In this document: in pieces, positions 1 to 64,000 of the stretch
Layout: each line of letters starts with the position of its first letter
Numbering within the stretch: the stretch's first letter is position 1
Program-made: the position numbers and the translations under genes
The notes under the pieces: model-generated
Told to the model about the DNA's origin: nothing
What the model saw: the letters and a program-made list of their open reading frames with translations, nothing else
Database searches by the model: none
DNA from: Stegostoma tigrinum
Taxonomy: Eukaryota
Length of the DNA stretch: 64,000 nt
Reading direction: 5' to 3'
Assembly: GCF_030684315.1 (NCBI RefSeq)
Contig: NC_081360.1
Coordinates: forward strand, 51,159,424 to 51,223,423

Positions 1-775
1 GAAAGAACTCAATAAGGTTTGTGAGGCACGACCTTCCCTTCACAAAACCGTTCTGACTATCCCTAATCAATTTATTCTTTTCTAGATGATTATAAATCCT
101 ATCCCTTATAACCTTTTCCAACACCTTACCAACAACTGAGGTAAGGTTCACTGGTCTGTAAATACCAGGGTTGTCTCTACTCCCCTTCTTGAACAGGGGA
201 ACCAGATTTGCTATCCTCCAGTCATCTGGCACTATTCCTGTAGACAATGACGAGTTAAAGATCAATGCCAAAGGCTCGGCAATCTCCTCCCTGGCTTCCC
301 AGAGGATCCTAGGATAAATCCCATCCGGCCCAGGGGACTTATCTATCTTCACCTTCTGAAGGATTTATAATACCTCTTCCTTGTGAACCTCAATCCCACC
401 TTGTCTAGTAGCCTGTATCTCAGTATTCTCCTCGACAACATTGTCATTTTCTAGAGTGAATACTGTTGAAAAATATTCATTTAGCGCTTCCCCTATCACA
501 ACTGACTCCACACACAACTTACCACTACTATCCTTGATTGGGCCTAATCTTACTTTCGTCATTCTTTTATTCCTTAAATACCTATAGAAAGCCTTAGGGT
601 TTACCCTGATCCTATCTGCCAACAACTTCTCATGTCTCCTCCTGGCTCTTCTGAGCTCTCTCTTTAGGTCTTTCCTGGCTACCCCGTAGCCCTCAAGTGC
701 CCTAACTGAGCCTTCACATCTCATCCTAACATAAGCCTTCTTCCTCCTCTTGACCAGAGATTCCACCTCCTCCGT
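1..775 (-). mobile_element. CR1-type LINE ORF2 fragment (linker and start of RT), fairly intact
   Basis: ORF 365..799 (NPKAFYRYLRNKR...LNEYFSTVFT); minus-strand PGPDGIYPRIL near 330. Confidence 0.85.
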
Positions 776-1250
776 AAGGAAGGATGGTATTAAACTCAAA
801 AGGGTGCAAGAAAATTTGCAAGCATGTTACCGAGACTGGAATGTTTGAGTTAGAAGGAGGCGCGTGAAAGGCTGGAACTTTTTTTACCCTGGAGCATAGG
901 AGCAGAGGGCTGACATTATAGAAGCTTATAAAATCATGAGGGAATAGATAAGGTGAAAAGCCAAGGCCTTTTCCCCAGGGTAGGGGAGTCCAAAACTAGA
1001 ATGTTTAGGTTCAAGGTGAGAGCGAAAAGATTTAAAAATGACCTGAGGGACAACTTTTTCACACAGAATGGTTGTATATGGAACGAGCTGCCAGAGGAAG
1101 TCATAGAGGTGTGTAAAATTTCAACATTTAAAAAACATTCGGATATGTGCATAGAGAGGAATGGTTTAGAGACGTTGAAGCCAGTTTAGGAAACCTGGTT
1201 GGCATGAACGAGTTGGGCTGAAGGGTCTGTTTCCATGCTGAATGACTCTG
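776..1250 (+). mobile_element. CR1 LINE 3' end, older copy
   Basis: RDNFFTQ...WNELPEEVIE C-terminus plus the typical tail gggctgaagggtctgtttccatgctg. Confidence 0.8.
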
Positions 1251-1499
1251 AATTCCAAACTGAATTTCTTTTATCAGTTGTTCATTTTGTCTGAGCTGAA
1301 ACAGAGTATATATTCAAAAATCCATCCAGTTGTTTGTTGGCAAAGACGTGTTTATGGGTAGAGAGACAATAGGAATCTTAATCACAACCTCTTTTTTTTA
1401 ATCACCAATGTCCTGAAAATTCGACAAAGTTGTATTCTCGGCAATAATTGCACCCTAAACATCATCAACATTTAGCACCAGCAGAACGTTAATATTACC

Positions 1500-3265
1500 A
1501 TATACCCCACCTCTTCCTCCATTACATCGATGATTGTATTGGTGTTGCCTTGTGATCCCATGAGGAGTTCGAACAGTTCATCCGCTTCACTAACATCTTC
1601 CACCCCAACCTCAAGCTCACCTGGACCATCTCTGAATCCTCTCTCTCCTTCCTGGACCTGTCTGTTTCCATCTCTGGCAACCACGTGGAAACTGATATCC
1701 ATTTCAAGCACACTGACTCCCACAGCTACCTAGAATATACCTCCTCCCACCCACCCTCCTGCAAAAATGCCATCCTCTATTCCCAATTCCGTCACCTCTG
1801 CCGCATCTGTTCCCAAGATGAGGCATTCCACTCCCAGACATCCCAGATGCCCTCGTTTTTCAAGGACCGCAACTTGCCCTCCACAGTGCTCAAAAACGCC
1901 CTCAACTGTGTCTCTTCGCACGTCATCCCTCACATCCCCTCCCCGCAATAACAACCAAAACAGAATCCCCCTTGTGCTCACGTACCACCCCACCAACCTC
2001 CAAATCCAACACATCATCCTTCTGCCATCTGCAATCTGACCCTACTACCAAAGACATTTTTCCCTCCCCACCCTTATCTGCTTTCTGAAGGGACCACGCT
2101 CTCCATGACTCACCTGTCCGATCCACACTCCCTACCATCCCCTGGCACTTTTCCCTGCAACAGCAGGAAGTGCTACACCTGCCCCTACACCTCCCTCTCA
2201 CCCCCATCCCAGGCCCCAAGAAGACCTTCCACATCAAACAGATGTTACCCTGCACATCTGCTAATGTGGTATACTGTATCCGCTGTTCCCGATGTGGCCT
2301 CCTCTACATTGGGGAAACCAAGTGAAGGCTTGGAGACTGCTTTGTAGAACACCTACACTCGGTTCGCGACAAACATCTACACCTCCTCGTCACGAACATT
2401 TCAACTCCCCTTCCCACTCCTTAGACGACATGTCCATCCTGAGCCTCCTGCAGTGGCACAACGATGCCACTGAAAGGTTGCAGGAAGAGCATCTCATATT
2501 CCGCTTGGGAACCCTGCAGCCCAATGGTATCAATGTGGACTTCACAAGCTTCAAAATCTCCCCTCCCCCAACCGTATCCCAAGGGCGGCATTGTGGCTCA
2601 GTGGTTAGCACTGCAGCCTCACAGCACCAGGGACCCAGGTTCGATTCCAACCTTGGGTGACTGTCTGTGTGGAGTTTGCACATTCTCCCTGTGTCTGTGT
2701 GGGCTTCCTCCGGGTCTCCGGTTTCCTCCCACAGTCCAAAGAAGTGCAGGCTAGGTGGATTGGCCATGCTAAATTGCCCGTAATGTTCAAGGGTGTGTGG
2801 GTTATAGGGGGATGGGTCTGGGTGGGATCCTCCAAGGGGCAGTGTGGACTTGTTGGGCCAAAGGGCCTGTTTCCACACTGTAGAGAATCTAATCTAATCT
2901 AATCTAAAACCAGCCCAGGTCATCCCCACCTCCCTAACCTGTCCTTCCTCCCACCTCAAGCCCCACCCCCATCTCCTACCTACCAACCTCATCCCACCTC
3001 CTTGACCTGTCCGTCCTCCCTGGACTGACCAATCCCCACCCTAGCTCCCCACCTAAACTCACCTTTACCGGCTCCAACACCACCTCTTTGACCTGTCTGT
3101 CTCCTCCATCCATCTTCTATCCGCTTTCCCCTCTCTCCCTATTTATTTCAGAATCCCATTCCTCTCCCCCATTTCTGAAGAAGGGTCTCAACCTGAAACA
3201 ACAGCTCTCCTGCTCATCTGATGCTACTTGGCCTGCTGTGTTCACCCAGCTCTACACCTTGTTAT
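1500..3265 (+). mobile_element. 5'-truncated Penelope-like element (RT C-terminus, Cys-rich linker, GIY-YIG endonuclease, 3' terminus)
   Basis: YIDDC-like RT segment, TDSHSYLEYTSSHP, CNSRKCYTC linker, VYCIRCSRCGLLYIGET. Confidence 0.88.
2583..2905 (+). mobile_element. tRNA-derived V-SINE (HE1-like) nested in the PLE
   Basis: A box tggctcagtggt, B box ggttcgattcc, V-domain-like core (tgtgtggagtttgcacattctccc...tttcctcccacagtccaaag), CR1-like tail ending in (aatct)n. Confidence 0.88.
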
Positions 3266-3679
3266 GTTGATATTACCAATCAGTTTTACAGTATTGGAAG
3301 CAAATTCCCATGGTGTATCAAATTAAAATTATTTCTGAATTATATTTTCATAGAAAATTTTAAGTAGGCTGATTTACAGTGAATTTTACATGAAGCTGCG
3401 TCAACTTTTTTCTGTAATATGAACATGAGTGCTTGGAGTAGAGCCCAATAACAACTGTTACTAACAGTAAATGAGTTCAAAATTCAAGGAGTACTCTTAA
3501 TGTCAAGTGGAAAATCCATTTCATTCAATTTCTTGCTATAAATAAACAATTATGTTGTATATTGTCTTTTTAAAATGCTGTAGTAGAAAGCTTCTTTTAG
3601 CCTCAGTTGAGATACAAAGTATGTGAAGCTATCAAAATGTAAGGCTTATTTCATTGTAAATTGCTGAATTATTTTTCAG

Positions 3680-3806
3680 GAAGTTTGGTCAGTGTACAGA
3701 GTTCTTGCTGCAATCCTAAATAATGGAAATATTGAGTTTTCACCCATTGCCTCAAAGCATCAAACAGATAAAAGTGAAATTCCAGATGGCGAACCTTTAG
3801 AAAATA
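3680..3806 (+). CDS. MYO3B: Myosin IIIB motor-domain exon ([20 protein letters not shown]...HQTDKSE...LEN)
   Basis: ttttcAG acceptor and GTaagt donor; 127 nt, ends in phase 1; peptide matches the recalled MYO3B motor sequence. Confidence 0.93.
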
Positions 3807-4378
3807 GTAAGTATTTTCAATGTATTCTAACTGCATAATACAAATACGGTATAATACCTTGAAATTTATGACAATTTATTCACAGAAAAAGTTGATAATA
3901 ATTTAAGTTTAACGACAATGACATAGAAAATAGGAGCAGGAATAGGCTATTTGACCCTTAGAGCTAGCTCCACAATTTATCTGATCGTGGTTGATCAATC
4001 CTCAAGTAGTTTACTTATGTAGGGACTACATATACATCTGCTATAGTCTTCTGGAAACTACCTTTAATTTTTCCTAGGTCTAGCTATTCTGGAGTCACTA
4101 ACTACTTCTTGACTGTGGATGGCTCACATGCTTGCTTGGCTCACTTTTCCAGTACTTCCAAGCTAATCTGCTTTCTTTGCTACAAGACTTTGAGTCCTAC
4201 TTCAGGCTTCTCCAATAGCTTTAAACTAGGAGCCCGACACATACTGTTCGCTTCCAAATTTAAACCGATATGAAGGACTGGGTTTTCACTCCTGATTCAG
4301 GTACACAGTGAGAAATTTCTGAAGTTAACATTTCGAGTCCAGTGACCCTTCTGCAAAACTGATTGTAGCTTGGAAAAG

Positions 4379-5859
4379 TGATATTGGGAACTGCAGATGC
4401 TGGAGAATCCAAGATAATAAAATGTGAGGCTGGATGAACACAGCAGGCCAAGCAGCATCTCAGGAGCACAAAAGCTGACATTTCGGGCCTAGACCCTTCA
4501 TCAGAGAGGGGGATGGGGTGAGGGTTCTGGAATAAATAGGGAGAGAGGGGGAGGCGGACCGAAGATGGAGAGAAAAGAAGATAGGTGGAGAGGAGAGTAT
4601 AGGTGGGGAGGTAGGGAGGGGATAGGTCAGTCCAGGGAAGACGGACAGGTCAAGGAGGTGGGATGAGGTTAGTAGGTAGGAGATGGAGGTGCGGCTTGGG
4701 GTGGGAGGAAGGGATGGGTGAGGGGAAGAACAGGTTAGGGAGGCAGAGACATGTTGGACTGGTTTTGGGATGCGGTGGGGGAAGGGGAGATTTTGGAGCT
4801 GGTGAAGTCCACATTGATACCATTGGGCTGCAGGGTTCCCAAGCGGAATATGAGTTGCTGTTTCTGCAACCTTCAGGTGGCATCATTGTGGCACTGCAGG
4901 AGGCCCATGATGGACATGTCATCTAAAGAATGGGAGGGGGAGTGGAAATGGTTTGCGACTGGGAGGTGCAGTTGTTTATAGCGAACCAAGTGGAGGTGTT
5001 CTGCAAAGCAGTCCCCAAGCCTCCGCTTGGTGCCCCCACATCTCCACCCTCACCCCTATCCCAGGCCCCAAGATGACTTTCCATATTAAGCAGAGGTTCA
5101 CCTGCACATCTGCCAATGTGGTATACTGCATCCACTGTACCCGGTGTGGCATCCTCTACATTGGGGAAACCAAGCGGAGGCTTGGGGACTGCTTTGCAGA
5201 ACACCTCTGCTCGGTTCGCAATAAACAACTGCACCTCCCAGTCGCAAACCATTTCCACTCCCCCTCCCATTCTTTAGATGACATGTCCATCTTGGGCCTC
5301 CTGCAGTGCCACACTGATGCCACCCGAAGTTTGCAGGAACAGCAACTCATATTCCACTTGGGAACCCTGCAGCCCAATGGTATCAATGTGGACTTCACCA
5401 GCTTCAAAATCTCCCCTTCCCCCAACTGCATCCCAAAACCAACCCAGTTCATCCCCCCCCACTGCACCACACAACCAGCCCAGCTCTTCCCCTCCACCCA
5501 CTGCATCCCAAAACCAGTCCACCCTGTCTCTGCCTCCCTAACCTGTTCTTCCTCTCACCCATCCCTTCCTCCCACCCCAAGCCACACCTCCATCTCCTAC
5601 CTACTAACCTCATCCCACCTCCTTGACCTGTCCGTCTTCCCTGGACTGACCTATCCCCTCCCTACCTCCCCACTTATACTCTCCTCTCCACCTATCTTCT
5701 TTTCTCTCCATCTTCGGTCCGCCTCCCCCTCTCTCCCTATTTATTCCAGAACCCTCACCCCATCCCCCTCTCTGATGAAGGGTCTAGGCCCGAAACGTCA
5801 GCTTTTGTGCTCCTGAGATGCTGCTGGGCCTGCTGTGTTCATCCAGCCTCACATTTTAT
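4379..5859. mobile_element. Young PLE insertion forming a large inverted repeat (minus arm 4379-5031, plus arm 5031-5859)
   Basis: arms are reverse complements; open GIY-YIG frame in the plus arm; 13-bp TSD tagcttggaaaag at 4366-4378 and 5860-5872. Confidence 0.9.
5772..5799 (+). ncRNA. Hammerhead-ribozyme-like core in PLE terminus
   Basis: CTGATGA, hairpin gggt-ctag-gccc, GAAA, CGTC; PLE termini are known to carry minimal hammerheads; helix I pairing looks weak. Confidence 0.5.
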
Positions 5860-8800
5860 TAGCTTGGAAAAGGTTGGTTTGTATGCTGATGGTAGTGTGG
5901 GGGAGGGGGAGGTGTAATCAATGGGTGGAAATAGAGCCTAGAGAGAGAGAAAAACAGTTGGGCTGACAAAGGAGTATGTAAAGGTCAGCCTGAGAGAATG
6001 AATAGCTGCTAAAGGGGACCATTAGCTGCTGAGAATTAGTTGGTTGTGGTAGCAGCTCATATGATGATAAGACCTGGTGTATGGGAGTTTGGGTAAGGAC
6101 ATTGGGGAAGGTGCTCAGACTTATTTCTGAAGAAGGGTCTAGGCTTGAAACGTCAGCATTACTGCTCCTCTGATGCTGCTTGGCCTGCTGTGTTCATCCA
6201 GCTCTACACCTTGTTATCTCTATTATTGAACTCAATGTTGTGTCCTGAAAGCTACAGAGTCTCCGAGTGGAAAATGAGATATTGCTCTTCCAGCTTGTGT
6301 TCAGTTTTCCTAGAGCACTGCAGCGATCCTGACACAGAGATGTTGACCAGATCTGGGTAGAAGAAGAGTGTCTGCGGGATGGGGAGAGGACTCTTGCCCA
6401 AAGAAATAGGTATGGAGGCGAAGGCTGAGCACAACTTTCTAACACCACTTCATATTACCTCCTCTGCCTCCATGTCTGTGTCTATAGAGAAGAATCCTGT
6501 CTCTGTCCCAAAGACTCCTTCACCCACCCCCAACACTCTCCCTCCATCTGGACCCCTCTGTCTGGCCTTTTACCTGTACTCAACCAGTTCGTTTGAGAAC
6601 TGTCAACGTAAGATTGGTTGCCTGTACCCTCCCCCTTCCCATTCAAAACTGTGTTCCTCTGAATGACTGCATGCAATGCTCTGAGATCCAATCATGTCTT
6701 TGTAATCAACACTGATTATGAGGATAGTGATGCTGTTGCCTGGTGTACTGACCTCTAAGGGCCAGCTCATGGATACATCCTCCTATCCCCCTGGAACATG
6801 ACCCCACCATTGGACACCAGGCTTTTGTGTCACAATGGTCTCATTGCATCTGTTGATCTCACGTCCCCACACTGCCTCCAAGCATTCCCTAAGCCTGCAC
6901 AGCTCACTTCGCCTCCTTCCAAAAACCCACAAACAGGACTGGCCAGGCAGATCCACTGTTTCTGCCTGTTCCTGCCCCACTGAACTCATCTCATCCTATC
7001 TCGATTTACTTTCTCCCCTTGTCCATTCCTTTCCCAATTACATCCTTGATTCCTCTGAAGCTTTACTTCAGTCTCAGAATTTGTGGTTTGTGGGCTCCAG
7101 CCACCTCCTCTTCACAATGGACTTGTAATCCCTTTACATGTCCATTCCCCATCAGGATGGTCTCAGGACTTTCCACTTCTTCCTGGAGAAGAGGCCTGAA
7201 CCATCTCCATCCACCATGACCCTCCCCTCCTCACTTTGAACATCTTTCCCTTTAACTCGCACCACTTACTTTGTGGCAAGGGTGTGATCATGGTACCTGT
7301 ATGGGCCCCAGTTATTCCTATCTCTTTGTGGGGAACATTTCAGTACTGCTCAGGTTGCCATCCACAACTCTTTCTCTGGTACACTGATGATATCATCAGC
7401 ACTGTTTCCCTCTCTCATCCAGAACTGGAAAAATTTATTAATTTCAATTCCAATTTCCACCCTCCTCTCACCTTCACCTCCATCTTTGACTCCTCCCTTC
7501 CCTTCCTCGATATCTCTGCTTCTATTTCTGCTGAGAGGCTGGCAACTATTATCTACTACAACTGACTCTCACATTTACCTTGACTATGCATCCTCAACTA
7601 AGGATCTCCTGCCACCTTGGTTAACAGGACCCTCAGCCGTGTCCAACCTATCTCCTGCACTTTGGTCCTCACCCCCTCTCTTCCCTTCCGCAACAGCTGT
7701 AGGATCCCCTGACCCTCACTTATTAACCCACCAGCATCCACATCCAGAGTATTATTAGTTGCCAATTCTGCCATCTCTAGCAGGATGCCACCAGCGGACA
7801 CACTTCCTCTCGCCACCGTTGCCAGCCTTCTGCAGGCACCCTTCCCTCTGGGACACGTTGCTCCACTTCTCCTCTACTCTCAACATCTCCCCATACCTGC
7901 ACAGCACCTTCCCACGCAAACACAGAAGGTGTTACACCTGCCTAGCTACTTCCTCCATCCTCAATATCCAAGGCCCCAGACACATCTTCTAGGTGAAGCA
8001 GTGGATTACCTGCAATTCATTCAATCTAGTCTGCCATATTCACTGCTCACAATGTGGTCTGCTCCACACTGCAGAGACAAAATGCAGACTTGGAGATGGC
8101 TTTGCAGAGAACCTGTGTTCTGTCCACAAAAATGACCCTGACCTTCCTGTTGCCTGCTTGAATGTTACCCGAGTGTTGTGCTGCCTGCCACTTTAACACA
8201 CCACCATGTGACCTGGCCAACATCTCTGTCTGTGGCCTGTTGCGGTGCTCCTGTGAAGCTCAGCACAAGCTGGAAGAACAACACCTCATTTTCCGTTTTG
8301 GGATACTACAGCCTTGGGGACTCAATATCAAGTTCAATAATTTTTGGGGCTGAGCACCTATTCCTACATCCTTGCCCCAATCCCCATTCACCAGACCCTG
8401 TCATCACATGGGCTGCTATCACAAACAACACATTCTCAGCCATTGATGGCCTCCATTAGCAGCTGTTGATTGCAGGTTGACTTTTACTCATTCCTTTGTC
8501 TGCCCAACTGATTTTCTCTCTCTCTGGGCTCCATCTCCACCTATTGTTTACTCCTCCCCTCTTTCCCCATTCCATCATCAGTGTATATACCAACCTTATT
8601 ATGGCTACAATCGAATTGGAAGAAGGACTCACCGCACTCAAAATATTAACTCTAATTTCGCTCCACAGAAGCTGCCAGACCTGTTAATTTTTCCTGCAAT
8701 TTCTGTTTTTGTTTCTGACTTACAGCATCTGCAGTAGTTTGGGTTTTTTGGAAAAATTCCTGACTCTGCAAAACCCACTGGAATAAATTTAACAGAATAG

Positions 8801-8924
8801 CTGGACTTTCATTTCTGGGATGGATGCTAAATAGCCTCAGGCCTGCCATCCGTGTAAACAGTGTCAAGGCAGGCAGAGGAACTCTGAGTGTCGAGATGGC
8901 TAGTTAAAGGACCCACCTCAGTAT

Positions 8925-9073
8925 AGAACATAGAACATTCCAGCACAGTACAGGCCCTTCGGCCCTCGATGTTGTGCCGATCTGAAGCCCATCTAATCTA
9001 CACTGTTCCATGTACGTCCATATGCTTATCCAATGACGACTTAAATGTACCTAAAGTTGGCGAATCTACTACC
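8925..9073 (-). mobile_element. CR1 3'-end fragment
   Basis: (atagaac)2 tail followed by cagcacagtacaggcccttcggccc. Confidence 0.7.
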
Positions 9074-10519
9074 GTATGTTCATCTCAGTTATAATGAACA
9101 CAGCGAGGTTGTCTCGGACACAACTCTCACAGGGCCTATTGCAGCATTCATTCCACCTCATGCTCACCCTCCTTCACCAACCACCCTCTTGGCTTTTTAT
9201 AGCCACTAAGCCAACTTAAAGCCAATTCATGGCAACCTGTTCTCCTTGCATCAAAGTTTGCCATTGCACCTTACACACCAAGCCTGTAACTATCTGACCT
9301 CAGAAGCCATGTTGAGGTCTATTGCAAACTCCAACATACAATGAAAAGTCTCATTAATAAAATCCCATTTGATACATGTGAATCAGTTATTATAAATAAA
9401 CATCTGTATTCATAGCTCCATATCAGAGTCACCTAATTTCAATACAATAACTTAGACCTGTTAAACAAACTGTGAACTTTTAGGCTGCTCAGTGTAATAT
9501 TGATAGATTGTGGAATCAATCAAACTCTACCAATAACACAACAACGCCCTCAGGCTTATATAACTGAACAGCAACTGAAATTACGAGTGCCTTTTTTTCA
9601 ACTAAGAGACACTTCTAAATTTCAAGAGCAGGCCATTTAACTGATGCTGCAGCTTTTGTAGTTCCACAGACATAACATTTTTAACGTATGTTTCCGTCTA
9701 TTCTTAACCTTCCCAGTAGGCTGTCTTTACTTCTCCATCAAGATACCTGATATATTCAATGAACTCCAATAAACTTTGACATTTTCCTCAAATTCATAAA
9801 GCCTATAAGCCATGTTTCAGAAACTGGTTGATGAAATTGCTTCTGAGTCATGTTGACTGCATTTTCAGATGTGCCACTACCTTTGTGAACTTGAGATGTA
9901 TGAAATAAGTTCTATCTTGTACAACCCTACGATCTGCCCATGTTGAAAATAATTAATGGAGGAGGAATGTCTGGATTCATGTTTTCAGTGTCACCTTGGC
10001 AAGCATGCAAAGCCTTTCTGGCTCAGTCAAAAAAAGAGGCCTAATCCTTACCTGCATTTCTTACTTTAAATGAAGAAGTTTATTTTGTATGACATTGGCT
10101 ACATTTTTGTGAGTTGGAAACCACAGAAGGTCTACTACTTAGATGGTTCTGCACTCCTCTCTACAGCTAAATCTTTTCAGTCTGCCAGAATTTTGATTTC
10201 CAAGTCTCTAGTTCAGTTTATATTTCATTAGAAATGGTAAAGTTCCTCCTTTCTTTGGTTCCCTGTTCTGTTTCTGTTTTCAGTTGTATCATACATTATG
10301 TTTTTTATTTGCTATTTTGTTTTTCTGTCTCTTCTGTTCTCACCTTTGATGTGTAATATCCTCCCTGCCTCTTTATCTTGTCATTGCCCCTTTTTTCAGC
10401 AGCTGAAACTTTAATTCTTAAAGCTGCAAATTACATTCTGGAAGTGAAAAGGCTTATCCTAAAACACATGAAGCATAAACTAATCATACCCCAGTAACAA
10501 CAATCTTGCCACCCTACCT

Positions 10520-10734
10520 AGGTAACAAAGTGTGAAGCTGGATGAACACAACAGGCCAAGCAGCATCTCAGGAGCACAAAAGCTGACGTTTCTGGCCTAG
10601 ACCCTTCTCTGATGAAGGGGTCTAGGCCCGAAATGTCAGCTTTTGTGCTCCTGGGATGCTGCTTGGCCTGTTGTGTTAATCCAGCTTCACACTTTGTTAT
10701 CTTGGATTCTCCAGCATCTGCAGTTCCTATTATC
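10520..10734. mobile_element. Miniature palindromic PLE-terminus insertion
   Basis: two inverted copies of the PLE end; 16-bp TSD tcttgccaccctacct at 10504-10519 and 10735-10750. Confidence 0.88.
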
Positions 10735-11983
10735 TCTTGCCACCCTACCTGTTCAATTTCGGATACTGTTGTTGTTTTCTTTGAAATTATGGGCATATAC
10801 CATTTTATATTGTAATGTATAAATTGTACTTATTTGAGCGAGCTTGGGGTATAATGTATTGTAATAGCCAAGCATTTCCATAATCTGCCTTCAATGTTGG
10901 AAATGTGTAGAAAAAAAGTTGTTCAAGAAATGGATGTTCTCTGTGAGCCCATGTTAGTTTTATCTTAGTGTGATACAGAGCAAGATCTTATCACTTGGAT
11001 TTAGAATAATTTGTTAAACTAGCACAGTTTTTTTTGGGAGAGAGAGCTTCACACTTCAACATCATTTTTGTGTGAAGAAATGTTTTTGAAATTCTGTCAT
11101 GAGTGGATCAATGGCAATTTTACATTTGTGTTCCATGGACATAGATTCCTTTATCAGTGGAACAAGGTTCTTTCCATTTATCCTGTTGATTCTTCTGAAA
11201 ATCCTAAAAACCTCCATCAAATTACAGTTTAACCTTCGATTGTCAAGAGAAATTTAGCCGAGTTTGCTGAATTCCTCAGAAACCTAGAAATAGTAGTTAT
11301 TGGCAAAACTGCAAAGCGATCCTTCACAGGACAGTAAATCCTTTCAAAGATGGAATGTCCAGACTGGAGTAAGAAGCTTTAAATATCTGTCTCTGTAGTA
11401 GTTCTGTCTACATTTTCAATTAAGATGTCCAGGCCCTGCCTCAAAATGAAACTTTTTACCGTGCCTCCTTTAAGCAGGCTCCAAGTAAAAGGTGTATCCA
11501 AATCCTGCAGCTTGTCAAAATCCCTGTGCCAATGGCATGATTAGTGGTAGTCGTGTTGTGTAGGTAGAAATCCTGACCCACCATACTCTTACTGCTGACT
11601 GCAGTCAAAGGGAACATATATATTTTACTGTCTGTCTTAATTGGTAGATTCTGATTAACAATTGAGACAGCTATTGCTTATACGCATCTGTGCACATTAT
11701 TGACCTTTGTACGTTTTACTTTGAAATTTTGATGATATTAACCATCACAGTACCAGTGACCACCAAAATAAGCACTATCAATGGAACAGACATCCAATAA
11801 TTTTACTGGTATAATTTATACTTAAAAATTGAAATCCATTATAAGATTATCAAAGTCATGCTTATTTAAAATGCATTATTTGCTTTACAAAAGTATCATT
11901 TATAGTTGCAGGTACCAATCTCTTACATTCTTGCAGTTGATAAGTTGCTTAAAAGTTAATTCTTCAAAAATGCCTTCTTCCAG

Positions 11984-12194
11984 CTTCAGCTCTACTTAGT
12001 ATTGGTTCTGAAGAGTTTCAGGAAGCACTTACTTCTCACTGCGTTGTGACACGGGGAGAAACAATAATTCGGACGAATACAGTAGATGAAGCTTCTGATG
12101 TTCGAGATGCCATGTCAAAGGCCTTGTATGGAAGGCTATTCAGCTGGATTGTAAATCGCATCAATACACTTCTTCAGCCCGATAAAAGTGTGTG
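11984..12194 (+). CDS. MYO3B: MYO3B exon ([29 protein letters not shown]...[27 protein letters not shown])
   Basis: ttccAG / GTaggt; 211 nt, phase 1 to 2, compatible with both neighbours; myosin [11 protein letters not shown] motif. Confidence 0.96.
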
Positions 12195-12449
12195 GTAGGT
12201 GAATGAACTATAAAGGTTGTGAACTACACAAAAGGTCAGCACAGAAAAATATTTCAAGAAAATGTCTCTGCTTAGAGATACAGAGAGACTGTTCATAACA
12301 GCTGTCAGCTCTCAAAATCAAGCAACATAAAAAATATCTTAATATTCTGCCATCGCAGTTTATGCATATCAAGCCTTTTCTCATTTGCACAAGCGTTTTT
12401 AATCCTAAAAATATACGATACGATTTTTATATCGTATAAATTATTTGTA

Positions 12450-13300
12450 GGCAACGTCATCAGATTAACATTGACCAGAAATTGAACCAGACTAGCTATA
12501 CGTACACAGTCTACAAAAGCAAGTCAGATGCTCTGAATTCTGCACTGAATAACTGAACTTCTGTCTCTCTAAAAGCCTGTCCACTTTCCACATGGCACAG
12601 GTCAGCACCATGATGGGAATATTGTCCACCTATCAGAATGGGTGCAGCTCCAACAACACCCAAGAGACTTGAGATAATCTAGGACAAAGCTGCCTGATTG
12701 ATTGGCATCTCATTCACCACTTTGAACATGCACTGTCTTCGCCACAAATGCACAGTTGCAGCAATGTATGCCATATTCAAAATGCACTGCAGAAATTCGC
12801 CAATTATCCTTCAACAGCACCTTTCCAAAACCTCGAAGAATGAGGGTAGCACACGCATGGGAATGCCACATATTTGTTCCCCTCCAAGTCCCTAGGCGTC
12901 CTGTCTCGGAGTTACATCACTGTTTCTTCTTTGTTGCTGGTTCAAAATCTTGAAACTATCTTCTAACTGTTCTGAGACAATGAAATGTGAGGCTGGATGA
13001 ACACAGCAGGCCCAGCAGCATCTCAGGAGCACAAAAGCTGACGGTTCGGGCCTAGACCCTTCATCAGAGGGTCCTGAGATGCTGCTGGGCCTGCTGTGTT
13101 CATCCAGCCTCACATTTCATTGTCTTGGATTCTCCAGCATCTGCAGTTCCTATTATCACTTCTAACTGTTCTGTACATGTTTTTACACTCCAAGGACTAT
13201 GGAGTTTCAAGAAGGCAGCTTATCCACTTTGTCCAGGGCAATTACAGAGTGGTGTTAATTGATAGCTTAGACAATGATGCCAACATTCCTTGAATGAATT
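12450..13300 (+). mobile_element. CR1/L2-group LINE (family B) 3' fragment, interrupted by a PLE palindrome
   Basis: similar to 58830-59700 (gcagctccaacaacac, gggcaatta tail). Confidence 0.65.
12975..13158. mobile_element. Miniature palindromic PLE-terminus insertion
   Basis: inverted termini; 15-bp TSD cttctaactgttctg at 12960-12974 and 13159-13173. Confidence 0.88.
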
Positions 13301-14234
13301 TTAAAAGTCCATTACTGAAGTAAATATTTATTCTCCACTTTCGCATGTGAGTGTGTGAATAAAGATATACTTACACCACTTGCATTAAAAAGATGTGGAA
13401 CTTCAGATGGCGGTGGGTGAAATCATAGTAGCCATTGGATTTCCTCAAAAATGAACTTGATATAATATTTGACATCACCCAGTAAGTTCTGTTAAGATTG
13501 ATCAAACCATAAGACACAAAACATACAAGTGTTGACTGGTAACGACTTTTCCCCAACCTTTTTTTTTCTCTTTCCACCCAGCATCTTTGCATGGTGATAC
13601 AGCTGAGGCTGGTAACACAATGGAAAGGAAAATCAAAATCATGTTGGACCTGCCTTATTTCTTCAGAAACTGCCAACCAGTTACAAGCATGAATGCAAAA
13701 AAAAGTTGAATAATTTCAAATATTCAAAATGTTGTGTATTGCTCACAACAATTGCTATTAGCCTAAAGTTTATTCACGTATTCTTGCCTTCATAGTCAAA
13801 TTCAGCTGCATCATTAAAGAGGAAAACTGAGTGGAAATAAATTGCCTTCTCAGGAAAAAAAATAAAATTAGCAGCAAGGTTGTTACAAATTGATACTTGC
13901 AGTGTATCATAATTTCTGGGTTGATCAATCTTAATGTAAATTATTGAGCGATGACACATTATATCAACATTATTACTGAAGAAATCCTACTATGATTTTA
14001 TTTCCTGAGACCTGAGTTTATTTGGCTTTTGTTTACAGATAGGCAAATGGATAGATAAGAATATTACTGAATATCTTGTAGCCTCACAAAATAAACTTCA
14101 TCTTGAGGTATGTGATAGAGGAGCATAATGTCAGATAATATTATTCAATGGCCCTTGCTAGTCATGCTAAGGTTCTTTAGTGGATAATTTTCTTTCAAAT
14201 TTTGCTTAATATTATTAATTTAAATTTTCATTAG

Positions 14235-14382
14235 TGACACTGGAAGTGTAATGAATGTTGGGATTCTGGACATCTTTGGGTTTGAGAACTTTAAGAAGAA
14301 CTCCTTTGAACAACTCTGTATCAACATTGCCAATGAACAGATCCAATTTTACTTCAATCAACACATCTTCGCTCTTGAACAG
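14235..14382 (+). CDS. MYO3B: MYO3B exon, switch II and relay ([44 protein letters not shown])
   Basis: ttAG / GTaggt; 148 nt, phase 2 to 0; canonical DIFGFE and NSFEQLCIN motifs. Confidence 0.97.
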
Positions 14383-15889
14383 GTAGGTTCAATTAGAAGT
14401 TGGTCAAAATTCTATAAAGTGACAGAATAGGATTTTTTTTCTTTTAGTTTTGTAATAAAGAGTAAAGAATATTTCCTATTTCTTGGATGTTTTATAAGGG
14501 GTCTTCAGACCTATCCGACCACCTGAAAACTTTGCCTCAACAATATGGTACTTCATGGCGATCCCATGGTTCTGATTGTATCTGAGCTATTTAAGTGTGT
14601 TGGGTTTGAAAAGCACATCTTAGCCATGAAGGAATGCAATGTCATAGTTCTTGGCCTTAAGCATTCATCACATTCTTCCTGCAAGATAGGACATTGTTAG
14701 GTAAAGAACATAGTACTCACTGACTACCAAACTGTTACAAACTTGTATGATCCTTCTGTGGCAATAATTTGATGTGGTCAAAGAAACCATCTTCTTTCAT
14801 TGCCTTTCCTTCAATGTTCCACTCCATACAACTGCCCTTACTTGGTTCTACTCTTACCTCTTTAATTACCCCTCTAGACAAAGCATCTTCTGCTTCGGAT
14901 TTTTGTCCCCATTGTTATGATCCCAGACATTTTTGTTTTTTAAAAAATGAATCCAAATTCCCAGTTCTTTACTGGATGAATGAAGCCATGCAATTCCACA
15001 GTTTAAATCAGAGTGATTTTGTCTTCACAAGAATCAAGCAAAGCATATATTGAATATTATCCTAGGTAAACTCCTACACTCTAAAGCCCCAAATCAGTAT
15101 ACTTATTAATGAGAAATCACAGTCAAGTTGTCATTGATTATAAAATATGAGTAACACATTAAAGGGCAGATGCAACTAAGACAGAGCTTTTGAATTGGCT
15201 CTGCAGCATACTCAGAATTCATGTCATCAAACTCAGTCTTAAAGATCTTCAAAACTGTCTTCCTCACAAATAATTTCAGTGCCTCATCTTCTAAGATTTA
15301 GCTTCATCCCGAGCTTAAAGAACAACACAACCCTGAGCTCTACCAGCATGGACACATTTCACACATCGGGAGAACCTCCTCAGCTCTGCTTATGACGACC
15401 TGGATGGTGTAGATTCAGAAATTTTATCTTTTTGAGTAACAGAAACAGCTGCAGCATCTGGATCTTTTTGTATTCTCAGCCTTTAGAACTAGCCCCTTTC
15501 GGTTTTCCTCAGCCTGCCTGTACTGCACTGGAATTATTTTCTTCATTGAGCTTTAATTTACATGGCCTCAACCAATTCCAAACACCCTAAAGGCTTTGGA
15601 TTTTGATCTCACTTTTAATATTAGTTCCCTGAGAAACAGAAAAGGTGAGTTTCCATTCCAAGTACCCCTTTTAGTCATGACCTGTGTCAAAAAAATATCA
15701 ACTCTGAAACCATGGATCCCAACACATCATCCGCACCATTACTTCTGGTGGAGTCCCCCAAGAATCTGTCTTTAGTTCCTTCTTTTCTTCATGAACATGC
15801 CATCTCTATGTGACATCAACTACTGATGTGATGACAGAGTCCATATGCACACAGGACACCCAACTCTACCTTTAGATAACTTATTCTGA

Positions 15890-16740
15890 ATTTTTTTGTA
15901 ATTCACTTGTAGGATGTGGGTGTCACCAATTGGCTGGCCAGAACTTATTGCCCATCCCAACTGTCTTTAAGAGGGTAGTGAAGAGCTGATGCCTTCAGCC
16001 ATTGTAGTCCATTTGCTGTAGGTAGACCCACGACTCTGGTAGGGAGAGAATTCCAGGGTTTTGATCCAATGACACCAAAGGAACTGGGATATATTTCCAA
16101 GTTAGAATAGCGAGTGGTTTGGTGGGGGCTTACATGTGATGGTATTCCCATGTATCTACTGCCCTTATCTTTCTAGATAATGGTGCTTGTGGGCTTGGAA
16201 GGTACTGTCTAATGATCTCTAGTGAATTTTTGCAGTTCATCTTTTGAATAGTACACACTGCTGCTACTGAGAGTCGGGTGGTGGAGGAGTTGACTGTGGT
16301 GCCAGTCAAGCAGACTGTTTTGCTCTGGATGGTGTCAAGCTTCATGGGTATTGTTGGAGCTGCAATCATTCAGGCAAGGGGGAGTATACAAACATACTTC
16401 TGACTTGTGCCTTGCAAATGGTGAGCAGGCTTTGGGAAGTCTGGAGGTGAGTTGCACACTGCAGGATTCCTACCCTCTAACCTGCTCTTTGATGAGTGTA
16501 TTTATTTGGTGAGTCTCTTTGAGTGTCTGGTCAATGGTAACACCCAGAATGTTGATAGTAGGGGATTTAATGATGATAATGCCAATAATTGCCATGGTTT
16601 GGTTAGATTGTTGCTTACTGGAGAATGTTGGTGCCTGGCATTTGTGTGGTACAAATGCTGCTTGCCATTTTTCAGCCCAAACCTGGATATTGTTTTGCTG
16701 CATTTGATCATGGACTGCTTCAGTACCTGAGGAGACATGA
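15890..16740 (-). mobile_element. CR1/L2-group LINE (family B) 3' fragment
   Basis: minus-strand peptides IQVWAEKWQAAFVPHKCQ, INILGVTIDQ, KLDTIQSK. Confidence 0.75.
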
Positions 16741-18057
16741 ATAGTACAAAAACAAAGAAAATTACAGCACAGGAACAGGCCCTTTGGCCTTCCAAGCCTG
16801 CACCGATCCAGATCCTCTGTTTAAACCCATTGCCTATTTTCCAAGGATCTGTATTCCTCTGCTCCCTGCCCATTTCTGTATCTATGTAGATACAGAATAC
16901 AGAATAGTGTTGAACGTTTGGACATTGCGTAATCATTGGTGAATATTCCGATCTTATTCTTCCAATATCTTTGTGTTTTCATATAACTTGTTGATATAGA
17001 GTTTTGTATTAGTTCCAGTTTCCTTCACTTAATCTTTGGGAAGTAATAACATCTTTAGCCCTACCACAAACTTCATAGTCTTGACCCTGACACCATTCCC
17101 TTCTCTGATAAATGTCTCAGCCTGAACCACACTACTTATATTCTTAGCCCATGAGCTAACATTTGTATTTTCTCTAATCTCCACAATAAGAAAGCATTTA
17201 ATTCGACCACCATACAATTTCTTCCCTCTGCCCCCGTCTCAGTGCACCTATCGCTGAAACTGACTTATTTAATTGACTCCGACAGTACAAACAATTCTAA
17301 TTATCATCTAACTGTTTTTTCGCTCATTTCACCCTCCTTAAATTTCAACTTATTCAAATGTCTGCCTACTTTATCCTGTCTTCCACCTAATTCTGGTCTC
17401 CCCATCAAAATTGCAGTGTTTCAGAATTAAAACTCTCATTCTCAGGTTAACTTTTCCTCATATTTTTCTTTTCCTTATCTCTCTAACAAGCACCTTCTTG
17501 AGACCGATCAGGTTGGAATTAAGTCTGAGTTTCTGAGAACACCTTCACCACGGGGATGTCCTCTCAAAACTATTTTTAAAAAAATAAAGTCAGAAGTATG
17601 AAAATTAGGCAGACAGCCATGATAGGTGAGACAAATGGTTTGCAGGTAATCCTTCTGCAAGGTGATCAGTGGCAGCAGCTATGTCTGGCAGGCATGAAAG
17701 GCTTCTCTATGATCCTGCCTGTGGTTTCCTGTCTTCCAGGCAGTGACAACTGAAAACTGGAGTGGACTGGAAAATATCCAGCAACCTCCTTTAACTGCAT
17801 CACCAAGTTTCATGTGGAAATTGATATCCTTGCCAGTCCTCACATTTCACCTTCCTAAAAACGTTTGGTGCTGGAAATGGAATTGGAAAACTGGCACACT
17901 AGTCAGCACCAGTAATTTTCAGCCGTATCTGCCTTTTGTTCCTGATCTTGACAAGGCCAGAAATTCAGTCCGCAGTTTCTGAACCTGTTATGATGAAGTG
18001 TTAGTGGAGGAACGGGCGCATCTCTGAACCATTTCCCAATGTATGTTGTGATGAAAA

Positions 18058-18250
18058 ATGAGAAATCACACGACACCAGGTTATAGTCAAATAGGTCTAT
18101 TTGAAAACACAAGCTTCGGAGCCTCAGTCTTTCTTCGTGTGTTAGGATGAGGCTCCAAAAGCTTGTGTTTTCAAATAAATCTGTTGGACTATAACCTGGT
18201 GTTGTGTGATTTCTGACTTCTTTCACCCCACTCCAATACCAGCATCTCCA
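18058..18250. mobile_element. Palindromic insertion of a different PLE-like terminus
   Basis: aaatcacacgacaccaggttatagtc mirrored by gactataacctggtgttgtgtgattt; flanked by imperfect gtYgtgatgaaa repeats. Confidence 0.65.
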
Positions 18251-19009
18251 CGTCGTGATGAAAGGTCTGTAACAGATTTGGATTTTTTGGAGACAAGAAC
18301 CAGCGGACATGGGTTAAGCTAAGGCATTATCCCTTTTAAGAACTTAGAAATGGCTATGTTGTAACTTGTGTCCCCTGATGTTTGTATTCACTACGGAGGA
18401 CTACCCAGACTCGAGTTCGTTGGGACAAACTTTACCCCAATTTTCATAAATTCATGAGCCTTCTATCTCATTTTAACAGGAGTTTCTACCACAAGAATGG
18501 AAGTTCACTCAAAATCTTAAGATGGGCAACAGTATAGTGAAAACTCTGTCTGACTAGCCGTGTGATGCTGATCCTGCCACTGACCCATTTTTAAATGCAA
18601 ACCGGGTGTTAGTCAGCATTTTCTTTCCAGCTGTAAAAGCCTCCAAGGTCTATGCTTGCAGCGACTTCTGGAAACAGGAGTCAGTGCTGCAATTGGCGTA
18701 CCAACAGCGCTCGCTGTGTAATGACCTTTGGAGTGGCTGCAGAATTGCATCTTAGAAGTAATATTAGTACCAGTGACATGAAAATGCCTCAAAACTTTCA
18801 CTTGCACTGGTGGCCTATTCTTCTATTCCTTTATTTGAAATCCAGCTCTTCAGTAACTTTGAATCATTTACAAAGTATCTATTCAGGAATATATCGGCAC
18901 AGTAAAATTACTGTACCAGCATTATAATGCAAAGTCAAGTTAGTCTTTACAGAAATGTGACTTAGTTGCTGTCTTTTTTTCAAATCAAGCAGATTATTTT
19001 CTTTACTTG

Positions 19010-22000
19010 TTGATAGGATATGAGCGTTGCTGGCAAGTCCAGAATTTAATGCCCATCCTTAGATGTCCTTGAGAAAGCATTGATAAGCTGGCTTTTGAAT
19101 TCCTTCAGTCATTGTATGTTGACACGGTAGCAGTGCTAATGGGGAGGAGTTCCAGGATTTTAACCCAACAGCAGTGATAGAACAACACTATATATCCATG
19201 TTAAGATTGAAGAGAACCTACAGGCAGAGATGTCCCCCCACCATATGCCTGCTATCCCTTTTCTTGTAAGTGGCAGAGATTTGGGGGTTGGAAGATACTA
19301 CTGAAGATGTCTTGGTAAATTGCTACTGTGCACCTTTAGGTGTACAATGATGGCACTGTGCGCTGCTGGTGGCAGGAGCAAACTTTGGAGATGGTGGTTG
19401 GAATACCATTGTAATGAGTTACTTTGTTCTGGGTGGTGCTGAGCTTCTGTTCTGTTACTGAAGCTACCCTTTCCAGCCAAGTAGGATGTATTTCTTTATA
19501 TACAGGAACTTGTATCTTGTTGACAGTGGACAGATTTGGGTACTGAGAAAGTGAGTTATTTTGTGTAAAGTTCCCAGTCTCCGGCTTGCTGCTGAAGTCA
19601 TTGTATTTCTCAGACTATCCCAGGTTAACTCCAGGCCACTCAGGTTTCTAGTCAAAGGCATCCCCACAATGTTGATGAGTGAATCAGTAATGGCAATCCC
19701 ATTGAATGTCAATGGTGAGATGCTCTATTTCTGAAGGTAGCCATGACCTGCCACTTGTCTGAGACCAGTATTACTTGACACTTAGAAGCACAGGCCTGAA
19801 TATTGTCTCTGTGGAATATGGGCATAGGCTGCCTCAGTATCTGAGGAGTTGAGAATAGTACTAAGGACTGAGAAATCATAAACAAACAATCCCATCTTCT
19901 GCCCTTATGATGATGGAACATCACTGATGAAACACCTGCAAATGTTTGGACTTGGGACATGACCTGAAGGAGGTCCTGTAGACATGGAGCTGAGCTGACC
20001 ACATTTCTGTTAAGTATGACTCCAAGGAGAGTTTCTTCTTGAATTCTTCAATCTTACTAGAGCTCTTTGATGTCACACTCAGCTAAATTGCCATGATGTA
20101 AGGGCAGTAACTATCAGCTTACCTTTGGAATTCTGTTCTTTTTTCCAATGTTTGAAGCAAGACTGTATTAAGGGTTTGAACTGAGTCACTTTGGGAAAAC
20201 CCAACTGAACATCAGTCAGCAAAAAATTGCTACTGTGGTAGCTATACTAGAATAGCTTGGTTAGGGCCTTGGCTAGTTCTGGACCACAAGTTCTCCATAT
20301 TTCAGGGGAGATATTGTTGGAGCCCACAGCCTTTGGATCCAGTGAGTTCAACCTTTCTTAGTATTGAGTGAAGTGAATTGAATCCGCTAAGACCTGGGAA
20401 CATCATTTTGAGGACCTCAGGAAAAGGTTGAGATAGATCAGCCACTGGCACTTTTGGCTGAAGCTGATGGCAAATGCACAACCTTGACTTTGCACTGATG
20501 TTCTGGGCTCTGCAAATGTAGATGGAGCAATGTGTGAGCCCGCCTCCTTCCATCAGTATCCCGTCTCCAGCAGGATTTCTGTGCTGAGCTTTTTTCCTGT
20601 CCACTGAAATTAATTTCACTGTCCTTTCTAGTGTTTGATCAGCCATTTGCTGAAATCTGTTTTCACAGCCGCATCACATTCCTTAGCGACTACCTCTGGA
20701 TCAGACGTCCCCACATGGATTCCAGCTGAAGTTTAATCTTTCGTGCTTTGAATCCACCCAGGATCACGGGTATTTCTGTGATGTTCAGCATTCCGCAGGC
20801 AACTTGCAGGTTCTTGCCACATCTTCACATTCACACTCAGTGCCATGTGGCATCATATGAACGCACTCAACCTCCCTCTCCAACATCATCGCATCAGTCT
20901 GGCTCAGGCTGCACCGTTCCACAGTTCCACTTCATCCTCCAGCTCATTCTTCAGGCTAACCAGAAAGTTTTTTTTTTACTTTTCAGGTATCAAGGCAGAC
21001 AAGATGCAACAACTCAGAGATACCCACGGACTTCTGGAACCTACCTCCCCTACCCTTCCCTCTGACTTCATCCCCTCCCTCTACCCCACCTCCTGTTGGG
21101 TATTCACCATCCCTCCTAACCTTCCACACTCTGATGTTGAACGTTCTGTACTCAGCAAAGGTCTTAGCTTTATCCCTCTGCATCCCCACCTTAATGAATT
21201 TCAGGCACGACATGATGTCTAACTTTACTTCCGCCATCTTTGCCTCCAGGTACTTTTCGTTGGACGAGCATCCTCTCCCCGTTGCACAGACCCCCGCATC
21301 CTATTCCAACACTGTCCCTCCACCTGGAACCTCCCTGTGGCCTTTTACCTGCACTTAATCTGTTCATAGAGAACTGTCAATGTGATATTGGACACCTCAA
21401 TTTCTCTGCCCCCTGTCACCTAACGCACCCTATCTCCCTCCGAACTGACTGCTCTCCAAGCAGTTAGATTCAACCCTGACTTTGTTGTTAAGCCTGCTGT
21501 TAAGGGTGGTGCTGTTGTAGTCTGGTGTACTGACTTCTACATTGCAGAGGCTGAGTGCCAACGCTCAGATACGTCCTCCTATCTTCCCCTGGACCATGAA
21601 CCACCATGGTACATCAGGCCATTGTATCTACTACGGTAACTGACCTCATTTAATCTGATGATCCACCCCACTGCCTCCAAGCTGATAGTCCTCCAGCCCC
21701 ACACAACTCACTTCTACCTCCTGAAAACCCACAAATAGGACTGTCTGGACAGACCCATTTTTCCAGCCTGCTCCTGCTCCACAAAACTCATCTCTTCCTA
21801 CCTTGACTCAGTATGTTCTCTCCTGGTCCAGTCCTGCCCACATACATCTGTGATTTCTCTGACACTTTACGCCAGTTTCAGAATTTCCAGTTTGCAGGCT
21901 CTAGCCGCCTCCTGTTTACCATGGACATGCAATCCCTGCACATGACCATTCCCCACCAGGAGGGTCTTAGGGCAGTCTGCTTCTTCCTGGAGCAAAGACC

Positions 22001-24140
22001 TGAACTGTCCCCTCTCAACATGACCCTCCTCCATTTGGCCAAGGCCGTCCTCACCCTTAACAACTTCTCTTTTAACTGCTTTTGTTTTCTTCAGGTCAGA
22101 GGGCTACCCATGGGTACCCACATGGGCCTCAGTTATATTTGTCTCTTTACAGGGTGTGTGGAACATTCCTTGTTCCAGTTCTATTCTGGTTCCAACCCAC
22201 AACTCTTTCTCCAATGTATCAATGATATCATTGGTGCTGCTTCCGTCTCTCAGCCAGAATTGAAAAAAGTTCACCGATTTCACTTCCACTTTCCACCCTG
22301 CCCTCACTTTCACCTGCCCAACTCTATTTTCTCCCTTCCCTTCCTCAACATCTCTATTTTCATTTCTGAGGATGGACTGGCCGCTAATATCCACTATAAA
22401 CCCACTGACTCTCACAGCTACCTGAACTGTACATCCTCACATCCTGCTTTCTGTAAAGACTCCATTCCATTCTCCCACTTTCTCTGCCTCCATTGCGTAT
22501 GTTCTCATAAGGCCAACTTTGACCAGGGAGCCTCCGAAATGCCCACCTCCTTCTTCAACTGAAGATTCCCTAGTACCGTTGTTGACAGGGCCCTCAACTG
22601 GGTTCGATCCATCTCCTGCACTTCTGCCCTCACCTTCTCTCTTCCCTCCCGCAACAGTGAAAGGGGTCCCCTTGTCCTTACCTGCCATCCCACCAGAATC
22701 CACGTTCAGAAGATCATCAGCAACCATTTCTGCCACCTTCAGTGACATGCCACCACCAGACATGTATCCCCCTCCCCTCCCCTCCCTTGTTCACCTTCCG
22801 CAGGAATTGTTCCCCTGGGAAACCCTGGCCCACTTTTCCTTCATTCCCAACACCTGCCCCACTGGCCCACGCATCTCCCCCGCAACTGCGGAAAGTATAA
22901 CAACTGCCCATTTACCTCCTCCCTGCCCAGACTGACTCATCGGTTGTGAAATTGCTTTGCTCTGTCTCTAACGTACTGCTTTCATTGTTCAATGTACATG
23001 CAATTCTTTGTTGTAGCCTCACCAGACATTTTAGATATATCTGGGCTTCTTCTTGCATGTTCATCGAACCATGATTGATCCTTTGGTTTGTTATTGACAA
23101 TATAATGAATGATATGCTGGGCCATGAGATTACAGATTAAGGTTGAATGCAACACAGTTGTTGATGGTCTTTTGAAAGCTTATGTGTGCCCAGTTTTGTG
23201 GTACAAGTGCATTCTGAATCTATCCTGATTAGCAATTATGCCACAAACACAACAGAGGCTAGCCTTAATGTAAAGACATGACTCTTTCTCTGCAAGGACT
23301 GTACAGCAGTCACTCCTACCAGTATTGTCTTGGACAGATGCGTCGGTGGCATGCAGATTTGTGAGGGCAAAATCAAATGGGTTTTTCCATTTTGTCGGTT
23401 CTCTCATCACTTACAGCAGGTTCAATCTGGCAGATATGTCCTTCAAGACACAGCCAACTTTGTTAATACCTGTGCTACTAAGTCCCTCTTGTTAATGGAA
23501 TTTAAAGTCACCTACCCAGATTACATACTATGCTCTTATTATCTCATTGCTAGTCCCAAGTGGTCTTCAACGTAGAGGTATTATTATTTTCCATTTGGTG
23601 GAGGTGAGTAAGTGATAGGTTTCCTTACCCATATTTGACCTTAACCATGAGTATTGAGAACTGGAATGTAAGGTATGAATGCTCAGACCACCCAATAAGA
23701 GACTATAAGACCATAAGATGTAGGAGCAGAATTAGGCCATTTGGCCGATTGTATTTGCTCCACCATTCGATTGTGACAAATATTTTTGTTTCTTAATCTC
23801 ATTCCCCTGCCTTCTTCCTGCAACCTTTGATCCCCTTACTAATCAAGAATCTATCTATCTCTGTCTCAGTTACACTTCTGTGGCAATGAGTTCCATAGGA
23901 TCACCACCCTCTGGCTGAAGGAATTCTTCCTCATCCAGTTTTAAAGGGTTCTCCCTTCACTCTCAACCATATGCCCCAGAAGCATCATATTTCTCATTTA
24001 TGCTTATGGTTTGTCCGACCAATTGTACCCAGAGATTACAATGGAAGAGTCTGGGACATTGACAGAAAGTTAAGACTCTGTAAGTGTGATAATGTCAGGT
24101 AGTTGTTTGACTAGTCTATGACACAGCTCTCCCAATTTTG
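19010..24140 (-). mobile_element. Long decayed family-B LINE, interrupted by a PLE (20650-22935) and a CR1 3' end (23700-23975)
   Basis: same tail as other family-B copies near 19020-19060; RT-like peptides 19464-20002; EN-like MREPTKWKNPFDFALTNL at 23180-23410. Confidence 0.6.
20650..22935 (+). mobile_element. Penelope-like element, decayed RT region
   Basis: VLSKGLSFIP, ORF 21813..22562 (LFTMDMQSL...GLPMGTHMG...KPTDSHSYL). Confidence 0.85.
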
Positions 24141-24659
24141 CCAGATGTTATATTCAATAAAGCCGTTGGCTAAAGAATAGAATTGGAGACAATCTTTACA
24201 CATTTTTGTATTAATTTAGAATTGCATCCCAGAGGGAAGTGCCTTCTAACCAAATAACCAGAATTTCAGCCTGTGTCTATTTATCAGCATTTTAATCCAT
24301 CACCAATTAGTATCCATCATCTCCATACAATTAAAGCATAATTAATTGACAATTGACAATAGTAAAATAATGGTTATGGCACAATTGATTGATTAAAATT
24401 TAATATACCATGGTACAGAGTAAAATTTGCACTGGTATAACCACAATTAATCTGATTCTCTTTACGTTTATAGACAATATTGCATATCTAGAAAGGCTTG
24501 TGTTAGAGTTGTTAATATCCAGCTTTGTAATACTGTTCATATACAACAAAAAATAGTGGGTTTAAAGACAAGGTGCTCTTTCACCTTTGTAAAATACTAA
24601 TCACAGCCACGCTATTTTGTATTTCTAACTCATAAGGTTTTGCTTATGATCACTTGTAG

Positions 24660-24813
24660 ATTGAATACCAAACTGAGGGGATTGATGCTACACTTGTTGA
24701 ATATCAGGATAATCGGCCAATACTGGATATGTTTCTTCAGAAGCCAATGGGCTTATTGTCTCTGCTGGACGAAGAAAGCCGTTTCCCTAAAGCATCTGAC
24801 CAGACGCTTGTAG
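24660..24813 (+). CDS. MYO3B: MYO3B exon (IEYQTEGID...[35 protein letters not shown])
   Basis: tgtAG / GTaag; 154 nt, phase 0 to 1; LLDEES motif. Confidence 0.96.
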
Positions 24814-25319
24814 GTAAGAATAACAGCCAGACAATTTATATTTATACAGAACCCTTCACACCAAAAATGTTCCAATATACGGCACAAACCTTATTATTAA
24901 GGTGCCTGCCACATCAGGAAGGAATAGATTGAAGGATGACCAAAAAAACAGGCTAAAGGAATAGAGTTCCATGAGGTTTCTAAAGGTTGAAAATATTGTG
25001 CATATACACAAATATTTAGGGAAGATCGTCAAAAGGACATAATTTATGCAGCTGAAGGCTCTGCCCCCAGTATTTACATCTTTATTGTTTATATTAGCAA
25101 CTCTGAAAAGATGCCATTTATTGCCTATGTTTAATTGGCTGCCGTCTTAACTACAGTAGGCCTTACAGTGATGATAATTCTACCCCCATGAAGGTTTTAG
25201 GTAGGGATTTTAGGGCTTTGACCTGGTAATAGTGAAGCAAAGGAGATATGTGCCTGAGTTAGAATCCCAAGATATTGCTGCTGTTATCTTTGTTGGTAGA
25301 GGTTATGGGACTGGAATAA

Positions 25320-28140
25320 GAGACAAAAAAAAACTGCAGATACTGGAATCCAAGGTAGACAAAAGGGAGACTGGAACAACACAGCAGGCCAGGCAGCATC
25401 TGGAGGAAAGGAGCAGACAATGTTTTGGACTTTACCCTTCTTCAGGACTGGATGTGGGGTAGGAAAAGGTGCAGATAAAAGTGGCAGGGAGGGGTGGATG
25501 CAGAATGGTGGCGATAGGTGCACACTTGTGGGAGGTATGACCAGGTTAGTCAGTGGAGGGATGTATCCAGTTGGTGGCTGGAAGGGAGGGTCAGAAGGTG
25601 GAATGGAAGGTAGGAGTTGGGGCTGTAAGGGGAGGTGGGGAATGGGTGGCAAGGTTATTTGAAATTGGAGAACTCAAAGTTGAGTCCTCCAGGCTGTAGG
25701 CTGCCCATGCAGAAGATAAGGTGCAGTTCTTCAAATTTGCACTCTGAGTTGCTGTGACACTGGAGGAGGCCAAGGATGGATATGTTGGCAGGGGAATGGG
25801 GCGGGGAGTTGATATAGGTGGTAATCGGGAGGTTAGGTTGATGGTCATGGGCCAGGTGAAGGTGCTGGACGAAATGGTCAGCTAGTCTCCCTTTGGTCTC
25901 ACTGACATAGAGGAGACCACATTGGGAGCACGGGATGTAGTAGACTAAGTTGGAGGAGGTGCAAATGAAGCTCTGCCTCACTTGGAAGTACTGTTTAGGA
26001 CCTTGGATGGAGGTGGGGGAGGTGGTGTTTGGGCAGGTGTTGCATCTTTTACGGTTACAAGGGAAGGTACCAGGTGGGTTATAGTGGTTGGTGGGGAGTG
26101 TGATGTGACCTAAGGAGTTGTGAAGGGAATGGCCCTTGTGGAAGGCAGAGAGGGGTGGGGAGTGAAAGATATCCTGGTTGGTGGGGCCAAATTAGAGTTG
26201 GATGAAGTGTTTGAGGATGATACATTGGATGTGGAGGCTGGTGGAGTGGAAAATGAGGATAAGGGGACCCTATTTTTATTATGTTTGGAAGTGGGGTGGT
26301 GGATAAGGGCTGTGGAGCAGGGAATGGAAGAGCACAGTGGAGGGCTGTCTGAATGACAGAATAGGGGGAAAGAGTGTTGTTTGAAAAAGCCAGACGTCCA
26401 GGATACTTGGGAGTCGAATGTTTCCTTGTCTGAGCCGATGAAACAGAGACAGAGGAGTTGGGAAAACAGGATGGAGTTTTTGCAGGATACAGGGTTGGGG
26501 AAGATGTAGTCTAGGTAACTGTGGGAGTGTTTGCGTTTATAGTAAATGTTGGTACATATGCTGTCACTAGAAATGGAAATGTAGAGGTCAAGACAGGGCA
26601 GGGGAGTGTCTGAGATAGACCAAGTGAATTTCAGGGCAGAGTGGAAGTTGTTAACAAAGCCGATGAACTGCTCCAGTTCAGCCTGGGTGCAGGATGCAGC
26701 ACTGATACAGTCATCGATATAACGGTAGAAGAGTTGGGGAACAGTCCCAGTGTATGTACTTAAGAGGGACTGTTTGACATAACCGATAAACAGGCAGTCA
26801 TAGCTAAAGCCAATCTGAGTGCCATGGCAACTCACCACGTTTGGGGAATGTCGGAAGAATTGAAGGAGAAGTTATTGAGGGTGAGGACTAGCTTGATGAA
26901 GCGGAGCTGAGTTTTGGTTGGGAGGTGACTGGATGGGTCTGGTGTAGAGGAAATACTGAGGGCCTGTGGGCTATCCTTGTGGGGTATAGATGTGTATTGG
27001 CATTCAACGTCCATAGTAAAGATGAAGCACTGGGGCCCAGAGAACTTGAAGTTGCCAAAGAGATAGAGAGCTTGGTTTGTGTCCTGGATGTAGCTGGGGA
27101 GTTCTTGAACCAAGGGGGAGAAAATGGAGTCGAGTTAGGAAGAGATGAGTTTGGTCGGGCTGGAGCAAGTGGAGAAATTAGTTTGGCCGGGGTGATTGAG
27201 CTTGTGGAAATGGGGGAGCAGGTAGAATCAGGCAGTGCAGGGCTGGCGTTGTGTAAGGTTGGAGGCAGTGGAGGGGAGGTCATCGGAAGCGATGAGGTCA
27301 TGTACAGTGTGGGAAACGGTGGCTTGATGGGTCATGGTCAAGGAGGAGGTAGGAGAGTTGGCATTTGGCCCCTGCAATACAGAGGTCTGTCCTATAGACT
27401 ACCACTGCCCTACATTTGTCGGTGGGTTTGATAGCGAAGCTGGGATTGGTGCAGAGAGAGTGCAGCGCTGTATGTTCGGAGGGGGAAGAGGATGGAGTGG
27501 GTGAGGGGTGTGGAGAAATCGAGGCAGTCAATATTGCAGTTAGCAATGAAGAGGTGCAGTGCGGGTAAGAGGCTGGCAGAGAGTGTCCAAGAGGCGGAGG
27601 AAGGTTGGAGGTGGGAGAAGGGGTACCCAGAGAGTGGTTGGGAATTTTTACCAAAGAAGAAGGCTTGGAAGTAAAGGTGGTAGAAGAAGAGCTACACGTC
27701 AAGGTGGGAATGGAACTCGTTGAGGTGGGGTGGAGGGGCACAAGTGTGAGCACTTTACAGAGGACAGACTGTTTGGCTTTAGAGAGTTCAAGGTCCGGGG
27801 AAATGGTGAATATGCATCAAGGTTCATGTGTGGAGTTTTGGGAGCTCTTGAGGAGGCTGAAGAAGGGGAGGAGGGATGAGCAACAGCATGTGATGGTTGA
27901 GGGTTGGACATGGTGTGATTGGCGTGAGTGATTGTGAGAGGGAAAGGAAGGTGGGAGAGTAGTGGACTGTGGAATAGGATGGAGGATTGGATTGGGGAAG
28001 GGATGTAGGAGAGGTGAGGTAGAGAGGAGGGAGGAGAGGTGGAGGCGTAGGGTGTATTGTGGGGGTGGACAGATGAAGAGGGAAAGGTGTACTCCCTAGC
28101 TCAAATATGTTTGGTGTTTTGCAACAGGGCAACGTAGGGT
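25320..28140 (-). mobile_element. Penelope-like element (RT, GIY-YIG, 3' terminus)
   Basis: minus ORFs with YRYIDDC, FIFTMDV, VYYIPCSQCGLLYVSETK; terminus near 25320-25445. Confidence 0.85.
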
Positions 28141-29884
28141 ATAAGAGAGCCATAGTGCACAGTTAATGAAAGGGTTGAAGTCTGAGCTCAATTGCCAGGC
28201 TGCCGATCCAGTTGTCTGGTTGTTGAAAGGCGTCATTTCCAAATGAACTTCTAGCACATAATGCTACTTACCATCCAAAACCTGCCCAAGGTTGAAATCA
28301 GGGTCTCTGTTTGAATCAGAATTTTAAATAATTTTTCTTTTGAACCAACAACATAGATAGGAAGTGGTTATGCTTAGATTGTTTGAGGAGTTTGGCATCT
28401 AATTGAAGAGCAGAACCTCGAAGACAATAATGTCTGAATGGCTAGCTGAGCCATGTCCATATTGGCAAAGGACACAAAAGATTAGTGAAATGTGTGCATG
28501 GCATAAGGAGTGGTGTGGGAGAAGTCTGTTTTGGTTTGTGGGGCATTGGTATCAATACTAGGGAAAATCAGAGCTGTGCCGTTGGAGCGGTCGCGCTGAA
28601 CTGTGCTCGGATCAGTGTTCTACTAATTCCTTTGGTAGGGAAGTACAAGGGCTTTTAAACTAAATTTGAGAATAAGGAATCAGGATAGGTAGATGTTGAA
28701 AATCATGGAGTAGAATCAAGGCAGCAGAGCATGGGAAATCAAGGTCAGAAAATGGCAGGAAAGAATGCAAAGAATATGCCTAAGAAGACACTGACGGTCA
28801 AAGCCAGGTGTTCCAAAGTTAAGAAGCCAAAACCAGAGTTCTGTATGTAGGATACCTAACAAAGTAAACAAATTGAAATAAATAAACATAGTTTGATAGC
28901 ATTTACATATCTGTAGCTGCATGCTGACAATGATTGGAACGTGAACACTGAGGGGTATGTGACATTCAAGATGAACAGGGGTGAAGGTGGAGGAATAGTC
29001 CTGTTAATCAAGCATGATATTGATGCAATATTTAGAGATGATGCTCGTCTAGGAGATCAAGATGAAGGATTGGTTTGGGTGCAGATGAGAATTAGTAGGA
29101 GATATAGGTCACTTGTGAGAGTGGTCTATAGACCTTCTAACTGTGACCACAATTTAGGAAGAAGCACTCAAAATGAAATATTGTGTACTTTTGATAAAAA
29201 GACCGTGATAATCATAGATGATAGTAATCTACATATGAACTAGAAAAAGTGACAATGATAAAGTGATAAGCAATGGTAACCTGGATGAGGCATTCAGAAT
29301 GCTATTGAGGTGGGTTTTTTAAAGTAGTGTGTCTGGAACCAACAAGACAGCAGGTTCCACTCGATTTTATATTGTGTAATGTGACAGGATGAATGAATAA
29401 CCTCAGAGTATTGGCAATCCTAATATGATTGAACCTTATGTCCAATTTGAAAAGGAGAAGAATGAGTGTAAGACTAGTATATTGAACTTGGAAGAAACCC
29501 AAATCTGTGGGCATGAAAGCTGAGTTATAACTGAATTGACCTGATATACTAAGCTAGGGGATTGTTCAGTAGGGAAGAGCTGACATTTAAGGCAATCGTA
29601 CTGAATACTCAGAATATGTATATTCCCACTGCAAAGAAAAATTCCAAGGAGAGGGACCACCAGGTGTTGTTAAGTAAAGTATCAGTCTAAAGGAAAATGT
29701 GTATAACAGTCCACAGGTGAGTTGTGGATCAGGCAATTAGACAGATTATAAGGAACAGCAGAGAATAACTCAAAGGTTATTAGGAAAAAAAAACTGACTG
29801 TATGACAGGAAGTTAGCTGGAATGTAAAAATGAATAACAATATTTCCTACTGATATTAAAAAGGAAAATAATGAATAAAATGTG

Positions 29885-30105
29885 ATAATGGGATCTGCAG
29901 ATGCTGGAGAATCCAAGCTAATAAAATGTGAGGCTGGATGAACACAGCAGGCCCAGCAGCATCTCAGGAGCACAGAAGCTGACGTTTCGGGCCTAGACCC
30001 TTCATCAGAGAGCGAATGAATGAAGGGTCTAGGCCCGAAACATCAGCTTCTGTGCTCCTGAGATGCTGCTGGGCCTGTTGTGTTCATCCAGCCTCACATT
30101 TTATT
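29885..30105. mobile_element. Miniature palindromic PLE-terminus insertion nested in the CR1
   Basis: 17-bp TSD ataatgaataaaatgtg at 29868-29884 and 30106-30122. Confidence 0.9.
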
Positions 30106-31488
30106 ATAATGAATAAAATGTGTTGGTTCTCTTGAGAGTGGGAATGGGGATTTAATAGCAGATGATAAAATGGCAGATGAAATGAATAAATCTTTTGTTT
30201 CTATCTTCATTATAGAGCAGAGAAATGACTTTTCAGTAGTAGCTGTAGTCAAGAGTTGGAAACGAGAGAGGAATTTGGTGCAATTACACTCACGAGGGAA
30301 GTGATACTGAGCTAACTGTTAGAACTGTGGGCTGACAAGTGTTCGAGTTCTGGAGGAATTCATCCTAGGATTTTAAAAGAGATGGCAAATGAGGTAGTGG
30401 ACACACTGGTATTAATTTTCCAATATATATTAGATTCTGGAAGGATCCCATCAGACAAGTTGTATAACTTGTCAATCAAGAAAGGAAGGAGGCAGAAAAC
30501 AGGAAACTATATGTCAGTTAACTTGACATCTGTTGTCGGGAAGGTGATTGAATCAATTATTGAGGATGTCATTGCTGAGCACTGAGAAAAACTCAAGGAG
30601 GAAGAGTCAAATTAGAAAATAGAAAAGCTCTGTGGGTAAAGGGGAGTCTGTAGATGTACTGTAGTTAGATTTCAAAAAGGCACAATGTGCCTCATAAAAA
30701 GTATTGTCAAAATAGTAGCTCATGGCATGGGAGTAATGTACGAGCGTCGATTAGAGCCTGACCAATTGATAGAAAACAGTGAGTATGCTTAACTGTGTTG
30801 TTTTCTGATTGGTAGGATGTGAAGAGTGGAGTCCCGCAGGGACCTTCAGAGTTTTACAATTTGTCTTAATTACTTGGATAAGGAAAGGAAGGTATGGTAA
30901 CTAAATTTACAGATGGCAGAATAATAGTTAGGAAGGTATGTTGTGAAGAGGAAATATGGGGGTTATAGGTGGATATGAATAGGCTGGGAGCGAGGACAAA
31001 ATCTTGTAGATGAATATAATGTGGGAAAATGAGAAATTGTTCACTTTGGCAGGAAGAAGTAAAAAACACTTATTTAAATGAGAACGACTGTGGAATTCCC
31101 ATGTATGGAAGGATTTAGATGTTCTGGTGCATGAGTCACAAAAAGTTAGTTTGTAGGTGCAGAAGTGATTAAGAAGTCTGGTAGAATGCTGTCTTTTATT
31201 GGGAAGTATTGAACACAAAAGTAAGGGTATTATGCTTCAGTTATGCATGGCAATGATTAGAACACATTTCAAATGCTGTGTGCAGTTTTGTCTCCTTACG
31301 TATGGAAATAAATCCATGTGTTAGAAGAAGCTCAGAAGAAGTTTATTTGAATCGTGAATGAGCAAGTTGTCTTTAGCCAGAAAGGTTGGACACCATGTGC
31401 TTGTTTCCATTGGAATTAAAAAGAGTAAGGGGTGGCTTATTTGAAGTTTATAAGTAATGGAATCAAAGGTTAATGTTGGTTTTGGGAA

Positions 31489-31707
31489 TGAAATGACTGT
31501 ACAGAGACTTGCATCCCAACACCAAGTCACCAGTTATTTACTTGTACACAGGCTGTAGCCAGCCAGCTCAGAGTCAGTCCCCTGAACTGAGGAGATTCTA
31601 CATCTCCTGCTTATATTGGCCAGCCAGGGCTGTTCTGATTGGAACAGGTTAACAACCTCATTCAAGGTCTCATAGTCAAAAAGATCTAGCTGGTTCCAAT
31701 CACTACA
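31489..31707 (-). mobile_element. Solo LTR (219 bp) nested in the CR1
   Basis: TG...CA ends, 4-bp TSD ggaa on both sides, minus-strand CCAAT, aatataa and aaataa motifs in order. Confidence 0.7.
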
Positions 31708-32804
31708 GGAAATGTGGAACTTGAAACACAAAAAAACCAACCATGATGGTATTGAATGGCAGAACCAGCTCAAGGATTGAATGGTCTATTTATGCTCCTA
31801 ATTCATATTTTCATTTTTTTTGTTTAATATTTATGATTTTGGTACACATCAAAATTCAATAAGCCAATACTGGACAAGTAGATCACTTGCCTCCTTTGAC
31901 ATCTTTGCCCAGCCCTGTGCCCGGTATAATCCAAGGATTGTCAGGCCATGAAGTTGCTATCTAGTAATGAGTAAAATTAGATCAACTAATGAATATTCAT
32001 TGAATATTAATCATAATTCATACTGGGAACAGAAATGTTGTTCAGTATAAAATGTATTCAAAATTATTTCCCTTTGTAGTGACACAGCTTGCGGCACAAT
32101 TAGGCATATTTCTGTTCATATTGTACGTTAAAGATTAAGTTATGTTCTTCATATTCCATTTTAAGGATTGCGATGGATCCTGGAAATTGGGTAATTTAAA
32201 AAATGAAGGAATGCAGATTGGAAGAAATCTAAGGGTGCATGTCAATCAGGAATTTGTAATGAACTACATGTGCAACTTTAGTAAAGCACATTCAAGGGTC
32301 GCCTTGATCATCCATGAACACTCACTATCAAAGATTATAAATGTGACTCAATTTTAATTTAAAGAATAAACCATAACAAGTCACCTTCAAGATTGAGACC
32401 ATTGCTTGGAAATCGTTTTTAAAAGCATTTGTAGTATGTTTCCTTTTTCATGTGTTAAAATAGTTTGATGTGTTTTTACCCAGCAATAAAATTGGTAATT
32501 CTTATTGTAGGAAAAAAATAGGATATGCTGGTCGCTTGTACATTAACACTGTTTAATTCAGATGTTACTCAGGTAGAAATGGTTGGTCAAAGAGTACTAG
32601 AAGGAAAGAATGCTGCTCTTCATATTGTGATAAAGAAAAGTTAAGATAAGAAAGCCCATTATGCTTCTGTATGACGACCTTCAGTTCCACTTCTAGAACG
32701 TATTAGTTTGCATAATTGTTTAAATATTCATTGTTATTACCTTTCCTTTTCTCTATTAAACAGGTCATAGGTTCGTTGATTTCAGGTGCTGCAGTTTTAA
32801 TTCC

Positions 32805-33850
32805 ATAGAAACATAGAAAATAGGAGCAGTAGGAAGTCCTTTGGCCCTGTAAGCCTATTCAACCATTCATTGTACTCTTTGCTGATCTTCCAAATCAATA
32901 GCTTTTTCCCACTTTTCACGCATATTCTTTGATCCCAGCAGTCCCAAGTGCAATATCCAACTCCTTCTTAGACTCATACAGTATTTTGGCCTTGACAGCT
33001 TTCTGTAAAAGCAAATCCCACAGGCTCATCACTCTCTAGGCAAAAGAACTTTTTTTTCATCTCAGCCCTAAATGGTCTACCTTGCATCTTTAGACTTTGA
33101 CCCCAGGTTCTGAATTACCTCATCATCAGGAACATGTTTGAATTTTATAGATTTCTGTGAGGCCTCCCCCCATTTTGCTGAACTCCAGCAAATATAAACC
33201 TGGCAGATTCAACCTCTCCTGCCAATGTCAGTCCTGCCATCCAATGAATCAGTCTGGTAAACCTTCACTGCACTCTCTCTATAGCAAGAACGTCCTTAGT
33301 CAGATAAGGAGAAAAAATCTGCATACAATATTCCAGCTGACATCTCACCAAAGACCTATATAATTGCAGCAAGGCATCTCTGCTTATACTTGAATCCTTT
33401 CACTATGAAGGCCAACATAGCATTTGTTCTCTTCACCACTTGCTGCACCTGCATGCTTACCTTCAGTGACTGGTGTACGAAGATAGCCAGATCGCATTGC
33501 TCACTCCCATCTCTTATTCAAATAATAATTTCCTTTCCTGGTTTTGCTCCCAAAGTGGATAACCTCACATTTACCTTCATTATACTGCAGCTGCTGTGCA
33601 TTTGCCCATTCATTCAGACTGATCAAATCACACTACAGCATCACTGCCTCCTCCTGACAGCTCACCCTTCCACTCAACTTTGTGTCGTCTGCAAATTTGG
33701 AGACGTTATCTTTATCATCAACGTATTGTGAGTAACTGGATTCCATGCACTGATCTCTGTGGTACCCTACCAGTCGCTGCCTGATCCTTGGAAAAATACC
33801 CTATATTTCTGCTTTTTGTTTCCTGTCTGTCAACGAGTTTTCTATCAGTA
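32805..33850 (-). mobile_element. CR1 LINE 3' portion
   Basis: catagaaacatagaaaataggagcag tail; minus-strand KFADDTK motif near 33680. Confidence 0.8.
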
Positions 33851-35094
33851 AATAATGGTAAAATAAGAATTGAGATTAAATGTTTCAGTAAAACAACATT
33901 ATGATGTTCATACTTGAACTGAATGACTGAACGATATGAGTTAGATTTTTGAAATGCACAGAGTCTGAACTATTGAATTATTGGGCTGTGTTGAATTAAG
34001 AAAACAAAAACAACATGTTCATGGCAGGAAAAGGAATTCTGTGTCACACACAAACATACGAGCGGTAGTCATGGGCTGGGAGAGAACTGTAAAATGGATC
34101 ATGCTGGTTAATATATTTGCTGAGCAGAGCTTAACCCTCAGTGAATTGGCCTCATGCCCAATGCTTTATTCTCAAACCTGCTCAATTTTGAATTGTGTTC
34201 ATGCAGAGATTATTTTAGTATTAACTACAAGATGGAGGCCATTATTTATGCTTTAATTTGAAAAAAACCTTACATGCTTGCATATTTGACTTGGTGGGAA
34301 TTGTCAGGATTCATCTTGTTCATTTAAAATTAGAGTGCAAATGTGTTTAGTTACTCTGATGATTTGCTTTCTAAGATACAAATTATTTACTGCACTTGTG
34401 TCACAATGAATAACGGTGACTTGTAGTATCAGATTAATGTACCCAAGACATCACTACACTTCACAGGCACTTAAGAGGTAGAGAATGAAAGGTGGAAGCA
34501 TCCAATCTTCCACCTTGAAGCAGGGTAAATTCTGGCTCTATTGTTTGCCATGTAGAATGTAAGTGGGAGCTCATACTCAGGTTGAAGAGGGCAGATTTAT
34601 GAGAATTTAAAGGTGGCTGGATGATTCACCTAGTTTGGGCTATATGTAAGAGATGTTTGATGTAGCCTTCATGATGAAAGTTGGTTCTGGGATTGGAAGT
34701 TACCTGGTTCGGAAAGTAACAGTATGCATGCCATTGGGAGCAGAGAACAAATTTGGACTGTCCCCAAAGTGTCAATTTAAGGGACAACATAACATCCAGG
34801 TGTAGCAGGAGATATTTAGTGTTCTAAGCTAAATGATTTTTTTTGTAGTTTAGAGTATACATTGCCTACTCAACAGTGTTTATTAAGTAAAGATAAGAAG
34901 GTGCAGAGCTGGATGAACACACAGGCGAAGCAGCATCAGAGGAGCAATTAAATGTTACTTTTGATTTGCTTAATACAATGAAAAAGCCTTCAAAATACAA
35001 ATCTTTTTGTGTGATCTTTTCAGTCGGTCACCAATAATTCAAATCTCTTTTGTTTAAAGTTATTGGTCTCCATGGGAACCAATCAAAGTAATTT

Positions 35095-35280
35095 AAAGTA
35101 AAAGTAAATTACCATAGTCCTACCAGATCAGAGGGCTGCTCTTCCATTAGAGAGAGACAACTGGTGGTGGTTTAACCTGAGAGTCACCGTGTCTCAGACA
35201 AGGGAAATTGAACCCATGCTGTTGGCATTATCTCTGTATTGCAAACCAGCTATCCAGCCAGCTGAGTTAACCAATCCCAC
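35095..35280 (-). mobile_element. tRNA-derived SINE fragment
   Basis: minus strand ggttaactcagctggctggatagctgg and gggttcaattt (A/B-box-like), short simple-repeat tail. Confidence 0.55.
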
Positions 35281-35709
35281 AAGTACCACAACATTATTGG
35301 CTCAGAATTATCTTCTATGCAGTACGACTGTATTTGCTTCTTGCACATCTACAATTATTTGAGCAAGATGCTTGAGTGTTATGAATGTGACAGTTCCAAC
35401 ATGTACCAACTCCTATCAATTCACAATGTTGGACACCCCTATACATGGGCAGCCGTCTACGTAGGGGCAGTTGTGTGAGACAGTTAATGTCCCCACGATC
35501 AATGATGTACTTTGGTTCTTGTGCACAAAACAGGTATTATAGGTTGAATTCAAACTCTCCAGACCCTAGTGGTATCACCAGTGATGAAAGCTATCCCTTT
35601 CAGATGTCTACCTGTGAGCAAGAAAATGGCTCTAGTGCGAGATGTGCAAGTAGTCTAGCGAGGTGTATATTGCATTGTAGTCAAAAGGTAAATGTTGCTT
35701 GTACCTTCT

Positions 35710-36050
35710 TTAAATTCATTCATGCAGTGGAGGCCAGTATTTATTCTCCATTGCTGATTACCCAGAGGGCAATTAAAATTGGACCAGATTGCTGTTGATC
35801 TGGAGTCGTATATAGGCCAGACCAGGTAAGAAAGGCAGTTTCCTCCCCTAAAGGAGGGGGACCTAAAGACATCAGGGAATCAGATGGGTTTTTCCTGACA
35901 ATCAATTCACATCATTGTTAGACTCTTAATTCCAGATTTTCAGTCAAATTCAATTTCCACCATCTGCCTTGGCATGATTCGAACCTCAGAATATTACCTG
36001 GGTCTCTGGATTAATTGTCCGCTGATAATACCACTAGGCCGTTGCCCCCT
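35710..36050 (-). mobile_element. tRNA-derived SINE (same family as 39601-39976 and 63305-63660)
   Basis: shared core ggccagaccaggtaag...ttagactcttaattccagattttt. Confidence 0.75.
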
Positions 36051-36486
36051 CTGTGTTCTGAGGGGAAACTGTTGAGAATTGTGCTTTATAAGAAGGAGGT
36101 TTAGTGTAGTATAGTGTTGTTATGAGAGAAGATTCATTTGCAATTGAGGAAGGAAGATTTCTTGTTCTGAAGAAATGTGTATTGTGTAGAGTGAATTTGT
36201 GTGCTTTGGCAAAGCATCATCCTAAGATAATGAAATGGGTCAGCATAATTCTGTCCTTTCTCACCTCAATAAAGTTATTGAACATTTTCTTTGCACCTGG
36301 CCTATGACATGCTACTGACATTTACATTCTCAGCTATTTCTTAACAAGCCTATGTAGGCACCTGTCTGCTCAATCAAGACTTATAGCATAACATGCAAAA
36401 AACACAGTGCCGCCTCAGCAGATCATTCTTATCAAAATATCTAAATTTATGCCAGTAATAAGTAAGAAATCAAAAAACATTGTTAC

Positions 36487-36702
36487 AGAGATAGTAGGAA
36501 CTGCCGATGCTGGAGAATCTGAGATAACATGGTGTGAAGCTGGATGAACACAGCAGCCCAAGCAGCATCAGAGGAGCAGGAAAGTTGATGTTTCGGGTAG
36601 AGACCCTCCTTCAGAAAAATGAAAAAGGGTCTCAACCCGAAACATCAACTTTCCTGCTCCTCTGATGCTGCTTAGCCTGCTGTGTTCATCTAGCTTTACA
36701 CT
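36487..36702. mobile_element. Miniature palindromic PLE-terminus insertion
   Basis: inverted termini around gacccT..aagggtc; flanking duplication is degenerate. Confidence 0.8.
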
Positions 36703-37233
36703 AAATTTAAAAAAATCTTTGTTTAACAAGAGACCTTAATTTGAACCTAGGCCAGTAGAAACTGGTTCCCCCTAAATTGCCAGAAATACGTAGGCACCTT
36801 GACAGTGCAATTCAAATCAAGCCAGCCCATCAAAATATTCTGGATCTCCTGCTGGTGCCATAGGTGCGTGACGTTTTGGGGATAGAGTAGGGGCTGCATG
36901 ATGGTGGATACCACCTACTTGATGCACTCTAAGTAATAATCTCTCCAACTCAGATAATACGTATTATCTTGCATTAGTGTTGTCACTTTGAAGTAACCAA
37001 AGTTTCTTAAACTTCAAAACTTAATCTGAAAATTGAGTACAGCAGCAAATATACTATGGAAATTTCACAGGAATTGTTGGTCTTTAATGGCCTTCACTAA
37101 TTTACTTCAATATGAAGAAAATCACGTTTTTGAGGGCCGCTAGCCACCCAATTGCTGTGCAGCTCTCCTTGTCTCAGCAGTGTCAATGTGAGTGAGTACG
37201 GTGCAGATCAGACACCATAACCAGGAACAAGGT

Positions 37234-37788
37234 TGCTTTGGATCTCAGCGTGTATCAGATTCAGGTAAATATAATTAAGAGAAGACTCCACCGCAGTAAT
37301 TTGCTGAAATATGCATTTTTATTAAGTAACAATGATGATTATAGAGATAATAATAAATGGAAGAGAAAAGGAAAAAAAGCAAGTCTCATGCACTTCTAGA
37401 AAAAACAAGTCTCATGCCTTCCTACCCATTGGAGGTCCCTCGATTGACGGCTGGTCTGGAGGCTAAAGATGTTCCTGGCACTGTTCAAGATTGCGAACTG
37501 AAGAGAAGTCCCAAGCTTTGCAACAAAACTCTCTCTCTCTCTCTCATATAGTGTGGCAAACAGCCAGCATAAAGAAAGCAGATACAGAAAACAAACCATA
37601 GCTGTGGAAAAACCAGTTGCAAGTGCCACCTTTGGCCCATAAAGGAATGTTAACAAGACTCATCCAAGGTCGTGCAGCTTGTTGAGAATAATCAACAATT
37701 TTAGCTGTTCAGCCCATCCTATATAATTTATCTTCCCATGCAGCTGTCAAAAATCATTAACTTTTAGCTGTTTAGCCCATCCTATACA
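37234..37788 (-). repeat. 3' LTR of the provirus
   Basis: TG...CA ends; minus-strand TATA-like motif at about 37546-37550 and AATAAA at 37318-37323; collinear with 44121-44711; preceded by PPT-like gggttgaaa. Confidence 0.82.
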
Positions 37789-37880
37789 TTTCAACCCAAT
37801 TATATCAGACACCGCGTGTTGCAATTGCAAATGCAGATGCAAATCAGCGACCGCCATGCAAGAAGAGTATGTTTCCTGCT

Positions 37881-40500
37881 CTACAAGATTAAAACTGCAA
37901 TGAAAATAATTAGCATTAATACAAAGAATACAACAATAGGATGTCTCATCAAATTAATGATCACAGTGGCCTTTGGGGACTAACGCTTAAATACATATCT
38001 CACTCCTGATGTACGGTCAAGGCTGTGATGGAACCAGCAAATTGTGCCACCTGACTCAGGCAACCAGAATATTTTCTATGTTTTGTTTGTCAGATAATCA
38101 ATTGACATTATTTGCTCTAAAATTCAGTATGTTCCAGATTCAGGTCCCTTAATTTGTGTTTTTTTTCATCCTCCAGTTCCCTATCCACAGATCATCTCAC
38201 CCAATAACAGTAAAATATCATACATGTACTCAAAATTTCTCCAACTTTCTTCATCAGTATCTGTCTTGAGGATATTTCTCCAATATGTTTCCCTCCTTGC
38301 CAATTGTATGAATGATTGTACCATTGAGTAGTAGCTACCTACAAATGCAGGTACTCCTTTTGAGCTACAATACACATGGCAAACATGCATCATACAAATG
38401 CTCAAGATGGGGTATCTGCATGTCATCGGACGGGTCCTTTCACTCAATCTATTCTCGATGTTTTAAAGTCAGTTTCTGAATGGATTTATTTATCTCTCCA
38501 CATATGGTCCTGATGCCTTGGGTACTGGTTTGATTACCAAATCAGTTCTCTTAAAAGGAAAGACAAGGACACAAATATTACCAAGAGAAAGCTATTAGTT
38601 TTCTGCTCTCATCTAAACCTCCACTTCACTACTGTAACATTTTAACCTGAATTGCTGCTTCTACCCATTTTTTTGTCTTCTGCCGCCCGTCTTCATCTTT
38701 AATTACTTTATCTCATCCAATTTTGCAACTTAACTATTACCACCATATCTAATTCTAGAGACCTGTAGAGATTTGTAGTCCGTGAAGCATAATCTAATAA
38801 TATTTTAAAACAGAAGTCAAACATTTCTGTTTGATTCAGGCACAATATACTTTGTTTGGTCTTTTTCAAAGATGACCCACTTGTTTAAAAGTTACTTGAT
38901 GACTCATTCTGGATACTTGACATATCTCTATGTAAATTTGTTCACATTCAATATTCTGTTTTCTCCTTTTAAGTCACTGACAATTTTTAAGTATTGAGCT
39001 GTTGAGATTTTGCGCATGCACTTTATCATTTCCCAGAATCCATTTAAATTTCCAGGTAACTATCCTGTTTAAATAGTTTAGAATACCAGGGCATGTGGAT
39101 CTTAACATAGTTTTTGTCATGATATGCTTAAGTGTACCCAATCTCAGTGGTTTTGAGATTCCTGACACTCAATGCAATTAACATTTCCACGGTACTTCCC
39201 CAACACTGACGTGTGTTGTTGATGAAGAAATTGATGGATTGAGGGTGCCTCATCCATCACTGCATTGCGAAGTTGAAATTCTGCAAATGGGTTCAGCATC
39301 AGGCTCTCCAGTTTCTGAAAAAACAACCTCCATCCATTCCATATCAAGCAGAATGGGTGAATTAATATTAATTGCCTACGGATTCAAAAAGGGGTGGGGT
39401 GTAAACTACTGCATATAATTATATCATCAGTCTCTCCTCCTTCTTGAAGGAAGGAAAAGCCTAGCCCATTGTTAAATATGCTTTTCCTAAACTCCTAGGA
39501 CACTGAGTTGCAATTTCAACATTCCAATTTTCCTATCACTTGGATATTAATAATAAATCAATCTTATCATCCAGAATAAAAGATTCACTCATGTTAAAAT
39601 GGGGAGGGAGGGGAGGCTATGGCCTCATGGTATTATCGCTGGACTATTAACCCGGAGACCAAGATATTGTTCTGGGGACCCATGTTTGAATCCTGCCATG
39701 GCAGATGGTGGAATTTGAATTCAATAAAATATCTAGAATTAAGAGTCTAACAATGACTGTGAATCCATTGTCAATTGTTGGAAAAACCCATCTGGTACAC
39801 TAATGTCATTTAGGGAAGGAAACTGCCATCCTTACTTGGTCTGGCCTGTATGTGACTCCAGAACCACAGCATTGTGGTTGACTCTTAACTGCCTGCTGGG
39901 CAATTAGGAGTGGGCAACAAAATGCTGCCTGGTCAGTGATGCCCTCATCCTGTGAATGAATAAAGGGGAAAAAAAACAATATTTGGAAGTTCACCCTGGC
40001 TAGAAAATGAAATTCCAAACATGATAATTTCTGGGATTAAAATTTACCCAAGTCCAAACACACCACGGAGCTAATTCCAAAAGGTAAATTTTTACCAAGC
40101 TTTATGAACCAAATTTTTGAATCAACGTTTCGCAGATGTTTGCTTTACGCAACCATTGATGGTTTCTTAAAAGGACATTACATTAACTGCACATGGTCCA
40201 CACAGATACGGGCACACAACACACTTTCAAATCACCACATATTCTCAACATGCAAACTCAAACTTCAAAGTATCCCCAGATCTCAAGCTCTAGGAACCAA
40301 AAGACACACATTGTACTAGATGACATTTAGCAACCAACAAACAAAGGTGCATTCAAACCAGACCACAAAAGTTAACACTATTCTTGAAAATATTCTGAAT
40401 GACGTTTGAAGGTCATTGTGCAATTATTTCTGACATTGCTCATTAATAATTGTATGGGCTTGAGCAGCTTGATTTTTGTACAGAATTTGGTCTTCCATTG
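37881..40500 (-). pseudogene. env-like pseudogene with stops and frameshifts
   Basis: hydrophobic N-terminal stretch at about 40325-40385, basic sites RRRR (39433-39444) and KRRKQ (38956-38970), C-terminal SPKATVIINLMRHPIVVFFVLMLIIFIAVLIL. Confidence 0.62.
39601..39976 (+). mobile_element. tRNA-derived SINE nested in the env
   Basis: decayed A/B boxes, core shared with 35710 and 63305, gggcaattagg...tgaatgaataaa tail. Confidence 0.78.
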
Positions 40501-41362
40501 ATTTGCACTGTGTTTCTCAGAATGGAGACCTTTCTCAAGTGAGCTGCATCAGCATCAGATTGAATCACTTCTGCTAATGCAACTCATGTCTCTTCTATAC
40601 TCGCAATAGATTTGGTGGTGAATTTCTCAGTTTTTGAAAAATCTAGAGGAGGAGTAGGAGGAGGAGGAGCACAAGATGCAGTAGCTGGTTGTCCTGTTTG
40701 AGAATATTCCCTTACATCCTGTAGTTCTTGATACTGCGGATGTTGTCTGTTTAGTTTTATAATTCCACTGTGTGCTCCAATTGATGCCAAAGGTGCACAG
40801 TATTCATTCTCTGGTGCAATAAATGAATCTTTTTTAAGGTTACCCTTTATCACCGATTCTTGGATTTTTCTAAGCCGTTCTTTGACTTGCCCTGATTGGA
40901 TAGCTTCTGTTGGAGAACTTGTAAGCACTCATCTTTCTGTACAGGATTCTGAGCAATGGGTTTGAATTTCTTGACAGGCCCAAACATGTTGGTATTGGGT
41001 TTGATATTGAAGCAATCAGTGTGAAAGGAAGGTTAATGTTCTGACTGTGTCACAAATGCTGTTTCTGTAACTGGGGAGGATACAGTGGATATTGTAGGCA
41101 GATTTGAGGCATATAAATTATGTGAGGTGCAATTTCCTTGTTTCATAGCTGTAACATGACTTTTAATTGAATCTGAAAATAAAAGATGAAATTGGATTGA
41201 TTGCAAAAGTCACAGTTGTGTTAACTGACTGATCATGTGGAGCACAGGAAATCAAGACATTTTTCATAAAAGGTGACTGCATTTTACTTTGCGGAATCTG
41301 CCTATCTGCAGTGGGACACTGCTTTTCAGTAGGAAATGCAAACACATTTTTAACAAATGAAT

Positions 41363-41453
41363 GAGAAGGGCCTCGGCCCGAAACATCAGCTTTTCTGCTC
41401 CTATGATGCTGCTTGGCCTGCTGTGTTCATCCAGCTCTACACCTTGTTATCTC
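41363..41453 (+). mobile_element. PLE terminus fragment nested in the provirus
   Basis: gaagggcctcggcccgaaacatcag core; 14-bp TSD tttaacRaatgaat at 41349-41362 and 41454-41467. Confidence 0.8.
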
Positions 41454-41559
41454 TTTAACGAATGAATTCTGATTTGGAACAGATTGAGCTTGTATATGTA
41501 TTATCATGTTTTCAACACTTCCTGTGTTGGAGTGGAATGCAAACCCTGTCTTCAGTGGG

Positions 41560-44004
41560 TTTTCCTTTCCTCCATCCACAACTGTTTTGATCTTCCTTAC
41601 TTCCTTACACTTCGGAGAACATTGCATTCTCCACATAGTGTAGATGGCACTTGTAGGTATTCCCGGTGTCTTAACTCCTGCTTTCACTAATGCCATGAAC
41701 ATTTCCCTTCTGGTTATCTTTTCTTTCACCTTCGAGCCCACCCCATCTCCAACTTGTTGTCCGCACAGGAGGCTGCTGAGTAAGATAAGGGCCCATGTGT
41801 TAGAGGCAATGTGCTAGCAATGCATTGAAGATTGGCTGTCTGGCAGAAAGCAGAGAATGGGGATAAAAGGGTCTTTCTCAGGATGGCAGCTAGTGACAAA
41901 TGGTGTTCCGCAAGGGTTGGTTTTGGGATCACAACTTTTCACTTTATATTTTAATGATCCAGATGAAGGAACTGAGTGCATTCTGGCTAAGTTTACAGAT
42001 GATGCAAAGATAGGTAGATGGACAGGTAGTATTAAGGAGGCAGGAAGGCTGCACGATTGGGCTAGGTTAGAAGAGTGGGCAAAGAAGTAACAGATGGAGT
42101 ACAATGTGGGGAAAGTGTGAGGTCATGCACTGTGGTAAGAAGAATAGAAACATGGACCATTTTCTAAATGGGAAGAAAATTCAGAAGTCTGAAGTGCAAA
42201 GAGACTTGGGAGTTCTAGTCCAGGATTCTCTCAAGATAAACTTGCAGGTTGAGTTAGGAAGGCAAATGCAACATTGCCATTTATTTTGGGAGGACTTGAA
42301 TATAAAAGCAGGGATATAGTTCTTAGGTTCTATAGGCTCAGATCAGTCCATGTTTGGAGTATTGAGTGCAGTTTTGGGCCCCATATCTCAAGAAAGATGT
42401 ACTGGCCCTGGAGCGGGTTCAGTGGGAGTTCACGAGAATGGTGTCAGGAATGAAAAGCTTAACATGCAAGGAATGTTTAAAGACTCTGGGTCTAAACTCA
42501 ATGAAGTTTAGAAGGATTGGGTGGGAGGGATCTAATTGAAATATTGAATATTGAATGGCCTGGTCAGAGTGGACATTGGAAGATGTTTCCATTAGCAGGA
42601 GAGACTAGTACACTTGCACACAGCTTTAGAGTAAAGGGAGGACGTTCTGGAATGGAGATAAGGAGAAACTTCTTCAGCCAGAGAGTGGTTAATCTGTGGA
42701 ACTGACTGCTATGGAAGGCTGTGGAGGTCAGGTCATTGAGTGTATTTAAGATGGAGATAGATAAGTTGTTGATTGTCATGGGGATTAAGTGTTACATGGA
42801 GAAAGCGGGAGAATGGGGTTGAGAAACTTATCAACCATGATTGAATGATAGAGCAGAACTAATGGGCTGAATGGCCTAATTTCTGCTCTTATGTCTTGTG
42901 GTCTTATGGTCTTATTGCTTGCTTGGGTGGACCTTACTCTATGGTTACCAGCCCCTACATCTTCTAACTGATTAACAGCAAACATACCTGTCCCACTGCC
43001 TGCTCCCTGCCTGGCCCTAATAATGCTAACAAGGCACCTCTTATCCATCCTGGACTCTGAAACAGTGGAGAATACGCACTGGCATGTGTAGCCAAATCCC
43101 TGAAACATTTTATTTTCTTCTGGTATGCTGTCCCATTTTTCAACATCACATTCCCAAGCTACTGGGGAAGGGTCCTTGTTTCCTACTCTAGCATCAGTGC
43201 ATTCCATAATGATCCAGTTTGCCCTGTGTTTCTAAAGACACTATTCACATGTGGATCAACATGTAGTGTTCCCAGATTCCCTTGCTCTGTTGTACTCAGC
43301 GTAATAAGGGCAGCACCCTGGACCCATGACAGCATCAGCCAAGAGGGCAAGGGCTCGCCTGACTTCTTAAAGTGTGACCACAAATCCTGCAATTTGGACA
43401 AAGAGTAATCTATCTCTATTGTTGAATTGTTTGGATTCTGTCCTCCTACCTGTTTTGCCTTATTTGTTATTACTATGCGTTGTGCTAGTACTCCGTTCTT
43501 TGAGGATAGCTCCAGAGGTGGAGCATCTCCTTTCCCGTCTGTCAAGTCAGACTCTGAAGCAGATGAATATCAAATGTCTCCATCCCAATGGCTGGGTTCC
43601 CATTGTGAAGTTAATAACACGCACACTTTGGGTCAACTTTCCAATTGCGCCGTTTTGCTCTCTTTCTTCCGCTGTAAAATCACCAGATGGCATACTGCCT
43701 GGTTCTGTTTCTCCTGTGCCTTCTCAGCTCTCTCCTGTGCTGTCTTAACTCCTTCTGTTCGGGTAATGTTACGCTGCTGCTTGTTTTTGGCCTGGCACTC
43801 TTCCAATTTCCTACATGTAGAACACAAAACTGTTAACAATACCCATCCCATTTGTGGTACACTGTCCTTACTTTTGTGGAAGGCTGCCTCCTGCCAGCAT
43901 TCATGTACAGTAGCCTCTGTGAATAACCGACCTTTCTCTCTTTTTCTGGTTGTAATCATCCCCCATTCTTGTGGGGGTCCTAACTGTGCTAGCAAGTTAG
44001 CCAA
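41560..44004 (-). pseudogene. gag-like pseudogene (ERV-L type), split by a CR1 insertion
   Basis: ORF pieces 43633-44004, 43183-43545, 42964-43149 and 41427-41741 match recalled ERV-L Gag motifs in the right order. Confidence 0.72.
41760..42915 (+). mobile_element. CR1 LINE 3' portion nested in the gag
   Basis: PHRRLLSKIRAH, GVPQGLVLG, KFTDDAK, RRNFFSQRVVNLWN, (ggtctta) tail. Confidence 0.88.
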
Positions 44005-44098
44005 AAACCCGAATTCTGAGTCTGCTGCGTTTCATCCTGGAATATGGAAAATCTCCAGAACATCAGGTTGCCTTTCCTTCTCTTAAATATTTTCCTAA

Positions 44099-44116
44099 AT
44101 CTGATTCTCATCACCG
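44099..44116 (-). promoter_or_regulatory. Putative primer-binding site, tRNA-Ser(GCT)-like
   Basis: minus strand CGGTGATGAGAATCAGAT versus expected TGGCGACGAGGATGGGAT (12/18), 4 nt from the LTR edge. Confidence 0.45.
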
Positions 44117-44120
44117 AAAA

Positions 44121-44711
44121 TATCTTGGATCATAGCATGTATCCGAACAGTTCTTTTCAGATTTGGATAAATATAACTAAGAGAAGGTTCAACCACATTA
44201 ATTTGCTCAGACATGAAAGTTTATTAAGTAATAATAGTGATTACAATGGTAATAATAAATATTGTAGTGGTAATAATAAATGGAAGAGAAAAGGAAAAAA
44301 ATAAACAAGTCTCACACCCTTCTGGAAAAAGTACAGAATCTCATGCCCTCCAGCCCATCAGGGGCCCCTTAATTGATCGTTGGTCGAGAGGCTGAGGTAG
44401 TTTCTGGCACTGTTCACAATTCCAAGCCGAAGAAAAATCCCGTGCTTTGGAACAAAATTCTGTCTCGTATATAGTGTGACAAATTGCCAGCACAAAGAAT
44501 GCAGACAGAGAAAACAAAACATAGCTACAAAGAAACAAGTTGCAGGTGCCATCTTCAGCCCATATGGGAATGTTAACAAGACTCATCCACAGTGATGCAG
44601 CTTGTCGAGTATAATCGACAATTTTAGCCATTCAACCCATCCTATACAATCAATCTCCTCATACAGCTGTCAAATATCATTAAATTTTAGCCTTCAGCCC
44701 TTCCTATTCCA
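44121..44711 (-). repeat. 5' LTR of the provirus
   Basis: direct repeat of 37234-37788; TATATA at 44468-44473; minus-strand AATAAA at 44220-44225. Confidence 0.82.
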
Positions 44712-45305
44712 AGGTGAGACCAAGACCTTGTCTGAGTCAGGCTGACCGTACAGAGGAGGAGGAGTGCACATGAAAATGATGGGGTAGGGTAAAGGAAAAG
44801 ATGTGCTTGGGTTAAAGCCCAGAAGAGGGGTGGCATCTCTGATAGGAACAGGGTAGCCAAACGTGAGACATCCTATCCCTGAACTTATGGCCATGCGCCA
44901 GCTCTTATTGGGCAACTTATGCACTTAGTATGTTCTTTTCATTGTTTCTTGGGAGTTGTAAAATTGAGACAGTCATTATTGTCACGCCTGATCCTACAAA
45001 GCAACTTTGAAGTTACTCGTTAACTATGTTGTTCTTTCTGGTGAGCATTGGGCTGGTTAAAATTAATCTTGAAAATCGCAGATTCATGAATTAAGGTTAA
45101 GCTTCAATACATACATTGTTTCTGTTTTAATCTTCATAACTGGAAATCCTTATTCAACATTATTTGTGACGTTCAATATGGAGAACTGCATGTAGAATTT
45201 CTGCTTTTCCATTTATGCATGTGCTCACCTTAACCCTCAAGTGGACGCACAAAATAAAATGAGCATTATATTAAAACATGCTGTCGACTTCCTCTCATAT
45301 TACAG

Positions 45306-45394
45306 ATAAATTTGAGGACAACCTACGATCAGGCTACTTTTGGAGACCAAAGGGTGTGGAGCTATGTTTTGGAATCAAACATTATGCTGGCAAG
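45306..45394 (+). CDS. MYO3B: MYO3B exon ([30 protein letters not shown])
   Basis: tacAG / GTataa; 89 nt, phase 1 to 0; HYAG motif; [12 protein letters not shown] favours MYO3B over MYO3A. Confidence 0.96.
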
Positions 45395-45439
45395 GTATAA
45401 ACAATTTCTAAAAGAGGAAAAAGACCGATAGTTAAAATG

Positions 45440-45603
45440 AGATAAAAAAGTATAAAGCTGAATGAACACACCTGGATGACCCTTCTTCAGAAACCTGAAA
45501 CATCAGCTTTCCTGTTCCTCTGATGCTGCTTGTCCTGCTGTGTTCGTCCAGCTGTACACCTTTGTATCTCAGATTCTCCAGCATCAGCAGTTCCTACTAA
45601 CTC
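45440..45603. mobile_element. Degenerate palindromic PLE-terminus insertion
   Basis: short inverted arm plus a plus-strand terminus with tail; no clear TSD. Confidence 0.6.
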
Positions 45604-45664
45604 TGAATTGATATTTAAAATGCCATTCTTTCGTATTAGCTTTAATAAAATGTTCAGGAGACTC

Positions 45665-46575
45665 ATTGTCATACTGCACAGAAACAGACCTTTCTGTCCA
45701 ACACATTCATGCTGACCAGGTTTCCTATACTGAACTATCTCCATTTGGCTGCATTTGGCCCTATTCCTCTAAAGCTTCCCTAATCATGTACCTGTCAAAA
45801 TTTCTTCCAAATATTGTAGTTGTACCCTCCTCTACCAGTTACTCTGGCAGTTCATTCATACACACACCACCCTCTGTGTAAAAAAGTTGCCCCTCAGATC
45901 CCTTTTAAACCTTTCCCATCTCATCTTAAACCTAGTTTTGGACTGGTCTACCCTTCGAAAAATACCTTGGCTATTCACCCTAGCCATGCTCCTAATGATT
46001 TTATAAACCTCGATAAAGTCACGCCTCAGCCTCTGACACTCTAACTAAAAATGTCCCAGCCCATCCAGCCTCTTCTTATAACTCAAACCTTCCGATCCAG
46101 GCAAAATTCTTGTAATTTTTTTTCTGTACTCTTTCTACCATAACAACATCTTTACTATAGCAGGGTGACGAGAATTTTACACAGTCTTCTAAAAGTGGCC
46201 TCATAATGTACAGCTTCAACATGACATCACAACTCCTATACTCAGTGGTCTGACCAATGAAGGCAAGTGTGCCAAATGCCTTCTTTACCACTCTGCCTAT
46301 CGCAATGCTACATTCAAGGAGCTATAAACCTGCACCCCTCGGTCTCTCTGTTCAACAACACTCCCCAGGGCTCTATCAATAACTGTGTATGTCCTGCCCT
46401 GGTTTGCCTAACCAAAATGCAACACCTCACAATCATCTAAATTATCAGTACTTCTCAGCCGTTTGGCCCATGTGATCCAGAGCTCATTGTACTCTTGCAT
46501 AACCTTCTTCACAGTCTACTGGACTACCAATTTTGACGGCATCCACAAACTTACTAACCATACTTCCTATATTCT
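45665..46575 (-). mobile_element. CR1 LINE 3' portion
   Basis: VKKAFGTLAFI...RPLLEDCVKFSSP...ERVQKK on the minus strand. Confidence 0.82.
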
Positions 46576-46754
46576 CATCCATTGATATAAGTAATGAAAT
46601 AATTGTGACTTGATATAAAATATTGTGTACTTTCATTTTAAAACAAAATAGCTTCTATCTCTATCAGGGTATTTGTAATTTCTGACTGTAAAATATGATA
46701 ACACAGAATAATGGATGTTCCAGTAATATTCTGTTGATGTTCAATATTTAACAG

Positions 46755-46884
46755 GTTTTTTATGATCCATGTGGTTTCCTTGAGAAAAACAGAGACACAC
46801 TTCCTGCCGATGTAGTAGTTGTACTTAGAACATCAGAAAATAAATTGCTTCAGCAACTTTTTTCCAGCCCACTCACTAAAACAG
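46755..46884 (+). CDS. MYO3B: MYO3B exon ([43 protein letters not shown])
   Basis: aacAG / GTagg; 130 nt, phase 0 to 1; EKNRD motif; [18 protein letters not shown] is the MYO3B-type sequence. Confidence 0.96.
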
Positions 46885-49800
46885 GTAGGATTGCTTGGAT
46901 TGTCTGCATGCCACCCTGTACGTTTTTATTGCATCATATGTTAGAATTAATATTACTTGAATAATTTCCATGTTCATTGAGCAAGCTAGGTTGAATATTG
47001 ATGATATTTGTCCTTTTGCTCAGAGCCATAAAATACAAGAATCTTTACAATAGGTGTCTGATGAAAAAGTACGTGAAATTAATATATTCCTACTGTATAA
47101 TAGGGTATCTCTTAAAGATCTGTAAAGTGAGAGTCATCTGACCTGTGGATAGGACAAAACAACATCCATAAGGTGGTTGTATATGAAAAAACTGAGAATA
47201 CGGGTGTTTTGTACAGGTCCTGAAACAAACTTGTCAACTTTGATAATAAAATTGGCAAATAAAATAAAAAATAGCATGATAAAAATAAATTTTGCTCTAA
47301 AAGTTACTGCCAGCAGAGCAGGATTTAATTTGTTCAGGTAGCAGTTGTGCTATTTAAAATCAATTTTTTTTGGACAGCCTGGATCAAAAGATTTTTAAAC
47401 ACATTTGACTTATTTTGAAAAGGATAGAAATGTTTGATGTTTTAAAATAAAACAGTGTATTTGGCAAAATTGCTACTCTTTCTAAAAACTGTTCCTTTGA
47501 AGAAATTATAGCCAATGGCAAATTAACATCAAACTTGAAATAACACAAATATTTGATGTTAAAACTAACTCAGAATACATAAATGAACTGAAAAATAGTT
47601 GCTGCTGTTCAAATGATAATTAAAGGAAAATACTGAGTTTAAAAACTTTATAAGGAGCAATTGATTGCCTGTAAATAAACAGAATTATCTTCCATGTAAG
47701 ATAAATCAAGTGAAATAGTTTACACTGCTACTCAAATTGGGCAGCCTAAAATGGCAGAAGTTAGATAGCAGCCAAAATGTATTTTAATTCCAGTTGCATC
47801 TTTAAAAGAAGATCGTGTAAACCAACATGAAAAGCAAATCAGGTATGAACCTTGACTAAAAGTGAACATAACCTTGAAAAACAGTGGCTGCAGATTGGAG
47901 AGCAGGAATCTTAAAACAAAAAAGGAGCAGTAAATGCAATAAATTAAGCCATACTTGGTTAAGTTAAAAGAGAAAATTTCAATGTCATAGGCTGAAGAAT
48001 ATTGGTTTGAATTTTATCCTCTGCTTTGGGACGTAATGTTGGGGCAAGTATCAGGTACGAACCTTGCAATTACTGCCAGTGAAGCTGGCTTGATAATTTT
48101 ACCTTAGGCAACCTCTTAAATGGCTACCCATAGTTGGAAGGTAGGCTTGTGGTGCTGCTGGCCCAATCAGATGATGGCTCACTTAAGTGACTTTTACTGG
48201 CCTCATTGCTAGATAACCTTTAATCCAAAACTCCAACCTCAGTTTTTGAACTTCAACATGCAGATGACACTTCTGTCTGCTCACATGTGGAAAGTGAGCT
48301 AAAGGTCAAGGTGGACTCCACTTTCAAAGCACATGAGACCGCGGGCACCTGTTTAAAGACCTGGAAAACCAATGTCCACCTCCAACTTACCTCCATCAGT
48401 ACAACACCTCAAACCACCAAACCTCCCCACTATCCAAGCCACCGGGCCACTTCTTGAAAAATGTGGACCTTTTTCAATTTGTTTGGGGCCCCTGTTTATA
48501 CAAAGGCAGACATAATTTCATGCTTTTTGCTGACTGAGCAAAAAGGTATTTGAGAATCAGGATCTTAAACCCATGACTCAAGATGCACTTTTCTGAGCAG
48601 TAGGTGTCTTGCACTCCTACGAGCTTCAAAAGGCCAGGCTATCTTACAAAAAAAAACACCAGAGGAGAGGAGTGGCATCATCAAGAAATTCACAAAATCT
48701 TTTAATTCTGGTGGCAAGAAAGTTTGTCCAATGGCAGAGTCCTTTTCCATGTGAACTTGCCCAGCATTGAATCACAAAGCATTCACAACCATCTACACTG
48801 GACAGGTTATTGTAGTTCATAGGACTTCCACCAGAGTCCTGAAGCAACTGTTCTACTCTGAAATTGATCTTGGAGACTGTCAGGAGGGCATTGAGAAAAT
48901 TACTAAAATATCTCCAAAAGCATCCCTGACGTGGTCAGACATCACTGTTAGAATACGGGAGACTCTGATTTGTAACTTGCCCAAATGAGGAGGCTGGTTT
49001 GGGATGGCACCAAACACATCAAGAGATTTAGTCCTAAATGCACAGAGGCAAAGTGGAGGCATAAGAGGGAATATACAAACAACTTATTTACTCAACTGTT
49101 CAAGCACCACTTGTCTAGCATATGGCAGAGTCTACAAATCATGCATTGGAACAATCAGCCATTTTAGAGCTCATCGAGTTATACTGGTAGCAAGCTATTG
49201 TCAAGGGACTAGAGCTAGCTACTAATGTGGGTTGAATAATTCAAGTTAATGGTTACATGACGAAGTCGATTTAATGTTCCTGGTAGCATAGTTGATGGGT
49301 AGGTAGGTATTCATGATAAGAAAGAGAATGGAAATTATGAGGTTAAAGCTTTGCCTGAAATATTTTCATTACTCGATTTCTTTTCAAATGCCCAAATGGT
49401 TTCTTTTGACAAATGAAATGGTTATTGTTGAAAATGTGTTCTTTGTTGTATTATGATTAAAGTGAACAGACTTTGTGCAAAATTAATCATCCACAATCAC
49501 TGCAGAACTATATAACTTTTACAAACAGCAGGCAAAGGAAATCATTCCCAATGGAATTTTCAAATCATGAAATGCAGGATTGACTATCTCTCAAGAGTTT
49601 TCAAACTAACAGTAATTGCAGTACATTGCTCATTTTGTTGTCAGACGTTGGTAGTCAATTATAGAAATTATACACCTAGCAAGTAATATACTTTTTCCCC
49701 TATTGTACAAAAACTTCTAGTCACAATTGCAGTTTTATAAACAATAAATATATGATGAATTTATTTATTTGAGCTAATTTAAATCAGTATTCACGGTGAT

Positions 49801-50109
49801 TTCTACTCTATCCAAGAACTTCTGGCTGACAACCATCCCTTTCTTATATTTAATCACCTCCTGTATGTTATTACGGATTCAGAAAAAGTGCTTTGCCTCA
49901 GTCTTTCAGCAGTCCTCTAAGTTGTGGAAAAAATAATGACAATTCTTGTGTCCTTGACAGTTTGTGTTCAACTTACAGCTATGTTATTGGCTTTTTCGTA
50001 ATGCGTTAGTCTCAAGAAGAGCAGTTAATTCAAAATTTGTTTAATGTTTTCACTTTTTTTTGAATAAGTAAAACATGATTACTAATGAAAACAATTGTAC
50101 ATATTTGCA

Positions 50110-50260
50110 CAAAAAATTGAAATTGCTGAAAAAGCTCAGCAGGTCTGGCAGCATCTGTGGAGAGATGCTCCACAGATGCTGCCAGCCCTGTTGAGCTTTT
50201 CCAGCAATTTCTGTTTTGTTTCTGATTTACAGCATTCACAGTTCTTTCGGTTTTTATTAG
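50110..50260. mobile_element. Palindromic insertion of an older PLE terminus family
   Basis: ctggcagcatctgtggag mirrored by ctccacagatgctgccag; flanking atatttgca at 50101-50109 and 50263-50271. Confidence 0.75.
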
Positions 50261-51869
50261 ATATATTTGCATAGTTACTCAGTACTCTGAGTCATAAATA
50301 ACATCTGCCTCCTGTGTTTTTTCTGGTACAATAGAAATACAGCATTTTCAAATAATCTGTATGTTAATGAATTTTCTTAATATCGGAGTAAGTAAGTAAG
50401 TAAGTAGACACAATAAATCTGACAATTATTTATTGCATAGCGGAGCACAGGAAAGCAAAATCTTTAGCCATACTTCATTCATTGAAACAGTTACAATGTC
50501 TACACTAGTCAGTATCCTAGCTAAATCTCTACTGAACACAATCTATAGCCTAGGTCTCTCTGATTTAAGTTGTTAGATGTTATTCTAATAAAAACGTGGA
50601 TGTACGTGGAAATATCATCAAACATTGTATAATACATTATAGCCTATTTTTGTGCTTTAACTGTTAGACCACATAATTGTGCATAATAGCCTTCTGTTTG
50701 CCTTTTAGCCACCTGTGGTACACTCTTCCTACTTAGAACATAATCAATATGCTTGCAGAGCTGCACCCTTAGAGATCTCATTTTTATCATACTGAGGACC
50801 CTTCAGTACACATGTACGAATTAAAGGGAAACAGTCGTGGTGAGCAAGCATTCAGGCATTCATGAAATATTTCTATCTGGATGAATTAGTAATCTACGTA
50901 TTTCTGTTTTTAAAAATAGCTGTCCATTATTTTTGGAATTAAAGGAAAGTTGATTAACCTTTATACTACTTTCTGACATCCCTACTTCACAGCTTTTTGA
51001 TTTAATCACACATTGTGCTCACAGTTAATTACGTTGCCCATTCAACTAGCTTACTTTGAGGTGTGCTTTAGAACAATTGTGTTAACATTTCCCATATTTT
51101 TCGTTCTTAATCCATCATCACTGACATTTGTATTACTTGAAACTTTGTAACTGAAACCTACTCCTGTGCTCAACTATTCCTAGCTGCATCATCGATTACC
51201 ATCTTCCTTTTTAAAGTCAGAAGTAGGATTATTCACAGTGTTCAGATCTTTTTGCAATTTCTCTGATGATAACACATCCTGTGAGTGTCGTTAGTAAGTT
51301 TGGATTAACTTCAGGTTTGGGCAAGTGAGTGACCAATATTTACACTATATATGTGTCAGGTAACCATCAAGCAGCAGTTACTGAACTCTTCATGTGAACG
51401 CTGTAAGGTTAGTATTGGTCAGGAACAGCTGTATATAAATGTAGTTGCTGGAGAAGGTCAAAGACTGGGTATTCTGCTGTGAGTGATTCACATTCTGATT
51501 CCTGAAAGTTTAAAATCTTCAAGGCTCAAGTCTTAAGGGATAGATTGGCTCGAATCAACAAATCGCCCCTTGATTTGTCTGCCTCACCATTTCTGAATGC
51601 CTCAATTTATAATCCTTTCAGGTCACATTTGAAATCTTGATTCTCTATTACCTGAGCAAAAATATCTTTTCTGCTTTCTTCCCACAGCTACCACACTGAG
51701 CAACCATTATCTCAAGTGATTTTATTGTCCTTCTTATCATGCAATTTGTCCTCTGAGATTATTGCACTCCTGTTCTCCCTTAATCTCTTTCCTTAAGTAA
51801 AACGTTCCAACCTTTTTCACCCGCCCCTGGATCTTATTATTTTATATGGCCTCATTACTCTCAACGTGT

Positions 51870-52745
51870 CAATCACAGGTTAGGCCATCACTTCCTTGTA
51901 TCATTGTATATCCACATCATCCTTCCCTTTCCAAGCCTAGTTCCTTCTGCATCTGTGGCCTACTCCACATTGAAGAAACCAAACACAGACAAGATGCCCA
52001 GAGATAGTAAGAACTGCCGATGTTGGAGTCTGAGATAACACAGTGTGGAGCTGGAGGAACATAGCAAGCCACGCAGAAGAGTCCCGACCAAAAACGTCAG
52101 CTTTTCTGCTGCTCTGAACCTGCCTGGCCTGCTGTGTTCCTTCAGCTCCACACGGTGTTGTCACAGACTAGGTGCCCACTTTGCAGAACACCTCTGGTCC
52201 GTGCATAAGCATGACCCTGGCCATTCCGTAGCTGTTCGTTTTAACACAGCATCCTGCTCGCATGCTCGCTTGTCTGTCCTTGGCATGCTGCAATTCTCCA
52301 GCTCATGCTGGATCATTGCAGTGCTCCAGTGCAAACTGGACGAATAACATCTCATCTTCAGACTGGGCACTTTACAACCTTATGGACTTAATATTGAGTT
52401 CAGCATCTTCCGATTGTGAAACCACTCCCATTCCATCCCCTTCTTTTGGCTTTACTTGTTGCATTTTTTTCACCATGTCCTTTCTCCCCTCCACCTACTC
52501 CAGTAGGCCTATGTCTTCTTTCCTGTTTGGCTATTAGACAAACCTTTGTTCTCACATTCCAATTGCTTAATCTGAACATCAGCAGCCTCTCCCTCTCCAG
52601 CACTCTACGTCTGCCCCTCTACTATAGCATAAATACTGCCCACTTCATGCTTCACGTCAGCTCAGATAGACTCAAAACATTAGCTTGCTCTGTCTCCATG
52701 GATGCTGCCTGACTGGCCATGATTTTCAGCACTTCTTTGTTTTCA
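51870..52745 (+). mobile_element. PLE 3' fragment (GIY-YIG) with a nested palindromic terminus at about 52000-52160
   Basis: RLGAHFAEHLWSVHK; nested insert flanked by cacagacaagatgccca / cacagactaggtgccca. Confidence 0.75.
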
Positions 52746-53379
52746 TTCTTCTGCTCCTGCCTCTGTGACAGAAAGATTTCTAAAAATTTACTTCCAACCG
52801 TATTTTCCATCTTCAGCAATCACCCTTGATTCACTATATCAATTCTGCAAATATTGATCTGCTCAGTCATACCCTTACATCTGCCATTGATGCCCTAATG
52901 ACCCTTAAAACTGCAAATGAAGTGCCCTGGTCATTTCTGCTGTTGCAGTGATCTTTTTTGAAGGAAATTAGGAATCGGCAATAAATGTTGGTCAGACCAG
53001 TAGCACCACATCTGATATCTGCTGCCTTAAGTGCAAGAGATGCAGACTGGAATGTATATGACAGGTAATTGGTTTAGCTATTGTTATTATACATGGTTAG
53101 ATCCCAGAAAGGAATATTAGGTTCACCTCTCCTCTGCCAAAATCTAAAAGAATCAATGTAGAATGCAAAGATCCCTGGTTTCTTTTCTCCATTCTGCACC
53201 CCCCTACCTTCACTGTCTAGTCCATTGGACCAACTTTCCTCCAAAGCTCATCTGTCCAGTATTGACCTTGCATCTTTCTTCTGTTTCTTTTCAAATACAT
53301 CTCATGTCTTTCATGAATTCTGTTGTTTATGAAGTCCACTTCATGATGCTCAACCCTACTTTCAGTAATTTGCTGACAA

Positions 53380-54100
53380 CTCAACTTTCCTTTTTGGTCT
53401 CTATATTAGCACATGCTAATAATGGTTCATTTTGAATACTTTCCCCCATGATGTTCATATCCGGGGTCACAACTTCTCTCCTCAAGGAAGAATCTTTGGT
53501 CTTTTACAAACTACTGCTCTATTTCCAACTTCCTTTTCCTCTTCAAAGATATTGCTTGTGCTGCCAAATCTACATCCACCTTCCCCAGAATTCCATGAGT
53601 AATTCCCTCACATCAGGTTTCCATCCCTGTCACAGTATTAAAATAATTCTGACCAAAGTCACAAATGACCACTTCTGTAACTGTACCCATTGTAAACGAT
53701 TCCTCCATGTCCTTCTCACACTGTCATTGGCCTTTGAGAGTCAATCATTCTATCATCTCCCAACACCTCATCGCCATCATTCAGTTGGATGGGATTGTAT
53801 TTGGCAGGTTTAATTCTTATTTATCAGTCTTAGTTAAATAATTACCTGTAGTAGCCTCTCTTCCCGTACCTACTCTGTGACTTTCTGGTGTCATCCAGGT
53901 ATTGATCCCTGGCCCCTTCTATTTCTGTTCTGCATGCTGCTCCTCAATAACACCAGATCTCAAGTGACTGGTGACAGAACCCAACTCCACCTGTCCCACT
54001 CTTCACTTGACTTCTCCATTGCCTACATATTGTCAAATTATCTTAGTTTAATGAAAATGTCCATTTCCAATTTTAATACCTTTACTCTTGGTCTATATTA
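53380..54100 (+). mobile_element. Old L2-type LINE RT fragment
   Basis: SGFHPCHSIKIILTKVTND resembles the L2 QSGFRxxHSTETALxKVxND motif. Confidence 0.65.
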
Positions 54101-55621
54101 TATTCCATAACTATTCTAAATTTAACCCGATAATCATCATTACCATAAAGATGTTCTTCCACTGATACCGCTCCCACCTATCCAGATTCATTCCCTAAAT
54201 CTTAGTCCAGACATGCCTTTTCTACTGTTATTTTATTTTCATGCTGATTGAAAAAAAATTTCATAAATACATTTTAAGAATTTTGTGCTCTCTGTACTTG
54301 TTACATTGAATTCATTCCCATTATGATAAGGTGATCCTACTCCCTCTGCCGTTCTAGCTTTCTCTGACTGTTTGAGGTCCTGACAGCAGTATGGTTGCCC
54401 TCAATTCCAACTATGTGGCTTCATTTGATGTTCATTCGACACAACATGTCTGTTCACAGCTGAGATTGTTTCCTTAAATACCACCACCCCTCCATTTTTA
54501 TTCCCCTGAACAGCCTGCCTGAAAACAATGTAACCAGAAATAACTGTAGCAAACCATCTAATGACCCCTGTGTGGAACATAGACAAACACAAATATTCTC
54601 GTAATTTTAGGTTAGCTGTCTTGAGCCACTGTATATTGATAAAATAATTTCTGAACATTTTGACTCCAAGTTCTTTCACTGTCAGCACGTACACAGATTA
54701 AAATGCTCATTTTGTAATAGACCTGGCTCTACTGTCAATACAGACAAGATGTACTCTGATGATACAGATGACGATCTAATGAGGGGCATGATTTTTATTT
54801 GTTTTGTCACTTTAGTGATTTCTGACAAATTATATTTTCAGTTTACAATTTATATATTATGCACATTGTCACGAGAGGTTGTTTATGACTTAGGACTTAA
54901 ACATGCACCTTCATCTTACTGTCTGATAAACTGACTTAGGAATGTGGTGATTCCTTGTCAAACCCCAATAGGAACAAAGCTTGGTGAAGTGACCTAGAGG
55001 GCATTTGCATTTCTCTCTGAGCTTTCAGATCATAAGAAGTACAATAATATTTTAGTCCCTCATGTTGCAGTAACTTTGGTCCTTTCTCTGTCAAGTATAC
55101 ATGGTCCCTGCCACAAAAAATACTTTCAGACCTATTTATCTTTGACAGCTAATTTTCCGAACTTTTTGACTTCAGCCACTCTCAGCCCTGCACTCTTCCA
55201 TCTCAAAATATTCTACAGTGGCTTTGTGACATCCTCAACCCTGGTAGAAAAAAAGCAACATACAATGATAAAGTTATGCCTGTGTCTGCAGAAATGCCTA
55301 TCTGTTCCTATAACTATTGAATAAAAGCTGACCTTGACAGTAACATCCACATCCTGAGAATTACTTCACAAAACTCTATATCCACTTTTCTTCTGACTAG
55401 GTTACTTAAACCATTTCTTTGATTCAGTGACAGGTGTGACTTTGGTATCAACTGGATATTTTGTCAATGATTTTGCAAGACAATAATGCATGTTAACCTC
55501 ATTATTCAGAGGCAATACTTGCATTGTCCAGAAAATTAAACTTAATTGGTATACGTTTTATTGTTTGCTGGAGTAGCTTGGTAAGCATGCAAATATTTTG
55601 AAATATATGAGCAGTCATATC

Positions 55622-55842
55622 AAAAACTGAAATTGCTGTGAAAATTCAGCAGGCCTGGCAGCATCTGTGGAGAGAAAGCAATGTTAATGTTTTGGGTCCA
55701 GTGACCCTTCTCTCAGTAACCCAAAATGTTAACTCTGCTTTCTGTCCACAAATGCTGCCAGGCCTGCTGAACTTTCACAGCAGTTTCAGTTTTTGCTTCT
55801 GAATTTCAGTATCTGCAGGGCTTTGGACTTTTTTTTGTTTTT
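55622..55842. mobile_element. Palindromic insertion of an older PLE terminus family
   Basis: inverted arms; 11-bp TSD gcagtcatatc at 55611-55621 and 55843-55853. Confidence 0.82.
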
Positions 55843-55874
55843 GCAGTCATATCCATAGTTTATCCATTATTAAA

Positions 55875-56395
55875 TTCATGAGACAGTCAACCATACAGTA
55901 TGGTTAGGATGGTTTTGTAGAAGGAAAATCACAATTGACAAATTTATTAGAGTTATTTGAAGATGTAAAAAGCAAGTTGGATAAGGAGGATCCAATGAAG
56001 GTAGTATGTTTGGATTTCCAAACGGCATTCATAATGGGAGATTGCAAAAATGGCCCGGACAGAGTGGATGTTGGGAAGATGTTTTCATTTGTAGGATAGA
56101 CTAGGATGTGAGGGCACAGCCTTAGCATAAAGGGAAGACCTATTAAAATGAGATAAGGAGAAACTTTTTCAGCCAGAGAGTAGGGAATCTCTGGAATTCA
56201 CTGCCACAGAAGGCTGTGGAGGCCAGGTCACTGAATACATTTAAGACTGAGATAGACAGGTTCTTAATTATCAAAGGGATCAAGTGGGAGAATGGGGGTG
56301 AGGAGCTTATCAGCCATGATTGAATGGCAGAGAAAACTCGATGGGCCGATTGGCCTAATTTCTGCTCCTACGTCTTTTGGTCTTGTGGTCTAAAA
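55875..56395 (+). mobile_element. Internally deleted CR1 fragment
   Basis: GFVEGKSQLTNLLELFE and LDFQTAF joined directly to the 3' end. Confidence 0.75.
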
Positions 56396-56426
56396 TGGCG
56401 ATACCACTGGACTATTAATCCACAGA

Positions 56427-57349
56427 ATAAAAATCAAAAGAAGTGTAGATGCTGTATATCGGGGACAAAAACAGAAGTTGTTGGAAAAGTTCAGCAGATC
56501 TGGCAGCGTCTGTGAAAGAAAATCAGAGCTAACATTTCGGATCTGGTGACCTTTCCCTCAGAACTGTTGGTAGCTCGGAAAATGTGGGTTTATATGCAAA
56601 AGATAGGGTGGGCAGAATGGATGAGGAGTAAATGATAAAAAGAGATATAGCCCAAATAGAGAGAAGAACTGTTGGACAGACAAAGGAGTAGATGATGATC
56701 TAGATGGGTGAATAGCTGGTAATGGAGACCGTTATTGGCTAACAAGAGGTAGTGTGTGATGGCAAGCTATGTGTGATAACAATGCCTGGTGTGTGCAGTA
56801 GGGACCTAGGACATAGGAGAGTTCAGGCCCTAAAATTATTGAGCTCAATAATGAGTTCAGAGGGCTGCAGAGTTCCCAAGTGGAAAATGAGGTGTTCCAG
56901 TAAAGCTCAGGGCAAACTGAAAGAACAACACCTCATTTTCTGCTTGGGAACCCTGCAACCCTCTGGACTCAGTATTGAGTTCAATAATTTTAAGGCCTGA
57001 ACTCTCCCATGTCCTAGCCTCCTATCCCACACACCAGGTCATGTTTTCATATAGCTTGCCATTACACACTACCAATTGTTAGCCACTAGCAGTCTCCATT
57101 AACCGCTATTCACCGACCTAGCCAGATCATTACCTACTCCTTTGTCCAATTCTTCTCTCTCTCTCTTTAGGCTTTATCTCCTCCTATCATTTACTCCTTA
57201 CCCCCTCTTCCCATCCTATCTTCTGCATATAAACCAACATTTTCTGAGCTATCAACAGTTCTAAGGAAGGGCCAAAACATTAACTGACTGTTCTTTTGCA
57301 GATGTTGTCAGATCTGCTGAGTTCTTCCTGCAACTTCTGTTTTTGTTAG
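56427..57349. mobile_element. Inverted-repeat PLE insertion of about 0.9 kb
   Basis: arms meet near 56897; 11-bp TSD taatccacaga at 56416-56426 and 57350-57360. Confidence 0.82.
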
Positions 57350-58829
57350 TAATCCACAGATGCAAGTAAAAGCTGTGGCACAGTGTTAAAGGAAGGTCAG
57401 TCCTTTCAAGGAAGTTATGGAGAGGTGTCAGAACGATAGAATAGTGACCATGAAGGACTTTAGTGATCTGAATATGGACTGGGATCATAAATCAGAAGCC
57501 TTCAGCACATAACTATCCATTAAAGGATACTGTTATTAACTCTGAACCCTCTCTCAGTCTTGCAACATTGTTTTCAATCAAAATCACCATCCAGGTTGGC
57601 TTGTTTTTTTGATTTGAACCAGATAAAGTGACCAATATGTTTGTTTCAAGATATTCTGAAGGCCTGTCAGAATAAAAAGCATGAAATAATATATTGCATT
57701 GCTCATAATCAGCTAAACAATGCTTAAAAGGTACTTAGCATATTGGCCCTTACATTGAATTACTTCTAGACTGCAATTATCAGCTGCTTGATAGTTTTGC
57801 ATTATATAATTCATGACCTTTACTTGATACAATTCAAAACTCAAAGCATATTAATTAATTTCTGTTTGTTAGGCTGAAAATTGTACTCTTGCTTTTAACA
57901 GAAGCAGCTAACAGAAACTCTTAGCCTGAGTGTGCAGCAGCCATCAATATAGAATTAAAAAGACAGAAATGCTTCATAGCACAGTGCCGAGTACAGTCAA
58001 TAAGTATGTGTATGACTGTATAGGATAGCATTTTGATCCACATTTCCAGTTAATATGAAGTTAATTAGTTATTTTGAATAAAGTGAATCAAATGACAGAT
58101 TCCCACCAAATTGTATCTGAATATTAACTGAAACAAGTTCACCAAGGGTCACAAAAATCTGCAGCACAGGAGGCCTTTTGTCAGATTGTGTTCGCACTAA
58201 TCGAAAATGAGTTATCTAGCCTCATGTCATTTCCCAGCTTTTGGTCTATAGTTGTATAAGTTGCAGTGCTCTGTGCATATCAATGTGCCTTGTAAAATAC
58301 GATGTAGACTTCTGCCTCTACCACCCTTCAGAGTTCCATACTCCAGCCCTCTGGTTTACTCCTCACCTTAAGTTTGTACTCAATCTTTGTACGATTTGAA
58401 TGTATGGCCATGGCTATTGATGTGTTTGCTGATGATAAAAGATACGACCCACCCACTACCTAGATCCCTTTTTTTTTAATGACAAGTTTGCACATAAGCT
58501 AATTTTTTTTTGTATACGGGACTAGGATGCTCTATAATTCCATACTTGGAATATTGAGCCTATTTTCTTAATTTATAGTTTTATCAGCTTTTTAATTAAT
58601 GTAAGAAAATAGAGGAAAGTGTATAGGCATTAGTATGTTGGGGTGAGTTCAAATAACGACCTTTGAATTTATGGTTCCAACTTGTGGTTTGCAAAGCTCA
58701 ATTTGCTACAGATAAATATTATTCCATATTCTTTAATCACAAATAATTAAGATAAATAATCTCATTATATTTTTAAATTTTTCAAAGCACTTTTGTTCAC
58801 AATATTCCTTGGCCTCAGGACATCTTTGC

Positions 58830-59700
58830 AGGAGTTCCTCCAGATGGTGCCATTGGCCTAATGATCTTTAGCAGCTTCATCAGTGATCTTCCCTTCATCG
58901 TAAGATCAAAAGTTGGATGTTTAGTGACGATTATGACTCCTCAGATACTGAAGTAACATTCGTGCCACACAAATACTGGAAAATGACCATCTCCATTAAG
59001 AGATAATATGACTATCGCCCTTGACATTCAATGTCATTACCATCACAAAATCCCACACTATCAACATCCTTAGGATTATCATTGACCAGCAACTCAACTG
59101 GACTCACCATATAAATACAGTGGCTACAAGAACAGGTCAGAGGCGATGAATAACACACAGTGAGTAACTCATCTCCTGACTCTCCATGCCTGTCCATCAT
59201 TTACAAGCACAAGTCAAGAGTGTGATGGAATACTCCCCACTTGCCTGGATGGAGGCAGCTCCAACAACACTCAAGAAGCTTGACACTATCCTGGACAAAG
59301 CCTCCTGCTTGATTGGCACCACATCCACAAACATCCACTCCTTCCATCACTGACATTGAGTGCACATTGCTGCTACTATCGCCAGGATGCACTGTAGAAA
59401 TTTGCCAAAGATCCTTAGATAGCACCTTCCAAATCTACAGCCACTTCCATCCAGAAAGACAAGGAAGAAAATACGTGGGAACACCATCAACTGCAAGTTT
59501 CCTCCAAGCAACTCACCATCCTGCCTCGGAAGTAAATAACCATTCCTCGATTGTCTCAGGCCAAAATCCTGGAATTTCTCCATGGACTGCAATGGTTGAA
59601 GAAGGCAGCTCGCTGCCACCATTTTTCCAAGGGCAATTAGGGATGAACAATAAATACTGGCCAGTTAGCAATGCGCACATCACACAAGTGACTTTTTAAA
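58830..59700 (+). mobile_element. CR1/L2-group LINE (family B) 3' fragment
   Basis: IYKHKSRV/VMEYSPLAWMEAAPTTLKKLDTILDKA; tail gggcaattagggatg. Confidence 0.78.
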
Positions 59701-60984
59701 AATGTCCTTGATTCTTTCATCTCTGCATTCTGCATTGAATAATTTTCACCACCTTTTACAAAGGCATCTCCCCCATATGGATATTTTCATGGCTTTTCAA
59801 GAATATTCTCTGCTGGTCAGGTTTTCAGTTCCTCACTTGTTTTCCTTATTTCATCAAACCCTTAATCAGCATATAGTGCCCTGTACAGTTACCAGACATA
59901 GTTTTGTGCCATTATCAATAATTTAGCATCAATTTTCATCAACTTTCTGTCTTTCAAATGCATCAATTTTCTTGAGATATAGGTATTGCTATTTCACATC
60001 TTACGTGTGTTGGTTTGAAGTTGTCAGAATAGGCAGAACATATTGTTAATGTAATTATTGAAGAAGACTGCTTGGCCTTGCAAATTACCAAGATATTACA
60101 AGATGTAAGGATATAATTGCATTTGTTTTGGCACTTTTATTATGGGCTAATGGTATTCTTTGTAAAATGAAATAAATGAGAATCTGCTGCTAAATGCATT
60201 CATTATGGAGCTTCAGTGTAAAGGAAAGCTCAAAAGGAGAGCAGTTGAGTGCTGAAAAGGGAAAAATATAGCTGAGATAGTCAAAAAAAGTTAATTTTTG
60301 TTCTAATACCAAGAAAGGCGAATTCTGGTATTATTGGAGAATGATGTTTTAGTCATCCCAAAAGTCAATAATTTCCTCCTTTTTCTAAGATAGGAGGGAA
60401 GAAATAAACAAAATTAGTGATGATGATATAGAGACTTGTATGTCAGATGCCAAGAAAGTAATTTTATATAAAATTTATTGCTTTAGTTGATGTTAGTGTC
60501 GTTCAAAAAACAGAAAATTATCTTATAGAACTGAATTAAAAAAGGTTTCGATGAATGCATACTGTAAATGTCAAAATAATGAGGAAAAGTGGATATGAGA
60601 CTTGTAAACATATAGCTGTATAGCTTATTCAGCCATTGATTTGATAAAGGGCAGAAGATTTATTGTGACTTGTATCTTAAAACTAATTGCCATTCACCCT
60701 CGTTGATATATCAGCTTCAGTTTTCAAGTAGTGTGTCAAATAGCTGAGTGCTGTTGGAATCAATGAGAGCATAATCCAAACTGTGGGCATTCAATGAATT
60801 TAGAAGCATTTGGGTGGTCAAATCATTCAACTCCCACTCAGGCAGCAATTTCTACAGATCAGGAACATAGTTTACAGCCAGTAGTTAAGATATAGGATCA
60901 GCAGTTTGTTACTATTACTCCACTCAAGTGTTCCAGCAAGGCACATTATACATGATAATGTACACAAAAACATGCAAATCATTT

Positions 60985-62140
60985 TTCCTGTTCATTCCTG
61001 GGCTGTGAATGATGCTGGCAATCCCTAATTGCCATTTTTTGTTGCTTTTGAGATGGTGGTGATGAGCTGCCTTTTTGAACAGATGCAGTCGATTTGATTT
61101 AGGTATACCGGCAATACCATGAGGGATGGAGTTCCAGGAATTTGACCAAGTACCACTGAAGGCAAAAATTATTTCCAAGTTTGGATGCTGAATGGCTTGG
61201 CGAGGAACTTGCAGTTGGTCGTGTACCTGTATTTGTATTTGTAACAATCATGGGTTCAGAACATGTTTGCTTAGAAGCTTTTGTGAATTTCTGCTCTGCA
61301 TCTTGTACTTGGTACACACGACAGCTACTGATTGTCAGTGGAGAAGGGGATGAATGTTTATGCATGTGTTACCAGTCCAGCGGGCTGTTTTGTCCTGGAT
61401 GGCATCAATCTTCTTGAATATTGTTGGAGCTGCTTTCATCCAGGCAAGTGGGGAGCATTCCATCACACTTCTGACTTGTCCCTGGTAGATGGTCAACAGT
61501 CTTTGGGGAATCAGTAAGTGCTGCAGGATTCCTTGCCCTTGATGTGCTGTTCTGGCTACAGTATTTATATGACTAATCTTGATCAGTTTCTGGTGTACGG
61601 TAACTCTCTGCCTGTTGATAAAGGGGGATTCAGTGATGGTTATGCTGGTCAGCACAAATTTGGATAGTGTCTAGATTTTGCTCTTGTTGGACATAAGTTG
61701 CTTCAGTATCTGGTGAGTCACAAATGGAGTTAAACATGAATCATCAGAGAACATTACCACTTCTGACCTTATGATGAGTGAAGGTTATTGATGAAGGAAC
61801 TGAAGATGGTTGGATCAAGACATTACCATGTGGAACTCCTGTAGAGATGTCCTGGAGCTGAAATGACTGACCTTCAACAGCAATAATCATTATCCTTTGT
61901 TTCAAATATGACTCAAACTATCAGAGATTTTTCCTTTTGATTATCATTAACTCCAGTTTTATTAGGGCTTTTTGACTCCACACTTAGTTTAATGTGGCCT
62001 TGATTCAAAGCCAGTCACTTTTACCTTGCCCTAGAACTCAGCTATTTTGACCATAATTAACAAGGGCTGTAATGAGGTCAGGAGCTGAGTGGCCCTGGTA
62101 GAACTAGATTAAGTGTCAGTGAACAGTTTATTGCTTTATT
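60985..62140 (-). mobile_element. CR1/L2-group LINE (family B) 3' fragment
   Basis: ORF 61335..61655: LLTIYQGQVRSVMECSPLAWMKAAPTIFKKIDAIQDK. Confidence 0.78.
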
Positions 62141-63304
62141 GCTATTGACACATTATCAAAATGGAGACAAGCGTAGCAACATTTTCCAGACTTTATTATA
62201 TTTTTAAAATTTTATAAGTTGAAGGACCTCTCAAATTTCAAATCTAATGTGGATCTTGCTTTTGCACACCTCCTGTGCAACCTTAACTTTGTATGACTCA
62301 CTTTGTTCAATCACCATATGCTCTCTGTGTATCCTTGTATGTTATGATCTGCCTGTACTGCACACAAAACGGAACTTTTCACTACACTTAAGTATATGTG
62401 ACAGCAGTAAATCAAATCAACTCAAAACGTGGGTGCTTGGAGCTGCTTTTTGCATTCTCTGTTGCATATCCCATTGAATCATTGTTGATCCTCCAGCTGA
62501 AAAGTAAAGGTTGTGTTGCATCATAAGGTAGTAATTGTGCTGGTTAATGAATTTATTGCAAAGAGCCCATAGTTCCCACTTGGCTGTTTCATTACTTTGA
62601 TTCATTTTGAGTAACAGTAATGCCAACTCCCCTACCCTGGACAAATATTATGTGCTAATCATTTCTACTGCTGGCACCTTAGGCTGTTATGCATATGCCA
62701 AGTAAATTGGCGGGGTTTGGTATAATAATTGAACGCACCCTTTTGGTTATTTTACTTTAGTTGTATCAATTGAACTTTCAGCACAACTATTAAATCTTTG
62801 ACTAAGGAAATAGTTACTCCTGTTTCACTTTTCTGGGTGGTTACTTCTGCCTTCATAAGATTGTAGCATGAGCTTTCCTCTGATTTGACTGATGCATTTT
62901 TCAGCACTCCTAGTTGATAATTCACTTATTAGGGATGGGCAATGGCTAACAAAAACAAAAATTGCTGGAGAAATTCAGTATGTTCAGCAGCATCAGTGGA
63001 GAAGAAAGAGTTAACATTTCAGATCTAGTTACCGTGCTTTAAATCCCTGCTCGTGGCATACTGTGACAGACCTTGAATCGTTGCTGCATTTTTGAGAGCA
63101 AAGCACCATGTCTAGACATTATGGTCTCTTTAAAAAAACACAGGAATTTAATTTGCAAAATGAAAACAGAAAAAAAGCTGGGAATAGCTAGCAGGTCTTG
63201 CAGTGTCTTTGGAAATAGAAACAGAAGACAGAATTTGATGCCCTCCCTGGTTAGTTTGGTTGGCAGAAGCATTTGATTGAGCAGGAGCAGGACAGGTGGA
63301 GACT

Positions 63305-63660
63305 TTCTTTATTCACTCATAGGATGTGAGCATCAATGGCTAGGCCAGCATTCATTGCCCATCCCTAATTTCTCATAGTACAATTGAGAGTCAACCACTT
63401 TGCTGTGGATCTGGAGTCACACATAGGCCAGACCAGGTAAAGATAGCAGTTTCCAACCTTAAAGGAAAATAGTGAACCAAATAGATTTTTTTTCCAGACA
63501 ATCAACAATGGTTTCACAGTCATCATTAGACTCTCAATTCTAGATTTTTATTAAATTCAAATTCCATCTTTGTTGGACTGAAACCCAGGTACCCAGAACA
63601 TTACCTGGGTCTCTGGATTTAAAAGTCTAGTGATAATACCACTTGGCCATTGCCTCCCCA
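63305..63660 (-). mobile_element. tRNA-derived SINE (same family as 39601-39976)
   Basis: reverse complement of the 39601 element, including the tail. Confidence 0.78.
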
Positions 63661-64000
63661 CTGCCATTTCGCAAGCACACAGATTAGTTCCATGGGCAGA
63701 AGATCTGTGGTTGGCCTTCCCATCCCACTGCCAATTGAGTCACTTATTTGGGCAATCACTGGCCTGCTTAAGGCCTCATCCAACCTCCTGGTTTTCACCC
63801 AGTAGCAGCTTGGGGATCAGTACATAGGAAGCTTGAAAAGCAAACCCTGGCTTGTTTGTTTGCCTGTTTCCAATGCCTGAACAAGGGACCCATTTTGGGA
63901 GTGTTGGAGCGGTCTGATCAGAGCCATTCTCCAGCCTGTGCCTGTGACCATTACCCTTTCCACTTCCGCCTGCAGTAATTCAGCTGCATCTAGAACCATC

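Follow-up and report, generated by a model that had tools for sequence, protein, structure and literature searches.

Provirus structure and host site

An old, decayed LTR provirus lies on the minus strand, antisense in an intron of a shark myosin gene, within the 64-kb window (the whole stretch of DNA that was analysed). Its 3' LTR (37234..37788, minus strand, 555 bp) and 5' LTR (44121..44711, minus strand, 591 bp) are identical at 441 of 547 bases in the LTR-LTR alignment (80.6%; K2P 0.23), have ends of the TG...CA type and both carry AATAAA on the minus strand (37318 and 44220), which bears out the two collinear direct repeats reported in the preliminary description. TATA-like sites were spotted by eye. 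The same alignment places the target site duplication AGGT at 37230..37233 (left copy) and 44712..44715 (right copy); with the LTR ends fixed in this way, the duplication previously given as 4-5 bp is 4 bp long, and 5 bp is reached only if the last base of the LTR is counted. The PPT-like site does stand next to the 3' LTR (37789..37800, minus strand), but its purine tract is weak, as its 8 purines in 12 bases are equalled or exceeded by 28% of the 12-mers in the window. The PBS (44103..44120, minus strand) is a candidate by position only. No tRNA genes were found in the 64-kb window, and Rfam gave only a sub-threshold lncRNA match there.

On the plus strand, a host myosin-head exon lies upstream of the insertion (24660..24815; PF00063, E=5e-12) and a myosin exon lies downstream (45302..45394), the latter recognised by a motif match and giving no Pfam match alone. 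PF00063 was found in two of the three host exons tested, which supports the myosin part of the earlier placement in a MYO3B intron; the gene is presumed to be MYO3B rather than MYO3A. The present copy encodes no intact protein today. An absolute age was discarded, since the LTR distance combined with the rate assumed in the part of PMC4422223 used here gives about 520 million years, which is implausibly old, and the distance is therefore read as a relative age only.

Following its insertion, the provirus itself took CR1, SINE and short-repeat hits. These comprise the 3' fragment of a CR1-type LINE (41771..42917, plus strand; PF00078 (RVT_1), E=1e-5) with a depth of 10^4-10^5, a SINE (39595..39972) with two further copies in the window, and a 105-bp repeat end (41363..41467) flanked by a 14-bp duplication. 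The SINE is missing from other copies, being skipped in 2-6 of their contigs per run; the joints 39594/39595-39973 were seen in 2-8 contigs of a run. The nested inserts named earlier are thus recovered, the third of them as a short repeat that we take to be Penelope-like. Without the inserts, the internal sequence measures 4702 bp, close to the 4.7 kb estimated before, of which 1025 bp is derived from COBL.

Coding remnants and absence of pol

The env-like region (37801..39594, minus strand) is heavily broken and has the highest depth of the family. Within it lies a segment predicted to be the membrane anchor of a now decayed env-like gene (37884..37940, minus strand; KD 3.42). In hydrophobicity it exceeds every other 19-mer of the 64-kb window, read in six frames, and none of 300 shuffles matched it. 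The residual open frames were equalled in 15 of 300 shuffles, and stop density is at background. Env homologues were found neither by Pfam nor in the PDB (nothing in 3/3 frames); in large libraries, searched with one frame, the word-indexed search gave 0 of 4357 candidates and phmmer gave no env match. The env previously assigned here is putative, by likeness; it has a predicted anchor and residual frames, and a homologue was returned by none of the searches.

The gag-like sequence, whose identity as gag is our assumption, falls into a broken region (42918..44031, minus strand), 60% identical to the whale shark model XP_020392837.2, and a C-terminal part (41576..41770, minus strand) within an ORF (41427-41813) that forms one open frame with the start of the COBL piece. 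The open-frame signal of the broken region was reached by none of 300 shuffles, and the first codons in the 5' LTR agree at 9/9 residues with the beginning of that model. This whale shark LTR and gag copy sits at a different gene, SDCCAG8, and was the sole homologue found for the gag-like region, nothing having been obtained with Pfam, PDB, Atlas or fold comparison. For the whale shark gag part, Atlas returned coiled-coil look-alikes below 0.9 and then no usable match, and AlphaFold, run on the gag part with a two-row alignment, gave a pLDDT of 39. The provirus family accounts for the chimeric whale shark gene model.

The reported absence of protease, RT and integrase was confirmed: none of these families, nor RNase H, was found by Pfam at E<=1 in the 18 of 18 frames outside the CR1, and the sole match over 21 frames was the RT of the nested CR1. 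YxDD, D[TS]G and CCHC motifs were absent from all three minus frames. A gag without a zinc knuckle (CCHC) is a mark of class III-like ERVs, but the gag examined here has decayed and is truncated at its end.

With regard to class, the element may be class III (ERV-L/ERV-S-like) by likeness, while the 5-bp duplication that is typical, though not strictly so, of class III-like ERVs is replaced here by one of 4 bp. ERV class rests on pol according to PMC4299795, whose Table 1 gives a 5-bp duplication as typical of ERV3 and ERV4.

Sequence in the pol position

As judged from protein matches and exon junctions, the pol position holds spliced sequence from the 3' part of the host's cordon-bleu (COBL), an actin-assembly gene. 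The main feature of the locus was overlooked in the earlier reading, which had pol simply deleted in the manner of MaLRs; instead, roughly 1.0 kb within the 4.7 kb reads as spliced host COBL coding sequence (40443..41575, minus strand, with the stop at 40443-40445). The piece corresponds to the last ~370 codons, including the lysine-rich patch together with the full set of three actin-binding WH2 motifs, and is broken in the present copy by two stops plus frame changes. The nested 105-bp repeat end also lies inside it. Two other candidates for the middle ORF, an accessory enzyme of the virus and a decayed protease or RT, were rejected once it was identified as COBL.

In a phmmer search of 1.84 billion proteins, 26 of 27 matches cover the COBL stretch (the 27th is the SINE), and those whose names were looked up were all cordon-bleu. 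All eight matches in the protein search of the COBL stretch were shark COBL, the best being Hemiscyllium/Chiloscyllium (E=4e-75), and identity to bamboo and epaulette shark COBL is 60-78% (31/52, 63/81 and 106/155 per part for Hemiscyllium). In the tree, the piece groups with hemiscylliid COBL with support values of 83/88 and 90/95, below the starred level. Pfam gave no match on the decayed WH2 motifs. Isoform skips and read-throughs place COBL exon ends behind the second and behind the third WH2 motif, and both junctions (near 40743 and 40533) are crossed without an intron in the provirus.

The cargo lies between the two LTRs of one element having a target duplication. It runs in the sense of the gag-like ORF and shares its reading frame, the chance of being in frame being 1 in 3, and no pol family or motif occurs on either side of it, indicating that the internal ORFs were partly replaced and not interrupted. 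Below the COBL stop, the stretch 39973..40442 (minus strand) contains at least a short COBL 3' UTR, followed by high-depth sequence common to the env side. An alternative-frame COBL match continues past the stop, depth climbs just below 40404, and the COBL 3' UTR seems to have been cut short in the provirus, given this depth step near 40400. No A-run of >=7 was present within 1.7 kb below the stop, old poly(A) tails being prone to decay. The longest direct repeat flanking the piece is 7 bp, matched in 178 of 200 shuffles; old duplications decay as well.

Family size and origin of the chimera

Family depth was obtained from contigs of two shark species (organisms A and B) in four runs. The COBL piece has a depth of about 25-30 times the single-copy level in 4/4 runs, a summed contig depth and not a copy number, and the gag/COBL depth ratio is 0.95-1.5. 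At the 13 COBL-piece sites listed, 3-32 contigs per run have another letter. A contig ~82% alike crosses both COBL junctions without an intron in both organism B samples, and a contig of organism A that is 88% alike and may be the orthologue crosses one. Among the matches listed (32 of ~498,000 pieces; 15 of 3257 joints), no non-self contig bridges gag-COBL or COBL-env, except for one of organism A, 93% alike, that bridges gag-COBL and is probably the orthologue. Depth falls to single copy at 41665, which is 90 bp gag-ward of the gag-COBL junction. Segmental duplication as the source of the COBL copies was ruled out because the unique flank is single-copy by depth. Metagenome and viral contigs contained no relatives of the element. 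Taken with the whale shark copy at SDCCAG8, the tens-fold depth in two species upholds the earlier suggestion of a pol-less, non-autonomous, multi-copy shark family; the provirus belongs to such a family, and the COBL piece has likely been spread to tens of genomic sites.

Depth on the env side exceeds that of gag 2.8-4.4-fold, or 3-4-fold when set against gag/COBL, from which we infer that other subfamilies exist. Such subfamilies, together with the missing pol signal, would suit a MaLR-like gag and env family that arose through simple loss of pol. This explanation is highly improbable, being contradicted for the present copy by the 1 kb of host COBL in the gap, and with gag and COBL so similar in depth, few gag copies lacking COBL can be expected within 80% identity.

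The many COBL variants at gag-like depth and the intronless state of some non-self contigs make it probable, in our judgement, that COBL mRNA was captured by template switching and that a helper with its own pol then spread the defective chimera over tens of loci. Reverse transcriptase would have switched onto co-packaged COBL mRNA and back, in what would be one capture event, and the helper would have copied the chimera in a carpet-shark ancestor, the other COBL variants presumably residing inside proviruses. The pattern fits LTR-mediated retroposition as outlined in the parts of PMC5131818 used here. The env-side excess in depth is left unexplained by the capture account unless further subfamilies are assumed.

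A LINE-made processed pseudogene of COBL might instead have landed once in a pol-deleted provirus, the other COBL-like contigs being unrelated retrocopies. The CR1, SINE and Penelope-like inserts show that the provirus accepts later insertions, the piece is 5'-truncated, as is frequent in LINE retrocopies, and in other copies COBL is only presumed to be linked to the provirus. We nevertheless regard such a landing as unlikely, since the piece is without poly(A), its flanking duplication is not above chance and its 3' UTR seems cut short; moreover, pol is missing at exactly the COBL position, and tens of retrocopies over one kilobase at gag depth would be a coincidence.

A slightly less likely history is that a retrocopy, made by a LINE or by 3' read-through from a provirus inside COBL, entered an active element, with pol deleted separately and the composite then amplified. 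Multi-copy COBL is accounted for equally well in this way, and read-through capture is a known route (described in part of PMC4299795), but two events are required, poly(A) and duplication are again wanting, and a switch onto mature mRNA agrees with a piece that starts inside the large exon and takes in the last one. The in-frame fusion of Gag with the working end of COBL could conceivably have been selected as a Gag-tethered actin nucleator aiding budding or cell-to-cell movement, a role that we propose with considerable doubt.

Germ-line retroviral gene captures are few, and those amplified later are fewer. Our literature search found neither a retroviral gene capture in cartilaginous fish nor one whose cargo is an actin nucleator. 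The family, with tens of old copies spread over two or more species, makes selection versus hitchhiking of the captured module directly testable. Shark genomes hold many COBL-like pseudo-copies, which calls for caution.

Comparison with known systems

Mammalian MaLRs, as generally understood, are LTR elements that likewise lack pol, are non-autonomous and contain sequence derived from gag. Their internal part is a gag-derived ORF only, without env or pol, whereas the shark element has a captured host gene (1 kb of COBL), an env-like tail and a 4-bp duplication. Acutely transforming retroviruses carry gag-oncogene fusions in which the host mRNA piece costs a viral gene and makes the virus dependent on a helper. 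The layout in frame with gag and the host mRNA cargo are shared with the shark element; its cargo, however, is an actin nucleator and severing module and no known oncogene, and the element is a germ-line fossil known from sequence alone. Of such viral captures, v-kit and RSV src are mentioned in the part of PMC4299795 used here.

The crocodilian CrocERV31 (nectin3) and CrocERV29 (KIT-ligand), as described in that part of PMC4299795, are likewise non-class I/II ERVs with an ORF derived from host mRNA, and they too occur as several copies and are shared by more than one species. Their cargo replaces env or sits between pol and env, whereas COBL replaces pol in the shark element, and they have 6-9 copies with intact ORFs under purifying selection, whereas the shark element is decayed and seemingly in tens of copies. 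The shark cargo also differs from that of the CrocERVs in being partial, a C-terminal actin-binding module that shares its frame with a gag-like ORF.

In LTR-mediated retrocopies, such as FAM8A1 in a human ERV and Bs1 of maize, a partial spliced mRNA likewise replaces internal ORFs, both LTRs are kept and the cargo is without poly(A) or duplication; the model foresees further rounds of copying (parts of PMC5131818). The shark element is far older and multi-copy by comparison, and sharks are not among the taxa in those parts of PMC5131818.

Other endogenous retroviral elements of cartilaginous fish, namely CmiERV I-III (PMC4422223, in part) and ERV-Spuma.0-Sca (PMC10699275, in part), are pol-bearing and were found by pol screens according to the portions of these sources used here. 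Such pol-based screens, the source of shark ERV finds, are blind to a pol-less, COBL-carrying element such as the one described in this study.

Structure of the provirus and its insertion site

The element at 37234-44711 is a decayed provirus, placed on the minus strand because AATAAA is present on that strand of both LTRs (37234-37788, 555 bp; 44121-44711, 591 bp), as the preliminary description had noted. Its two collinear direct repeats aligned over their whole length and agreed at 441 of 547 aligned positions (K2P 0.23); the LTR-LTR alignment set TG...CA-type termini that leave AGGT outside both ends. The proposed duplication of 4-5 bp therefore stands in its 4-bp form, since the 5-bp version counts the last base of the LTR, and the PPT-like site was no better than chance. 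The provirus is antisense to a host myosin gene, which we take to be MYO3B, with myosin exons on either side (PF00063 matched in two of three exons tested; myosin motifs were also present).

Three later inserts were found: a CR1-type piece (PF00078), a SINE bypassed by 2-8 contigs per run that derive from other copies (among the joints listed), and the 105-bp end of a repeat, associated with a 14-bp duplication. Their removal leaves 4702 bp, in line with the 4.7 kb estimated before. Elsewhere in the window, many fragments at 1556-8350 and 21800-28100 have RT- and GIY-YIG-like translations and are presumably Penelope-like, these labels being our assumption; inverted pairs at 4408-5868 are up to 97% alike.

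The two LTRs differ from each other (0.23) about three times as much as this copy differs (0.07) from its apparent orthologue in organism A, one of two shark species compared, in which a contig 93% alike covers 41452-41720 with 18 differences in 268 bases (among the matches listed). This likeness suggests an insertion common to two species. We give no absolute date, since the rate in the accessible part of PMC4422223, applied to the LTR divergence, yields an implausible 520 million years.

A probably captured stretch of COBL in place of pol

No pol family was matched in 18 of 18 non-CR1 frames (Pfam), and RT, protease and zinc-knuckle motifs were absent from the three minus frames, in agreement with the earlier failure to see protease, RT or integrase motifs. 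That absence had been read as a simple MaLR-like loss of pol, which we regard as very improbable, because the pol gap is filled by a stretch of cordon-bleu (COBL) that was missed. One minus-strand frame, searched by phmmer against 1.84 billion proteins, gave 27 matches, 26 on 40.4-41.3 kb and one on the SINE. A domain scan of 12 of them found the Cobl domain in nine and WH2 in 11, the full-length matches checked by name were all cordon-bleu (6/6), and a second search returned only shark COBL proteins (8/8), the best from Hemiscyllium and Chiloscyllium.

Beginning at about 41575 and ending with the COBL stop codon (40443-40445), the COBL piece matches Hemiscyllium COBL frame by frame at 31/52, 63/81 and 106/155 residues, and contains both the lysine-rich patch and the full set of three WH2 motifs. 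Two stops interrupt the window copy, which also shifts frame near 41.18 and 40.92 kb and has a brief patch out of frame near 40.74 kb. At the 105-bp insert site (41349-41467), about 24 codons of shark COBL are missing, the loss being in frame. According to the available text of PMC4626065, a COBL fragment with the lysine-rich patch and WH2 motifs is active in both nucleation and severing of actin, and in cells it compensates in part for the loss of COBL.

Exon points near 40743 and 40533 were located from other records: a stingray isoform omits exactly the stretch between the ends of the second and third WH2, an elephant shark record ends at the first point, the second is where a bamboo shark isoform and a gar record diverge, and one further record covers only the exon between them. 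Both points are crossed in the window without an intron, and a third junction presumably lies near 40872. Judged by its sequence, the COBL piece is derived from mRNA. A one-off LINE retrocopy of COBL is unlikely; no A-run was found near the 3' end of the piece, and the longest flanking direct repeat is 7 bp, a length reached by 178 of 200 shuffles.

In trees made separately for two pieces, the COBL piece groups with hemiscylliid COBL (support 83/88 and 90/95, neither starred). Five residues (about 41110-41125) are kept in the piece and in basking shark COBL and are absent from three hemiscylliid COBLs, so the capture would predate or lie outside the hemiscylliid crown; on these characters, the putative source is a carpet shark outside or before that crown.

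The COBL piece has the same sense as the element, and its first part shares a stop-free frame with the preceding gag-like stretch (ORF 41427-41813), for which chance is 1 in 3; that a gag-COBL fusion was made and selected is doubtful. We consider it quite likely that reverse transcriptase switched template onto COBL mRNA and back, with subsequent copying in trans. The enzyme would have left the element RNA near the end of gag for a co-packaged COBL mRNA and returned a little way past the COBL stop, so that pro-pol was replaced, and the chimera, retaining LTRs and packaging signals, would have been copied in trans, we infer with a helper. Template-switch capture is the model set out in the accessible text of PMC5131818.

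Other copies and relatives

Contigs of four runs (two from organism B, the second shark species, and two from organism A) were aligned to 36925-44124 at 80% likeness; organism B holds about 70% of the words and organism A about 10%. Depth on the unique flank was 4-24; relative to single copy, it was 25-30x (mean) in the COBL bins, 25-42x in gag and 107-163x on the env side, where summed contig depth is no copy number and contig counts agree with multiple copies. Intronless COBL is multi-copy: no fewer than 13 sites in the COBL piece have a different base in 3-32 contigs per run, as against the one or two expected from the host gene. In both organism B samples, a contig about 82% alike covers 40433-40835 and crosses both junctions; in organism A, one 88% alike, possibly the orthologue, covers 40593-40906 (both among the matches listed).

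Two-step insertion with pol loss before spread, which like the preferred template switch is a route to a multi-copy element, is quite improbable. Linkage of the other COBL variants to a provirus is what we infer. SINEs dominate the 32 pieces and 15 joints listed, among which no contig from another copy joins gag to COBL or COBL to env; depth drops to single copy at 41665, counting against family linkage, and within the COBL piece only a fraction of the depth shows the indels by which copies differ.

The env side (37885-39564, 40045-40400) is 2.8-4.4x deeper than gag in all four runs. This excess suggests further subfamilies that, at 80% identity or more, have the 3' half in common with the present copy and lack its 5' half. 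Such subfamilies may be the helper, derivatives reduced to env, or elements bearing a different cargo.

A whale shark gene model (XP_020392837.2, RefSeq 'SDCCAG8 homolog') opens with residues that match the LTR (9/9), continues with about 240 residues of the gag-like frame, at 60% identity, and then passes into SDCCAG8 sequence. As the model matches both gag and LTR, it represents a relative at another locus in another species, and is either an annotation chimera or an LTR-driven exon.

Gag, env and class

The gag-like open-frame signal is real (0/300 shuffles reach it), and the region had no match in Pfam, PDB or Atlas, nor did a predicted fold (pLDDT 39) identify it. We take its resemblance to ERV-L/ERV-S gag as a lead only. 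A 225-codon stop-free plus-strand frame opposite gag, at 43409-44086, is probably an antisense shadow of the gag frame.

For the env-like region, no homologue was found in Pfam, PDB, or phmmer and word-indexed searches of one env frame, and stop density is at background level. In favour of env, its residual open frames (15/300 shuffles) are as strong as in the COBL piece (32/300), and of all 19-mers in the six frames of the window, the most hydrophobic is on the element strand just before the 3' LTR (KD 3.42; 0/300 shuffles).

The class III assignment of the preliminary description is best kept as putative membership, the element working like a class III-type ERV; its 4-bp duplication differs from the typical 5 bp of that class, and class assignment needs pol, according to the available part of PMC4299795.

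Comparison with known gene captures

In the literature searched, mostly outside subscription papers, titles and abstracts of the papers listed gave no COBL capture by a retrovirus, and nothing was found on ERV capture of WH2/actin genes or on a retrocopy or ERV capture of this sort in sharks. Gene capture by ERVs is itself known, including FAM8A1 and others (accessible text of PMC5131818) and, in the available part of PMC4299795, two crocodilian cases, KIT-ligand (9 copies) and nectin3 replacing env (6 insertions). Whereas the crocodilian nectin3-ERV carries its cargo in place of env, the shark element carries COBL in place of pro-pol.
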